Below, piece by piece: positions 1-64,000 of a DNA stretch of 64,000 nucleotides (its first letter is position 1; each line of letters begins with the position of its first letter). The stretch lies in the NCBI GenBank assembly GCA_032718475.1, contig JAUCBJ010002303.1, positions 1 through 64,000 on the forward strand. The letters are read 5' to 3'. The notes beneath the pieces were generated by a model, which saw only the letters and a list, made by a program, of their open reading frames with translations, did no database searches and had not been told where the DNA came from. This DNA is from Nemertoderma westbladi (lineage: Eukaryota; Animalia; Xenacoelomorpha). The position numbers were made by a program, and so were the translations under genes.

Positions 1-775
1 TGATAATTTGTTAAAAGCAGTTTATTAAAAATAATATAAAAAATATTTTAATATAGTGTTAGTAATTTAGTGATAAATTAATTAAAATTAGCGATTCAAG
101 CTGTGTGGAATTCAGTATGAAAAAATATAATATTTAAAAAATAATAGATAAATAATCATCTCCAGCCTTGACATCCAACTAACTCTACGGTGGCTGATAA
201 AAACATGCAAAGTAATAATTAGTGGTATTATATTAATTACTAACTAACTAATGAGGTTGAGGTTTTTTTTTATTAAAGCTAATAAATACACAATAATTAA
301 ACGGTACCGGTATAGTCATATACAAATCAATGATTAGATTCAAAGATTATTGTTCAAAATCGGAATTATTATAAAATAAATAAAATATACATTAAATACA
401 AACTGACAAAGACTGTTGAAAATAGTTACATACAATGTGTGTATGCTTTGAGGATATCCTCATGAGGTTTAACCTCGTTTCCATGATTCAAAATTAAAAT
501 TTATAGCTTTGGTATCATAGTTTGTTGTTAAGTTAAGTACAAAAATTAAAATTATTATGATATATTATAAAAATATTAGGTAGGAATTTTAGTTCATTTA
601 AGAAAATAAAAAGGAAGGATAATTATTGGTAGGACATTTATGTACAGTTGATTTAAAAATATTAAAAAAAGGAGTGTGGCGCATAATAATTGGTAGTCCG
701 AAATAAAATAATGTTAAATATTTGTGAAATCTAAATAGATATTATCCGTACAACTCCTGATTAGTTTAGATGTTT

Positions 776-2218
776 TTACTTCTTGGTACAGCCGAGAACC
801 GTTGCAAATGGTTTCAGCAGCTCGATAACGAGTTCCACATCGGCAGTACGAAGTCCCAAAGCAACAACGAAACCGTCGACGCCATCGCGAATAATGATAC
901 CAATACCGTCGACGCCTCTTCTAACGGGAGCAAACCCTGAGTAGACAGAGCGACCGCTACCGAAATCTATAACGTGTTCGAATTGGGACCAGTTACTTAT
1001 GGCGTAGGTTGACAGGGAGAGAACAGATCGAGCGAACGGGTTCACAAGCCAATCCTTCCTCTCCACGGACTGGAGATACGAGATCTGATTCCTAATGCGT
1101 TCCACGTCCATCTCCACCACGGAGTTCCTCACCAGTTCCGCGCATTCCAACACGATCTTGGATGCGTCCCTCGCCTCGTCTAGGATGACGTCACGTCGTA
1201 CTGAGGACCACGCATACAACGACGAGTTCCCGAAGAACCCATCGGGGAGCGGTGGGTCCAGCCGTCCGGACCTCCGTACCGACACCGCGATGGTAAGGAA
1301 CAAATCTTCCGGGAACTTCTCCCCGGCCCGGAAGCCTCTCGCCCGCGATACCGCCCACCACACAGCCCCGCAAATGACGTCATTGTTACTTAGCGACGAT
1401 TTCGGGCCTCGCAGTTGGGCGATGGCAGAACGTGAGAAACGTAACCGAAGGGTTTCCATGGAGGGAGCGAGGAAAGATAGATTGGCGATGAGTTTACCAC
1501 GTCGTCTGATTAACCAGGAGATTAAAGTGCGGATATAACTGGGAAACTTGGAAGGAGAATATAGTAAGGAGGGGGAGGGAGATTCATTAGCCCTAAACGG
1601 AGGGAAAGCGAATTCCCCTATTGAGTTTATAGAGATGTCCTGGGGTGATTCGCCTCGACAGAAGGAGGCAAAATTCCGAGCGAGAGAGAAGAAAGTACTA
1701 GCGTCAGCGATGCAATGGTGCAGGGCCATGGTGAGTGCACAGCCTCCATCGGAGAGCGTCGTGTGCTGAACGACAAACACCGGTGACGGATGGAGTACGC
1801 CGGTCCAACTGTCTGGATACGCGTCGAATATCTCCGCTACGGGGAGCAGCGAGGGGGGTAGGTCATCGGGGGAGGTTGTCGTTGTAAAGGAGAGGGACTC
1901 AGCCGATATTAGGAGGGCAGTCTCTGTGAAGGGGGAGCCTCCGCGCGACCATCGGCCGTCTGGGTGTCTACGGTACTCCCTGGCCAATACGGCGGCGTAT
2001 AGCGGGGTTGCTAGGAGACGCTGTAACCCCGATCGAAGGGATGAGAATGTGGGAGCCCCTCGGGAGTCGAACACCCAGAGGAAGCTGATGTAGCAGGGCG
2101 GGACTGTGTGGTCCAGTACGGTTAGGAATGTGTCTGTGAGGGGTCCGTACACAGCCGTGGTAGACAATGCCTCCTCGGTCGGTAGTCGTATCCGTTCAAG
2201 TTCATAAACATCATTCAT
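776..2218 (-). CDS. BAHD-family acyl-CoA-dependent acyltransferase (Transferase family), intronless
   Basis: 480-aa ORF with catalytic HxxxD (HHCIAD), SNNDVICGAVWWAVSRAR, RLDPPLPDGFFGN and a C-terminal DFGSG (DFGWG-like) motif. Clearly more GC-rich than its flanks. Confidence 0.88.
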   Translation of the reverse strand: MNDVYELERIRLPTEEALSTTAVYGPLTDTFLTVLDHTVPPCYISFLWVFDSRGAPTFSSLRSGLQRLLATPLYAAVLAREYRRHPDGRWSRGGSPFTETALLISAESLSFTTTTSPDDLPPSLLPVAEIFDAYPDSWTGVLHPSPVFVVQHTTLSDGGCALTMALHHCIADASTFFSLARNFASFCRGESPQDISINSIGEFAFPPFRANESPSPSLLYSPSKFPSYIRTLISWLIRRRGKLIANLSFLAPSMETLRLRFSRSAIAQLRGPKSSLSNNDVICGAVWWAVSRARGFRAGEKFPEDLFLTIAVSVRRSGRLDPPLPDGFFGNSSLYAWSSVRRDVILDEARDASKIVLECAELVRNSVVEMDVERIRNQISYLQSVERKDWLVNPFARSVLSLSTYAISNWSQFEHVIDFGSGRSVYSGFAPVRRGVDGIGIIIRDGVDGFVVALGLRTADVELVIELLKPFATVLGCTKK

Positions 2219-3368
2219 TGTAATTTGTAACCGTCGTGGGTGGGTAAGGTGGCCTTGATGGGTAAACTTCTTATATTAGTAGAGCAGGATCAGTTAGCCT
2301 ATGGTTTTCTGTGACAGATTTAATTAAGTTCTGGCCCTGTCTTCACTACCGAAACTTACAGTATGCCCGTATGGAGCCAAAAAGGTTACTGTATGTTTAC
2401 CATTTTTTTTAATCTTGTATTTCAAACTTGAACTTATAAAAGTATTGCAGTATTGACATTCAGTTGTTTAATTTTGTTAGGCGTACATCAGCACATTAAA
2501 TAATTAGAGGATAAGTAATGCTTTAACGGTAAACTATGAATTTAAGTTTAGGAGGATAGAAATTTCCTTCAGAATGAATTTTCGTCAATATTTTGAAATT
2601 GCCGTCACAATCTAACACTCACTGATTTACAGTGTAGCCAATTAAAAGTAAATATTCTAATTTGATTGCACAACTGACAACATACTCGGCGTTACCAACT
2701 TAGAAGTTAAATATTAATAAAACAGAATGATCAATTTTTCGCATTATTTGATTGTTGTTAAATTCAAAAGCAAGATATAATTAGAGATAGATAGGGCGAG
2801 GTAATAACTTTTGCTATTATTAAGATAAATATTGTTCTTATGGGAAAATTACGAAAAATCGAAGAGCGGACAGTGTTATTCACATGGAAGGCAAAATAGC
2901 TTTATTGATAACTTTTGGAGAAATAATTATACAAAAAAATTAAAATATTGTAAATCCGACAGCATCCCCATCCCCACCCCCTCCATGTTGTATAAAACAG
3001 GCTAGGAGGAAACTTGATGCAAATCACGTCTATTTTCCCATGGGGAGGGATGAATTTTGATAGAGTAGAAGCAGCTAATGTATAAAATTGTATCTGACTG
3101 TGAAGAAAACAAAATAAACTTTAATTATTGTCATTCATTACCTATTTGCTATTTATTGCAATGTATAAAATTGAGTACCATAAACCTGACTTAAAAGAAA
3201 ACAGAATAAACTGTAATTATTATAATTACCTACCTATATTTATTACGATGTATAATAATGAGTACCGGTACCGCATACTTCTAACTTATGTCTAACTTAT
3301 GTTCAGAAAGTACAGTGCAGGCATTGCACTGTCTACGGGTAATACGGGTGTGATTCCCTGATTAAACG

Positions 3369-3956
3369 TCAATTCTTTAAAAATGAGGGATCGTTTTGCA
3401 ATTTATTCAGAACCAATTCGTACCACTTTTGAACCTCTTTTAAAGGCACAAATAACTCCGATGGTTGTGGGGTCATTTGGCTTTGTGTTATTGCGAAGGA
3501 GGCGATATAATTAAACAGCTGATTGGCTAATTTCTGGGGCAAGTCTATATTCAGTGTTGCGTTAGCTGCATTCGGAGTTAATTGCGAGATTTCAGCATCC
3601 GACTTTATTTGTATTCCCAGTTGAGTCGGCGTAGTGGAAGTGAAAGCGTCGCCGAAACCGTGAGGTGTAGTCACAGCGCGGGATTGTAAGGAATCCAGTC
3701 CGGACAGTTTAAACACGGCGCTGGGTTTCGCGTTGCTAAGGAACCCGAGATACAGCCATGCCTGTTGGCCGTCGTTCCTAGGGAAACCGAAGTAAACGGC
3801 CCCTGCGAAACCGGTCGGAAAAGGGACCGCGCCGGTGAGGAAGACTACGAGATGGTGGATAGAAGTGGCGTCCGTCACGGTAGTGAGGAAGCTGGTTTCG
3901 TCGATTTGTTGGAAATCGGTTTGAACTAGACGCCCTGATGCTACACAGGCGAACAT
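3369..3956 (-). CDS. HIKESHI: Hikeshi (Hsp70 nuclear import carrier; OPI10/C11orf73 family), intronless
   Basis: N-terminus MFACVASGRLVQTDFQQ..HLVVFLTGAVPFP.GFAGAVYF, internal LGFLSNAKPSAVFK, and C-terminal FVPLKEVQKWYE...KLQNDPSF match the family; 195 aa. Confidence 0.93.
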   Translation of the reverse strand: MFACVASGRLVQTDFQQIDETSFLTTVTDATSIHHLVVFLTGAVPFPTGFAGAVYFGFPRNDGQQAWLYLGFLSNAKPSAVFKLSGLDSLQSRAVTTPHGFGDAFTSTTPTQLGIQIKSDAEISQLTPNAANATLNIDLPQKLANQLFNYIASFAITQSQMTPQPSELFVPLKEVQKWYELVLNKLQNDPSFLKN

Positions 3957-4106
3957 TGCACGGTAGGGCCTATTGTTATAAGCAGAATAACTTAGAAAGT
4001 GGCAAAGACTGACAAGAACTGTTGAACTGAAAATATCCGAATTTATGCCACCTATGCGTATGACCTACCAAGACAATACCAGCCTACCGCTGTATGGCTA
4101 TTCCGA

Positions 4107-4521
4107 GGTAATGTAGCGTTAGGTCTAAATCGGTATACCTTAGGTCCTGTAGCGTTAGGTCCCGTAGCTTTAGGTCCTGGCGCGTTAGGTCCTGTAGCAT
4201 TAGGTCCTGTAGCTTTAGGTCCTGGCGCATTAGGTCCTGTAGCATTAGGTCCTATAGCATATATCTGACTGTTGATTCTCTATTAATCTATTCTACAATA
4301 TCCCTAACTCTCGTTTGTTTTGGTTCCTTTCAACTCGCCTCTGTAACATGCTCTTTTACTAACCTGCCTGGTTTTGGAGGCAGACTGGACCTACTGACCT
4401 AATGGCACGGCCCTAACGCTACCAGGACCTAACGCCACGGATCTAATGCTACCAGAAACCTAATGCTACGGACCTAACGCTACCAAGGACCTAAAGCGCC
4501 AGGACCTAACGCACCATAACC
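4107..4521. mobile_element. Mutator/foldback-like MITE with repeat-built inverted arms and 9-bp TSD
   Basis: CTATTCCGA is directly repeated at 4098-4106 and 4522-4530. The left arm is built of GTAGCGTTAGGTCCT units and the right arm of the reverse complement AGGACCTAACGCTAC. Confidence 0.8.
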
Positions 4522-4769
4522 CTATTCCGACAGTAAACAAAACATGGACTCAGTCCAGCAGAAAATCGATCGTAATATCATTCAATCGCTGGATGAACTT
4601 GTAAGCCATGTGAATGACTTCTGCAACCTTATTGCCTTGGATTGGAACATATGGGATATGACGTATCGTGAAGATCTCGCGGTCGCGAGTCCCAGAAATT
4701 GCAAAAGGGTACCTACTCTACTTTCCCTTTGTTATTTTTACCTTAGACCTATGCCTATGACATAAGCTA

Positions 4770-4960
4770 TGAGGTGTTATATAACGTCTTGGAAAGACCC
4801 AGCACCACCCCACGGAGATACCGCCTGAAGCTTGCTGGGCACTGTTGCCGCCGGCGGTACACAACCTTGTGTTATTGCAGCCTGATGGTGTGGTGAGAAT
4901 ATGTACACGTGGTAGCCAGCCTATAACTTTCTTCAGAGGCCTGCTCAGGAACACTGGACT

Positions 4961-4991
<31 letters not shown>

Positions 4992-5060
4992 TGTACTTCT
5001 GTATGAAAGAGTTGCGATCTGGTGGACCTTGCTGGGTCTGCCGCTGCCGTCACTGAATCT
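4770..5060 (+). mobile_element. Degenerate 3' fragment of an RTE-like LINE
   Basis: Translates to RLKLAGHCCR..VHNLVLLQPDG..GSQPITFFRGLLRNTGLK, homologous to the C-terminus of the neighbouring RTE ORF (RLRFAGHCFRR..VHNLVLWQPHG..GGQPMTFLRRILKDTGLK). Confidence 0.65.
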
Positions 5061-5260
5061 TAGTGCAAGCCATTTATCACATCATCATATTAACAAGAAA
5101 AATGTACCGAGGCTCCTGTTCTCAATTAAATATCTACCAATTTTCAGGCTAAAAATGTTAATAAACTGTTTTAATTTATAAATGAATATGATAGGTTGGA
5201 ATTTGTGTTAACACTAAAAACGTTGGCAACACTCGACCAAAGCAAAAAACAATAGACCCG

Positions 5261-5300
5261 AGTCAGAAATTGCCAGATAATGAGCTACAGTAGGCCTACT
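5261..5300. repeat. 40-bp target-site duplication of the RTE (second copy at 7126-7165)
   Basis: AGTCAGAAATTGCCAGATAATGAGCTACAGTAGGCCTACT is identical at both ends of the element. Confidence 0.9.
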
Positions 5301-7125
5301 ACTACTACTAGGATCGGCATGCTGCATTGCAGCTGCATTTTTAAGAATGCTGTGCCGGCTTGTCAACAAAATTGCACCGCCACAACTCCCTATCACCCAT
5401 GACATTTGCTAGATCATCCGCATCTTTAAGGCCAGTGTCCTTTAAGATGCGTCTCAAGAAAGTCATGGGCTGTCCACCATGCTTATTCACTCCATGAGGC
5501 TGCCAAAGTACAAGATTATGCACTGGCTGGTCCTCACGGCGAAAGCAATGTCCTGCAAAGCGGAGGCGATTTTGTTCTAGTGTCAAGCTTGGGGGAACCA
5601 ATGAGACACCTCCAATGTTATATAGTGTCTGGTTGGAGATGTGTGCATTGTACTAGACACAATGAACCCGGCGTAGCATTCTTGTGAATGGTGCCATCCA
5701 GAGATTTGGTGTCCTCAGCAGTTAGAGCCCAGCATGGACTCCCGTAGAGGAGTACTGGAACTACTGCTGCTCTAAATAATCGGACCTTAAGTTTCCGATT
5801 AATTCTCGGTGACTTCCAAATCCTGGAAAGCCTATTCAAGGCTGCCCATGCCTTTCCCTTACGTATTCGAAGGTCCTCACCTGACTTCCGGATCCATGAT
5901 CCCAGGTAACAGAAGTCGTCCACATGCTCAAGCATACCATCCTTTGAGCTTATGCTCATCCGATCAGAGACTTGCTGAGGACTTTCACAGTTAACGGTCA
6001 GAATTTTGGTCTTTCTGGAGTTAATAAAAAGACCAACACTAGAAGCAGCATGTTCTAATGAGCTGAGGAGCCGTTGGGCTCCCTCTAATGATTCTGAGAG
6101 TACTCCTAAGTCATCAGCAAAGTCTAGATCAGTTAGGTACTTGGCAGGATTTCCTCGACTTCTGGAGCCAGTAGGTGGAGTTATCATCACCCCATCATCA
6201 TTATGATGATCTAAGGACATGCGTAGAACATAGTCAACCACAATAATGAACAAGTATGGTGCAGGTGTGTCTCCTTGGAGGACGCCCCATAACACTTCAA
6301 ATTGTTCTGTGTCACCGTCAACAGTATAGACACAAATGTTGTCGAACCATCGTATACTGATCTGATTGCTGCAATAATTTCATCAGGAATCCCATATAAT
6401 GAAAGTATGCTGAACATACGTGAGCGAGAGACTGAATCAAAGGCCTTGAAGAAGTCAACAAAGATAACAGCCAGATGCCTGTCTTTCTTTTTTGATAATT
6501 CTTCAATTATCCTTCTAAGTGCCAAAATGGGCTCCATGGTCCCACGACCTTTACGGAACCCATTCTGATTTCCACGGAGCAGTCTCTCAATGGGATCCCT
6601 GATGCGATTTAATAGAATCCTATTGTATAGCTTTGCAGCAATCGAGATCAATGAGACTCCCCGAAAAGAACCATGGAGTGTTAGGTTGCCCTTCTTGGGA
6701 ACTGGCACCAACTTATTTGTTTTAATTTCTTGTGGGACTCTTGTTGTTCGGTACATGTCTACTATGATGGGATAGATGAGCTTTAAACACTCAGGTATTT
6801 TAAAGACCTCGGGGGGAACACCATCTACTCCACTGGCACGATTGGTCTTAATGCTCTTTGCAGCAGCCTTCACTTCTGCAAAGGAGATATCACCAATGGG
6901 AATATCTAGGAGTACAGACTCAGACACTTTTACTTCTATAAAGTTATCAGGCAATACCCTGTCATTATTGAGGAGCTTTTCAAAGTGGGCTTTCCAACCA
7001 TTGAGGCGATCGGCTGGTGATTCAGCCTTAACCTTGGTGGTTGGTTGGCTTTTCCGCCCAGTAAGCAGATTGATTGATTTCCATGCCTGGGATGATTGCC
7101 TGCTGTCGTCAGCATCATTGATGGC
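5301..7125 (-). mobile_element. 5'-truncated RTE-clade non-LTR retrotransposon with frameshifted RT
   Basis: RT motifs NQNGFRKGR, FVDFFKAFDSV, GVLQGDTPAPYLF and DLDFADD are spread over three ORFs. It has a (TAG)n tail at ~5301-5311 and a flanking 40-bp direct repeat. Confidence 0.9.
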
Positions 7126-7584
7126 AGTCAGAAATTGCCAGATAATGAGCTACAGTAGGCCTACTGTATCTTTGTCACAACAGTAATATTATTTTATACA
7201 CTTCCAGTACATATTCAAAGAGGTCTAGATACTTAAACTTTAAACGAATGTTCCAAGAAACACTCAATGGAGGTCAACTGCTTAAATGACCAAGGTGCCC
7301 AGGTTCAGGAAAGCAGGCTGACTACGTTATTTCGATTTACTATTGATGGCTACGTTAAAACATACAAGGGCAGTCATCTAACCCCAAGCGAAATCCCCAT
7401 TTAATTAACCACAACTTCCATCTCCATACCCCCTAAGATAAAATCGCTGTAAACCTTCCCAAGGGCGCGCTCCATGTAGGCGGGAGGGGGCTATCACCTT
7501 GGCATAATAGATCAGCGCAGTAGGGTATGGGTGTAAACGTTAAGCAGACACTGGTGCAGACACGTGGTGCAGACACTGGTACTG

Positions 7585-10500
7585 TGTAGTACTTCTGCTA
7601 TTTAGTCAGTTGTCAGTCATGCAGTACACTAGGCCTAATGCTTGGTTTGTTCTATATCCATACTTATATCAACATCATTAATATACGTCATACTAAGTTC
7701 ACCAAACCCCCCTACTCATATACGTCATGGCACACTGCTTCCTGGCTTCCGAACACGCCGATAAACTGGACCTACGAACTCCTACTATTCCCCATTAACA
7801 ACATGGCGACAGATCCACGCAACCCCCACACCTTCATCCTGCGAAGCTCCCCGCCCGCCTTTGACATCGAGTCGGAGAAGGCAACCAGCCGTGGGACCTC
7901 TCTCCGACCCGGCGAATCCCCCGGATGCTGCCGTCACCAACGACCTACGTCGATCCACCCTCTGTCTACACCACGCCGCGCTCACTTCGGCGTTCTCTCG
8001 CGCCACTAACGCGGTAGTAAAGGGGCTCGCCCTTACTACCGAACAAAACGCGAACTCGGAGGACGTCATCGATCAGTTGGGGCGGCACATCGATGGCGGG
8101 ACCAACCGACGGGTTTAACGGCAGCAATTGGCCCGACGTCACCGCCTCCCCGAGGAGAGTCCGGAGTCCTTCCTCGTCGCCCTCCGGGACCTGGCCGCCA
8201 AGTGCGACTTCGCCGCGCTCGCCACTAAGGAGGCCCACCAATAGGACCGCCTGCTGGACCAGTTCACTGCGGGATTCGGCGACAAAGAAGTTACAGAGCA
8301 ACTCCTCCGTCTCCCCAACGACTGTTCCCTCGGCGACGCACTGCGGCTCGCCCAAGCCGTCTGGGCAGCGCGCAAGGACGCCGCATCGCTCGCCCTGCCC
8401 TCGAACCCTGCCGCCGCCGTCACCAGCGTTACAGCCGCACCCCGGCGCTACCAACAGGGCCCGGTCCATGAGGAGCGACAACCGAAGTCATCCTCCAAGT
8501 GCCCTCAGTGCGGTTACCCCCCACACCAGGCCGGCAAACGTTGTCCGGGTGCTACGGCCCGTTGCCGCCACTGCAACCAATTCGGCCACTACGACCGAAT
8601 GTGCCGCTGCCACCCAACGCCGAACCCACGGACTAACTACACCACCCATGAACCCGACAACGGACGGGACGACCACGAGTCCGTCCACAACGCCCAGGTC
8701 TGGTCCACGATCCTGGACGGACTCGACCTGGACTCCATCCCGGACGTCTCGGCCACGGAGAGACTCGAGTTCCTCGAAACCGTGACCATCGGCTTCCAGG
8801 TCACCAAAGACCCGACCCGCGGTATCCCGGAGCTGCAGTTCCTTCCGGACTCCGGAGCCAACGTGACCACCATCCCTTGGCGGATCTACAGGGCGTTCGG
8901 AGGCCGCCACGAGAACCTCCGCCACCCCGACGGCCAACCGATGACGAGCCACAAGGACTCCGAGACCCCGCTGGCACACCGCCTCGCCAATGGGAGCCGC
9001 CTCGGGTGGACCTTTAAGGGGATATTTAACGCCACCCTCCAGTGCACCACCCTCGGAACTGTGTGCACCAACGGCCTATGGGTGCTCGACGGGTTGCAAC
9101 AGCCCCTCCTCTCCCGAAGGGTGTGTTTCACCCTGTGAGTACTGCGGAGTCCGATACTACGCGGTGGCAACTTGGCGGCAATTACGAACCACATGGTTAT
9201 AGAACAAACCAAGCCAATCACGCCGCCACCACCCACTGGTGCCCAGCCACCAGTCCCGGTTGGGCCACCCAAACCCAACGCCAACACACCGTCACCCCCA
9301 CCGGGCGCTCCGGCACCCCCAGTAGCATCCGCCCACTCCGACTGGGAAGCCCTACACCGCCGTCAGGGCAGTGCCGAGTCATGGCGGGAGGGGAACTCAC
9401 CATCAACCTCACCCCCGGCGCCCAGCCCAACCAGTCCTATACGAACCGCTCCATCCCTGTCAACCTGGAGGCCGCGTTCAACCGGGAACTCGACGACCAG
9501 ATCGCCATGGGAATCCTGGAGCCCGCCGGGGACGAGAACAACCCGGGCGAGTGGCTCAGCCCGATGGTCGTTACGCGGAAGAAAAGCGACCCCAACAAAG
9601 TCCGCATAACGGTTGATTTACGCGAACTTAATAAAGCCACAGTTCGCCCCAACTACTTCTCCCACTCTCCGTTCCACGTCGTCTCGAGAATTCCCACCTC
9701 GGCCCGCTACTTCACCGTTCGCGACGGTCTTAAAGGGTTTCACCAGGTGGGCCTCGACCTCGCCAGCCGCCGTCTCACCACCTTCACAACCCCACGCGGC
9801 CGCTTCCGCTACCGGCGGATGCCCATGGGGTGGCACGGCAGCTCCGATGTGTTTAACGCGAGGATGGCCTCAGCGGAGTCCCCAACATCGGGTGGATAGT
9901 GGAGGATGTCATCATCCACACTGACACGGCCGAGGAACACCCGGAGGCCGTCGCCCGCGTCCTCGCAGCCTGCGACACCGCCAACGTATCGCTGAACACC
10001 GACAAAGTTCAGTACTGCCTCCCCGAGGTCCGGTTCGGGGGCTACCTCGTCAGTCACGGGCACTACCGGATCGATCCGGCCCTCACCGACGACCTCTGCC
10101 ACTTCCCGGCCCCAACTAGCCGCCGCGAACTCCGTTCCTTCCTGGGCCTCGCTCAACAGTTGGGAAACTCGACTCCCGAGATCTCCCAACTCGTCGACCC
10201 CCTCCGCAGTCTCAACACGGACAGGGCCGCCTGGGTTTGGCTTCCGCAGCACCAGAACGCGTTCGAGGCAACCCGGACCGTGCTGTCGAGTCCACTATAC
10301 CTCTCGGGTTTCCACCCCGACAGGCGGACTGAACTACTGACTGACGCCTCGCGCCTCCACGGCCACGGCTTCCTCCTCCGGCAGTGGGACCCGGCCCCAA
10401 ACCAATGGCTCACCATCCAGTGCGACTCCCGAACACTCGCCAAACACGAGGCGAACTGGTCCGGGATGGCCGAGCTGGAGGCCCTCGGGGCGGCCTGGGC

Positions 10501-12165
10501 GGCTCATAAATGCCGCTACTTTCTACATGGGCTGAACCACTTCGAGCTAGTCACCGACTGCAGCCCCTTAATACCCATCCTAAATGACAGGCGACTCGAC
10601 CAAGTCACCAACGATCGGCTACTAAAGCTGAAGACGGCCCTCTCGCGGTTTAACTTTACCGCGCGCCACCAGAAGGGGGCCCGCCACCTCGTCGCCGACG
10701 CGTTCTCCCGCTGCCCGCGCAAAAAACCCACTCCGGACGACTTCGTCCTCGCAGCCGAAGATGACAACGACCACGAGTTTATTGTCTCTGCTGCTCTCGC
10801 CGAGTCCATTCCGACGATCGACGACCGCGATGCCCGCATCCAGGAGATCCGGACAGCCGGTGCCGTCGACCCGATCTACATGGCGCTCCTCGCCATGATC
10901 TGGGACGGCTGGCCGATGTCCCGCCACAACGTGGCTAACGACGACATGCGGCCCTACTTCCAGCACCGCACGGAACTGATGGTCCATGATGGAGTAATCC
11001 TTCGTGGGCCGCAGATCTACATCCCGGGGGCGCTCCGGCCCAACACCCTCCGACTGCTCCACGCCGCCCACCAGGGACTCAATAAAACCCGGGAACGTGC
11101 GGCCTGGTCGGTCTGGTGGCCTACGATATCGAACGACATCGCCGTCGCCATCGAACGCTGCCAGTCCTGCCAGTCGTCCCTGCCCTCCCACGCACCGGAA
11201 CCCCTCCAACGGAACCCCGAGGCCACCCGCCCATTCCAGAGGATCCACGCCGACCTGTTCGTCGTCGACAGCACCAACTACATGGTCGCTACCGACGAAT
11301 ATACCGGCTGGCCCGCGTTGTTCCTCCTCGGTTCCGATACGACATCCGCTGCCATCATCCGTAACCTCCGGCTCCTGTTCCTCGCCACAGCAGTCCCCCT
11401 GGAGTTCCACCCAGATGGCGGCCCACAGTTCGTATCCGAGGCCGTGAAGAACTTCCTCAACAACTGGGGGGTTCACTTAAACCCGTCGTCGCCCCACCTA
11501 CCCCGCACAAACGGCCACGCCGAAGCCGCCGTCAAGGCGATGAAGCGACTCGTCCGGGGCGCCGACCACGACGTCGACCTTATAGCCCAGGGTGTACTCG
11601 CGTTCCGCAACACCCCACGATATGGAGGGCGCTCACCTGCGGAACTCCTCTACGGACGCAATATCCGGGAAGCTTTGCCCGCCCACTTCAACTCATTCGA
11701 CCCCAAGTGGAGGAAGAGCTTCCAGGAACTCGACGAGGTTGCCGGACAGACTAAAAGCAACCTCCGCGCAGCCTACGACCTCCGCACCCGCCCCCTCCAT
11801 GTCATACCCGTAGGGACACCCGTCCTCGTCCAGGACGCTACCACCAAGCGTTGGACGGGACGAGGCGTGGTCGTCGAGGCGCTGGCGAACCACGACTACA
11901 TGGTCCGCCAGGAGAGTGGACGCGTCCTGCGGCGCAACCGCGTCTTCCTCCGCCCACGCACCGCCTCGGAAGGTGGACCACCCACTCCCACCCCGATCCT
12001 ACCCAGCCCTCCCCCGGTTATCCCGCAAATCGCTCCGCCCGCTGCCCCAGAGCCCGAGGCCCCTCGGCCAGTGACACCCCCGACCTGGGCCGACATCGCC
12101 TCACCGACCCCACCACAACGCGCGGACCAACGGACTCAATCAATTACACGTTCTGGGCGCAATAT
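7585..12165 (+). mobile_element. Ty3/Gypsy LTR retrotransposon, GC-rich, frameshifted, no 3' LTR visible
   Basis: Probable 5' LTR at ~7585-7803 followed by a TGGCGAC PBS-like site. Gag CCHC, protease FLPDSGA, RT (VRITVDLRELN, FRYRRMPMG), RNase H (TDAS) and integrase (HQG..CQSC, DGGPQF, NGHAE) occur in Gypsy order. Confidence 0.88.
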
Positions 12166-12475
12166 ACAGTGGTGTAGACACTGGTGCAGACAGTGGTGCA
12201 GACATTGTGCATACAGTGGTGCATACAGTGGTGCAGACAGTGGTGCAGACAGTGGTGCAGACTGTGGTACAGACACTGGTGCAGACACTGGTGCAGACAC
12301 TGGTGCAGACACTGGTGCAGACAGTGGTGCAGACAGTGGCGAAGACACTGGTGCAGACACTGGTGCAGACAGTGGTGCAGTCAGTGGTGCATACAGTGGT
12401 ACAGACTCTGGTGCAGACAGTGGTGCAGACACTGGTGCAGACAGTGGTGCAGACACTGGTGCAGACACCTGGTGA
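9899..12475 (+). pseudogene. Gypsy pol C-terminal part (RT end, RNase H, integrase) reading through into a minisatellite
   Basis: 858-aa ORF with RNase H and integrase motifs. The tail (GADT/GADS)n is the translated 12-bp repeat. Confidence 0.8.
12166..12473. repeat. 12-bp minisatellite (CAC/GTGGTGCAGA)n; a short tract of the same unit lies at 7545-7582
   Basis: About 25 tandem units. The same unit flanks the left end of the Gypsy element. Confidence 0.9.
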
Positions 12476-12806
12476 AAATACTGAAATACCAGAGTACTCC
12501 AAAACAAAATATCAACAGGCACTATTACAGTATATTATATTTTATCATAGACTTTATTATCTACAAATATGCGATTAACTACTGAAAGGTTCTACATGAA
12601 GTAGGGAGGGAGTATGTAGTACAAGTCGGGGTTCGTGGGGGTGAATGTGCCCTGATTACAAATAATTATAAGTGGTGTGTACAAAAGTAATTAATCGGTA
12701 TTCTCGTTTTCATATAAACAATAATGTATACAAACTGTGAGCAGCATGTAGCAATGTCTCCAAGGAATGAAGCTTAAGCGACAGTGTTTGATTTTTTGTA
12801 CATGAC

Positions 12807-13346
12807 TGTTAGCTTATTCAATCCCGCCAACACCCCATAAAGTTATAAGCCGATAAGCAATATTGGGAGCCACGAGATTGGGCAATTAACCAACTCGTGC
12901 CATCCCAATAAGAGTGGGAAGGAAGCACACAATAGAGGGTCAGGGGCCAAACCCCTAACCCAGAGAGAACAGGTGGAGTGAACGGGAATACTCCACGGGG
13001 CGCCAACAAGGGTATTAACCAATCAGAGGGGGGAATGGCATCGATTGAGTAGCAGTAAGGCCACCGTGCAATATAACCAATAACCTATTAATCAGTGATT
13101 CAGTTATCTCAGTGCAACAGTGCTAGCGTAGGGTACAGTCAATTAGTTTAGTTAGGGGATCACGGGACTTTAGTTACCGTATCCCGCCTTATACACATTA
13201 TATCTATATCTATATTCTATGCCCTATTATTATTATACACCGAACTTCAGAACTCAGTTACTTTATTTCACCCTTATACATGGCGGGGACGCGTGGACTA
13301 AATTACCACATCGGATAAATCGGGATCCCTCCTGGATCCCGTCACA
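12807..13346 (+). repeat. LTR 1 (5' LTR of copy A)
   Basis: TGTTAGCTT...GTCACA; nearly identical to 22936-23476. Confidence 0.93.
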
Positions 13347-13426
13347 GTAACTAAATCCGAGCTGCCGCCCCAGTTAAACTCTGAGAACTATACTGCTAGC
13401 TAGTCGAACTCCACCGAGCAGACGAG

Positions 13427-16400
13427 ATGAGTGAATCGGGCGAGACACCGCCGCGGACCCCGGACGAAGATCAAACGATCCGCGAGGCCGCGACCAAGCG
13501 ATACGGGCCCACGACGCCGGAGCCATCGATAACGGGCGAACCGGAAGTTGAGGATGAGGGGGGCCTGGAACCCGAAGTCGAGCTAAGAGAGAAAAAGAGC
13601 GAGATGGAGGGAGAAGGAGATGAGTCGACACGGGACGGAGAACGGCGCGCCGATGTCGCCGGCCAGCTACCGGCCGAGGGCGACGAGCGGCCCACCGAAA
13701 CGGCGACGGTGGGGCCGACGGTACGACGCCGGACGCGAAGAGACGGAGGAGAGATTGGTACCGATGTCGCCGGCCAGCTACAGGCCGAGGGCGATGGACG
13801 GCCCACCGGAACGGCGACGGTGGAGCCGCCGGTACGACGTCGAACCCGGAGGGACGGAGGAGAGGTCGGTGACGAGGACGTCGGGGTTTCAGAGCGACTT
13901 CGACGGGCCTACAACGCGACCCGAAGGATGATGAAGGACGCCAAGAAGGAAGGGGCGAAGGTAGACGAGGTGAGACTGAGAAAGCGACTAGGTGAGTCGG
14001 ATAGACACATAAATTACCTAATACGTTTTGGGCAAAGAGAACTAGCCGAAACGAGAGCACACGAGATTGCTGGGGAACTGTTTGAACTATGGGAGTGTGG
14101 GAGTATGGAACCTAGTGTAGCGTCAGTGTACATAGGGCCATGCTTGGTCGATGCCCGGGGAGTAAAACCAGTAGGCTGGAGGGAACCCGAAGGGGGCGAA
14201 TCCGAGGTTAACCCCGAGGATTCGGCCTCGTCGGTCGGAGAAAGCTCCGGGAAGCGGGGGGAAATCAGTAGGTCGGGAAGGCGGGGGAAATCCGTCGTAA
14301 CCGATAAGTCTGTTACATCCTCCGCGAAAGGAAGAGCGGTGAGAGAGATAGGTGCCGAATATCGTCTCAGCATGGCAGCGAAAGATCATAGAGAAATGAA
14401 GGAACGGCTAGAGGAAGGGAGAGTGCGGTTAGAGAGGGAAACGGCATTGCTTAAAGAAACAGGAGAGAGGGCCGAAAGGGCTTTGAAAAGCCTAAGGGAG
14501 TATGATGAGATAGAGGAAAGGGAGTGTAGGGAGCGTGAGGCGAGAGAGGAAAGGGGACGCAAGGAGCGTGAGGCAAGGGAACGCAAGGAGCGTGAGGCGG
14601 AACGCAAGGAGCGTGAGGCGAGAAGGGAAAAGGAACGCAAGGAGCGTGAGGCGAGAGAGGAAGGGGAACGCAAGGAGCGTGAGGCGAGAGAGGAAGGGGA
14701 ACGCAAGGAGCGTGAGGCAAGGGAGGAAAGGGAACGCAAGGAGCGTGAGGCGGAACGCAAGGAGCGTGAGGCGAGAGAGGAAAAGGAACGCAAGGAGCGC
14801 GAAGTGAGACGAAGGGAGAGTATTAAGAGTGCTGCAGAGTCGGCCATTAGGGACACCCGGGAGCGTGAGAGGAGAGTGGCAGAGACTGAGGGAGAAAACA
14901 AGAAAATAGAGAGACTACAGAGTGAGTCTGCGGGAGATGAGATTAAACGGGCGCACGAGTTGCAACTCGTGCGAAAAGCGCCGTCTGAAAGCGGGGCCGG
15001 CTCGAGTATTTTTAGGGAGCCGGGGGCCGTAGAAACATTTATTAATACCCCACTGACAGGGACCGCACGACAGACTCAAGACTGGTGCGACCGTACGAGC
15101 GGGGGGGGGTAATAATAATATTGGTACAGTAGACGTTGTTAATATTGATAATACCGTATGGGACAACACTAATCAAACCTTTATTACAGGGAATGCTTTA
15201 CATAGTGGTAGTAATTTAAATTTAAATCAGAACGCCCCTAGTATTAATGTAGGAAATAACTCTAATATTAATGTAGCTACGCAAAATAATTCAGATAATC
15301 AAAGTAATGACCCAGATTCGAACCTACAAAATAATTTAAATAACGCAATTACGCAAAATAATTCGAATAATTTAAATAATGACCCATGCCCGAATTTACA
15401 AAATAATTCAGATAACGTAGTCGTGCTGAATAATATAAATAACTTTGTTCCAAACGAACAAAATAACTCCGTTTCCAATATGGGTGCTATTAATGTAAAC
15501 GCGTTGGGCCTGCATAACCAGGAAACAGAGGGCCTGGTAGGCCACGTAGTTGGTAGGGAGGGAGTAGAGGGCCTGGTAGGCCACGCAATAGCAGAGGGAG
15601 AGGCGGGGGTGAATGGACCCGACCGCAGTAGGGTTGATGTGTCGACTAGAGAGGTATATAATAGCGGGGAGAGAGGTAGCGAAGTTAGATGTAGCGAGTG
15701 GGGGGGGGGGGGGCTACGAGGACCCCACAACAGAGAGTTAGCGGCGAGAGGGGGGGGGCAGGGAGTGTCCCACACCTGTCAGCGGATAATGCGAGGGCCG
15801 AAATAGGTAAACCGCAACGACCGGCGACGGAAAGTAATAGGGGGATCGCGAGTATCCCCAGCGACGTGCGACCGAGCAGAGAGAGACAGGTTGACGTCGC
15901 GAGAGGGCGGACGGAGCGTCGAGCCCGATCAGAGGAGGGAAGAAGAACAGTGGGGTTTAACCGGGAGGTCGACGAGAGATCTCGCGAGCGGGAATATTCC
16001 ACTGATAGGAGAAGAAAGGAAGACAGTAGTAGAAGTATCGCTGCAAACGATAGAAGAGCGAGGACGGACAGCGAACCGTCGGTAGTCGAGATGAGAACGG
16101 AGAGTCAGTGGGGTCGGACTCCGGGAGATTGCCGTCGCCCCGGAGGGATGCGACCCGGTGAGATGCATTACACGCCGAGAGAGGGGTACACGATGTACCG
16201 GTACGAAGATGAGAACAGTAGAGGGGGGGGGTCAAAGATAAACTTTCCGACGGGATATACCTACCGAACGAGAATACGGTAGCCGCGGGGAGGATTATTC
16301 GAGAAGAATAAACTTCGATCCCGAACAACACATGCAGACTGTAGGGCATACTGTAGGTCTTACTGCACATACCGTAGGCCATACTGAGAGAGGCAATGTA

Positions 16401-19400
16401 GGCGATAGGATAGCGCGGACGACGGAATTAAACCCCGAAGTCGCGGAATACATACCGGCGGGTAGGCCAGAAGCAGATAGGCCTATACCGGTACCAGCAC
16501 AGCAGTATGACTACAGCATGCGAGGACATAACATATACCCAGGGGAGGGGGGAATTATTGCGGATAGGTGCATGGGCCCCAACATATTAACATCAACCCC
16601 ATTCCCAAACATACTGGTGGGGGGGGGGGCAGGGTGACATTCCCCCATCACAATATCAACAATATACCCCGATGGTAGCAAGAACAACGAGACCCTTGGA
16701 CGAAAACAGATCGTGTGACACAGATATATGGAGGGGGCCGCTACCCCCAATGACATACCCAAGCCAGAGAAGGTCAAGAAGTAGGACAGACGGAACGCAC
16801 CAAACAGGGGAAACTATACAGCACCCGTCGAATCCATTGGAAGCGCAGGCGATAGGGATGGCCACGTTGATCGATGCTTTGAAAACGAGGATCGAGTTAC
16901 CACCCGTGGAACCATTCAAGTTCGACGGGAGTAGGCCGGAAGAATATTTACAATTTCGGCGAATGTATAGTAACGAAATACTAACAAAAAACTTGACGCA
17001 GGCGGAGTGCCTAAAGTATCTACAAGTATACACGGGAGGCCCAGCATACGATATCGTGAGGCAATACCAAGGAATAGAGGGCGGCTTCACGACAGCATGG
17101 CGGGCACTGGATAGGGAATACGGGCACCCGGCCAAGATCATCAGGCAGACGCTGAGAGGCATAACATCGGGTGGCCTACAGGACAACCCCGTTAGCATTA
17201 AGACGTTTGCTAACAAAGTCGAAAAGGCGCTAATCGTACTGAAGACGCTAGACGCGCCGTACGAGCTCAATGCGTCCAACAACATCACCACGATAGCGCA
17301 GGCACTACCGAACTGGCTGCGCAACAAGTGGAGAAAAATCGCCTTCTCCACTCGAGATAAGAAGGGTGCGGAACCAGGTTTAGAAGAAATGTCAAACTTC
17401 TTAAATTACGAGGCTGAACTAATAACGGACCCAGTCTATAGTGAAGATAGCCTGGGAAAGGGACCAAAGACAGATCACTACAGACCGAAACCAGAGCACA
17501 ATACATCAAACGCATTGCCGAGGCTCAGGCAATCATTGCCATACGCAGCGACGCAGGGGACTGCAAGTCCACAGGCAAACGAAGATAAGACAACATCATG
17601 GAACGGACAGGGGAACAATAACAACATGAATAAACATAACCCCAGTACGTCCAGTAGGCCAAATCCAGTCAATAAGAATAGTAGGGACTTTGGTACGAAC
17701 ATAACTGCGATACGCAATGCATTGTATAAAGAGGGCTACGACCCAAAGAGCAAATGCCAGTTACACGCAAATGCGCTTCATAAAACCATGAACTGCAGGT
17801 ACTGGCAGGCGCTACCGAGGCAAGACCAGATAGATTACGCGTCGAGCAATAGAATCTGCTCGCGATGTGTAAAGAGTGGACACAAGGCCAGGGAATGCCA
17901 AGAGAAGCCGGTCAAGTTTGGCCAAAGGAGAGGCCAAACGATGGCAACGAGCACGGTAGGGGCGAAGAAGAGAGGCACGGTGTTACTCGGAGTAGTACCG
18001 GTGCGAGTGATCGGGGAAGGCAATCGATCAGTAACAACACTAATGGATAGTGGAGCTGCCTTCACATTAGTAGAGGAATGGGTAGCCGAAGAAATAGGAT
18101 TGAGAACAAGGCCAAGCAGGATGGCGGTAACAACCATCTCTAGCAAAGATGAGATCCTAGAGATGAGGACAGGACGGTGCGCAATTGCAGCAGTAGCACC
18201 AGGATGCGATTATGGGGCAACCATCGACCCCATCCAAGTAATAGAGTCAATTAACATCAATGCCAGGCGGCCAACCAACATCGAGGTCGAGCAATACAAA
18301 TTCCTGGACGACATTGACTTCTCGATCCCAGACGTGGACGTTAGGAAGGTATCCATCATAGTAGGAATGGACTGCCCGACGGCCCACGAAAGAATGCAAA
18401 CGGTCTTCGGCGAAGACAAGCAGAGTGACCCGGTGGCTATATTAACACCATTCGGGTGGACGCTGAGTGGTCCAATTAAGAGCAAGATACCATTCAGGAT
18501 GTCGGAGACATCAGGATGCATGTTCGCGGGAACAGTGCAGGAAATGGGTGATGAGGGAGCAGAGGAGCAGCTTAAAAGACTGCTCAGACAAGACTTTGAG
18601 GGACTGAAAGAGACACCGGGGTCGGGACCTCGGTAGAAGACAAACAGGCTCTACAAAGCGTGGAGGAATCGATGACGTGTGATGAGGGGCGGTATACAAT
18701 AGGAATGGTATGGAAACTACCGAAGATACCGCTACCCGATAATAGGGGGATGGTACTCACGAGACTTCGTAAGCTGAAACAAACACTAAAACGGAGCCCC
18801 GAGAAGAACGAGTACATTCACAAAACCATTAAGAAGTACGTCGAGAAAGGATGGGCCGTGGAGTTACCGGTCGACGAGCCGAACACGGACAGGACATACT
18901 ACCTGCCACTCCACGTAGCATTAGACCCAAAGAAAGGTAAACTGAGGATGGTAGTCGATGCATCGGCAAAGACCGACGGAAAATGCTTAAACGATTACCT
19001 GTTGGAAGGCCCAAATATTTACAATTCGGGCATAGAAGTACTACTTAGATTCAGGAATGGGAAACACGCCTTCACGTGTGACATAGAAGGCATGTTCAAC
19101 CAGGTCCGTGTAACGGAAGAAGACAGTGACAGTCAACGCTTCTTATGGTATAACGGCGAAGAAGAACCGCCGATAATACCAGCGTATAAGATGGTAGTAC
19201 AAAACATGGGGGCCAAGTCGTCCTCATTTACGTCGACTATGGCAGTGAGAGACACGGTAAAGGGGGAGGAAGATAGATACAGCAGTAGGGCCGTCGATAT
19301 GATCCGACGCGGCTTCTACGTAGACGACGGTATGGAGTCTGGAAATACGGTTGAGGAGATACTGGAAACGGCGCGAGGTTCGCGACATCCTGAAAGGATC

Positions 19401-21954
19401 CGGCTTCAACCTGACCAAATTCCAATCCAGTTCAGAAGAATTTATCAAGGCAATAGAGGACAAGAAACCGGAATCGACCATGGACAACCCTACAACAGCC
19501 AAAGGACAGGACATGGCGAATAAGAGAACACAATCGCAGCAAAAGGCATTGGGAATCGTGTGGGATAGAGGAACAGATGAACTGAAGTATCAGCTGAGCC
19601 AAGAGGGCGCAGACACCCATACGAAGAGGGGTTATGTATCGTATATAGCAAGGATATACGATCCCCTAGGCCTAGCATCCCCATTACTAGTCACGGGGAA
19701 ACAGATACTCAAGAGAGTATATAAATTGAAGGATGAGTGGGACGTAGAGGTACCAGAGGACATCAAGAAACAGTGGAGAAAATGGACAGGAGACTTGGAA
19801 AGAATGGGAACATACAACATGTCGCGAGTGTATTTTCCGGACGGGAACATGACGAGTCTGGACCTACATATGTTCTCCGATGCGTCGTTAGAGGCATACG
19901 GAGCGGCACTCTATTTAGTACAACGAGAGGGGGCTCACGAGCCCAGACTAGCCTTTAGCAAAGCTAAGTCAACGCCGCCAGATTCAGCATCTGTTCCCAA
20001 GTTAGAATTGACAGCTGCGAGACTAGGAGTTAGAGCCACAGCCTACCTAGTGGATACTATTCCCAACATAGTGGAGACACACTACTGGACGGACTCCATG
20101 GTAGTGCTTGGTTGGCTACACAACGAAAAGACGAGATACCCAATATTCGTCGCGAATAGAGTGGACGAAATAAGGGCGAGCACAGAACTGGAAAGGTGGC
20201 ACTACTGCCCAACAGACGAGAACCCAGCGGACTTGCTGTCGAGGGGCGTGGAACGCCACACTTTCTTAAAGAAGGAAGTATTGTGGCAACATGGGCCACA
20301 ATTTCTGAGCGATAAAGAGGCCTGGCCGCCAATGAGAAAGGTGGAGCCGGGCTCAGAAGTGGTGTCAGAGGGAGAAGAGGGAGACTCGGAGGGAGAAGAG
20401 ATATACTCCCAGATGGTGAGGGAGATTAGGGACGTGCAACCAAAGCAAGAACTACGCGATAACCCGACGGACAAACTCCTCAGCTATAGTTCTAGTTGGT
20501 ACAAGACCAAGAAACTGGTGGCGTACTGGAGAGCCTTCGGGAATTTCCTCGCGGGAGTTAATAAGGAGAAGAAAACCAGGGAAACCATAGATCTGGAAGG
20601 AGCGGCCAAGGCAATAATCTGCTATGAACAACGGAAGAACTACGGCGATGAGGTGGAACGTGTCGGCAACCAACAGCACCTCCGACGGGACAGCGAGTTG
20701 ATTACGCTGTCGCCACAACTCAACGAGGATGGGATTCTAGTAATGAATTCTAGGGTGGGATATAACAACAGTATAGTCGTGCCACCGAAACCCATCATCA
20801 TTCCCACAGGATCGCCTATAGTCCACCAGATCATATGGGACTCCCACAAATCGATATTGCATGGGGGCACCAACCGAACCCTCACAGAGATAAGGAGGAC
20901 CTATTGGGTCAAACAATTAAGAAAGAAGGTTAAAGCGGTAGTGGGGCAGTGCCAGACCTGCCGACGAGCGAAGAAGGAACGAGCCGTACAGGAGATGGCG
21001 CCACTACCGGCGAGTAGGGTAAGACAGCACGACCCGCCATTTACGCATTGCGGTGTGGACATGTTCGGGCCGATAAAGATCAAGGTGATGCGACACACGG
21101 AGAAACGCTACGGTATTATCTTCGTATGCAACAATACGCGGGCGGTAGGGATAGAACTCGCCCAAGATGCAACCGCATCAGCATTCATTAACGCCTTAGA
21201 AAGGTTTAGGGACCGCAAAGGTGGGACGATCGCAGTGATATACAGCGACAACGGCACCAACTTTGTGGGCGCAGAGAGTGAGATGGCAGAGGCCTTGGAA
21301 ATCTTAGAAGGAGAAGAAGTCAGGGCAGCCATGAGAAGACGACAAGTAAGGTGGGAGAGAAGGACGCCGTATGCACCACATACACTAGGATACGTCGAGA
21401 GACTGGTGGGCAGTTCAAAGCGTCTAATGACGAAGTTAATGAACACCCACATGGTCACTGAGGACGTCTTACGGACAGTACTTGCGAAGTGCGAGGGGAT
21501 CATTAATAGCAGACCGCTATACCCGGAGAATGATGACCCTGAGTCATTAGACGTGCTGACGCCTAGCCATTTTCTGATGGAAAGGCCAGCGACCATCGAT
21601 ATGCGGGGTGTAGACCCAGATGATATACATTCCCGCCAGAGTTGGAAAGTCGCTAAAGCAATAAGCGCAGAGTATTGGAGGAGGTGGGTAGAAGAATACC
21701 TACCCACGCTCCATAAGCGAAGCAAGTGGAGGAAGCCGAACAGGGAGTTAAGAGAGGGAGATCTCGTAATCGTCACGGATGATACTATCATCAACAACCA
21801 GTGGCGGTTGGCGAGAGTCGTAGGCACCTACTCCGACGAGGACGGAAGAGTCCGATCGGTAGAAGTGCGGATAGGTGGAAAGATAGGTGCGAAAGACAGA
21901 AAAACCTACAGGAGAGCAGTAGGTAAATGCTGTCTTCTAGAAGGGGCACCTTAA
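13427..21954 (+). pseudogene. BEL/Pao gag-pol polyprotein, broken by several frameshifts
   Basis: Long coiled-coil and Asn-rich N-terminus, Gag core FDGSRPEEY, CCHC knuckles, protease LMDSGA, RT FYVDD, RNase H FSDAS..AYGA, integrase GVDMFGP/SDNGTNF/VERLV. Frameshifts fall at G-runs (~15105, 15705, 16225, 16625) and at ~18615 and ~19370. Confidence 0.9.
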
Positions 21955-22935
21955 TATAGAGTTAGAGTGGAGTTTAGTCGTCCAAGTTTTGGACTGAGGG
22001 GGGTGGGATTGAGGGCGAGACGCCCTTCCCACACAAATAAAAATAAAAATAAAATAAAAATAATAGTTAGTTAGTTAGTAGGTACGTAGTACCTAGAGTT
22101 AGTTAGTTAGTTAGTAGGTTAGTAGTTAGAAGGAAGTGGCGGCAAAGGTCTGGAAGCAGAAAGCGGATGATGCCAGAGGAGCGGTGATAACCAAGAAACG
22201 GGCCAGGGAAGAGGACGTGAGGAGGAACAGATAAGTTCCCAGAGACGAGGGAACGAGGGAGTGGGACTGAGACTGGAAAGTGGTGCGCCTGGAAGGCGCC
22301 GCATGGAACGTACGAACTATTAAAATACAAACTTAATTAATGCAAATAACATATAAGTGCAATTTGTATGTACGTACATAGTGATTAGTAATCTAAAATA
22401 CATACGTTTGGAGTAAGTACTATAGTCATACAACCTTTCTCAATTAGCTACTGGGACTGGGGGATAAATGACTATGGCACTATGGACGAGACAACTGACA
22501 ATTTCACGCTTCTTGAGTGCGACGGCACGAGAGGGGGGGGAGGTTCGTCAGGAGAGATAAAATAGTCAAAGTGGAGTTGAGGATCGGAGTAAGAGTGCAA
22601 AGTGCGGAGAGAGTGCGAATGCAATTCTAGTGTGGGGGGGGAGAATAAGAGGCTGAGTGAGGGACGAGGAGGTCCGGGGGTATGAGAGAGTTAGGGTGAG
22701 AGTAGAGGGGAGATAGGGCGAAAGTGTTGGGGAAACAAAAGTCGCGATCGGCCCGACATGAGACGCCAGGCACACAGGGTAGCATTATCATACCCATAGG
22801 GGGCGGCCTGGAAAGCCGACCCCGAGAGAAAAGAATTCCACCCCACACCCGATACTAGATCGGGATCCAGCGGGATTGTAACGCACTTTTTTGGTTGATG
22901 CTATCTTCTTACCGGGAAGATAGCATGGGGGGGAG

Positions 22936-23476
22936 TGTTAGCTTATTCAATCCCGCCAACACCCCATAAAGTTATAAGCCGATAAGCAATATTGGGAGCC
23001 ACGAGATTGGGCAATTAACCAACTCGTGCCATCCCAATAAGAGTGGGAAGGAAGCACACAATAGAGGGTCAGGGGCCAAACCCCTAACCCAGAGAGAACA
23101 GGTGGAGTGAACGGGAATACTCCACGGGGCGCCAACAAGGGTATTAACCAATCAGAGGGGGGAATGGCATCGATTGAGTAGCAGTAAGGCCACCGTGCAA
23201 TATAACCAATAACCTATTAATCAGGGATTCAGTTATCTCAGTGCAGCAGTGCTAGCGTAGGGTACAGTCAATTAGTTTAGTTAGGGGATCACGGGACTTT
23301 AGGTACCGTATCCCGCCTTGTACACATTATACCTATATCTATATCCTATGCCCTGTTATTATTATACACCGAACTTCAGAACTCAGTTACCTTTATTTCA
23401 CCCTTATACACGGCGGGGACGCGTGGACTAAATTACCACATCGGATAAATCGGGATCCCTCCTGGATCCCGTCACA
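22936..23476 (+). repeat. LTR 2 (3' LTR of copy A)
   Basis: Preceded by the PPT; same termini as LTR 1. Confidence 0.93.
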
Positions 23477-26400
23477 GAGAGGGCAGACGAAGCGTCGAGC
23501 CCGATCAGAAGAGGGAAGAAGAACAGTGGAGTTTAACCGGGAGGTCGAAGAGAGATCTCACGAGCGGGAACACTGCACTGAAAAGAGAAGAAGAGAAGAT
23601 AGTAGGAGAAGTATCGCTGCGAACGATAGGAGAGCGAGGACGGATAGCGAGCCGTCGATAGTCGAGATGGGAACGGAGAGTCAGTGGGGTCGAACTTCGG
23701 GAGATTGCCGTCGTCCCAGAGAGGCGCGACCTGACGAGGCGCACTGCGCGCCGATAGAGGGGTACGCGATGTACCGGCACAAGGACGAGAGCAGTGGAGG
23801 GGGTCGAAGAGAAACTTCCCGGCGGGATACAGCTACCGATCGAGAATACGGTAGCCGCGGGGAGGATTACTCGAGAAGATTAAACTTCGATCCCGAGCGA
23901 CACATACAGACTGTGGAACATACTGTAGGCCTTACTGCACATACCATAGGCCATGCTGGCAGGAATAATTTAGGCGATAGGATAGCGCGGACAAAGGGAT
24001 TAAACCCGGAAGTCGCGGAGTACATACCGGCAGGTAGGCCAGAAGCTGACAGGCCTATTCCGGTACCAGTACAACAGTATGACTACAGCATGCAAGGACA
24101 TAACATATACCCAGGGGAGGGGGGAATTATTGCGGATAGGTGCATGGGCCCCAATATATTAACATCAACCCCAGTATCAAACATACCGGTGGGGGGGGGG
24201 GGGGGGGGGACAGGGTGACATTCCCCCATCACAATATCAACAATATACCCCGATAGGAGCAAGAACAACGAGACCCTTGGATGAAAATAGATCATGCGAC
24301 ACAGAAATATGGAGGGGGCCGCTACCCCCAATGATATACCCAAGCCAGAGGAAGGTAGAAAATAGGACGGACGGACCACACCCAACAGGAGAAACTATAC
24401 AACATCCATCGAACCCATTGGAAGCGCAGGCGATGGGGATGGCCACGTTGATCGATGCGTTAAAAACTAGGATCGAGTTACCAGCCGTGGAACCGTTTAA
24501 ATTCGATGGGAGTAGGCCAGAAGAATATCTGCAGTTTCGGCGCATGTATAGTAACGAAATACTAACAAAGAACTTGACGCAGGCGGAGTGCCTAAAATAT
24601 CTGCAAGTATATACAGGAGGCCCAGCATACGACATCGTGAGGCAATACCAGGGCATAGAGGGCGGCTTCACGACGGCATGGCGGGCACTGGACAGGGAAT
24701 ATGGGCACCCGGCCAAGATCATCTGGCAAACCCTGAGGGGCATAACATCGGGTGGCCTACAGGATAATCCCGTTAGCATTAAGACGTTCGCGAACAAAGT
24801 CGAGAAGGCGCTAATCGTGTTAAAGACGCTAGACGCGCCATACGAACTCAACGCGTCCAACAACATCACCACGATAGCGCAGGCACTACCGATGTGGCTG
24901 CGCAACAAGTGGAGGAAAATCGCTTTCTCCACTCGAGATAGGAAGGGTGCGGAACCGGGTTTAGAAGAAATGTCGAGCTTCTTAAACTACGAAGCCGAAT
25001 TAATAACCGACCCAGTCTATAGTGAGGACAGCCTGGGAAAGGGACCAAGAACCGATTACCATAGACTGAAACCAGAACACAACACGTCAAACGCATTGCC
25101 AAAGCTCAGGCAATCATTGCCATAAGCAACGACGCAGGGGACTGCAAGTCCACAGGTAGCCGAGGGTAAGACCACATCATGGAGCGGACAGGGGAAAAAT
25201 AACAACACAAATAAATATAACCCCAGTACGCCCAGTAGGCCGAACCCAAACAATAAGAATAGTAGGGACTTTGGTACAAATGCAACTGCGATACGCAATG
25301 CACTGTATAAGGACGGCTATAACCCAAAGAGCAAATGCCAGCTACATACAAATGCGCTTCATCAAACCATGAACTGCAGGTACTGGCAAGCCCTACCCAG
25401 GGAAGATCAGGTAGAATACACGGCGAGAAATGAGATCTGCTCGCGATGTGTGATGAGTGGACATAGAGCTAGGCAATGCAAGGAGACGCCGATCAAGTTC
25501 GGTCAAAGCAAAGGCCAAACGATGGCAACGAGCACAGTAGGGGTGAAGAAGAGAGGAACGGTGCTACTTGGGGTAGTACCAGTGCGAGTGATTGGAGAAG
25601 GCAATCGATCAGTGACCACACTGATGCTGGTAGATAGTGGAGCTGCCTTCACATTAATCGAAAATTGGGTGGCCGAAGAGATAGGATTGAGAACGAGGCC
25701 AAGTAGAATGGAGGTAACAACAATTTCTAGCAAAGATGAGGTCCTGGAGATGAGGACCGGACGGTGCGCGATTGCAGCGGTGGCACCGGGATGCGACTAT
25801 GGGGCGACCATCGACCCTATCCAAGTGATAGAGTCAATAAATATCAATGCCAGGCGGCCAACCAACATCGAGGTCGAACAATATAAATTCCTGGACGATA
25901 TCGACTTCTCAATCCCAGAGGTGGACGTTAGGAAGGTATCCATCATAGTAGGAATGGACTGCCCGACGGCCCACGAAAGAATGCAAACGGTCTTCGGCGA
26001 AGACAGGCAGTGTGACCTGATGGCGATATTGACACCATTCGGGTGGACGCTGAGTGGCCCAATTAAGAGTAAGATACCATTTAGGATGTCGGAGACATCA
26101 GGATGCATGTTCGCAGGAACTATGTAAGAAATGGGGGATGAGAGAGCGGAGGAACAGCTCAAGAGACTGCTCAGGCAAGATTTTGAGGGACTAAAGGAAA
26201 CCGGGGTCGGGACCTCGGTGGAAGACAAGCAGGCTCAGCAGAGCGTAAAGGAGTCTATGAGATGCGACGAGGGGCGGTATACCATAGGAATGGTATGGAA
26301 GCTACCAAAGCTACCACTGCCCGATAACAAGGGAATGGTACTCACGAGGCTTCATAAGTTGAAACAGACATTAAAACGGAGCCCCGAAAAGAATGAGTAC

Positions 26401-29400
26401 ATTCACAAAACAATCAGAAAGTACGTCGAGAAGGGATGGGCCGTGGAGTTACCGGTCGACGAACCGAACACGGACAGGACATATTACCTGCCACTCCACG
26501 TGGCTTTAGATCCGAAGAAAGGTAAACTGCGGATGGTAGTGGACGCATCGGCAAAGACCGACGGGAAATGCCTAAACGACTATCTGCTAGAAGGTCCCAA
26601 CATATACAACTCAGGGATAGAGGTCCTACTCAGATTCAGGAATGGGAAACACGCCTTCACCTGTGACATAGAAGGCATGTTCAACCAAGTCCGTGTGACG
26701 GAAGAGGATAGCGACAGTCAACACTTCCTATGGTACAACGGCGACGTGGAACCGTCGACAATACTGATGTACAAGATGATAGTACAGAATATGGGAGCCA
26801 AGTCGTCTTCATTCACGACGACTATGGCCGTAAGAGACACAGTAAAGGGAAAGGAAGATAAATACAGTACTAGAGCCGTCGATATGATTCGACGCGGCTT
26901 CTACGTAGATGACGGGATGGAGTCTGGAAATACGGTTAAGGAGCTACTGGACACAGGGCGCGAGGTTCGTGACATCCTTAAAGGATCCGGCTTCAACCTA
27001 ACCAAATTCCAATCCAGTTCGAAGGAATTTATCGAGGCGATAAAAGATGAGAGACCAGGATCGACCATGGATAATCCCACAACAGCCAAGGGGCAGGACA
27101 TGGCGAACAAGAGGATAGAATCTCAACAGAAGGCACTGGGAATCGTGTGGAACAGAGAGACGGATGAACTGAAGTACCAGTTGAGTCAGGAGGGCGCAGA
27201 TATCCACACAAAGAGGGGCTATGTGTCGTACATAGCAAGGATATACAATCCCCTAGGCCTAGCATCCCCACTATTAGTCACGGGGAAACAGATACTCAAG
27301 AGAGTATACAAACTAAAGGACGAGTGGGACGCAGAGATACCGGAAGAGATCAGAAAGCAGTGGTATAACTGGACAGAGAGCCTGGAGCAGATGGGAACAT
27401 ACAGCATGCCAAGAGTGTATTTCCCGGATGGGGACATGACAAATCTGGACCTACACATGTTCTCTGATGCATCGTTAGAGGCATACGGAGCGGCACTCTA
27501 TTTAGTACAACGAGAGGGGGCTCACAAGCCCTGACTGGCCTTCAGCAAAGCGAAGTCAACGCCACCAGATTCAGCATCAGTTCCCAAACTAGAATTGACA
27601 GCTGCGAGACTAGGAGTTAGGGCTACAGCCTACCTAATGGATGCTATTCCCAACATAGTGGAGACACACTACTGGACGGATTCCATGGTAGTGCTTGGTT
27701 GGCTACATAACAAAATGACGAGATACCCTATATTCGTCGCGAATAGAGTGGACGAAATAAGGGCGACCACAGAACTGGAAAGGTGGCACTACTGCCCAAC
27801 GGACGAGAACCCAGCGGACTTGTTATCGAGGGGCGTGGTATGCCACACTTTCTTGAAGAAGGAAGTATTGTGGCAACACGGGCCACAGTTTCTGAGCGAT
27901 AAGGAGGCCTGGCCGCCGATGAGAAAGGTGGACCCGGGCTCAGGAGAAGTAGTGTCAGAAGGAGAAGAGGGAGATTCAGAGGGAGAAGAGATATACTCCC
28001 AGATAGTGAGGGAGATTAGGGGCGTGCAACCAAAATCAGAAGAACCGTGCGATAACCTGGCGGATAAACTCCTTAGCTACAGTTCTAGCTGGTACAAGAC
28101 CAAGAAATTAGTGGCGTACTGGAGAGCCTTCGGGAATTTCCTCAGGGGAGTTGGCAAAGACGTGAAGATTAGAATGACAATAGATCTGGAAGGAGCGGCC
28201 AAAGCAGTCATCCGCTACGAGCAGAGGAAGAACTACGGCGACGAGGTGGAACGCGTCAGTAAACAACAGCATCTACGGTGGGACAACGAGCTCATCACGC
28301 TGTCACCACAACTTAATGACGACGGGATCCTAGTAATGAACTCTAGGGTGGGATACAACAACAGTATCGTCGTACCACCGAAGCCCATCATCATCCCCAC
28401 AGGATCGCCGATAGTCCACAAGATTATTTGGGACTCCCACAAGTCGATATTGCACGGGGGCACCAAACAGTTGAGGAAGAAAGTAAAGGCGGTAGTGGGG
28501 CAGTGCCAGAGCTGCCGACGAGCGAAGAAGGAGCGAGCCATACAGGAGATGGCACCACTATCGGCGAGTAGGGTAAGACAGCACGACCCGCCATTTACGC
28601 ATTGCGGTGTGGACATGTTCGGGCCGATAAAGATCAAGGTGATGCGGCACACGGAGAAACGCTATGGTATTATCATTCGTATGTAATAACACGCGGGCGG
28701 TAGGGATAGAACTCGCCCAAGATGCAACCGCATCGGCATTCATTAATGCCTTAGAGAGGTTTAGAGACCGCAAAGGTGGGACAATCGCAGTAATATACTC
28801 AGACAATGGGACCAACTTTGTGGGGGCGGAGAACGAGATGGCAGAGGCCTTGGATATCCTGGAAGGAGAGGAAGTCAGGGCAGCCATGAGGCGACGACAA
28901 GTAAAGTGGGAGAGGAGGACGCCGTATGCACCGCATACCCTAGGATGCGTCGAGAGACTAGTGGGTAGTTCGAAGCGTCTGATGACGAAGTTGATGAACA
29001 CCCATATGGTTACGGAGGACGTGCTAAGGACAGTACTTGCGAAGTGTGAGGGTATCATTAATAGCAGACCGCTATATCCAGAGAATGATGACCCTGAGTC
29101 ACTAGACGTGTTGATGCCCAGCCATTTCCTAACTGAAAGGCCAGCGACCATCAATATGCGGGGTGTAGACCCAGATGACATACACTCCCGCCAGAGTTGG
29201 AAAGTCACTAAGGCGATAAGCGCAGAGTATTGGAGGAGATGGGTTGAGGAATACCTACCCACGCTTCACAGAAGAAGTAAGTGGAGGAAGACGAACAGAG
29301 AGCTGAAAGAGGGTGATCTCGTGATCGTCACGGATGATACCATCATCAACAACCAGTGGCGGTTGGCGAGAGTTGTAGGCACTTACTCCGATGAGGACGG

Positions 29401-29509
29401 AAGAGTCCGATCGGTAGAAGTGCGGATAGGTGGCAAGATAGGTGCGAAAGACAGGAAAACCTACAGAAGGGCTGTAGGGAAGTGCTGTCTTCTAGAGGGA
29501 GCACCTTAG
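23477..29509 (+). pseudogene. BEL/Pao gag-pol of copy B (premature stops and frameshifts)
   Basis: Stops at ~25123, 26125 and 27532, a deletion near 28465 and a frameshift near 28675; same motifs as copy A. Confidence 0.9.
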
Positions 29510-29671
29510 TGTAGAGTAAGAGAGGAGTTTAGTCGTCCAAATTTTGGACTGAGGGGGGTGGGATTGAGGGCGAGACGCCCTTCCCACACATAAAAATAAA
29601 ATAAAAAATAAATATAAATAATAATAACTAGGTACGCAGTAAGTAGGCAGATAGAAGTTAGATAGTAAGAG

Positions 29672-30430
29672 TAGTAAGAGGGTACGTAGTACCGTTAGTT
29701 AGGAGTGTTAGAGGAGTAGTAAGAGGGTACGTCGTACCGTTAGTTAGGAGTGTTAGAGGAGTAGTAAGAGGGTACGTAGTACCGTTAGTTAGGAATGTTA
29801 GAGGAGTTAGTAAGAGGGTACGTAGTACCGTTAGTTAGGAGTGTTAGAGGAGTAGTAAGAGGGTACGTAGTACCGTTAGTTAGGAGTGTTAGAGGAGTAG
29901 TAAGAGGGTACGTAGTACCGTTAGTTAGGAATGTTAGAGGAGTTAGTAAGAGGGTACGTAGTACCGTTAGTTAGGAGTGTTAGAGGAGTAGTAAGAGGGT
30001 ACATAGTACCATTAGTTAGGAGTGTTAGAGGAGTTAGTAAGAGGGTACGTAGTACCGTTAGTTAGGAGTGTTAGAGGAGTTAGTAAGAGGGTACGTAGTA
30101 CCATTAGTTAGTTAGTTGAGTTAGAGGTTAGTAAGAGGGTACGTAGTACCGTTAGTTAGTTAGTGGAGTTAGAGGTTAGTAAGAGGGTATGTAGTACCGT
30201 TAGTTAGTTAGTTGAGTTAGAGGTTAGTAAGAGGGTACGTAGTACTGTTAGTTAGTTAGTGGAGTTAGAGGTTAGTAAGAGGGTACATAGTACCATTAGT
30301 CAGTGGAGTTAGAGTAGTAAGAGGGTACGTAGTACCTTTAGTTAGAGAGAGTAAGAGTTAGAGGGTACGTAGTACCGTTAGTTAGTTAGAGAGAGTTAGA
30401 AGTTAGTAAGAAAGTACGTAGTACTAGTTA
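29672..30430 (+). repeat. ~45-48-bp tandem array (~17 units) with the core palindrome GGTAC-GTA-GTACC
   Basis: The core recurs at 29681, 29726, 29771, 29817 and onward. Unit: AGTAAGAGGGTACGTAGTACCGTTAGTTAGGAGTGTTAGAGGAGT. Confidence 0.92.
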
Positions 30431-31256
30431 GTAAGAGATAGAGGTAGAAGGGTATATATAGTATAGATATTAGTCAGTAGTGAGTAGCGAGAGGGGGGCA
30501 TATGAGTACAGCTGGATAAATCGTGTGGCCATGCGACGCATACTGTTGTACTGCACAGGTCCCACAGAATAGGCCAGAATGTGGATTATAAAATAGAATA
30601 ATCCATAGATGATAGTAAGTAGTAGGACAGTAGAATTAAAATTAAATTAAAAATAAAATAAGAATAGGGCTGAAAATTAGCAAATTATGGTAACAGTGGA
30701 AAAGGAAATTCTGGAATATAATTAAAGTAATGGACAAAATTGCGATTTAGGGTACATTTAGTAGCTTCATAATTAAGTAGTGTAAAGAATAGGCGATAAC
30801 TCAGAAATTCAGAGAGAGATAGGCCATCGAACTGAAATAAACCATCTAAACCTATCACTCATCCTATAGCGCCTTGGTAAGGCACCACCCAAAGGGTGAG
30901 CGATCGGGCAGAGTTCGAGATGGCAAGCAAACTTGTGCGAAAGAGAAAGGCGGAGCTAGGAGGAAAGGAGATACTGGTGGATTTCACCAAGAGGCATCCG
31001 GAAGAGAGGACAAGGGGATACTACGAGCGGTTAGAAAAGGGTCACGCAGTGCGAGCGCTACAGGACCACTTCAGGGAGGTGCACGAATAGCGGCTGGTCG
31101 GGACCTACGGGACGCCGTCGCTGGACAACGCGATCTTCGAGCATTTCCACTACGTGGTGAAAGGAGACGAGGCGAAGTTCGGGATTCCGAAGTACGCAAG
31201 AGAGTCAGAGGAAAGATTGGAAGAGGTTCATAGAGTCCGTCAACAGGGGAGGATAC

Positions 31257-33467
31257 ATGATCCTAGATGACGAAGGGACTGTGGAAGACAAGGAGGGTTC
31301 AAGGAGAGGATCGGCGGGATTGGCCAGAACCATACTCCTACATTTGGCCGCGCCAAATGGGGATATTTTCCTATTTGACCTGGGAACGTATGGGAAGAAG
31401 GACGGGCCGAAGTTAAACTTGCTGCCGAGGGCGGTGCAAGTCCTAGTGAGAGAGAAGTCGACAACAAAAGTGGGATTGGCGATTCGCGATGACACGGAGA
31501 GAATCATCGGTCCGGACACCCCCAACCTCCTGGATATGCAGACGGTCTTCATGGCTATGACAGCACCAGACGGGTTGGGACTAGTCGAGAACACAGGCCA
31601 TTGCGGAGCGGTGGCGATGGGCCAGCTATTGGGGCTCGTATGTCACAAACCAATGGACTGGGGGAAGTTCAGAGAAGAGTACGGAGCAGAATTAGCAAAC
31701 TCGCTGAAGTGGGGAGCGAGGCCGGAAAAACAAGAGGTGTATCAATTCCGAAGAGGAGCGATAAAGGTATATCAGAAGCGATATATCCTGCAGGAGGACT
31801 GGATAATGATAGGTTTGCTTAACCTATTCATGACCGTGGTTATCGAGAGGGAACCAGCGGCATTCCTATTATCGGGATCACCCCTAAACTACAGAAGAGC
31901 CTTTAAGACGGCTTTCGTGGGTCTGGTAGACCACCCGGGGCTGAAGGGCGAGTCGGTGTACTACAACAGCCGACATCTGGTAGACGGGGAGATAGATACT
32001 CCGTATCAGAGATGGGAGCAGCTAGAGACGGATAGACGAGAGGCGAAGCGACTGGAAGAAGTTGCTAGACGGGAGAGGAGAGAAGCAGAGGAAAGGGAGG
32101 AGGAAGCCAGGGCGCAGAGCTACGGCTTCGAGGAACAGACGGGCTTAGACGAACTTCGTTGGACTTCATCAGGGAGTTCGGGGGAGTCTCTAGGGCGAGA
32201 ACTGGGATGGACGGTGGGATCACCGAAACAGTCAACGTCGGGATTGCAAGCGACGCCCATACCAGCGGGCACTGAGGGCGACCAGCCGCTAAGGAAGCTA
32301 GGGGAGCTAGAGGGATGGAGAGCTACGGGCGAGAGCCAAGGCGGGAAGGGACATAGTGGGTCCACCGGGATACCGGGGTTGGAGTCACTGCCAGAGGAGG
32401 ACGAAGACGACGACGAGTTCGGGAGGATCGGCCACTCGGACACGCACTGGGTTGGCGGGAGGGTGGTGACGGCCAGTGGGGCGAGGGCCTTCTGGGATAG
32501 ACCCGGCAAACGGGCCTGGGTGCACGAGGAGCCGGCGATGGATTTCGCGGGGAGCACTATCAGGTTGGGCGAGCAACCGGGGACGGCACCACGGGTAGTA
32601 TTCGGGGAGACGATGCACGAGAGGGGCGAGGAGATCGACGTAGATAGGGACACTAACGCCCGGAAGTTCGCTTACCAGCGACTCCACAGACCGCGGAGAT
32701 CGCTTGGGACGAAAGACGACGTGGGGCGGGAGACATTGGTACTCGGCTGCGACTACTGTGGGAGACAGACCCACCAGGAAAGGAGCTGTTTGTACCGGTT
32801 CCAGAAAGGAACTAGTTGTCTCTATTGCCGCGAGTCGAGCCACAGGATGGGGGCGTGTCCACGGTTGCATAACCGATGTTCGAAATGTAACTTCCGGGGA
32901 CATTACGGATGCCAGTGCGACTGGATGGACGACAAAGAAAAGTTTAGGATCTTCGAGGAGGTGGCCGACGTCGGAGCGATGACTCGGCAACGCATGAAGG
33001 CCCAGGAGTTCCGGTGGGGCTTCTTTAACATCAATCAGGAGGCTCACATGGAGATTATCAAACGGAGGCTTCCGTTTACCTATCAGGAAGTGGCGACGGC
33101 GGTATCATATGCCGGAGTGATAAATACGCAGAGGTATTTGTATAGGTGGACGCCACAGAGTAGAGGAGAGTTTAGGGATTTCTTGGCGGAGCATGTGCCG
33201 CAGGCAATGAAGATGATCTTATGGGACGCCACCAGGGGGAGACAACAGGGCCACTCGGAGGGGCCACCCGCTAAGCGATACCGGGAGCTAATAACACCGG
33301 CACCCAAGGAGTCAACGACCGGGATCAGTAAGGAGGTGGTGGCGAGAGTCCGAAGCCAGAAAGCAGACAAGACCAGAGGAGCGGCAGTGACCAGGAAACG
33401 ACCCAGGGAGGAGGACGACAAAGGGAAAGACTTGAGGTGGTTCCCAAAGGCTGGTGGAACGAACTAA
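31257..33467 (+). CDS. Retrotransposon accessory protein: DEDDy-like 3'-5' exonuclease domain plus three CCHC zinc knuckles (true start probably ATG 30920, with one stop and one frameshift)
   Basis: ExoI-like ILDDEG, LLHLAAPNGDIFLFDL, ExoII-like LPRAVQVLVREKSTTKVGLAIRDD, LLDMQ and ExoIII-like QKRYILQED. Knuckles: CDYCGRQTHQERSC, CLYCRESSHRMGAC, CSKCNFRGHYGCQC. Basic C-terminal RKRPR. Confidence 0.72.
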   Translation: MILDDEGTVEDKEGSRRGSAGLARTILLHLAAPNGDIFLFDLGTYGKKDGPKLNLLPRAVQVLVREKSTTKVGLAIRDDTERIIGPDTPNLLDMQTVFMAMTAPDGLGLVENTGHCGAVAMGQLLGLVCHKPMDWGKFREEYGAELANSLKWGARPEKQEVYQFRRGAIKVYQKRYILQEDWIMIGLLNLFMTVVIEREPAAFLLSGSPLNYRRAFKTAFVGLVDHPGLKGESVYYNSRHLVDGEIDTPYQRWEQLETDRREAKRLEEVARRERREAEEREEEARAQSYGFEEQTGLDELRWTSSGSSGESLGRELGWTVGSPKQSTSGLQATPIPAGTEGDQPLRKLGELEGWRATGESQGGKGHSGSTGIPGLESLPEEDEDDDEFGRIGHSDTHWVGGRVVTASGARAFWDRPGKRAWVHEEPAMDFAGSTIRLGEQPGTAPRVVFGETMHERGEEIDVDRDTNARKFAYQRLHRPRRSLGTKDDVGRETLVLGCDYCGRQTHQERSCLYRFQKGTSCLYCRESSHRMGACPRLHNRCSKCNFRGHYGCQCDWMDDKEKFRIFEEVADVGAMTRQRMKAQEFRWGFFNINQEAHMEIIKRRLPFTYQEVATAVSYAGVINTQRYLYRWTPQSRGEFRDFLAEHVPQAMKMILWDATRGRQQGHSEGPPAKRYRELITPAPKESTTGISKEVVARVRSQKADKTRGAAVTRKRPREEDDKGKDLRWFPKAGGTN

Positions 33468-34159
33468 GACTTCGGTGTAACATGCCTGGAAGGCACCACG
33501 CGAGACGTGCGAACTCTTAAATACAAATTCAAATAATGTAAATAATCGAATAAGTACAATTTGTATGTACGTACGTAGCAATCAGTAATCTAGTAATGAA
33601 ATATATATATTCGAAGTAAGTACTATAGTCATATAACCTTTCTCAATTAGCTACTGGGACTGGGGACCAATGGACTATAATACTACTACGGACGAGACAT
33701 TGGACGACATCACGCTTCTTGAGTGCGATGGCACAAAAGGGAGGGGTGAAACTCGTCGGGAGTGAGTGGTCAGGATAGAGGTTGAGTTGTAGTGCGGAGA
33801 GAGTGCGGAGTATAGAGAGAGTGTGAGCGCAATTCAAGTGTGGGGGGGAGAAGTAAGAGGCAGATTGAGGGACGAGGAGGTTCGAGAGTGTGTAAGAGTT
33901 GGGGTGAGAGTAGAGTAGAGTTGGAGTGGCGAAAATGTTGGGGAAACAAAAGTCGTGTGGGAGGAGCGCACGATCGGCCCGACACGGGATGCCAGACAAA
34001 TGGGGTAGCATTATCATACCCATAGGGAGCGGTCTGGAAAGCCGGCTCTGAGAGAAAATAGTTCCACCCCACACCCGATACTAGATCGGGATCCAGCGGA
34101 ATTGTAGCGCACTAGAGGTGGATGCTATCTTCTCACCAGGAAGATAGCATGGGGGGGAG

Positions 34160-34726
34160 TGTTAGCTTATCCAATTCCGCTAACCACCCCATAAAGTGAG
34201 CCATTAAGCAATATTGGGGAACACGAGGGTGAGCAGTCAACCTCGTGTCACCCCAACAAAGTGGGAAGGAGAAAGCACACACACACACACACACAATAAG
34301 GGTCAGGGGTTACACCCCTGAGAGAGAGAGAGAGAGAGTAACAGGGGCGAAGGGAAACCCTCCAGGGGAGGAAAAGGGCGACAACAGGGTTATTAGACAA
34401 TGGGGGGAAGGCATCGGTTGAGTAATGTAACACAGCCAACCGTGCAATATATATTATCAGTACAGTAATCATTTCATTCACTTATAGTAAGTCAGTTTAG
34501 CTAGGGTAGTACCGGAACTTCAATTACCGTCTTCGTATACCATCCGTGTATCCAATATTGTATCTTATACTTTGTGTTATCATCTGTATACCTTATATCA
34601 TATCTTATACTATTATACCCGGAGAACTATATACAGCGATCAATAACTCTCTTTACCTTTCACACACGGCGGGGACGCGTAGATTGAAAACCGGATAAAC
34701 CGGGATCCTCCGTAGATCCCGTCACA
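34160..34726 (+). repeat. LTR 3 (3' LTR of copy B, diverged)
   Basis: PPT followed by TGTTAGCTTAT...GATCCCGTCACA; same termini as LTR 1 and LTR 2 with a diverged interior. Confidence 0.88.
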
Positions 34727-34811
34727 CTTGTAGATATTCCCATTGAATTCACTGGGAAGAGCTATCACCTGGGCTGGGGTGGGGTGATACAATACAAACT
34801 CACAGGTGATT

Positions 34812-35544
34812 TTTGCTTAATGTCTGGGATAGAGTGACTGGGTAAACACAACCTTACTAAACTTGGCAACATGGCATGTAATATACTTGTCTGCAGTTTG
34901 GGCCTGTAATAATAGCATTCACAAGGCCCTCACTATCATTTTTCATGAGCTCACCAGCTGGTGATTATACATTACTATTGGGTCTATGGCAATTTTCGTG
35001 TTTTGGGGCTATTTTTCGAAATAAAACAAGTTGAGATGTTTCAATTTAAACCGCGATTTCACAAGTACCCATAGAAATCTATTTTCATGGTTCATGCAAA
35101 ATTTAATCAAAATCGTTAGAGCCGTTTTTGCACAAGTTAAGTAGGTACTGTAGTTGTCTAGTCAGTAGCTTTTTTGCTTATTAGAAGACCGATAGGACTT
35201 CATACTGTAAAAGTATTCACTATGTATGTATATCGGGTTAACTCCTCCGAAACTATAGTTCGCCTGTCAATGAATGAAAGTTATATGAATCGACGCAACT
35301 CAACCCCAGGGTGTGGAAAAAAAAAGTTTCTAAAAAAATTATTAAAGTGTATTTTTTTGTTTCAAAAAATAGCCTCAAAACACGAAAATTGCTATAGACT
35401 CAATGATAGAAACACAAGCTGCTGGTGCTCATGAGGGCCTAGTAAGCTACTAACTATTGATTGAATGGATAGGCCCAAACTGCAACGAATTACATTACTT
35501 GTCAAATTTATTACTATCTCACTCTATCCCAGACAGAAAGCAAA
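34812..35544. mobile_element. Non-autonomous element with imperfect ~200-bp inverted arms
   Basis: 34812-35025 is an imperfect reverse complement of 35355-35544 (e.g. TGTCTGGGATAGAGTGA / TCACTCTATCCCAGACA). A related sequence occurs at ~57145-57310. Confidence 0.55.
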
Positions 35545-37535
35545 CATTGTAATATATTAGCCCGCCAGCCTATGATGTCCTTCAGTCCCGGGATGCACCA
35601 CAGCGCTTGTTTTATTGTACTAACTGACACCTGGCCGCCCGGTTGAACTTAGATTAATTACTGGCACCCGGTTGCACTCGCCGACACGTGGTTTGACTAA
35701 CTATGGCCTAAGGTTGGTCTTGTTAGTGTGATCGTAGTCCCGGTTTACTACTGTTCGAGCAATTTTCATAGCAGGCTGCATAGAGCCTGCTATGGTTAAC
35801 TAAATACTGGCCCCGAAACGGCGAAAGTAAAGGTATTATATGTTAACTAGAACGCCATCAAGATGGCTTTAAACGAACCTGTCTTACACAGACTCCAAGA
35901 AACAGATGGGATTGGAAGATGCAAACCAAGAATGACTTGCATCAACCAAAAAACTGCCTCCCATCTAATGTAATACACATTCGCCTAGGCAAACAAATCA
36001 TAATCACAATTACTACGATGATCTGTGAAATGGTATCCATATCCGCAACCTGAGAAACGGCCCAAAAGAGCAGTTTATTCTGCGGAGGGGTCTTTTCTGT
36101 ATTAGATAAATAAAATAAAGAACACTATAATTACAGTATTTATACCTGATACATTCTCAGTTAGCCTAATAAAAACATCGGAGCAACCAATATAATGTAC
36201 ATGTACAAGCATCCTATGAAAGTTTGTGAAATGTTCCCTTAAGTCTACCCAACAGCCGTTGGTACCCGGCTGGCAGCCACCCTGGTTCAGTTTTATGGTT
36301 TTGTTAGTTTAATCGACAGCTGTTGTAAACGTCCCAGATATACAAAACCTACTAAGCCTTTGCATTACAATTGAGCTTAGCCTAAGTTGATGACAGTATT
36401 ATAACGATGACAATTAGGCCCTATAGATACATACGATATATAAATGATGTACTGCTTGACATTACACTAACTGGCTGAATAGAGATAGAACTATAATAAT
36501 ACGTTTGGCATTCTGTCAGATTTGAGTAGTAAGTAACCTCATAATAATTGCTAAATATCAATCACCTGAAAAACATTTCAAGCAAGGGAGTTGTGGGTAT
36601 TTAATTTCGCGTTCAATAATGTTGAATATATGCAAATATTTCGAATATCGCACTTCGAATCGTTCCCAACTTTTTTATTCAACAACTAGACAACAATTGA
36701 TAAATACTTGCGTTTACAATTTTACAATGCATGCAAGTGGTTTCAAGCCATTTGGTGAACATACATAGTGACATATGTAGTGATATAGGTAAATATATAA
36801 ATATATATATCCATCGTGTTTTTGCCGGCCTCAGCTTTAGACAAAAACTACCCAGTCTAAAGACAGGTTCGTTATAAATTCACAAAGAAGGACAAACTGA
36901 TACGACGGTTGTCAATATCTGTGCGAATGTTTTTTCCCTTAGCATTCTCATTGGTGCTTCTATCAGTCTACAGTATACTATGTTAGTGCCATATACTGTA
37001 GCAACCAACAACATTCTATAGCCAGGTTGGTGGAAAAAGCAGTTCAAAAATAACTCACGGTTGGTTAGATTTCCAAGCGGCGTCAAGAAGAGTTAACTGG
37101 TTAATAGGTACAGCACTGCTGGCGCATCCCGGGGCTGGCGGACACTGGCTGTCACTCATCCTGGACCTGTCCTGCATTGTTTATTTGACATAAGGTAGCG
37201 GCAGCAACACTCTTTAAATCACTTAGCTTTAAGTAGGCCTACCTGTCTCCAGTCTGCATGTGTGTTGTGCACTTCTTACTGGTCCGCAATGCTGCAATGC
37301 CTAATCTCTAAAATCACATACGGATTATTCTCCATAGGAATCCATTACGGCACACAAGCGAATGTACATAGGGATACGGCAAATGCATACGGATACGGCG
37401 AAAAGTTACAGTATTTAAACCCGCCATTTCGACCGTTTCCTTGTGTTTTAAAACACGAGACAGTGGCACGTTATTTTAACCAAAACAATTTACTAAACAC
37501 AATTGAACAGGTTTCAGTTTTATTTTTGAGATTAA

Positions 37536-38361
37536 GGGGGGATGGGGGGGTACCCCCTCCTTGTGTAAAATTTTCATATTTTTGGTTTTCTATTTCATCT
37601 CATGCAGAATTTAATGGGGAGTACAAATCTTGAAACAGTTTGGCGAGATCTTTTTTAGTTCTCGAGTTATCGCTGTCTTTCCGTCTATCAGTTTGTCCGT
37701 CAAAATTTAGAAGACAGACAGACATGCTGTCAGACAGACATATTAGATGCCACCAAACATTAAAACTGACATCAGAAATGAAATCACCGACCCCGAAAAC
37801 CCCCATATTGATAATTTTAGTGAGTTGGTATGAAGCCATAGTGTCAAACAAAGTCATTAACACCCGATTAACACATTTTTCAAAATACTACTCCTCCGCC
37901 GTTTTTCACCCAAATTCGATAATTTATGGCTCGTTTGAAAGGTTTTTTGAACATCTTGAAAAATTATCCAGCACTTTTTTGAAAAAAATATTTTTTTTAA
38001 TATTATTGAAAACTTTAATTAATTTTATTAATTTTAATTAATAAATTTAAATAATTTACTTAAAAATTAATAATTTAAAGAATCGGCTGGATAATTTTTG
38101 TAGAAACGATGGTGCCGAGTCCAAAAAAGTTGGTTTCAAAAAAATTCGATAAATATTAAGGGACTAGTAGTTTTTTTAGTGAAATATTTAATTCCGCCAC
38201 TCGCCGCTAGAGGGAAACAAAAAAATTTTAAATTTCAATTTTTGTTGCTCTTTGGCCTTCCCCACGGAGGCTGAACACAACATATAACAGTGATATTGAC
38301 CTACTACACGAAGTTTGAGCTGTTTAAAAAAAAACTCTCCTGAGGGGGTACCCCCTCCCCC
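37536..38361. mobile_element. Non-autonomous TIR element with TTAA TSD and GG...CC ends (Kolobok-like)
   Basis: TTAA|GGGGGGATGGGGGGGTACCCCCTC ... GAGGGGGTACCCCCTCCCCC|TTAA. Confidence 0.65.
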
Positions 38362-40240
38362 TTAAACAGCTGTAATAACTGTAAAACCTGGACTATTGGC
38401 TTGTCATTAAAAACTATAAGATATTCGGTAGACTGACTATCCCGACCCGGGTCAGTAGGCTATATGATTCAGTGATTGATACTGTCAGCACAAAGTACTA
38501 CAGTCAGTACTGCAGTAGGTACAGCTGGGTTTTCTATATTACTGTATTATAACAACGGATTTAACTGTTTAATTGATTACTGGATTCTAAACTTATTAAT
38601 ATGTAACGAAAGCCTATTACTTTTACACTTACAAAAACAAAATTAAAAATAAATTATTCACAAGTACTGAAGTACTTTTCGTTTTTCACCCAAATTCGAT
38701 AATTTATGGCTCGTTTGAAAGGTTTTTTGAACATCTTGAAAAATTATCCAGCACTTTTTTGAAAAAAATATTTTTTTTAATATTATTGAAAACTTTAATT
38801 AATTTTATTAATTTTAATTAATAAATTTAAATAATTTACTTAAAAATTAATAATTTAAAGAATCGGCTGGATAATTTTTGTAGAAACGATGGTGCCGAGT
38901 CCAAAAAAGTTGGTTTCAAAAAAATTTCGATAAATATTAAGGGACTAGTAGTGTTTTTAGTGAAATATTTAATTCCGCCACTCGCCGCTAGAGGGACACA
39001 AAAAAATTTTAAATTTCAATTTTTGTTGCTCTTTGGCCTTCCCCACGTTGGCTGAACACAACATATAACAGTGATATTGACCTACTACACGAAGTTTGAG
39101 CTGTTTAAAAAAAACTCTCCTGAGGGGGTACCCCCTCCCCCTTAAACAGCTGTAATAACTGTAAAACCTGGACTATTGGCTTGTCATTAAAAACTATAAG
39201 ATATTCGGTAGACTGACTATCCCGATCCGGGTCAGTAGGCTATGATTCAGTGATTGATACTGTCAGCACAAAGTACTACAGTCAGTACTGCAGTAGGTAC
39301 AGCTGGGTTTTCTATATTACTGTATTATAACAACGGATTTAACTGTTTAATTGATTACTGGATTCTAAACTTATTAATATATAACGAAAGCCTATTACTT
39401 TTACACTTACAAAAACAAAATTAAAAATAAATTATTCACAAGTACTGAAGTACTTTTCGTTTTTCACCCAAATTCGATAATTTATGGCTCGTTTGAAAGG
39501 TTTTTTGAACATCTTGAAAAATTATCCAGCACTTTTTTGAAAAAAATATTTTTTTTAATATTATTGAAAACTTTAATTAATTTTATTAATTTTAATTAAT
39601 AAATTTAAATAATTTACTTAAAAATTAATAATTTAAAGAATCGGCTGGATAATTTTTGTAGAAACGATGGTGCCGAGTCCAAAAAAGTTGGTTTCAAAAA
39701 AATTCGATAAATATTAAGGGACTAGTAGTGTTTTTAGTGAAATATTTAATTCCGCCACTCCCCGCTAGAGGGACACAAAAAAATTTTAAATTTCAATTTT
39801 TGTTGCTCTTTGGCCTTCCCCACGTTGGCTGAACACAACATATAACAGTGATATTGACCTACGACACGAAGTTTGAGCTGTTTAAAAAAAAACTCTCCTG
39901 AGGGGGTACCCCCTCCCCCTTAAACAGCTGTAATAACTGTAAAACCTGGACTATTGGCTTGTCATTAAAAACTATAAGATATTCGGTAGACTGACTATCC
40001 CGACCCGGGTCAGTAGGCTATATGATTCAGTGATTGATACTGTCAGCACAAAGTACTACAGTCAGTACTGCAGTAGGTACAGCTGGGTTTTCTATATTAC
40101 TGTATTATAACAACGGATTTAACTGTTTAATTGATTACTGGATTCTAAACTTATTAATATATAACGAAAGCCTATTACTTTTACACTTACAAAAACAAAA
40201 TTAAAAATAAATTATTCACAAGTACTGAAGTACTTTTCGT
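37900..40240. repeat. Tandem triplication of a ~780-bp unit
   Basis: Near-identical units start with CGTTTTTCACCCAAATTCG at ~37900, 38680 and 39458. Each contains the right TIR of the TTAA element plus flanking DNA. Confidence 0.93.
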
Positions 40241-40483
40241 CTACTCTAGTGCATACTGTCAGACTGTATATAAAGAAATATAAACAATAATATAAAGAAA
40301 TATTTCATGGGATATTTATATTTATAAGATAGGACATTGTTCATACTGATACTGTATAGTGGTACTTTTATAAACATTACAACCCTAAATAATGGTGATG
40401 TCAATTTAAACAGTATTAGTATACGACTACCAACTACTGTAGATAACATAAATAATCTAATAACTGACAATATAAATCTGTAA

Positions 40484-41515
40484 ATGGCTCTTCTTAGATG
40501 GGGTATTTGCGGGAGTGGCAAGATTAGTCACGATTTCAGCCTAGCGCTAGCCCTGAAAGCTGGAAAAGACAGACACTTGCTGCAAGCTGTTGCTGCGAGA
40601 AACAGCGAACGAGCTCAAAAATTCGCAAAAATTCACAACATCGGCACAGCGTACGGGGATTACAAGCAGCTAGCTGAGGACAGCGCTGTAGACATCGTCT
40701 ACATCGGAGTCATACATCCGCACCATTTCGAAACCACTAAACTCTTCCTAAACGCAGGTAAACACGTATTGTGCGAGAAACCCTTAACCTTGTCATCCAA
40801 AGAAACAACCACTCTATGCGAGTTGGCAAAGAAGAACAACGTATTCCTTGCGGAGGGATTGTGGTCCCGATATTTTCCCATCTATAAACGGATACGCCAG
40901 ATTATTGATGATAATGAAATAGGCGATGTTCGAACCGTGGCTGCCAATTTTGGTTTCAATTTATCTGCAGTCGATAGGCTGACAGATCCAGCACTTGGTG
41001 GTGGTGCTTTGTATGATTTGGGTTTGTACACGATTCAGTTTGCCTTGTGGATATACCACAACTTTGGCTACAAACTTAATGATATATCTTCAGTAGGAGC
41101 TTTAAACCCGAGTACCAAAGTAGATGAAACCACTGTCGTTACGATGAAGTTTGCCGATTCCAAATTAGCGGTTCTCACCTCTTCCACCTCTTCTATACTG
41201 TCGAACACTGCAGTTGTGTCCGGCACATTGGGGTGTTTAACGGTTGAGAAGTTGTGGTGTCCCACCAAATTGGTCGTCAATGGGAAAGAAGAAATTTACG
41301 ACCTACCGGATATTAAGGAGATTAATTTAAAGGACAAAGGAGGATTTAATTTTATAAATTCAGCGGGTTTGATTTACGAGGCAGATGCAGTTCGCACCGC
41401 CATTAACGCCGGTCTCAAAGAAACTGCCGAAGCTCCTTGGTCTCAGACAATAGCGATAAGTGAGATAGTAGATACTGTACTTAAACAGGTTGGGTATAGA
41501 AGTGGAACTTTGTAA
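40484..41515 (+). CDS. DHDH: Dihydrodiol dehydrogenase / D-xylose 1-dehydrogenase-like (Gfo/Idh/MocA), copy 1
   Basis: LRWGICGSGKISHDF, VYIGVIHPHH, GKHVLCEKP, GGGALYDLGLY, FNFINSAGLIYEA; intronless, 343 aa. Confidence 0.9.
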   Translation: MALLRWGICGSGKISHDFSLALALKAGKDRHLLQAVAARNSERAQKFAKIHNIGTAYGDYKQLAEDSAVDIVYIGVIHPHHFETTKLFLNAGKHVLCEKPLTLSSKETTTLCELAKKNNVFLAEGLWSRYFPIYKRIRQIIDDNEIGDVRTVAANFGFNLSAVDRLTDPALGGGALYDLGLYTIQFALWIYHNFGYKLNDISSVGALNPSTKVDETTVVTMKFADSKLAVLTSSTSSILSNTAVVSGTLGCLTVEKLWCPTKLVVNGKEEIYDLPDIKEINLKDKGGFNFINSAGLIYEADAVRTAINAGLKETAEAPWSQTIAISEIVDTVLKQVGYRSGTL

Positions 41516-42180
41516 TTTTTTATCATCAGGAAATTCAGAACCAGTATACTGTGTAAGGGTCAAGAGTGACTAAGTGTGCTGTAAGACTATTATACCATAA
41601 ATTAATAATTATTTCATGGAGTGACTGAGAGGTAATACAGTATTATTGATTTTTAAGTGTTGAGGTGATGGTACATAAACAAAACAAATGACAATTAGGT
41701 ATTAATTATTGTTTTATATACTTACAGTGTTGCATTTTTAATTACTGTATAACATTATATTCATTCATGCAGTAATTAATTAAGCTGTTAAAGAATCAAT
41801 TATATAATTCCCTCGGCTTTTACATTATGACCGGTAATATTTTATCAATTTGTTTTATGTAATGGACGACCCCACCCCATATGTTTTCTACAAATCTTTT
41901 TTATCGTATTTTGTATTGCTTCACAGTTGACTGAACCATAGGGATTATAAAATTCTGGTTACGACTGTTGCGCTTGCCATCATTAAGATTGGTAAAACTT
42001 ATAGATTCTCAAACGGTTACGAATTAAATTGGGCATCCGGGGTCCGGATAATTAAGTAATTTAAACTAGAAAGCCAGCAAGCTGGCTTTAAACGAACCTG
42101 CCCTCAAACCAGTACCCTGAGTCAGTACCCTGAGTGAGCGAAATTGAAAACATGAAAATTGCCATCAACTCAATGATAGA
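41516..42180 (+). repeat. Duplicated 3' flank shared by both DHDH copies (partner at 56519-57180)
   Basis: Near-identical sequence follows both stop codons. Confidence 0.85.
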
Positions 42181-42194
42181 ACAGTCTGTGTTTG

Positions 42195-44975
42195 CTGGTA
42201 TCAGACTAGTTGTGATAATATATACTAACCTGATATATTATATAATACTTTATTGTGTTGATACCCATCGGGATCCAACCCTTACCACTTTGGCGTGGTG
42301 GCAGCAGCTGTGTTTTTTTTTGAGAACCCAACGTACTCATACATACATGCGGTTTGGTCGATGATCTGGAGGATATCTCCGCTGCATGCCGTCGTACTGC
42401 AGCCCAGCAAGTCGCTGCTTTGGAGTTAATGCTTGGACAAATAGCAAACTATGCCCCAGTAATCTCTTGAGCCACCATGCTGGGCTCAGAAACAGCCCTT
42501 GAGGAACTTATAACACGTGTCCTTGTCAACCTCCTAGTTCATGGTGGTGTCACAAAAATCGCTGACGATCTGTACTGTGGTGGTGATACCCCCAGGAACT
42601 CGCACTAACTTTGATACTGTTATCTGCCCTAGAATGGTGTGACCTACGGTTGTCTGCCCGCAAAACCGTCATTTGCCCTGCATCCACGACCATTTTGGGG
42701 TGGAAGTGGACCCAAGGTTCACTGTCTGCATCACCCCACATCATTTCCACACTCACTGCATGCCCCATGCCCATGACAACATGACAGTTTGTGAACTCCT
42801 TCATTGGTTCGTATAAGGTGTTACCGCGTGTCCTGCCTCAGTGTTCTGCTCTTATAGCTCCTCTTGATACACTCCTCACTGACTGACCCCTTGACCCGGT
42901 TGCGTGGAATGAACCCACTTCCACAGCATTCCGGCGTGTACAGGCTGGCCTTAAAGATTGTTGGTCCATCACCATTCTGAGGCCCTCAGATGAATTATTC
43001 ATTGTAACCAATGCTGCATCCAGCACCGCTGGCATTGGTGCGATTCTATACACAAAACGTGATGCTCAGTTGCACATTACTGGTTATTTCTCAGCTAAAC
43101 TGTGGCAACACCAACAGAGTTGGTTAGGTTACCTTGTGAGATGGAAGCCCTAGCCATCGCCGCTGCTGTCAGCTATTTTGTGCCATATATTACACAGTCA
43201 TTAACTGCCCCGTGTTGTCATAGACAGCAAACCCTGTGTTCAGGCATATAACAAGTTCTCACGCGGCTCCTACTTGACAAGCCCTCGGCTCACTACCTTC
43301 CTCGCCACACTGAGCCAATATAATATTACTGTCTCATACATACAGGGCACACGCAACTTGCCTGCTGACTTCCAAAGCCGGAATATCCAGCCATGTCCCA
43401 ACCAGTCGTGCCAAGTCAATCCAGAATCCAGGATCCAGAACCTTTCTCAATGAACTCTGTGACTCACCGCTTGTACAGTCGCTACCCATCCCTGCTGATG
43501 ACCCCCAGCCACTATATACCACTCGCAGTGCATGGCTAGCTACACAGGCAGAATGTCCAGATATCAAATGTGCACATGCCCATTTGCAACAGGGTACGCG
43601 TCCATCAAAGAAAGACATCCACTGCCACGATGTCAAACGCTACCTAGACTGCACCTCTGTGACAAGCAATGGACTCCTTGTTGTTCGCCTTCATAATGCA
43701 CTGCCATCGCCATGCAACCTCATTGTGGTACCTCGTTCCGCACAACGTGGCCTTGTATCATCCATTCATTTGGAATTACAACACCCATCGAAAGCCCAAC
43801 CCTGAAAAATTCTCAATCGTTCCTTCTGGGCTCTTGACCTTGAAGCAACAGTGGCTGCTTGCATATATGAGCGCCCACAATGTGCTGCCCTGAAATCTGC
43901 ACCTCCCTGACCCATTCAACAGACATCTGAGGAGCCCCCAACCATTATCGACATCTCCCTCGCTGCTGATGTCCTGGTTCAGCACTGTCAGCATATACTT
44001 TTCTTTCGCAAGACTGTGTCATCCTTCTCAGCTGCTACTATCATACAGGACGAAACCCATCCCACTCTTTGTGATGCACTCATCGCCCTCTGTATTGGTC
44101 GTGTTCCCCTCATTGCCCCCCCCCCCTGCCATTTTTTGCATCGATCAGCTCCAGGGTTTAATGCATTACGCGCAATGACTACATCCTCCTCTCCCATTGA
44201 ATACGGTTGGAAATAGGTAGACCTAAGAACCCCAACAAGAATCCTGTTGCTGGACATGGTGTTCGCGAACTTGAGGAAGAACTCCTCCACTTGCACCCCT
44301 CTGGGGACCCATTTTCCACCATGTCACTAGCAATCGCTGTTGCTAATTTGAACCATCGCATACGCCACAAGTGGTCTGTCTGCCTGCGAAATTATCAACC
44401 AATGTGATCAGTTCACTGGAGACCAACTACCACTCGATGACGATGATGGCCTCATCCTTTGCCAACATCGCAACTGGGCAACCAATCATTCCACCAGTAT
44501 TGAAGCTAAGTGCAGACTTCTGGCAAAATCCTCCTCAGCCACACCACACCCACTGTCACAAGTGGGTGATTTAATTCACCTCTATGCTGATGGCTCAAAG
44601 TTACATGGTCGCCCTCGATACATTGTATCTTCAGTCGCTGATGATTGGATCAACATCAGAAAATTTATCGGTTCCCAACTTCATGCCCAAACGTACCGAG
44701 TACCCCGCTCAGAGTACTACCTGGTGCCCCAATATCGAACACGAACCCACACCTACCAACAGTCGCGATCAACAGAATCAAGCGATGAAGACCCACCAGT
44801 GCCACCCTGTGGTACTGTAGCACACCTCGCGACCCCCTAGAACTTGGCCTCCCAGGACTCGATCCCAATAATGAGCGTCCAGCGCCCGGTATACTGTCAC
44901 CTCAGTCAACTTCCCATTGCCCAATACGGACACGCCGATCCCCCATGTGTTATGGCTATGACGAGTAGGGATGTT
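42195..44975 (+). mobile_element. Heavily degenerate Gypsy-type retrotransposon (RT-RH-IN relic)
   Basis: Fragments [48 protein letters not shown]. The leading ~100 bp is shared with 52899-52997. Confidence 0.65.
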
Positions 44976-46256
44976 TCAGACAGGATTGTATCATATTAAG
45001 TTTTTAAGCATCTACTATATTCTCGAATAGCAGTGTGTGTGTAGTGAGATATTTCTATATAAAGATATACTGTATATATATATTGGTGATGGGACCCAAG
45101 TGTGCTTTTTATTATAAAATATATTCTGGTACTGATAAGATTTAGGAATAATAAATACTGAAGTATCTGACTGTGAACGAAAAACAATTTCTATATATTA
45201 CTACTGTACTACTGTACTGTACTAAATTAATCCTCAGAAAATTACATTTCATCACATCACACAGCACACAGACACAGACACAACACACTACATTTTATTG
45301 GACAAACAAAGCAATAACGACAAGCAACTCAATACAATAAATTAGATGCCAAATTTATTCATTGTAATTACATAATTGATAATTACTCTAAATACTGTAA
45401 TATAATTAAACAATAACTAATAGTGCGGTACCTACACTACTACTACTGCTGCTACTGTATAGGGCTTTGGCTTTACATTCAGACTGTGTTAGCAATAATT
45501 ACTAGGTTCCATGAACCAGTAGGCCTACTGGTATCTTACTACTTACGCTATACAGCTACCGGTATTCAGGTATTAGCTGTGACTTCTTGCCTAACTAACT
45601 AAATTCATAGACTTTCATGTCACTGATCCCAGTTGCTGAGCTAACTCATAGCTAGGCCGCGATTACATCATTAAACCAACCTAGAAAAAATAATGTGCAG
45701 CCAAATCTCGCTGTAATTTGTTTTTGTTGTGTTTATTCAAAAAAGCATCATACACACAAAATTTCCGTCACACAAACAACACAGTTTTGTATGGGCTTTC
45801 TGATGGTATAATTTTTGTAATGCAATAGTTTTTGTATCATACTGTCATATCTGCATATGCAATTTTGTATCTTTAATTTTGAAAGGGATTTCTTAGTAAG
45901 ATTTTGAATTTGTGCAGCGAGATTTGGTTGTACAGTGCAGCCAAATCTCTCTGAGAATACCCAACTGTACTATTAACAATCCTATTCACTGGGAGCCTAG
46001 AACTGTCAGATTTAAATATAGCGATACCTTAGTGGATAATGCAGTAATGCAAGCATAATTGTGGTGACCCAGACCGCCAGACGATCGTTCAAAAAACGAT
46101 AAACCTTAACTGCCTAACTCCAACAACTCGCAACACAACAATACAGAGCGGCAGAGGTGCAGAAGCAAGACAGACTGAAGCTACCGGTACTGCGGTAACC
46201 GGTAAGGCAATAGGCCTACCAGAATACTGCAATTCAATAACGATAACCGTTAACCA

Positions 46257-46565
46257 CGTACCAGTACAAGTAACGGTACCAGTACAAGTACCGGTACCAG
46301 TACCGGTACCAGTAAAAGTACCGGTACCAGTACGGGTACCAGTACCGGTACCAGTAAAAGTACCGGTACCAGTACCGGTACCTTTACAGGTACTGGTACC
46401 ATTACAAGTACCGGTACCAGTACAAGTACCGGTACCAGTACGAGTACCGGTACCAGTACCGGTACCAGTAAAAGTACCGGAACCAGTACAAGTACCGGTA
46501 CCAGCACCGGTACCAGTAAAAGTACCGGTACCTGTACAAGTACCGGTACAGTACTGGTACCAGTA
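46257..46565. repeat. Low-complexity tandem repeat of GTACCG/GTACCA/GTACAA hexamers
   Basis: (GTACCGGTACCA)n with variants. Confidence 0.9.
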
Positions 46566-46829
46566 GCGGTAGGCATACAAACTACAAATCAGAAAGTAGG
46601 CCTACAGAAAGAAAATGCCTATAGACATACATAACCAGCCTAAGGTGTAAGGCTATACTGGAAGCAATGTTGAGGTTGCTGCACGAAGACGATCCAAATT
46701 ATCCCGGAGTACCGCCCATCAAAGTGGAAATTATCGACGAATTACGGGAAGAAAAAGCAAATGCAATTCAATTACTGTACCACCACATCCAGCTCTCACC
46801 GTACCGAAAACAACTTCACAGACTAACCA

Positions 46830-49800
46830 AACAATAAAACTACCAAACTTTTACGAGAAAGATACCAGGATTTGGTTTGAACAGAAAGAAGAAATACAGA
46901 TGTCTCAGATAATGTAAAAAAGAACAGCTTGTTACGCGTTTTACCTACAAATATCATTTTTGATAGTGGTGCACAAGTTACAGACCCATTTGAAACAATA
47001 AAAAATAATTTAATCAAATATTTTGACATAAGCGAAGAACAAAGATTAAAACGACTTCTACAAGAGCAACACTTAGGAGACCGTAAACCTTCAGTAGCCC
47101 TTAGGCATATATAACGTTTAGCACCAAATAACAATAATACAGTCTGACTGTAATATAGTAAAAATGCGTTTCATGGGAATTTTACCGGAGCAGATTCGAA
47201 TATCCTCATCATCAATTGATGGCGTTAGTACAGAAAAGCTAGCAGAAATCGCTGACCACTGGACCATATGATGGCAGGATGGAGCAGATAAAAACTTCGA
47301 GTAGTTCAGTTAACGTCAACCAGGTGAGTGGAAACTTGGATATATGGATAGGCCTTTATCTAACCCTGCTACTACTGGTATAGAGGTTAGGGCTGATAAT
47401 GGAATGGAATTATGGTGTCAAAACATCACACACCAAATTAATAAGCTATCTCAAGCTGTCGAATATTTGTCTACCAGTAATGACCACCCTTACAGTGATA
47501 ATAGGGGCCGCAGACGTTACCATGAACAGTTTCAAGGAGAACAGTATTCTCCAAATAGGCCTAATAGAAATAGATATCAGTCAAGATCTAAATCACTTAC
47601 TCGCAATTACAATCCTGATGGATCCTGATTGGCGTTTTGGTAAAAATGCTACAAAGTGTGGTGGAGTTGATGTGTGTGAATGGAATTCATCATATAGAGA
47701 ACAAGTGAATAACCCACATGGCCGAAGACAGCCGGGAAACGCTCAGGCTCTTTCACCAAGGCGGTCAGTGATGGAGTAAATTCTATTTTCGTAGCCGCTG
47801 AACCAATGCGCCAATTTTTGGCTGATAGTGGTAGCGAGGTAAGTGTAGTACCTCGACATTATGCCACATCAAGATTAACACCTGTGACTAATATTAATCT
47901 GAAAGCGGCAAACCAAAATAAAATTAATGTAATTGGAATAGAACAAATAACATTTAACTTACCTGATATCAGTAGAAAACAGTTTACATGGAATTTCTAC
48001 GTATGTGATGTAGACCAACCTATATTAGGTGCTGATTTTCTTCGATATAATGAACTACTTGTAGATTGTACCTACAACAGACTGATACCCTTGTCTTGGT
48101 TAAGAGATCCCTCAAAATTTCCCAATAACCAACTCAATACGGAAACTAATCCACAATTAAAAGTAAAATTAGAAAAAAAACCAGACAAAATAGACCAACA
48201 TACCATCACTAAACAAAGAATATTTGTACGGAGAATTACAGTGGAAAATTCTCAGTATAGTAAATCTGTCAATGATCTTCTGGATAAATACCCGGATATA
48301 TTCAAACCAATAATTATTACAGAGCCAGTAAAACATCAAGCACATTAGCATCATATTATTAGTAGTGGGCCACCTACTCACTCAAAACCAAGATAACTTT
48401 TTGGCGACAGATTGAAACATGCAAAAAGGATATTTAGTGACTGGGAAACCCAAGGCATTTGTTACGGTATAGAGGCGAATCACCATATGCATCACCCATG
48501 CATATGGCCCCTAAACCAAAATCCACTAAGTACACCATTCAGAGCCTGTGGCGATTGTCGTGGCTTGAATTTGCAGACTATACCAGATCGTTACCCAATG
48601 CCACATTTAGGTGATATACCAAGTTTTCTCAATGGTTGCACTGTGGGGCGAGCCACGAAGTGAGTGAGCCTTAGCGTAGTGGTACCATTAATCAACCTGT
48701 CGTTCTGTCGTTCTGTCGTTCTGTCGTGTTCAATTTTAAACGTTAATAACTCGGCCAATCTTTGATGAAATCTATCCAAACTTGGTACACATGTTGTATG
48801 GCAAAAGTTTAGAAATTTTCCAAGTAGAATTTCCGTGTGGCCTTCGAGAAGCTAAGATAATAGCAGTTAATTAGTTAATTAAGTTGATTACGGTAAAAAC
48901 ACCATTTTCAACCTGCCTTTTAAAGGAAATTAATTGTTTTACAGTATAAGACTTCAATAATTATACTTAAAAAATATACAGATGTAATCCGCATACTCCA
49001 TTCTATTATAGTTTTTAATTAGTTCAAGTGATTTGCTTTAATAATCGTGTCTTTAATTGATCTAAAGTAATTAAACCGGCATAAAAAATTTATTCTCATT
49101 AAATACTGCTCATTTATTGGTTAACTCAAGTTGGCTTGTTTCCCAGCAACACTTGAGGTATTCAGTCAGCCTTGCTTGTAAGAGGCAGACTGCTGCTGCT
49201 GCTGGTAGCCATCCATTCACTCACTCTCCATTGAACTGGCTGATTGGAGGTGTGTGTGTATCGGGTTCAATGACATTAATATTATTACTAAAGTAACGTC
49301 GGGATGTTAATATTCACTGGAGCTATGAGTCTCTCTGGTTAGTTGAATGAATGAAATAAATAATTGTTTTACTGTTCCGAATATCAATGTTTATTTCTGT
49401 AGGCCAACTTACTGTATTATTATTTAATCTAAATGTACATAATAGTTTAAATAAATTATTTCACAATTTCATTCCAATTCATACTGCTTACGCAACCATG
49501 CTAATTAGGTATATTAAATGGCAGGATTGTTTTTAATTAAAATTTTTACAGAGCAAACAAGTATATTGTATTTAACTGAAAGTTAATTTATTTCGGTAAG
49601 TAGGCCTTGCGGTTTGTTAGTTTAGTTAGTATAATAAGTATCAAATATATTACGTGCTGCTGTACAGTAAACGCGGCTTTGCGTTATTGAATTACAGAAT
49701 TGGCGGTACAAAGTACATTAATAGGGATCAGGCATATTGCATTTATATAATTGTTGTTGTAAATGTACAATAATATGCGCCACTTTTATTTTAGTAACTG

Positions 49801-50559
49801 CAATGTGTATTTCATTTGTACCTGCAACCCATTAAAAAGGGCAGCTGAACATATCGCGGACAGGCTGACTATTCACCATAACAAAAAAACCCAAATCGCC
49901 GCAGTTCCACTTACAGTTCCATATTATTCTGTTTTGCAATTCAACCCAATTTATCTGCTCTCTGCTACACGCGGTTTTATCCACGAGTTTTGTAAAGTCC
50001 CGACTTATCGGGAATGACATGAACTTAGCGTCCGGAATATTCTGAACAGATTAAATCTACTTGGCGCTGTAATACTGCATCCCGTTGTACCAGAAGTTAT
50101 TAAAACATACCGGCCCCTCAAATGCGCTTGCAGTGGGTTAGAGAACAACATATACCGCCCCAGTACAACCGCTATTTTGATAAGGTCCAATATATAATAT
50201 ATATATATGGTCTAACATATGATAGTTCACTAATCAGCTAATAGGCCTATTAATTCGTGAGATTTCAATTTATAAATAAAACTAATATACGAGCTCATAT
50301 GAGCTCAATTGATTGATTGATTGAAGGTATGACCGTTGTTGTGGGGGACTAGGTCTACCTGTCTAGCAGCTAATAACTCGTCCGTGGAGAGAATAATATA
50401 AGTCGAGGAACATAACGAAACGCGTTTAATTTATTTATTTATTCCAATTGGGGATGCTTTCTAACGCGGGAATGCGGTGCTATTAAACATCAACACATTC
50501 CTGCGCGTGCGTCGATATTGTGCACCCTAATACTAACAACCCACCCAGACACCCCCTAC

Positions 50560-50593
<34 letters not shown>

Positions 50594-52430
50594 ATCACCC
50601 AACATTACTATGTATAGATCAATGCAGCTCAATATATTAGTAAAGGTATCGTCTGATTAGCTTTCCTACACATGACCTCTTATCCTTGTAGCTTGTCCTT
50701 GCATTTATTTACACTATTTTTTGTTGAGTAAATCTTTCTGATAGGGGGGGGGGGGGGGGGGGGGGACTTACTCTGGACGAGCGCAACGATTGAACGACGC
50801 TTATAATAATTAAGACGAGTACGGCGTTGATTATATTCATATACACCACCTGGCTTTGCATATTTAACGTGCGATTGGAAATAAGTTCGTTCTACCCTTC
50901 CGTGGGTGGTAGATGTCACGGTTATGTATTGGTGGTTGAGAAGGGTGGGGGGGGGGGGGATTAAAAGGGGTGAACACGTACTGTCCCCCTTTCTTTGATT
51001 GATTGGTGGTGTGGGTAAATTTCTCAAAACCTGATTTTGTGATACAGTCGCTTAATTTTAATTTGTATCTCATAACTGGACCTCGTGCTGCGCGAAGGCC
51101 CCACGAACGTGTATTTTCAAAATTAGACCTTCAATCGGCATAAACACAAATTCCTATTGCTAAGGAGGATCAGCAAAAAGCAGCAGTAACCACTCCATTT
51201 GGGTTGTTCATCTTTCGCCGAATGCCATATGGATTACGAAATGCAGCCCAAACATTTCAACGTTTAATGGACTGTGTTCTCCAAGATATTCCACATGCAT
51301 GGGTATATCTGGATGATATACTTTATAGCAAGCAAAACTGCAGAGGAACACCTCATACATCTAGATACAATTATCAACGTTTAACAGTTAATGGCCTACG
51401 ATTAAGGGAAGATAAATGTCGTTTCTTCTGTGATAGTATAAGCTTTGTAGGGGCAAATATCTCAGCAGATGGAGTCAAACCCTTACAAGAAAAGGTAGAA
51501 GCCATTACTAGTTTTCCTAGGCCCACAACAATCAAAGCTCTCAAACGATTTCTTGGAATGGCCGGTTTCTATCACCGTTTTATACCAAACTTTTCAGGAA
51601 CAGCCACGCCTCTTACAGATCTAACTCGAAACAAACAAGAAAACGAATTCCATATTAAATTGGACTGACGAAGGTATACTGGCATTTGACAAATTGAAAA
51701 TCGCTCTTAAAGATAGTGTATCTCTAGCTTTTCCAAATACTGATGCTAAATTTGAAATAACTACAGACGCATCACAATCAGCAGCCGGTTCAGTACTTCA
51801 TCAGGTAGTATAAGGTGAAAAGCAACCATTAGCTTTTTTCTCAACCAAATTTAATTTAAATGAAGTACGAAAATCCGCCTTTGATCGTGAGTTGTTAGCA
51901 ATTTACCTGTCCCTAAAACACTTCTCTTGGTTACTGGGCTCGGAATTCACCATTAAGACAGACCACAAACCAGTACTTAGGATATTAGCAATGAAAAACC
52001 CTACACCACAACAAATTCGATGGATCTCATACATTTCTGAATTCAATTGCTCCATTGAACATATTTCAGGTTCATCTAATATAGTAGCAGACACTTTGTC
52101 GAGAACAACAGCAACTATCACAGCGGAATTCGATGATTCACTAGCAGAAGCTCAGAATGCCGATCCTTCACTAATATCCTTTTTCAGTAAAACTACATTA
52201 CCATTGAAGAAATTTCCAATATGCGATAATTTTCTATGGTGTGACATTTCAACGGATCGTATTCGACCATACATTCCAACAAATAGTCGTTTCCAATTAT
52301 TTACACAACTCCACAATTTGTCACATTTGGGAAATCGTGCTACATACAAACTTATTTCTGAGAAACATATATGGCCCTGAATGCGTAAAGACGTAAGTAA
52401 ATGGTGCTGAGAATGTCAAAGATGTCAAAA
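46830..52430 (+). mobile_element. Degenerate Gypsy element, interrupted in RT and truncated at the start of integrase
   Basis: Gag IKLPNFY..LGDRKPS, protease FLADSGSEVS, RT PDRYPMP / FSKLDL / MPYGLRNAAQTFQR / YLDD, RNase H TTDAS, integrase zinc finger HNLSH. Confidence 0.85.
48642..51110 (+). mobile_element. Helentron/DINE-1-like non-autonomous element inserted in the Gypsy RT
   Basis: Splits the RT reading LNGCT|VFSKLDL. It has short subterminal inverted repeats GTGGGGC/GCCCCAC, a (CTGTCGTT)n tract near the left end, and a right end CGTGCTGCGCGAAGGCCCCACGAAC shared with other copies. Confidence 0.6.
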
Positions 52431-52719
52431 AATTTTGCTTTGTGTAATGTTCTTTTACATTAGTTATAGTTAGTCGCCCTAGCTTTCCAAGCCATTAATT
52501 AGACTGGACATTTGTACATTTCGAATTCTTTTCATAGTTATATGCAAAATAATTGCATTAGCACCCTCTAAAACTGCATGGAGTCATCGTTGTTTTATTT
52601 TTCTTATATGCCAGTACCATATACTTACTGTTTGCATTATGCAGTGTTTGAAACTGAAAGTTTTTCATACCAGTTTCGAAACACTCTCACCTGAGGAGGT
52701 CATGAAAGAGAATGAAAGA

Positions 52720-52988
52720 TGTTGCACCAGACCTTAGGTCTAGCGTATACGCCAGACGTTATGTCTAGCATAGCATATATATATATTATGGTGGATATAG
52801 ACCTAAGGGCCCACAGGTACCGTATTGCCGGAGGGGCCTCAATCTGGCTGTGTTACATTGCATGTCACCTACCTTTCTTACCTCAATGTACCAGTAGCCT
52901 GGTATCAGACTAGTTGTGATAATATATACTAACCTGATATATTATATACTTTATTGTGTTGATATCCATCGGGATCCAACCCTTACCA
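52720..52988 (+). repeat. Probable LTR (solo or relic) related to the element at 42195
   Basis: TG...CA ends, a purine tract upstream and TTTGGCG downstream. The last ~90 bp match 42195-42288. Confidence 0.4.
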
Positions 52989-53735
52989 ATTTGGCGCTGC
53001 TTATATTTTGCTTAAAACTCTTTTAGTAGTGACTCAACTGTTAACATAAGTTTATGTCACGTGCTGCGCGAATATCATGTACAGTATATATGTTTGTATA
53101 ACCTTTGAACTTCATAGTTATATAATTTAACTGGAAACTTTATACAAACAAGTGCTCAGATTCCAGGCTATTCCAGGTATTACACTTGATGTTTGCAGAG
53201 TATTTAATTGATAAAATTTCAAATGTAGATTTTGTGATTACCATACTTAAAACGGTTATTCAGACATTACTTACTAAACCACCATAATAAAACCTGATCA
53301 AATTATCTGTAGTAGTATTAAAACAAAGTTTTAATTTCCTATATATTTTATTCAACAATAAATAAATATTGTATTTAACTGCAAATTTCTTATCAAGTTT
53401 AAACAAATTGAAATATACAATTTGGAAGTCGTGAATGTTGACACATCGAGTACATGATTTTTCCAGATATTTCATATTTCAGTCTAACATGCACATTTTT
53501 TTTACTTTTTGTATATTGTTTTGGTTAAATTAACGTGTAACTGGCACCCCTCCTCCCCCTATGTATGACATTTAGTTGTTCTACAAACGTCCCTACCCAC
53601 CTACTTTACTGTTACAGTATATTAAGGTATGATACAGTACACTATGTATTATCAATTATAGTAAAGTCGTCATTATTTAAAATGTACCTGAGCACGTTAT
53701 AGAACCTGCTCAATGTACCTGTACACCGTAGAACA

Positions 53736-55395
53736 CGTTCGTGGGGCCTTCACATGGCACGAGACTCGATAACCCGAGAACAATTAACTTGAAAAAGCTA
53801 TGTTCCCAAGTACTTATTTCGATTTGATCTCCAACTTCGTTAGCTTGCCGACTTGTTCTATTTAAGCAATGCTCATAGAGGCCACTCTTGCCAAATTTCA
53901 GATGAATCTGATGGTTGGTTCTATAATTACAGCTAGTTCTACATTCTGTCAATTCGCTCTCTAGCAGCAGCCAAAAGAACTATAAAAGTCTATCTGTGTG
54001 TAAAATTTATAATTAAGCAATGCTCATAGGACACTCCTCTCCTACCAAATTACAGATGAATCACCAATCCAGTTGCGCATGAAGGTTTTCCAAGTGTTGG
54101 CAGGCTTATTCAGCCATTGAGGGCAATGGTAGAGTCTGAATAGAAGCGAACATTGACCCCAGGTCAGTCTTCGTGAACCTTGAGGGATGGAGACGTAGAG
54201 ACGAGTTCCCAACAGTGCCAACAAGTATCAGCTCCAAATAAGGTATAGAAAGTTTAGGTCGCCGTGGTGCAGTCCATGCCTTGATGGAGAGCAGAGTCCA
54301 CATACCACCCATTGTGTGTAGAGACAGGCTCCATAGGCCTTTGGCGATGTGTTGGCATAGACTTCAATGTACCCCTAATCCAGATACAAGCAGTCAAGGT
54401 GGGTACGTAGTATATGAGAGAGGGGTTTCAAGCAGACATTCGCGGCAGTTGGTCCAGTTGATTGGCACAGGCTTCGTGCAGTTGCATTCGCAGAGAAAGA
54501 GTCCAGGGGGATCAAAGATGGAAGTGGTGCAAGCCAACAGCGTCTGTTTAGTGAATACCTTGGGCAGGTCGATGTTGACTAAGACTTCTTAGGCGACAGG
54601 GTCCCATACAATTCCCAGTATGCATGTCAGAAGGCTCTCCCCTTCGCAGGTATGATTCAATTACCTCCTCTTATGGAGGTCCATTGGAGCATGAAGCAAG
54701 AGGTTAGTTAAGGTCACACTGAGATTGTTCACTTCAGCTGCAGTGTTTCCCCTTAGTACCACCTTCACCTTGTCAACATAGACACTCTATAAGCTTATAA
54801 AAGGTCCATGATTCTATGGCCAAGGGGGTCACTGGCTCAGTGATCAATCACAGGAGGTCAATGACTGGTGGTGACGATTGCAGACCTGGTTGATTGGATG
54901 GGAAATGGGTCAGTTCAGCATTACCGAACAGAACCTGCAGAGTTGACTGGAGGGCGTTCAGGGTGCAGTTGAGTTGGGAAGGAAGAAGCACGAAGAAGCT
55001 CTCAACTTCCCCCTTTGTCTCGCCACATGCAGAGGTAAACATAGTCATGGTTGGTGATCGAAATCTGGTGGAATACCTTAACAATATTACTGATAGCCTC
55101 GAAGGGGTGAATAAACACAGAAGCGCAGTGCGACGTTGATGGTATAGGAGGACGGAAAACACAAATTCACTGTCAATGCCTACCTGCCACCAATCTCACG
55201 TACTAGTGCCATCTGTGGCTTTGGGTTGGGGTGCAAATTAAGGGGGGGGGGGGGGGACACACTATCCCCCTTTCTTTGATTGATTGGCGGTTTGGATAAA
55301 TTTCTCAAATACCTTGCAGTTTTTGTGATAGAATCGCTCAATTTTAATTTATGTCTCATAACTGAGCCTCATGCTGCGCGGAGGCCCCACGAACG
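53736..55395 (+). mobile_element. Second Helentron-like element carrying a degenerate BEL/Pao pol fragment (minus strand, ~54040-55160)
   Basis: 14-bp inverted repeat CGTTCGTGGGGCCT / AGGCCCCACGAACG; the right end is homologous to 50960-51110. Internal Pao-like peptides: VYVDK, ILGIVWDP, TKQTLLACTTSIFDP, SIPYLEL. Confidence 0.55.
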
Positions 55396-55495
55396 CATTC
55401 GTACCGACTTAGTGATATTTCTAAACATTTCTTACCTCTCAGCATTGGTCTACAACTACTCCTGTAACATTTAAATCTATTAACTGACAATATAA

Positions 55496-56518
55496 ATGGC
55501 TCTTCTCAGATGGGGTATTTGTGGGAGTGGCAGGATTTGTCATGATTTCAGCCTAGCCCTGCAAGCCGGAAAAGACAGACACTGCCTGCAAGCTGTCGCT
55601 GCGAGAAACCTTGAACGCGCTCGAGAATTCGCAAAAATGCACAACATCAGCACGGCGTACGGGGATTACAAGCAGCTAGCTGAGGATATCGCTGTAGACA
55701 TCGTCTACATCGGAGTCATACATCCGCACCATTTCGAAACCACTAAACTCTTCCTAAACGCAGGTAAACACGTATTGTGCGAGAAACCCTTAACCTTGTC
55801 ATCCAAAGAAACAACCACTCTATGCGAGTTGGCAAAGAAGAACAACGTATTCCTTGCGGAGGGATTGTGGTCCCGATATTTTCCCATCTATAAACGGATA
55901 CGCCAGATAATTGATGATAACCAAATAGGTGATGTTCAAACCGTTGCTGCCAATTTTTGTTCCAATGTAACTGAGGTCGAATGGATCCGTGATCCATCTC
56001 TTGGGGGTGGCGCTTTATATGCTTTGGGTGTATACACGATTCAGTTTGCCTTGTGGATATACCACAACTTTGGCTACAAACTTGATGATATATCTTCTGT
56101 AGCAGCTTTAAACTCGGGTGAAGTAGATGAAACCACTATCATTACAATGAAGTTTGCCAATTCCAAATTAGCGGTTCTTACCTCTTCCGCCTCTTCTATA
56201 CAGCCGAACACTGCAGTTGTGTCCGGCACATTGGGGTGTTTAACGGTTGAGAAGTTTTGGTGTCCCACCAAATTGGTCGTCAATGGGAAAGAAGAAATTT
56301 ACAACCTACCGGATATTAAGGATATTAACTTGACAGGCAAAGGAGGATTTAATTGCACCAATTCAGCGGGTTTCATTTACGAGGCGGATGCAGTTCGCAC
56401 CGCCATTAACGCCGGTCTCAAAGAAACTGCTGAAGTTCCTTGGTCTCAGACAATAGCGATAAGTGAGATAGTAGATACTGTACTAAAACAGGTTGGTTAT
56501 AGAGGTGGAACTTTGTAA
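55496..56518 (+). CDS. DHDH: Dihydrodiol dehydrogenase-like, copy 2 (active-site Asp replaced by Ala)
   Basis: 340-aa paralog of 40484-41515; GGGALYALGVY replaces GGGALYDLGLY. Confidence 0.88.
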   Translation: MALLRWGICGSGRICHDFSLALQAGKDRHCLQAVAARNLERAREFAKMHNISTAYGDYKQLAEDIAVDIVYIGVIHPHHFETTKLFLNAGKHVLCEKPLTLSSKETTTLCELAKKNNVFLAEGLWSRYFPIYKRIRQIIDDNQIGDVQTVAANFCSNVTEVEWIRDPSLGGGALYALGVYTIQFALWIYHNFGYKLDDISSVAALNSGEVDETTIITMKFANSKLAVLTSSASSIQPNTAVVSGTLGCLTVEKFWCPTKLVVNGKEEIYNLPDIKDINLTGKGGFNCTNSAGFIYEADAVRTAINAGLKETAEVPWSQTIAISEIVDTVLKQVGYRGGTL

Positions 56519-59500
56519 TTTGTTATCATCAGGAAATTCAGAACCAGTATACTGTGTAAGGGTCAAGAGTGACTAAGTGTGCTGTAAGTAAGACTATTAT
56601 ACCATAAATTAATAATTATTTCATGGAGTGACTGAGGAGGTAATACAGTATTATTGATTTTTAAGTGTTGAGGTGATGGTACATAAACAAAACAAATGAC
56701 AATTAGGTATTAATTATTGTTTTATATACTTACAGTGTTGCATTTTTAATTATAACATTATATTCATTCATGCAGTAATTAATTAAGCTGTTAAAGAATC
56801 AATTATATAATTCCCTCGGCTTTTACATTATGACCGGTAATATTTTATCAATTCTTTTATGTAATGTGTATATGTTTTCTACAAATCTTTTTTATCGTAT
56901 TTTGTATTGCTTGAAGTTGAAAACACATATACGCCATGTCCTGAAGGAGAAACCGGTGTCTTCTCTTTGTCAGTTAACTGAACCATATGGATTATAAAAT
57001 GGATTGTTGCGCTTGCCTCATTAAGATTGGTAAAACTTACCGGGGTCCGGATAATTAAGTTTTTTAAACTTAAACTGAAAGCCAGCAACCTGGCTTTAAA
57101 CGAACCTGCCCCTCACACCTGTACCCTGAGTGAGCGAAAATGAAAACACGAAAATTCCCATCAACTCAACGTTAGAAACACCAGCTGCTGGTACTCATGA
57201 GGGTCTAGTAAGCTACTACTATTTATTGAATGGATAGCCCAAACTGCAGAGAAGTATATTACTTGCCAAATTTATTACTATCTCACTCTACCCCAGACAG
57301 TAATCAAACATCAACTGTTAGTTTGTATAATACTGTATATTACCCAGACAGCTGAACAGCTCTTCAAAGTGAATCCTATTTGAATATCTATAAGGTTACT
57401 TACTACTCAGTGCTATGTTAGGTGGGAGGCCAACTGATTGAATTGTAAGCACTGGGCCGTTCAAATGTTTTATGGGTTGATGATAATGAATGAGGAGGGA
57501 CCCAACTAACACTACGTTTGTCTATATGGACGGTCTCCTTATAGCCATCTTGATGGCTTTTCTACAGTCCCGCTCTCAAAAAGCATTCCTTTGATCAAAC
57601 ATTGATCAAACTTTGATCAAACATTGATCAAAGTTTGATCAAAATGTGTCCATAGAATATCATTGAAAGTAGCATTGACATTGAAATGACATTGATGGCA
57701 TATTGAAATGACCTTGAAATCGATGGACCGAAATTCCAGACTTTCTGTCTCATATTGAAATGACATTGAAATGATTTCAAGGTAACAGTTTACATCGCTC
57801 TTCTGCGGCATGCCTTTGAACTCAGATTCCCGCCGAGGACTGGCTTTTGTTAATGGCCAAGCCGCGATGTGATTGACAGGGCGGTGGATGGAGCTTGCTT
57901 GACTTTGTGGATGGACAGCGATTGGATTTACAAGGCGGTGTTGTGGTAGTGTCCCAGACTGAGTTTTGTTCTTGTAGGGCAGGGCCTATTATTACACCAA
58001 CAACTAGTTCAGAAAAACAGCCTTTGGAATATTTTTAATTTATTGTTATATTAGAAATTGTTTCAATGTTCCTTAAATCAGAATCAAGGCCAAAGACCTC
58101 CATTGACGTAGCAGCGCGATGGCTGCCGTTGCATTGCATTTGCTTATACAGTAATTGTGTAAATTCGACAAGCTTCCTTCCTGCCCCTGTCTCTAATTAT
58201 ACTAATAAATGTAAATAAAGAAATAAATAAATCCAAGCCCTAGCGCCAGCGCACCCCCTAAAATACCTTCTAAAAATTTACGTAATTTAATTTTAATACT
58301 CTGATAAGGAAATTTTATTGAAAACCTAATTTGTTTTAAAGTAAACTACAGTCGGGGTCTCAAAGTGCATCTGTTCTTTGAGATTTTCTCAAAGTTTTTC
58401 TAAAAGTGTCTAAAAGTCATTACATTACTCCCAATGGCCGCTTTGAATTCTTGTAGACACTTTTAGTTGGGAATCTCAAAGTGATTTCCTACTTTTAGGC
58501 ACTTTGAATTCTTTGAGAAATGTCACTTTGAGGTAGTTTGCGGCACTTTTAATTCTTTGAGAAAATAAACTCCGAGGTATTCCTGATTGACAGCTCGTGG
58601 TAAGTTAACTGAGAGGCAGAGGCATTTTCGGGGAACAATATTATGCGGGCAACAAAGTGATACTTGTGTGCTGGCCAGTTGTTGCCTAGAAGCTATATTC
58701 CCATTAATTTATCAAATTGAGGTTCCTGAGGTCATTACGGATGGGTTTTCGGTCGCAAGTATAAATTGAATTTACGGCACCCTAAAGTCTTTCTAAAAAA
58801 CATTCATTCAAATAATACATGAAACAGGAAAAACAAGATTGATTATTTTAATAACATAATACAATATCAGATTAACAATTAATATAAGAGAAACTGCACT
58901 GTAGTATCTCTGTGTATACGCAGTTTCATTATAATGACCTAAAGAAGCCCTGTTGGGAGAAAGCTTGTAATAACATTTGTTATTCATTTCATTAGTCACC
59001 TCAGGTCAAACCGTACTACCTTTAACTGTTTAATTAATATGATAACTATGTTGACGAGAGCGCGAGAATTCCTTCTTAAAAACTAAGAAAGGCTTTCGAC
59101 TTTCAAGTACAATAGAACGGCTACAATCTTGTGTTGTTTTAGCCTAATAGAGATATTAAAATACCCCCTGCTGCTGGCGTTTGTATTTGAGCATATTTTA
59201 AATGTTTGCCTCATATTCAATTGATGTGTACCGCCTTCTGGCAAAGCGGCACCCAGTTTAAGCTATCAATCACAGCTAGCGAGTAGCGACCTACGGACGG
59301 TGACCTTCAAACAAACAGTGCAGAGCCAGCCGGAAAGAACTGTCACATGCTCTGCTTGGCTTGTGGTACCATTTGATTACATAATAGATTTTGGCAGACT
59401 GGGCGGTCGCTCTGACCATATGCATTGCGCACCAACAATGCCTAAAACATCTATGGGGACAGCCAATTAGTGCGCTTGAATCATTTATCTTTATTCCTGC

Positions 59501-59869
59501 CTCTATCGTTATTCTTTACTTTGTATAACACAATTTACAGTGCGGCAAAGTATGGCTGGTTGACAATTGAAATGCATTGGTGGTAAAGGTTTTCAACGTT
59601 CACGTGGGCTAAACAAATTTAAACAATACAGTTTTAGCACTATACATTAATATAGATAGGGCAACAGACAAACTGTCTCTGACACAAATACCAACACATT
59701 CCGATATCCCGCAATTATGGCGTCTGTAAAGAGCCCAAATATAAATTAATAAAATCCTCTATGAAACAATAAAAATACCTACAAAAATACTGCTGTATTA
59801 ACTATTAGTTACTGCAGTAACATATAACAATTACTGCAGTAACAAATATTTATTACTGCAGTAATAATT

Positions 59870-60196
59870 ACTAGTCCATTTACTAGTTTAGATTTACTAG
59901 CCCATATACTAGTTTAGATTTACTAGCCCATTTACTAGTTTAGATTTACTAGTTTAGATTTACTAGCCCATTTACTAGTTTAGATTTACTAGCCCATTTA
60001 CTAGTTTAGATTTACTAGCCCATTTACTAGTTTAGATTTACTAGCCCATTTACTAGTTTAGATTTACTAGTCCATTTACTAGTTTAGATTTACTAGCCCA
60101 TATACTAGTTTAGATTTTCTAGCCCATTTACTAGTTTAGATTTACTAGTCCATTTACTAGTTTAGATTTACTAGCCCATTTACTAGTTTAGATTTA
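59870..60196. repeat. 26-bp minisatellite TTTACTAGTTTAGATTTACTAGCCCA
   Basis: About 12 tandem units. Confidence 0.9.
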
Positions 60197-60602
60197 TCAT
60201 ATTTAGCTTGTAAACACGGCAGCTATCTTCGCTTATATTTACTGACCTGATTTTTTGGAATTTTACTTACATATAAAGATTTGAATTGACATAATTTGTA
60301 TTGCATTCTATCTATTTACATACAAACATCAATATGTTAATGGTAACACGTGGATTTTATATCGTGTTCGGCTTAAATATAAAAGGGGGCCTTTATTCAA
60401 ATGTGGTTCAATGAACCTCCCCACATAAGGTGTACAATGCAACGACAGTATATCACAGAGATAATAATGACTCATAATGAGTCATAATATCTCGACATAC
60501 TGTACACAACACAAACTGTAAATGGTTCCTTTAGAAGATTACCTCACCTCGCTACCTACGTACTACCTAGGCCTATTTAAGCTAATACCGGAAACTCACT
60601 CA

Positions 60603-60815
<213 letters not shown>

Positions 60816-61129
60816 TTATTATCAACTATTATTGTTATTTATTTTATTATTACTATTATAATTACTATTACAGGCACCACACGTCTAATAAATAATACCC
60901 ACTGCTTTGGCTCGCCCCAAAATAAGGAACGACAGTTGACTGGTGGGGACACGGATCACGCTTAAACAAATGAAAATAATGGTGATTCGAGCAAGCTGGA
61001 AATCACACATTGTAGTGTAGTTTAGTCTCATAATCTAGCAATTTATAAGATTACAATTATTAATTTAATCTCATAAAGTGTTAGATTAACTGTAATTTTT
61101 GTAATTTTTCAATGGAAGTGTTTACTTAC

Positions 61130-61297
61130 TTGGAAGTATGTAAACTGGGTATGGTAAAATAGTCTGATAATATGGAAACTGTTTCCCACCGCGAGAACCA
61201 ACTCGAACTTGTGGAGGTTCCGTTTGATATAGCCGTTGAATCCGAGGCAGAGAATCTTGAACAAAGCCTCGATGTCAAATATTATAGTGAACACAAC
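61130..61297 (-). CDS. NALCN: NALCN exon (domain II S2-S3)
   Basis: TAG|VVFTIIFDIEALFKILCLGFNGYIKRNLHKFELVL...YHTQFTYFQ|GTAAG. Confidence 0.92.
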
Positions 61298-61585
61298 CTA
61301 AAAGGAGTGTGTTGGTTAAAAAATATCTAATGTGCCGCCGACACGCCGTCGTTAGGGAGTTGTTCATCATAAATTCACTAATGTTGGAAGCTAATGTTTA
61401 GGTTTCGGCCTACCGGTACAGTTTCTACTGCAGCCCTGTCATACAGTACCTATTTTATTATTTTATTATTATATTATTTTATTAACAACAAATATTTTCC
61501 TGAAGAAGGGCTTAGGGCAGAAATCGATAGAAACTCAAATTATTTTGTTAGTTTTCAGGGAAATAACGGATCAAAAGATGTCAAT

Positions 61586-62452
61586 AAGGGCACCACTATC
61601 TCAACCTGTGTCTGTCTGTCCGTTCGTCGGTCGGTCGGTCTTCCTGTCTGTGGTCTAATTTTTAATAGCTTATTTCTCAGGAACTTTCCACTTTCTTGTA
61701 CTAAAACAAGATTGATATATCGGATGGTCGGATTGATATATGAAAAATGATTCAAAAGTTGGCCGCTAGGGGACTACTTGTCTAAACAATACATCCCATT
61801 CATTACATTGCTTTTAATCCGTTCAAGTTGAGTCAGCTGTGTCTTTCAAAGGAGGCTAATCCGTCTGCAGTTCTCCAGTTTACCGCTAGGTGGCAAAATA
61901 TCTGAAGGTTTAATTACTCTAATACAGCCTGCGTCTTTATGTGGACGGTTATCGGTCTGCAGTGCTCCAGTCTCCCACATGAGGGCAAAATACCTGAAGG
62001 TTTTAATCTTATCCCATCTCCGTGATTTTAATCTGTTACGCTGAATCTTGCCATATATGTCTTAGTCACCATGCTTCGTCTTTGTGAGAAAGTTGATCAT
62101 TCGAAAGTTATCCAGTCTTCCGCTACGGTCCTAGATGACTGAAAGATGCTACCATCTTTCAGTCATCTTAATCCGTTTAGGCTGAAACTTGGCATATTTT
62201 TTATGTACTATAAAATTGGCAGCGTCTTTGAGCGATGCAGCTCCATCTACCCTAAGTTTGCCGCTATTGAGCGCACTTGGGAAATTAATGCGTGCAAGGA
62301 CAGAGATGGACTTCTGATTTATACAACCAGTTTAACGCAAACTGAACACAGCACTCATTGGTATTTTGGAAAGACGGTTTTCGTATATCTAATGGGGACT
62401 ACTACATTTACTTATATAGCATATCGTGCTGCGCGAAGGCCCCAGAACTTGT
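61586..62452 (+). mobile_element. Helentron-like non-autonomous element in a NALCN intron
   Basis: (CTGT)/(TCGG) microsatellite near the left end; right end CGTGCTGCGCGAAGGCCCCAGAAC as in the other copies. Confidence 0.5.
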
Positions 62453-62530
62453 ATTATGTTCATATTATATTATGGATTGGCAAGGCAAAAGTAGGTATGT
62501 GAGAAGATGAAATTATATAGGTAATAGTAC

Positions 62531-62758
62531 CTGGGCCGAATATAAGAAACCGTCGTATTCCTGCAATTCTTTAACTCTATTAATCCGGTAGGAAGTCGAG
62601 GCAGCCAATGCAGCATCAATGAATACCAGACACAACATCCCAATGTGGAAGACGTTGGATTGCAGGATACATTGGAATATGGTTGGAGCCACTCCAGCGG
62701 GTTTGTTCACATCCATCGTGACCAACTGCCAGTTGCGTCGGACAGACGGTACTAGTTT
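62531..62758 (-). CDS. NALCN: NALCN exon (I-II linker and domain II S1)
   Basis: TAG|KLVPSVRRNWQLVTMDVNKPAGVAP...QSNVFH...FLYSAQ|GT. Confidence 0.9.
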
Positions 62759-63019
62759 CTATAATATTTATTAAAAACAATTAATTGACGTACGAACTTT
62801 TTAGAAGAATTTGTACACTCACATAAACAGTTGCAAATTATAAATAGTACCTGACTTGACTTCTGAAGGCTTATGTAGAAAAATAGAACTCAATATATAA
62901 TACTTTTATAAAATTAGAATCTCCTTTTTTTGAGCTTTAAAGTAAAAAAAAACATTTAACATTTTATTAATAGGTTGCCTGTTGTAGTTTTGCTTTTTAT
63001 ACATAGTAGCTATTAATTA

Positions 63020-63280
<261 letters not shown>

Positions 63281-64000
63281 TTACCACGGGACCCTATATT
63301 GCCCCAGAGTCGGCCATTCAAAGTAATATATATCAATTAATTGAGTCCCTGATGCGCAGCTATGATATGAGAATACTACATTAAGCCAGTTCTCTCTCTA
63401 TATGCCACAAACCACACAGTACCAATCTTTATCCAACCAATATGATACCGACACAGCAAGAGTAGGAATGAGGCACCCCCGTTCCCAGCTGCTACAAGAG
63501 AAGCACTATCACCATATTAGGAGTGAGGCTGGGAGGGAAATGTCAGCAAGGGTTATCCAATAAGAGCACGCCACTCCCAAGTATAATCCAGCTCGCGTTT
63601 TTTTGACCATATATGGAGAGGTTTGCTACAGTGACTGGATGTGAGTGTTGGCTCTAACTCATATATAACTAGGCAATATTTCTACACAAGCTCATTGCAG
63701 CATTCAATAACTTTTAGTTTGGTTTATTCGTAACATTTTTTCTCACCACACATCCTCCAGTTTACATCAGAGGTGGAAATATCTGGTTACTTGTAATTTA
63801 ACTTTCGGAAATATTCAGGTGAGTGAATAACGTTTTGCGAATGTACATGAAGTTCTAAAGGCAGTTAGTACGAGTACCAACCAGTACGGGAATGGTGGGC
63901 GGGGGCCATCAACCTATTCTCTGCGCCATTTTTACATCCTGTACTTTTGCTTAATTTGCTTATAGATAGATAGATAGATTTATTTATACATTATGTAAAA

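Follow-up and report, generated by a model that had tools for sequence, protein, structure and literature searches.

BAHD enzymes take part in making and detoxifying specialised metabolites, and most of those known come from plants and fungi. An intact gene of this family on an animal contig raises the question of where it came from and how, in its present place, it is expressed. The stretch of DNA analysed here, termed the window, is 64,000 nucleotides long, and an earlier note, made from its letters, had read one of its open reading frames as a BAHD acyltransferase, a candidate for horizontal transfer.

A BAHD acyltransferase gene

The coding sequence and the main features of its product are as follows.

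776..2218, minus strand: coding sequence for a BAHD/Transferase-family acyltransferase of 480 aa, in one coding exon without internal stop
1703..1717, minus strand: HxxxD catalytic motif, H168-C-I-A-D172 (aa 168-172)
953..967, minus strand: DFGSG (aa 418-422), a one-change variant of the DFGWG motif
1469..1540, minus strand: two predicted helices (aa 227-250), the first amphipathic; subfamily-wide, absent from plant, Basidiobolus and Pigoraptor rows

According to an excerpt of PMC13415971, HXXXD and DFGWG-type motifs define BAHD enzymes. The earlier note had reported an intact frame with HxxxD and DFGxG, and this is what was found: 480 aa, no stop, H168-D172 and DFGSG. In a 122-sequence alignment, H168 and D172 are the sole nearly invariant columns. 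DFGSG is kept in the window protein, whereas a DFGWG-like motif is lost in most other members of its subfamily; a PPLP...FGN stretch is also present. With 69.4 bits (E 3.1e-19), the frame exceeds the curated cut-off of 22.7 for the Pfam Transferase profile (PF02458). A structure model built from the 122-sequence alignment, which contained BAHD-family rows, reached a pLDDT of 91.2 and a pTM of 0.91, compared with a pLDDT of 38 for an earlier model from 3 sequences. The best Foldseek matches of the model are plant HCTs (TM 0.67-0.74, ~20% identity), and its match to HCT 4g0b (E 5e-29, TM 0.71) indicates the two-domain CoA-dependent acyltransferase fold. By all membership criteria of sequence and predicted fold, the window gene is a BAHD-family acyltransferase, in agreement with the identity first proposed for it.

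A simple hydropathy scan found no signal peptide or membrane segment, and the highest 19-residue hydropathy (1.61) lies on C-terminal strands rather than at the N-terminus. The stretch at aa ~227-250 is basic, aromatic and amphipathic, is common to the subfamily, and is modelled as two helices. Its hydrophobic moment is 0.55-0.79 in the 8 members that fully cover it versus 0.27-0.56 in 10 outside rows, ranges that touch.

Among characterised enzymes, plant BAHDs of clade V (HCT 4g0b, 6dd2 and 5fal; SHT 6lpv) have the same two-domain fold, HxxxD, DFGxG and PPLP...FGN motifs, and likewise no signal peptide. The window protein differs from them in its ~20% identity, its placement in a separate clade and its extra amphipathic helices at 227-250. 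Fungal TRI101 (2zba, 3b30) and Kickxellales LinB belong to the same Pfam family and fold; however, in the fold search TRI101 comes out well below HCT, an ascomycete-type grouping was rejected (see below), and LinB is likened by description only. An excerpt of PMC10478498 describes LinB as an intronless transferase of 477 aa, confined to its lineage and lacking close relatives, that forms an amide from acyl-CoA.

The earlier note had also called the gene intronless and GC-rich. The coding region is indeed uninterrupted, although the 5ʹ UTR seems, from one cDNA-like contig, to contain an intron of 2,212 nt. Likewise, the GC content of the frame (0.55) exceeds that of its flanks (0.23 and 0.33), but its GC3 of 0.61 is little above that of the NALCN exons (0.55) and Hikeshi (0.52), with DHDH at 0.45. 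Because Hikeshi and both DHDH genes are intronless as well and the GC3 of the frame is near that of host genes, these properties weigh little for transfer; GC, GC3, CpG and intron absence were all dropped as transfer evidence.

Probable residence in the animal genome

Three other loci of the window bear on the question of where the gene resides.

3369..3956, minus strand: Hikeshi (host gene), intronless, on the same strand as BAHD and within the putative BAHD intron
60600..63200, minus strand: four NALCN exons (human residues about 316-531), an animal marker
40484-41515 and 55496-56518: two DHDH paralogs (87% identity), both without introns, produced by a ~1.75-kb duplication (40431-42181 / 55453-57177)

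Hikeshi lies 1,150 bp from BAHD, the 1.15 kb originally noted, and its frame matches human Hikeshi, the only comparison made, over the full length (E 1.2e-46, about 81/194 identical). The NALCN exons were correctly recognised too: those at ~60.6, 61.1, 62.5 and 63.0 kb match human NALCN with E values of 1e-20, 4e-21, 3e-10 and 1e-8, respectively, and lie 58 kb from BAHD behind many transposons.

Four sequencing runs from three studies (2016, 2019 and 2023), all under one organism label, contain at least half of the words of 600-4100. The comparison of reads covered the window up to 4,900, and one DNA run may be the source of the window assembly. In run X1, a single 2,947-nt contig spans 301-3232 at a depth of 9.4, and further, overlapping contigs run on through Hikeshi at 8.5-9.2; in run X2, the corresponding depths are 20-23 versus 25.7. 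The contigs of X1 and X2 tile both genes at equal depth, with none holding the two together, and this bears out the proposed integration beside Hikeshi. Repeats in the flanks reach tens to hundreds of times single-copy depth in X1 and X2. Coverage in X3 consists of repeats only and that in X5 of parts of Hikeshi and repeats, so that holes there are uninformative. Across the three studies, allelic differences in the BAHD-Hikeshi block are below 1.5%. Because three studies contain the block, at a single-copy depth equal to that of Hikeshi, contamination is unlikely, and the BAHD gene very probably sits in the animal's genome.

The NALCN homology stops at human residue ~531-533 with the exon near 60,600 (minus strand), and no NALCN exon was found below 60,600, either with Pfam among 114 further minus-strand frames drawn from 271 hydrophobic ones or in a six-frame motif search. 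The stop reflects either an intron of more than 60 kb that nests DHDH, Hikeshi and BAHD, or a truncated gene, or an assembly join. Just upstream of the first DHDH, three tandem 780-bp units of 99% identity occupy 37900-40240 and represent a recent duplication or an assembly artefact. A 736-aa frame at 31257-33467 has no Pfam match and three Cys/His knuckle-like motifs near its C-terminus; judged from its sequence, it is possibly a transposon protein. Two tandem BEL/Pao-type LTR copies span 13427-29509, the first with DUF1759, Peptidase_A17, DUF5641 and integrase domains and the second broken into several frames. A LINE-type reverse transcriptase (minus strand) and two LTR retrotransposons, all three broken, lie at 5344-7149, 7638-12475 and 47300-52400.

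Relatives of the protein

A full HMMER profile search over 1.84 billion representatives, EukProt and NCBI proteins among them, returned 344 hits at E<=1e-3, of which 9 reached E<=1e-30, and after the tenth hit the E values jump (2.6e-28 to 2.4e-18); a word-index protein search had given 2 relatives. The representatives stand for clusters at 50% identity and can hide named members. Among the source records of the 9 best hits and P0098, one in ten names an organism, the ichthyosporean Abeoforma whisleri, and no named animal, choanoflagellate or second ichthyosporean was found among these 10 best hits. When 21 of the 150 listed hits were checked, 3 named an organism (Abeoforma, Basidiobolus and Pigoraptor) and 18 named none. 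None of the 21 is a named animal. The Basidiobolus and Pigoraptor hits fall outside the top group; Pigoraptor is a filasterean with another BAHD, outside the subfamily.

The Abeoforma protein (EP00121_P007781, here P0095) has a profile E value of 2e-48 and 28% identity over its full length. It belongs to the same subfamily and shares the amphipathic stretch, but differs from the window protein by its long branch and its lack of DFGxG. A reference title in PMC11286789 indicates that Abeoforma cultures derive from invertebrate digestive tracts.

The nearest full-length relative, L001, is encoded on a metagenome contig of 62% GC and is 34% identical over the full length. Its gene (71-2666 of that contig) has five predicted exons and four microsatellite-rich GT-AG introns, and had been shortened by gene callers to a 'hypothetical protein' of 289 aa. 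Exon-sized fragments that carry no organism label are 43-52% identical to the window protein. Among the hits compared, ~52% is the highest identity of any relative, and since no relative exceeds it, the BAHD frame has probably been long-lasting. Two short patterns from a two-sequence alignment, a weak probe, found no relatives in metagenome, viral or prokaryote contigs. The nearest Atlas clusters are mostly Ascomycota and Zoopagomycota, in an Atlas that holds clusters of at least 50 members only. In the mostly open-access literature searched, no report was found of this BAHD subfamily or of a BAHD in Ichthyosporea.

Origin of the gene

The alignment used for phylogeny comprised 118 of the 150 listed hits and four other rows (122 sequences). 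A FastTree analysis used its 114 rows of at least 230 aa, with P0097, P0248 and P0239 left out and the spliced L001 added, and a second, careful tree of 35 of the 114 rows agrees with it. One clade (100/99) unites the window protein, L001, seven environmental proteins and Abeoforma, the last on a long branch outside the others (99/96). Within this clade, the window protein pairs with L001 as sister at 93/79, an unstarred placement; the two differ in letter make-up from the other members of the subfamily, and a grouping of the window protein with the seven environmental rows instead was not rejected (p-AU 0.064). A quick tree with 12 fragments gave no starred placement for the window protein.

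Approximately unbiased (AU) tests rejected groupings with five plant-type rows (p-AU 3e-88; two of the five confirmed as plant-like against the PDB) and with five ascomycete-type rows (p-AU 4e-134; one of the five named). The donor was therefore not a plant or an ascomycete, and a plant or fungal source of the whitefly kind is not supported. In the whitefly Bemisia tabaci, BtPMaT1, BtPMaT2 and other plant-derived genes are likewise BAHDs that reside in an animal's genome and whose presence is put down to horizontal transfer, as far as an excerpt of PMC9599486 describes them; three rows of Table 1 there give 40-58% identity between the plant-derived genes and plant proteins. The window gene, unlike these, has no plant or fungal nearest relative, and its closest kin are unicellular or label-less eukaryotes.

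The end branch of the window protein measures 0.32, versus a stem of 1.2 for the host DHDH genes, a rough comparison across different trees. The DHDH tree (42 of 86 hits and the two window copies) places the host on a long, unplaced branch, and all named DHDH relatives are animals, at 38-47% identity. Because the BAHD branch is short and the DHDH stem long in a fast-evolving animal, a late arrival fits better than long descent. The proposal of horizontal transfer is partly borne out, by a resident gene with no named animal among the 21 hits checked, and is weakened in that the sole named member of the subfamily is a unicellular relative of animals.

Proposed transcription from the Hikeshi start region

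The BAHD transcript and the transposable element at its putative first splice site comprise the following features.

4521..4534, minus strand: putative first exon and transcription start, 14 nt, at the loose end of an X4 contig
4107..4521, no strand: MITE-like foldback element of 415 bp, its arms in inverted repeat, flanked by a 9-bp target duplication (4098-4106 / 4522-4530)
2309..4520, minus strand: putative GT-AG 5ʹ UTR intron, 2,212 nt, holding the whole of Hikeshi and most of the MITE-like element (one contig, one run)
2219..2308, minus strand: 5ʹ UTR part of exon 2, 90 nt, after acceptor CAG, no upstream ATG
122..775, minus strand: 3ʹ UTR as far as the X4 contig reaches, with AATAAA signals at 269 and 21

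No run catalogued as RNA was among those found to contain the block. Run X4 is catalogued as 'DNA?' but behaves as cDNA. It covers 122-2309 and about 3194-4206, with no coverage at 2388-2969 or above 4521, and both of its gene contigs (BAHD and Hikeshi) end in a template-switch adapter, the sequence of which was identified from an excerpt of 10.1101/2019.12.11.873505. RNA sequencing was among the checks proposed in the earlier note, and this one cDNA-like run, which covers BAHD with an adapter end, indicates that the gene is apparently transcribed. Contig depth in X4 is 125 for BAHD and 823-993 for Hikeshi, a poor measure of expression level.

The X4 BAHD contig consists of the adapter, then 14 nt identical to window 4534-4521, then the sequence from position 2308. 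The 14-nt leader matches the window at 4534-4521 only, where it is followed by GT at 4520, and the acceptor CAG stands at 2311-2309. The chance of an exact 14-mer in 10 kb upstream is 5e-5, and that of one with GT after it 3e-6. The joint 4521-2308 is absent from the joints listed for the run comparison. A trans-spliced leader was ruled out, as the 14 nt match the genome 2.2 kb upstream and are followed there by GT, and the X4 Hikeshi contig lacks them.

The GT donor of the putative intron coincides with the first bases of the MITE-like element end. Terminal inverted repeats, a 9-bp target duplication and high copy number are all present in this element, and eight X2 contigs diverge at 4107, confirming that end of it. 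The target duplication presumably links the element to the Mutator type; Rfam gave a sub-threshold hairpin match (39 bits versus a cut-off of 144). A second possible GT donor, recognised in the sequence at ~4087, is present without the element, so the splice arrangement may predate the insertion.

Once the element and one copy of the duplication are removed, position 4534 stands 154 nt ahead of the Hikeshi ATG, a usual distance for a 5ʹ UTR, and is therefore likely to be Hikeshi's own start. Taken with the single transcript contig, this suggests that transcription of BAHD begins at the start site of its neighbour Hikeshi. In X4, Hikeshi transcripts extend into the arm of the MITE-like element; the contig starts at ~4222, inside the arm and not at 4534, which may mark a second start or a stall in the hairpin.

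Selection on the coding sequence

Differences from the window were listed completely for X2 and X4 and partially for X1. X2 has 5 changes in the frame, all non-synonymous, and X4 has 5, of which 4 are non-synonymous. The distinct listed variants number at least 5 non-synonymous and at least 2 synonymous, a pN/pS of ~0.9 from tiny numbers, which gives no indication of purifying selection. Of the five non-synonymous variants, three introduce residues that other members of the subfamily have at that column, and the other two affect unconserved columns. One variant, P325H, shared by X2 and X4, falls in the PPLP motif; His also occupies position 325 in the relative P0090. X2 differs from the window at 5 of 1443 bases in the frame versus 14 of 1480 in the flanks (p 0.06). 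None of X1, X2 and X4 has a deletion in 776-1999, while the flanks carry many indels. The X4 insertions include 2 letters within 2000-2309, a range covering the first 219 coding bases and the 5ʹ UTR, and the X1 insertions are likewise unplaced.

Alternative explanations

Taken together, these results make it fairly probable that the BAHD gene was acquired long ago from a microbial eukaryote and is expressed via the start region of the host Hikeshi gene. Vertical descent would instead place the subfamily in the holozoan ancestor and have it kept only in Abeoforma, some uncultured relatives and this lineage (perhaps with the seven-protein clade), lost in most animals, and moved beside Hikeshi later. 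Because the sole named member is a unicellular relative of animals, descent with loss, a rival that the earlier note had left unweighed, keeps some probability: that member is an ichthyosporean that branches outside the animal gene, another BAHD occurs in a filasterean, intron absence and GC do not mark the gene as foreign, and L001 and the seven environmental rows carry no organism label. If L001 came from a choanoflagellate, the branching order, with Abeoforma outside and the animal gene inside, would agree with the species tree, and the seven environmental proteins could themselves be animal. However, the ten best hits include no named animal, choanoflagellate or second ichthyosporean despite a search of EukProt and NCBI proteins, many independent losses are required, and the branch is short for so divergent an animal; vertical descent is considered unlikely. 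Direct acquisition from a plant or ascomycete fungus, in the manner of the whitefly, can draw on the plant HCTs that are the best solved-structure matches and on the mostly ascomycete and zoopagomycete Atlas clusters, but these matches are at ~20-26% identity only, the Atlas is limited to clusters of at least 50 members, and AU tests reject both groupings, which leaves this origin next to no probability.

A transferred gene might also be transcribed only as leaky read-through from the Hikeshi region while it drifts without a selected function. The 5 non-synonymous versus 2 synonymous variants, among them P325H in the PPLP motif of X2 and X4, would agree with drift, as would a transcript that seems to need a donor created by a transposon end. 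Yet the frame is full-length with intact catalytic motifs, 776-1999 is free of deletions in three studies amid indel-rich flanks, the frame has probably been long-lasting given relatives of at most ~52% identity, the His at 325 occurs in P0090, and the possible GT at ~4087 may take the arrangement back before the element; drift is accordingly held to be quite improbable. More improbable still is a BAHD-Hikeshi block from a symbiont or parasite that was joined to animal sequence by contamination or misassembly. The read comparison does extend only to 4,900, short of the NALCN exons, the 60 kb below 60,600 without a further detectable NALCN exon could mean a join, no repeat of the BAHD flank apart from G runs recurs elsewhere in the window, and Hikeshi was compared with human only. 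Against this, the block is carried by the studies of 2016, 2019 and 2023 with allelic differences below 1.5%, its flanking repeats are among the high-copy repeats of the same runs, and Hikeshi matches its human counterpart over the full length and has the deeper transcript in X4.

Proposed mechanism and function

Under acquisition from a microbial eukaryote, the preferred reading, expression would proceed as follows. Transcription would start at 4534, at Hikeshi's own start, and some transcripts would use the GT donor in the MITE-like element end and continue at the acceptor that precedes the BAHD ATG by 90 nt. The Hikeshi gene would thereby be spliced out whole, and BAHD expressed from the Hikeshi start region. 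The mostly open-access literature searched gave no account of a horizontally acquired gene in an animal whose expression relies on splicing across an adjacent gene.

The product would be a soluble, cytosolic enzyme, as judged from its family. An excerpt of PMC13415971 describes BAHD enzymes as mostly soluble and cytosolic, with a His that activates a hydroxyl or amine for attack on acyl-CoA to give an ester or amide. By the same family logic, His168 would deprotonate a hydroxyl or amine, which would attack an acyl-CoA and yield an ester or amide. The acceptor, the weakest step of the proposal, may be a small lipophilic compound of dietary or microbial origin that is inactivated or modified by acylation, and the amphipathic helices at 227-250 may act as a lid or membrane contact. 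Detoxification of dietary or microbial compounds is a first guess at the role, and biosynthesis of a defensive ester or amide a second.

Significance

In the mostly open-access literature searched, animal BAHDs were found reported only in whiteflies, where they are plant-derived (excerpt of PMC9599486), and the BAHD coverage of PMC11449225 is, in the part available, of plants and algae only. The window gene would add a separate animal case, one that belongs to another, uncharacterised branch of the family. It would open a route to natural-product chemistry in an invertebrate and offer a testable answer to how a foreign coding sequence comes to be expressed, namely, by being spliced to the start of a housekeeping gene already in place. 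If vertical descent were true after all, animals would have lost a metabolic enzyme family that their ancestor had. In a broader and rather doubtful picture, an unrecognised subfamily spread across unicellular holozoans and other microbial eukaryotes entered or persisted in at least one animal lineage, with the seven-protein clade possibly a second, expanded animal branch; the window gene would then have captured the housekeeping promoter of Hikeshi via a transposon-end donor and may give this animal a plant-like acylation chemistry.

Follow-up and report, generated by a model that had tools for sequence, protein, structure and literature searches.

A BEL/Pao retrotransposon in the window, the 64-kb stretch of DNA analysed here, has a third open reading frame (ORF3) behind gag-pol. 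Its N-terminal domain is almost certainly DnaQ/DEDDy-like and of the WRN/EXD type, and three CCHC zinc knuckles follow further downstream. The initial annotation had placed such an element-encoded protein in the env position, and profile and fold matches bear this out; of its wider interpretation the identity of the domain stands, and a role in cDNA proofreading is unlikely. ORF3 is co-inherited with pol and is under purifying selection. With respect to function, we lean, short of considering it probable, towards an accessory RNA-binding protein that shields the element in trans from host small-RNA silencing.

Two related BEL/Pao copies, A and then B, are arranged head to tail in the window (Table 1). 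Element B has the order PR-RT-RH-IN, and Pfam found DUF1759 (E 1.4e-10), aspartyl protease, RT, Peptidase_A17 (E 1.9e-28), integrase and DUF5641 (E 5.1e-25); its Gag has zinc knuckles of its own. Element B also has a polypurine tract (PPT) and an LTR of the TG...CA type, and contig comparison showed that the flanks of other copies diverge beyond 34726. The 5′ LTR of B itself is missing and the 3′ LTR of A occupies its place. Three stops (25123, 26125 and 27532) and a frame change near 28650-28690 break the gag-pol of B; pol ends at 29509. In a search for a primer-binding site of tRNA-Arg or tRNA-Gly after the 5′ LTR, a TGG-starting motif was found inside the repeated LTR unit. No target-site duplication matched for A or B, and Rfam gave 0 matches over 12000-35500. 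The pyrimidine tract in the spacer ends in AG at 30868-30869, a candidate splice acceptor. Element A is without the stretch that matches 29683-33329 of B (3.6 kb, nearly all of ORF3) and keeps the last ~140 nt of ORF3 as a remnant; the 3′ UTRs of A and B are ~74% identical despite this deletion. Because A retains the end of ORF3 and this 3′ UTR, ORF3 was present in the common ancestor of A and B.

Table 1. Positions of elements A and B and of the parts of ORF3, counted from the first nucleotide of the window
Feature	Position	Strand	Details
Element A, BEL/Pao copy	12807..23476	+	87% to B over gag-pol
LTRs of element A	12807-13346 and 22936-23476	+	98% alike
Gag-pol of element B	23477..29509	+	5′-truncated gag, DUF1759, protease, RT, Pao peptidase/RNase H region, integrase, DUF5641
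Non-coding spacer, pol stop to ORF3	29510..30919	+	45-nt tandem repeats, AT-rich stretch, pyrimidine tract
Probable N-terminal part of ORF3	30920..31207	+	start ATG 30920; stop 31088-31090; frame break near 31205-31207
Main frame of ORF3	31161..33467	+	768 codons, stop to stop
DnaQ/DEDDy-like 3′-5′ exonuclease domain	31209..31830	+	ExoI D 31266, E 31272; ExoII D 31491; ExoIII Y 31782, E 31794
ILDDEG	31260-31277	+	
KVGLAIRDD	31467-31493	+	
RYILQED	31779-31799	+	
Helical/coiled stretch, then long predicted-disordered linker	31831..32730	+	helix model residues 250-293; pLDDT <50 over 297-491
Triple CX2CX4HX4C zinc knuckle and conserved helical extension	32748..33100	+	knuckles at 32748-32789, 32817-32858, 32877-32918; pLDDT 88-96
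C-terminal tail, basic patch, stop	33101..33467	+	last ~140 nt = remnant in element A
Polypurine tract of element B	34151..34159	+	
3′ LTR of element B	34160..34726	+	TG...CA; ~70% like element A LTRs

The main frame of ORF3 is open between pol and the PPT/3′ LTR, and the three exonuclease motifs and three knuckles named in the initial annotation are all in it; the basic patch claimed there was found near 33390. The helical extension behind the knuckles has the motifs A..G..T and WGF-like in 83/99 and 85/99 modules, respectively. The absence of a signal peptide and of a membrane anchor was also confirmed, because hydropathy over 19 residues peaks at only 1.46 for the main frame and at -0.2 for the piece upstream of it. 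An env identity was rejected on this value and on the folded domains, which match nucleases and zinc knuckles. A frame artefact was likewise rejected as the explanation of ORF3.

The extension of ORF3 upstream to an ATG, across one TAG and a frameshift, was found as annotated. This piece is likely to be the N-terminal part of ORF3, although the family profile did not score it. In 15 of the 28 listed relatives the distance from the first Met to ExoI is 77-101 residues; in the window copy it is ~115. Both lesions are upstream of the entire exonuclease domain, which sits in the open frame. Sister copies were compared as short contigs that cover ORF3 along its length and come from four DNA runs on three samples of one organism. 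At 31088, 91-95% of the contig depth in runs X1-X3 and the sole covering contig of X5 read differently from the window, and the sister contigs vary in length at 31205-31207. Therefore, the stop and the frameshift are lesions of the window copy, absent from most sister copies. A deletion joint from 30937 to 32073 in runs X1, X2 and X3 marks copies without the exonuclease domain.

A phmmer search against 1.84 billion representatives gave 82 proteins, sequences without genomic context, all with the best stretch at the knuckles. A profile made from the N-terminal 340 residues of 12 homologues, with the query excluded, scored the window domain at 63 bits, and an iterated query-free profile scored it at 74.7-75.2 bits, compared with a best score of 1.7 in 500 shuffles and the reversed sequence. 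A 30-sequence profile that included the query matched, among PDB sequences, EXD2 (E 1.5e-12), Egalitarian (3.9e-4), WRN (1.4e-3) and trypanosome RNase D (TbRND; 6.7e-7, mostly via the knuckles, the exonuclease match being weak). EXD2 was matched again by a domain-only profile of 22 sequences (E 4.4e-8), and it is EXD2, not Egalitarian, that gives the best sequence match of the domain. Pfam recognised 1 of 38 homologues (DNA_pol_A_exo1, E 6e-5, barely inside the cut-off). With the window sequence alone, no exonuclease match was found by Pfam and no match for the domain by phmmer on the PDB, and AlphaFold without an alignment reached a pLDDT of 33. Word-index protein searches gave 0 matches; one of them missed even the family's own members, so this blank carries no weight. 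HRDC had no match in Pfam or in the PDB profile search, Pfam having seen even the exonuclease in only that one homologue.

AlphaFold run from 70 sequences gave a block with pLDDT 62-91 over residues 21-230; the first 20 residues, with the ExoI strand, were poorly modelled (~51) and the linker was disordered. The DnaQ-like fold foreseen in the initial annotation was recovered by VIA-align, in addition to the EXD2 profile match. DnaQ-fold nucleases were at the top (5zo5, Z 11.3, rmsd 3.4 over 160 residues), with Nibbler (Z 10.9), WRN (10.8), RNase D (10.2) and RRP6 (9.9) and also diDNase (rmsd 2.8-3.4), and 31 chains had Z>=8, TbRND being at 9.6; structural identity to the top matches was 9-17%. 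The proposed Foldseek comparison did not add to this, since on the PDB no match reached E<=0.001 (best 0.037, EXD2; the listed matches are DnaQ-type), and Foldseek on viral structures gave nothing meaningful. The active-site geometry of the model is provisional, because the Foldseek matches were not significant and the ExoI strand has a pLDDT of ~51. The knuckle module had no fold match of its own in VIA-align because the exonuclease domain filled the match list. Atlas features placed the domain at 0.93 to a 3′-5′ exonuclease cluster with PF01612 on 34% of its members, and those of the homologue P0029 at 0.85 to TbRND, a lead only.

The aligned columns of the window domain contain the ExoI DxE and the ExoII D of DnaQ-like DEDDy exonucleases. 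At ExoIII the window copy reads YxxxE and not YxxxD, and the doubt expressed about this position was justified. YxxxE also occurs in 5 homologues that retain the other three acids. The family set comprised 66 domains, namely the window and 65 near-complete domains from 89 profile matches (24 partial or duplicate matches dropped); their ExoIII position is D in 34 and E in 19. All four acidic catalytic positions are kept in 36/66 (D-E-D-D in 27, D-E-D-E, the type of the window, in 6, and another four-acid set in 3), whereas 8 have two or three acids and 22 have one or none. Losses of the acids are found mostly in one supported clade, in both the integrase and the exonuclease trees. This dead clade joins the family by a profile-profile match (99.8%); its profile alone found nothing in the PDB. 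The dN/dS of six dead-clade pairs is 0.087-0.487. Because the dead clade stays constrained, catalysis is, on this comparison of sequences, dispensable for the retention of ORF3.

These residues bear on the possibility that ORF3 is a replication enzyme, which would proofread cDNA or trim the 3′ ends of primer, cDNA or RNA in the particle. The D-E-D-D and D-E-D-E domains are in line with such a role, as are the closest sequence matches, EXD2 and WRN. EXD2 and WRN act on DNA as well as RNA. However, a whole clade has lost the acids jointly and keeps long ORFs with dN/dS well below 1. ORF3 of the relatives is moreover a separate frame behind the pol stop, unfused to RT, with the first Met 40-775 nt past the stop in 27 of the 28 listed. 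We regard a replication enzyme as improbable, and proofreading is unlikely because a large clade has lost all catalytic residues and the domain is still under selection.

A DNA pattern of the knuckle motif matched once in the window and 0 times in 100 shuffles. It matched at least 120 metagenome loci, 80 with flanks among those listed. A BEL-type pol with ~24-34% identity to the window pol lies upstream on the same strand in 39 of the 80 flanked loci listed, and in 30 of the 34 listed loci with at least 4 kb upstream. The exonuclease domain was detected by profile in 50 of the 80 listed loci, including 34 of the 39 with BEL pol. Thus the linkage of Pao pol with this domain, noticed in a single copy, recurs elsewhere and ORF3 is widespread. 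Peptidase_A17 and DUF5641 were found in 4/4 relatives tested. The window also has a Gypsy pol, which was used as a comparison query and matched 0/120 listed loci. A related-locus search with the homologue P0048 returned nothing, and the knuckle pattern gave 0 matches in viral contigs. Among the five pol-linked loci without a profile match, L079 has a diverged exonuclease copy (hhalign 99.3%) and L010 resembles L079 by eye. In L043, L047 and L059 the knuckle module is present and the exonuclease domain was not detected; on these sequences the domain is therefore not essential throughout the lineage. Because the search selected on knuckles, ORF3s with only the exonuclease would be missed.

Integrase and exonuclease trees were made with FastTree for 29 sequences (28 loci and the window). 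Their distances are correlated (rho 0.81; 0/2000 permutations as high), and the window is on a long unsupported branch in both. For the exonuclease domain, 14 of 16 pairs yielded a dN/dS (Nei-Gojobori), with values of 0.086-0.487; these pairs are non-independent and, with dS 0.7-1.4, partly saturated. Values for the knuckle module are 0.03-0.41, and integrase, in pairs with a finite dS, has 0.03-0.10; ORF3 evolves faster than integrase. No positive selection was seen, as dN/dS is everywhere <1 in the pairs compared. In the sister copies, 17/21 listed polymorphic sites are synonymous, compared with a synonymous-site share of 0.23, and 8/10 differences private to the window copy are nonsynonymous (counts from 31 of 40 entries listed of 743).

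These data also bear on the view that ORF3 is carried along neutrally or was inserted as an element of its own. The window copy is broken, element A is without ORF3, and bdelloid rotifer ORF3s show no clear departure from neutrality (PMC5408684), as this view would predict. The co-phylogeny with integrase, dN/dS of 0.09-0.49, the excess of synonymous sister-copy polymorphisms and the remnant of ORF3 in element A all stand against it. The view is already largely refuted and has a very small probability, and separate insertion was rejected.

The proposed protection from silencing would work as follows. The DEDDy-fold domain, tethered in ORF3 to three zinc knuckles, would be an ancient capture by a BEL/Pao lineage, and ORF3 would be translated from an mRNA that is subgenomic and probably spliced. 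The knuckles might clamp single-stranded RNA so that its 3′ end enters the DEDDy domain, by analogy with TbRND. Members with four acids could shorten or degrade small RNAs or the precursors of these, and dead members could keep RNA bound or serve as decoys for those host piRNA factors that have the same fold (EXD1, Nibbler, Egalitarian-like). Action in trans fits the data because element A and the copies with the deletion joint exist without the domain. We favour counter-silencing because there are piRNA factors among the nearest folds, because ORF3 evolves faster than integrase and because dead versions have been retained. The E at ExoIII of the window copy and the provisional active-site geometry count against the mechanism, and the absence of positive selection and the loci L043, L047 and L059 count against this reading.

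We put forward more tentatively the wider proposal that an old and widespread BEL/Pao lineage encodes a counter-defence. It would consist of a captured EXD-type nuclease and a knuckle RNA clamp that destroys or sequesters piRNAs/siRNAs, with a dead decoy in one large clade. If true, this would be an animal retrotransposon-encoded silencing suppressor made from the host's own piRNA-trimming fold. To our knowledge, whether animal retrotransposons fight piRNA silencing with proteins of their own is an open question. A parallel exists in arenaviruses, whose nucleoprotein is a DEDD nuclease directed against the sensing of RNA by the host. The BEL/Pao ORF3 family offers natural active, dead and exonuclease-less versions, and the question of counter-silencing is therefore directly testable.

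The same data are equally compatible with a function in the element's own RNP. ORF3 might be an Egalitarian- or Rev-like adaptor that binds a structured signal in the element's own RNA and serves export, germ-line localisation, 3′-end protection or packaging, the nuclease being optional. We hold this to be nearly as likely as anti-silencing. The dead clade under purifying selection, the basic patches in ORF3 and the 3′ UTR, conserved at ~74% between A and B though A has ORF3 deleted, agree with an adaptor, as does the profile and fold similarity to Egalitarian, which carries I-factor RNA (PMC13186709). On the other hand, the best sequence match is EXD2, and ORF3 showed neither a LOTUS-like domain nor any other domain of Egl. 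Gag, moreover, retains its own knuckles, which are not close to the ORF3 module (~6 bits). At this similarity, an origin of the ORF3 knuckles by duplication of the Gag knuckles was rejected.

Under either role, ORF3 differs from the third genes described for the group. Belpaoviridae with env-like third genes have the same gag-pol order, LTRs, PPT and third gene after pol (PMC8742986 and, for Atlas virus, PMC9094657), but ORF3 is not an envelope protein. According to the ICTV Belpaoviridae profile (PMC8742986), the genes of these elements are gag, pol and sometimes env, with no others listed, and the word exonuclease is absent from the BEL/Pao survey PMC3118150. ORF3 has the fold and ExoI-III layout of the EXD2/WRN-exo/Nibbler (Mut-7)/EXD1/Egalitarian group. 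It differs from this group in a family-specific aromatic/basic insertion of ~30-40 residues (KP...WP..R...Y.W) between ExoII and ExoIII, in the knuckles and in being element-encoded. Egalitarian (PMC13186709) and EXD1 (PMC5408684) are non-catalytic RNA binders of this DEDDy group; the exonuclease-like domain of Egalitarian binds RNA without the catalytic residues, which are dispensable (PMC13186709).

TbRND (PDB 7c42/7c45) also combines a DEDDy domain with C-terminal CCHC zinc fingers, a likeness found by profile, fold and the Atlas lead; ORF3 has this kinetoplastid RND layout of exonuclease and CCHC zinc-finger domain at the level of architecture only. TbRND is cellular, with four fingers and ~350 residues, whereas ORF3 belongs to a mobile element and has three knuckles ~300 residues from the domain. 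The common layout may be convergent, because the exonuclease part matches weakly (11.6 bits). The zinc fingers of TbRND greatly raise RNA binding and cleavage, and overexpression of TbRND lowers guide RNAs (PMC7797062).

The closest precedent is in bdelloid rotifers, where the LTR elements Juno, Vesta and Athena/Terminons have putative DEDDy exonucleases as ORF3s (Rodriguez et al. 2017, PMC5408684), an account repeated in the reviews PMC5718144, PMC6431247 and PMC6338049. These ORF3s likewise put a DEDDy exonuclease without a membrane domain where an LTR element has its ORF3 or env. A DEDDy ORF3 as such is thus already known from PMC5408684, a precedent that the initial annotation overlooked and that lowers the novelty of our finding. 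Compared by description, the host element here is BEL/Pao and a triple CCHC follows a long linker; EXD2, rather than RNase D, is the best match. The present ORF3 is also set apart from the bdelloid case, as described in PMC5408684, by its catalytic and its dead clades, by a phylogeny shared with pol and by purifying selection; BEL and Pao are absent as whole words from that paper. Our literature searches found no DEDDy ORF3 in BEL/Pao; older Cer-element papers were outside their coverage. An exonuclease domain has reportedly been observed before in one Cer (BEL) element of C. elegans, which would lower the novelty if right. The literature searched contained no BEL/Pao lineage with a DEDDy ORF3, no EXD2-like domain with a triple knuckle and no dead clade under selection. 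This type of third gene, nearly invisible to Pfam (1/38 homologues), is the mark of a deep BEL/Pao lineage and has accompanied pol under selection. Taken with the cases in bdelloids, it indicates that LTR elements repeatedly recruit DEDDy domains.

Relatives of ORF3, the gene that follows pol in BEL/Pao element B, vary in architecture. The two diverged ORF3 loci from metagenomes (L010 and L079, see table) have an ExoIII motif of the form H..QD, and the protein homologue P0001 carries the knuckle module as two tandem copies. In the BEL elements L043, L047 and L059, ORF3 retains the knuckle module and the exonuclease domain is replaced by a long low-complexity or helical region. A deletion joint at 30937-32073 (window coordinates) removes the whole exonuclease domain and is present in contigs of DNA sequencing runs X1, X2 and X3. 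This joint possibly marks an ORF3-less derivative that was amplified.

The 3' UTR block at 33980-34150 shows good conservation between elements A and B and includes a hairpin directly upstream of the PPT. An Rfam search over 12000-35500, which includes this block, gave no match. The block is a candidate binding site for ORF3.

Coordinates of ORF3 variants, PBS-like motifs and other elements
Feature	Position	Strand	Remark
Diverged ORF3 type	L010:4599-7058		exonuclease domain near knuckles
Diverged ORF3 type	L079:4428-6767	-	exonuclease domain near knuckles
PBS-like motif, starts TGG	window 13282-13296, 23412-23426, 34668-34682		within repeated LTR unit
Gypsy-type element	window 8000-12500	+	frameshifted; judged from translations
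Non-LTR RT fragment	window 5618-7149	-	judged from translations

The window also contains a Hikeshi-like gene whose frame is uninterrupted (3369-4064, minus strand). A long ORF at 776-2275 (minus strand) stays in one frame and belongs to the Transferase family (PF02458, E 3.6e-19). This family occurs mostly in plants and fungi, and horizontal transfer is possible if the host is an animal.

In both LTRs of A and in the 3' LTR of B, the PBS-like motif lies about 65 nt upstream of the CA end of the LTR unit. One of two options is that the LTR could have been extended beyond a former PBS. Directly 3' of the 5' LTR of A, 13347-13358 can pair with LTR positions 13170-13181 (overall z -0.88, not significant). 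Alternatively, the elements could use self-priming, by analogy with Tf1, which is self-primed.
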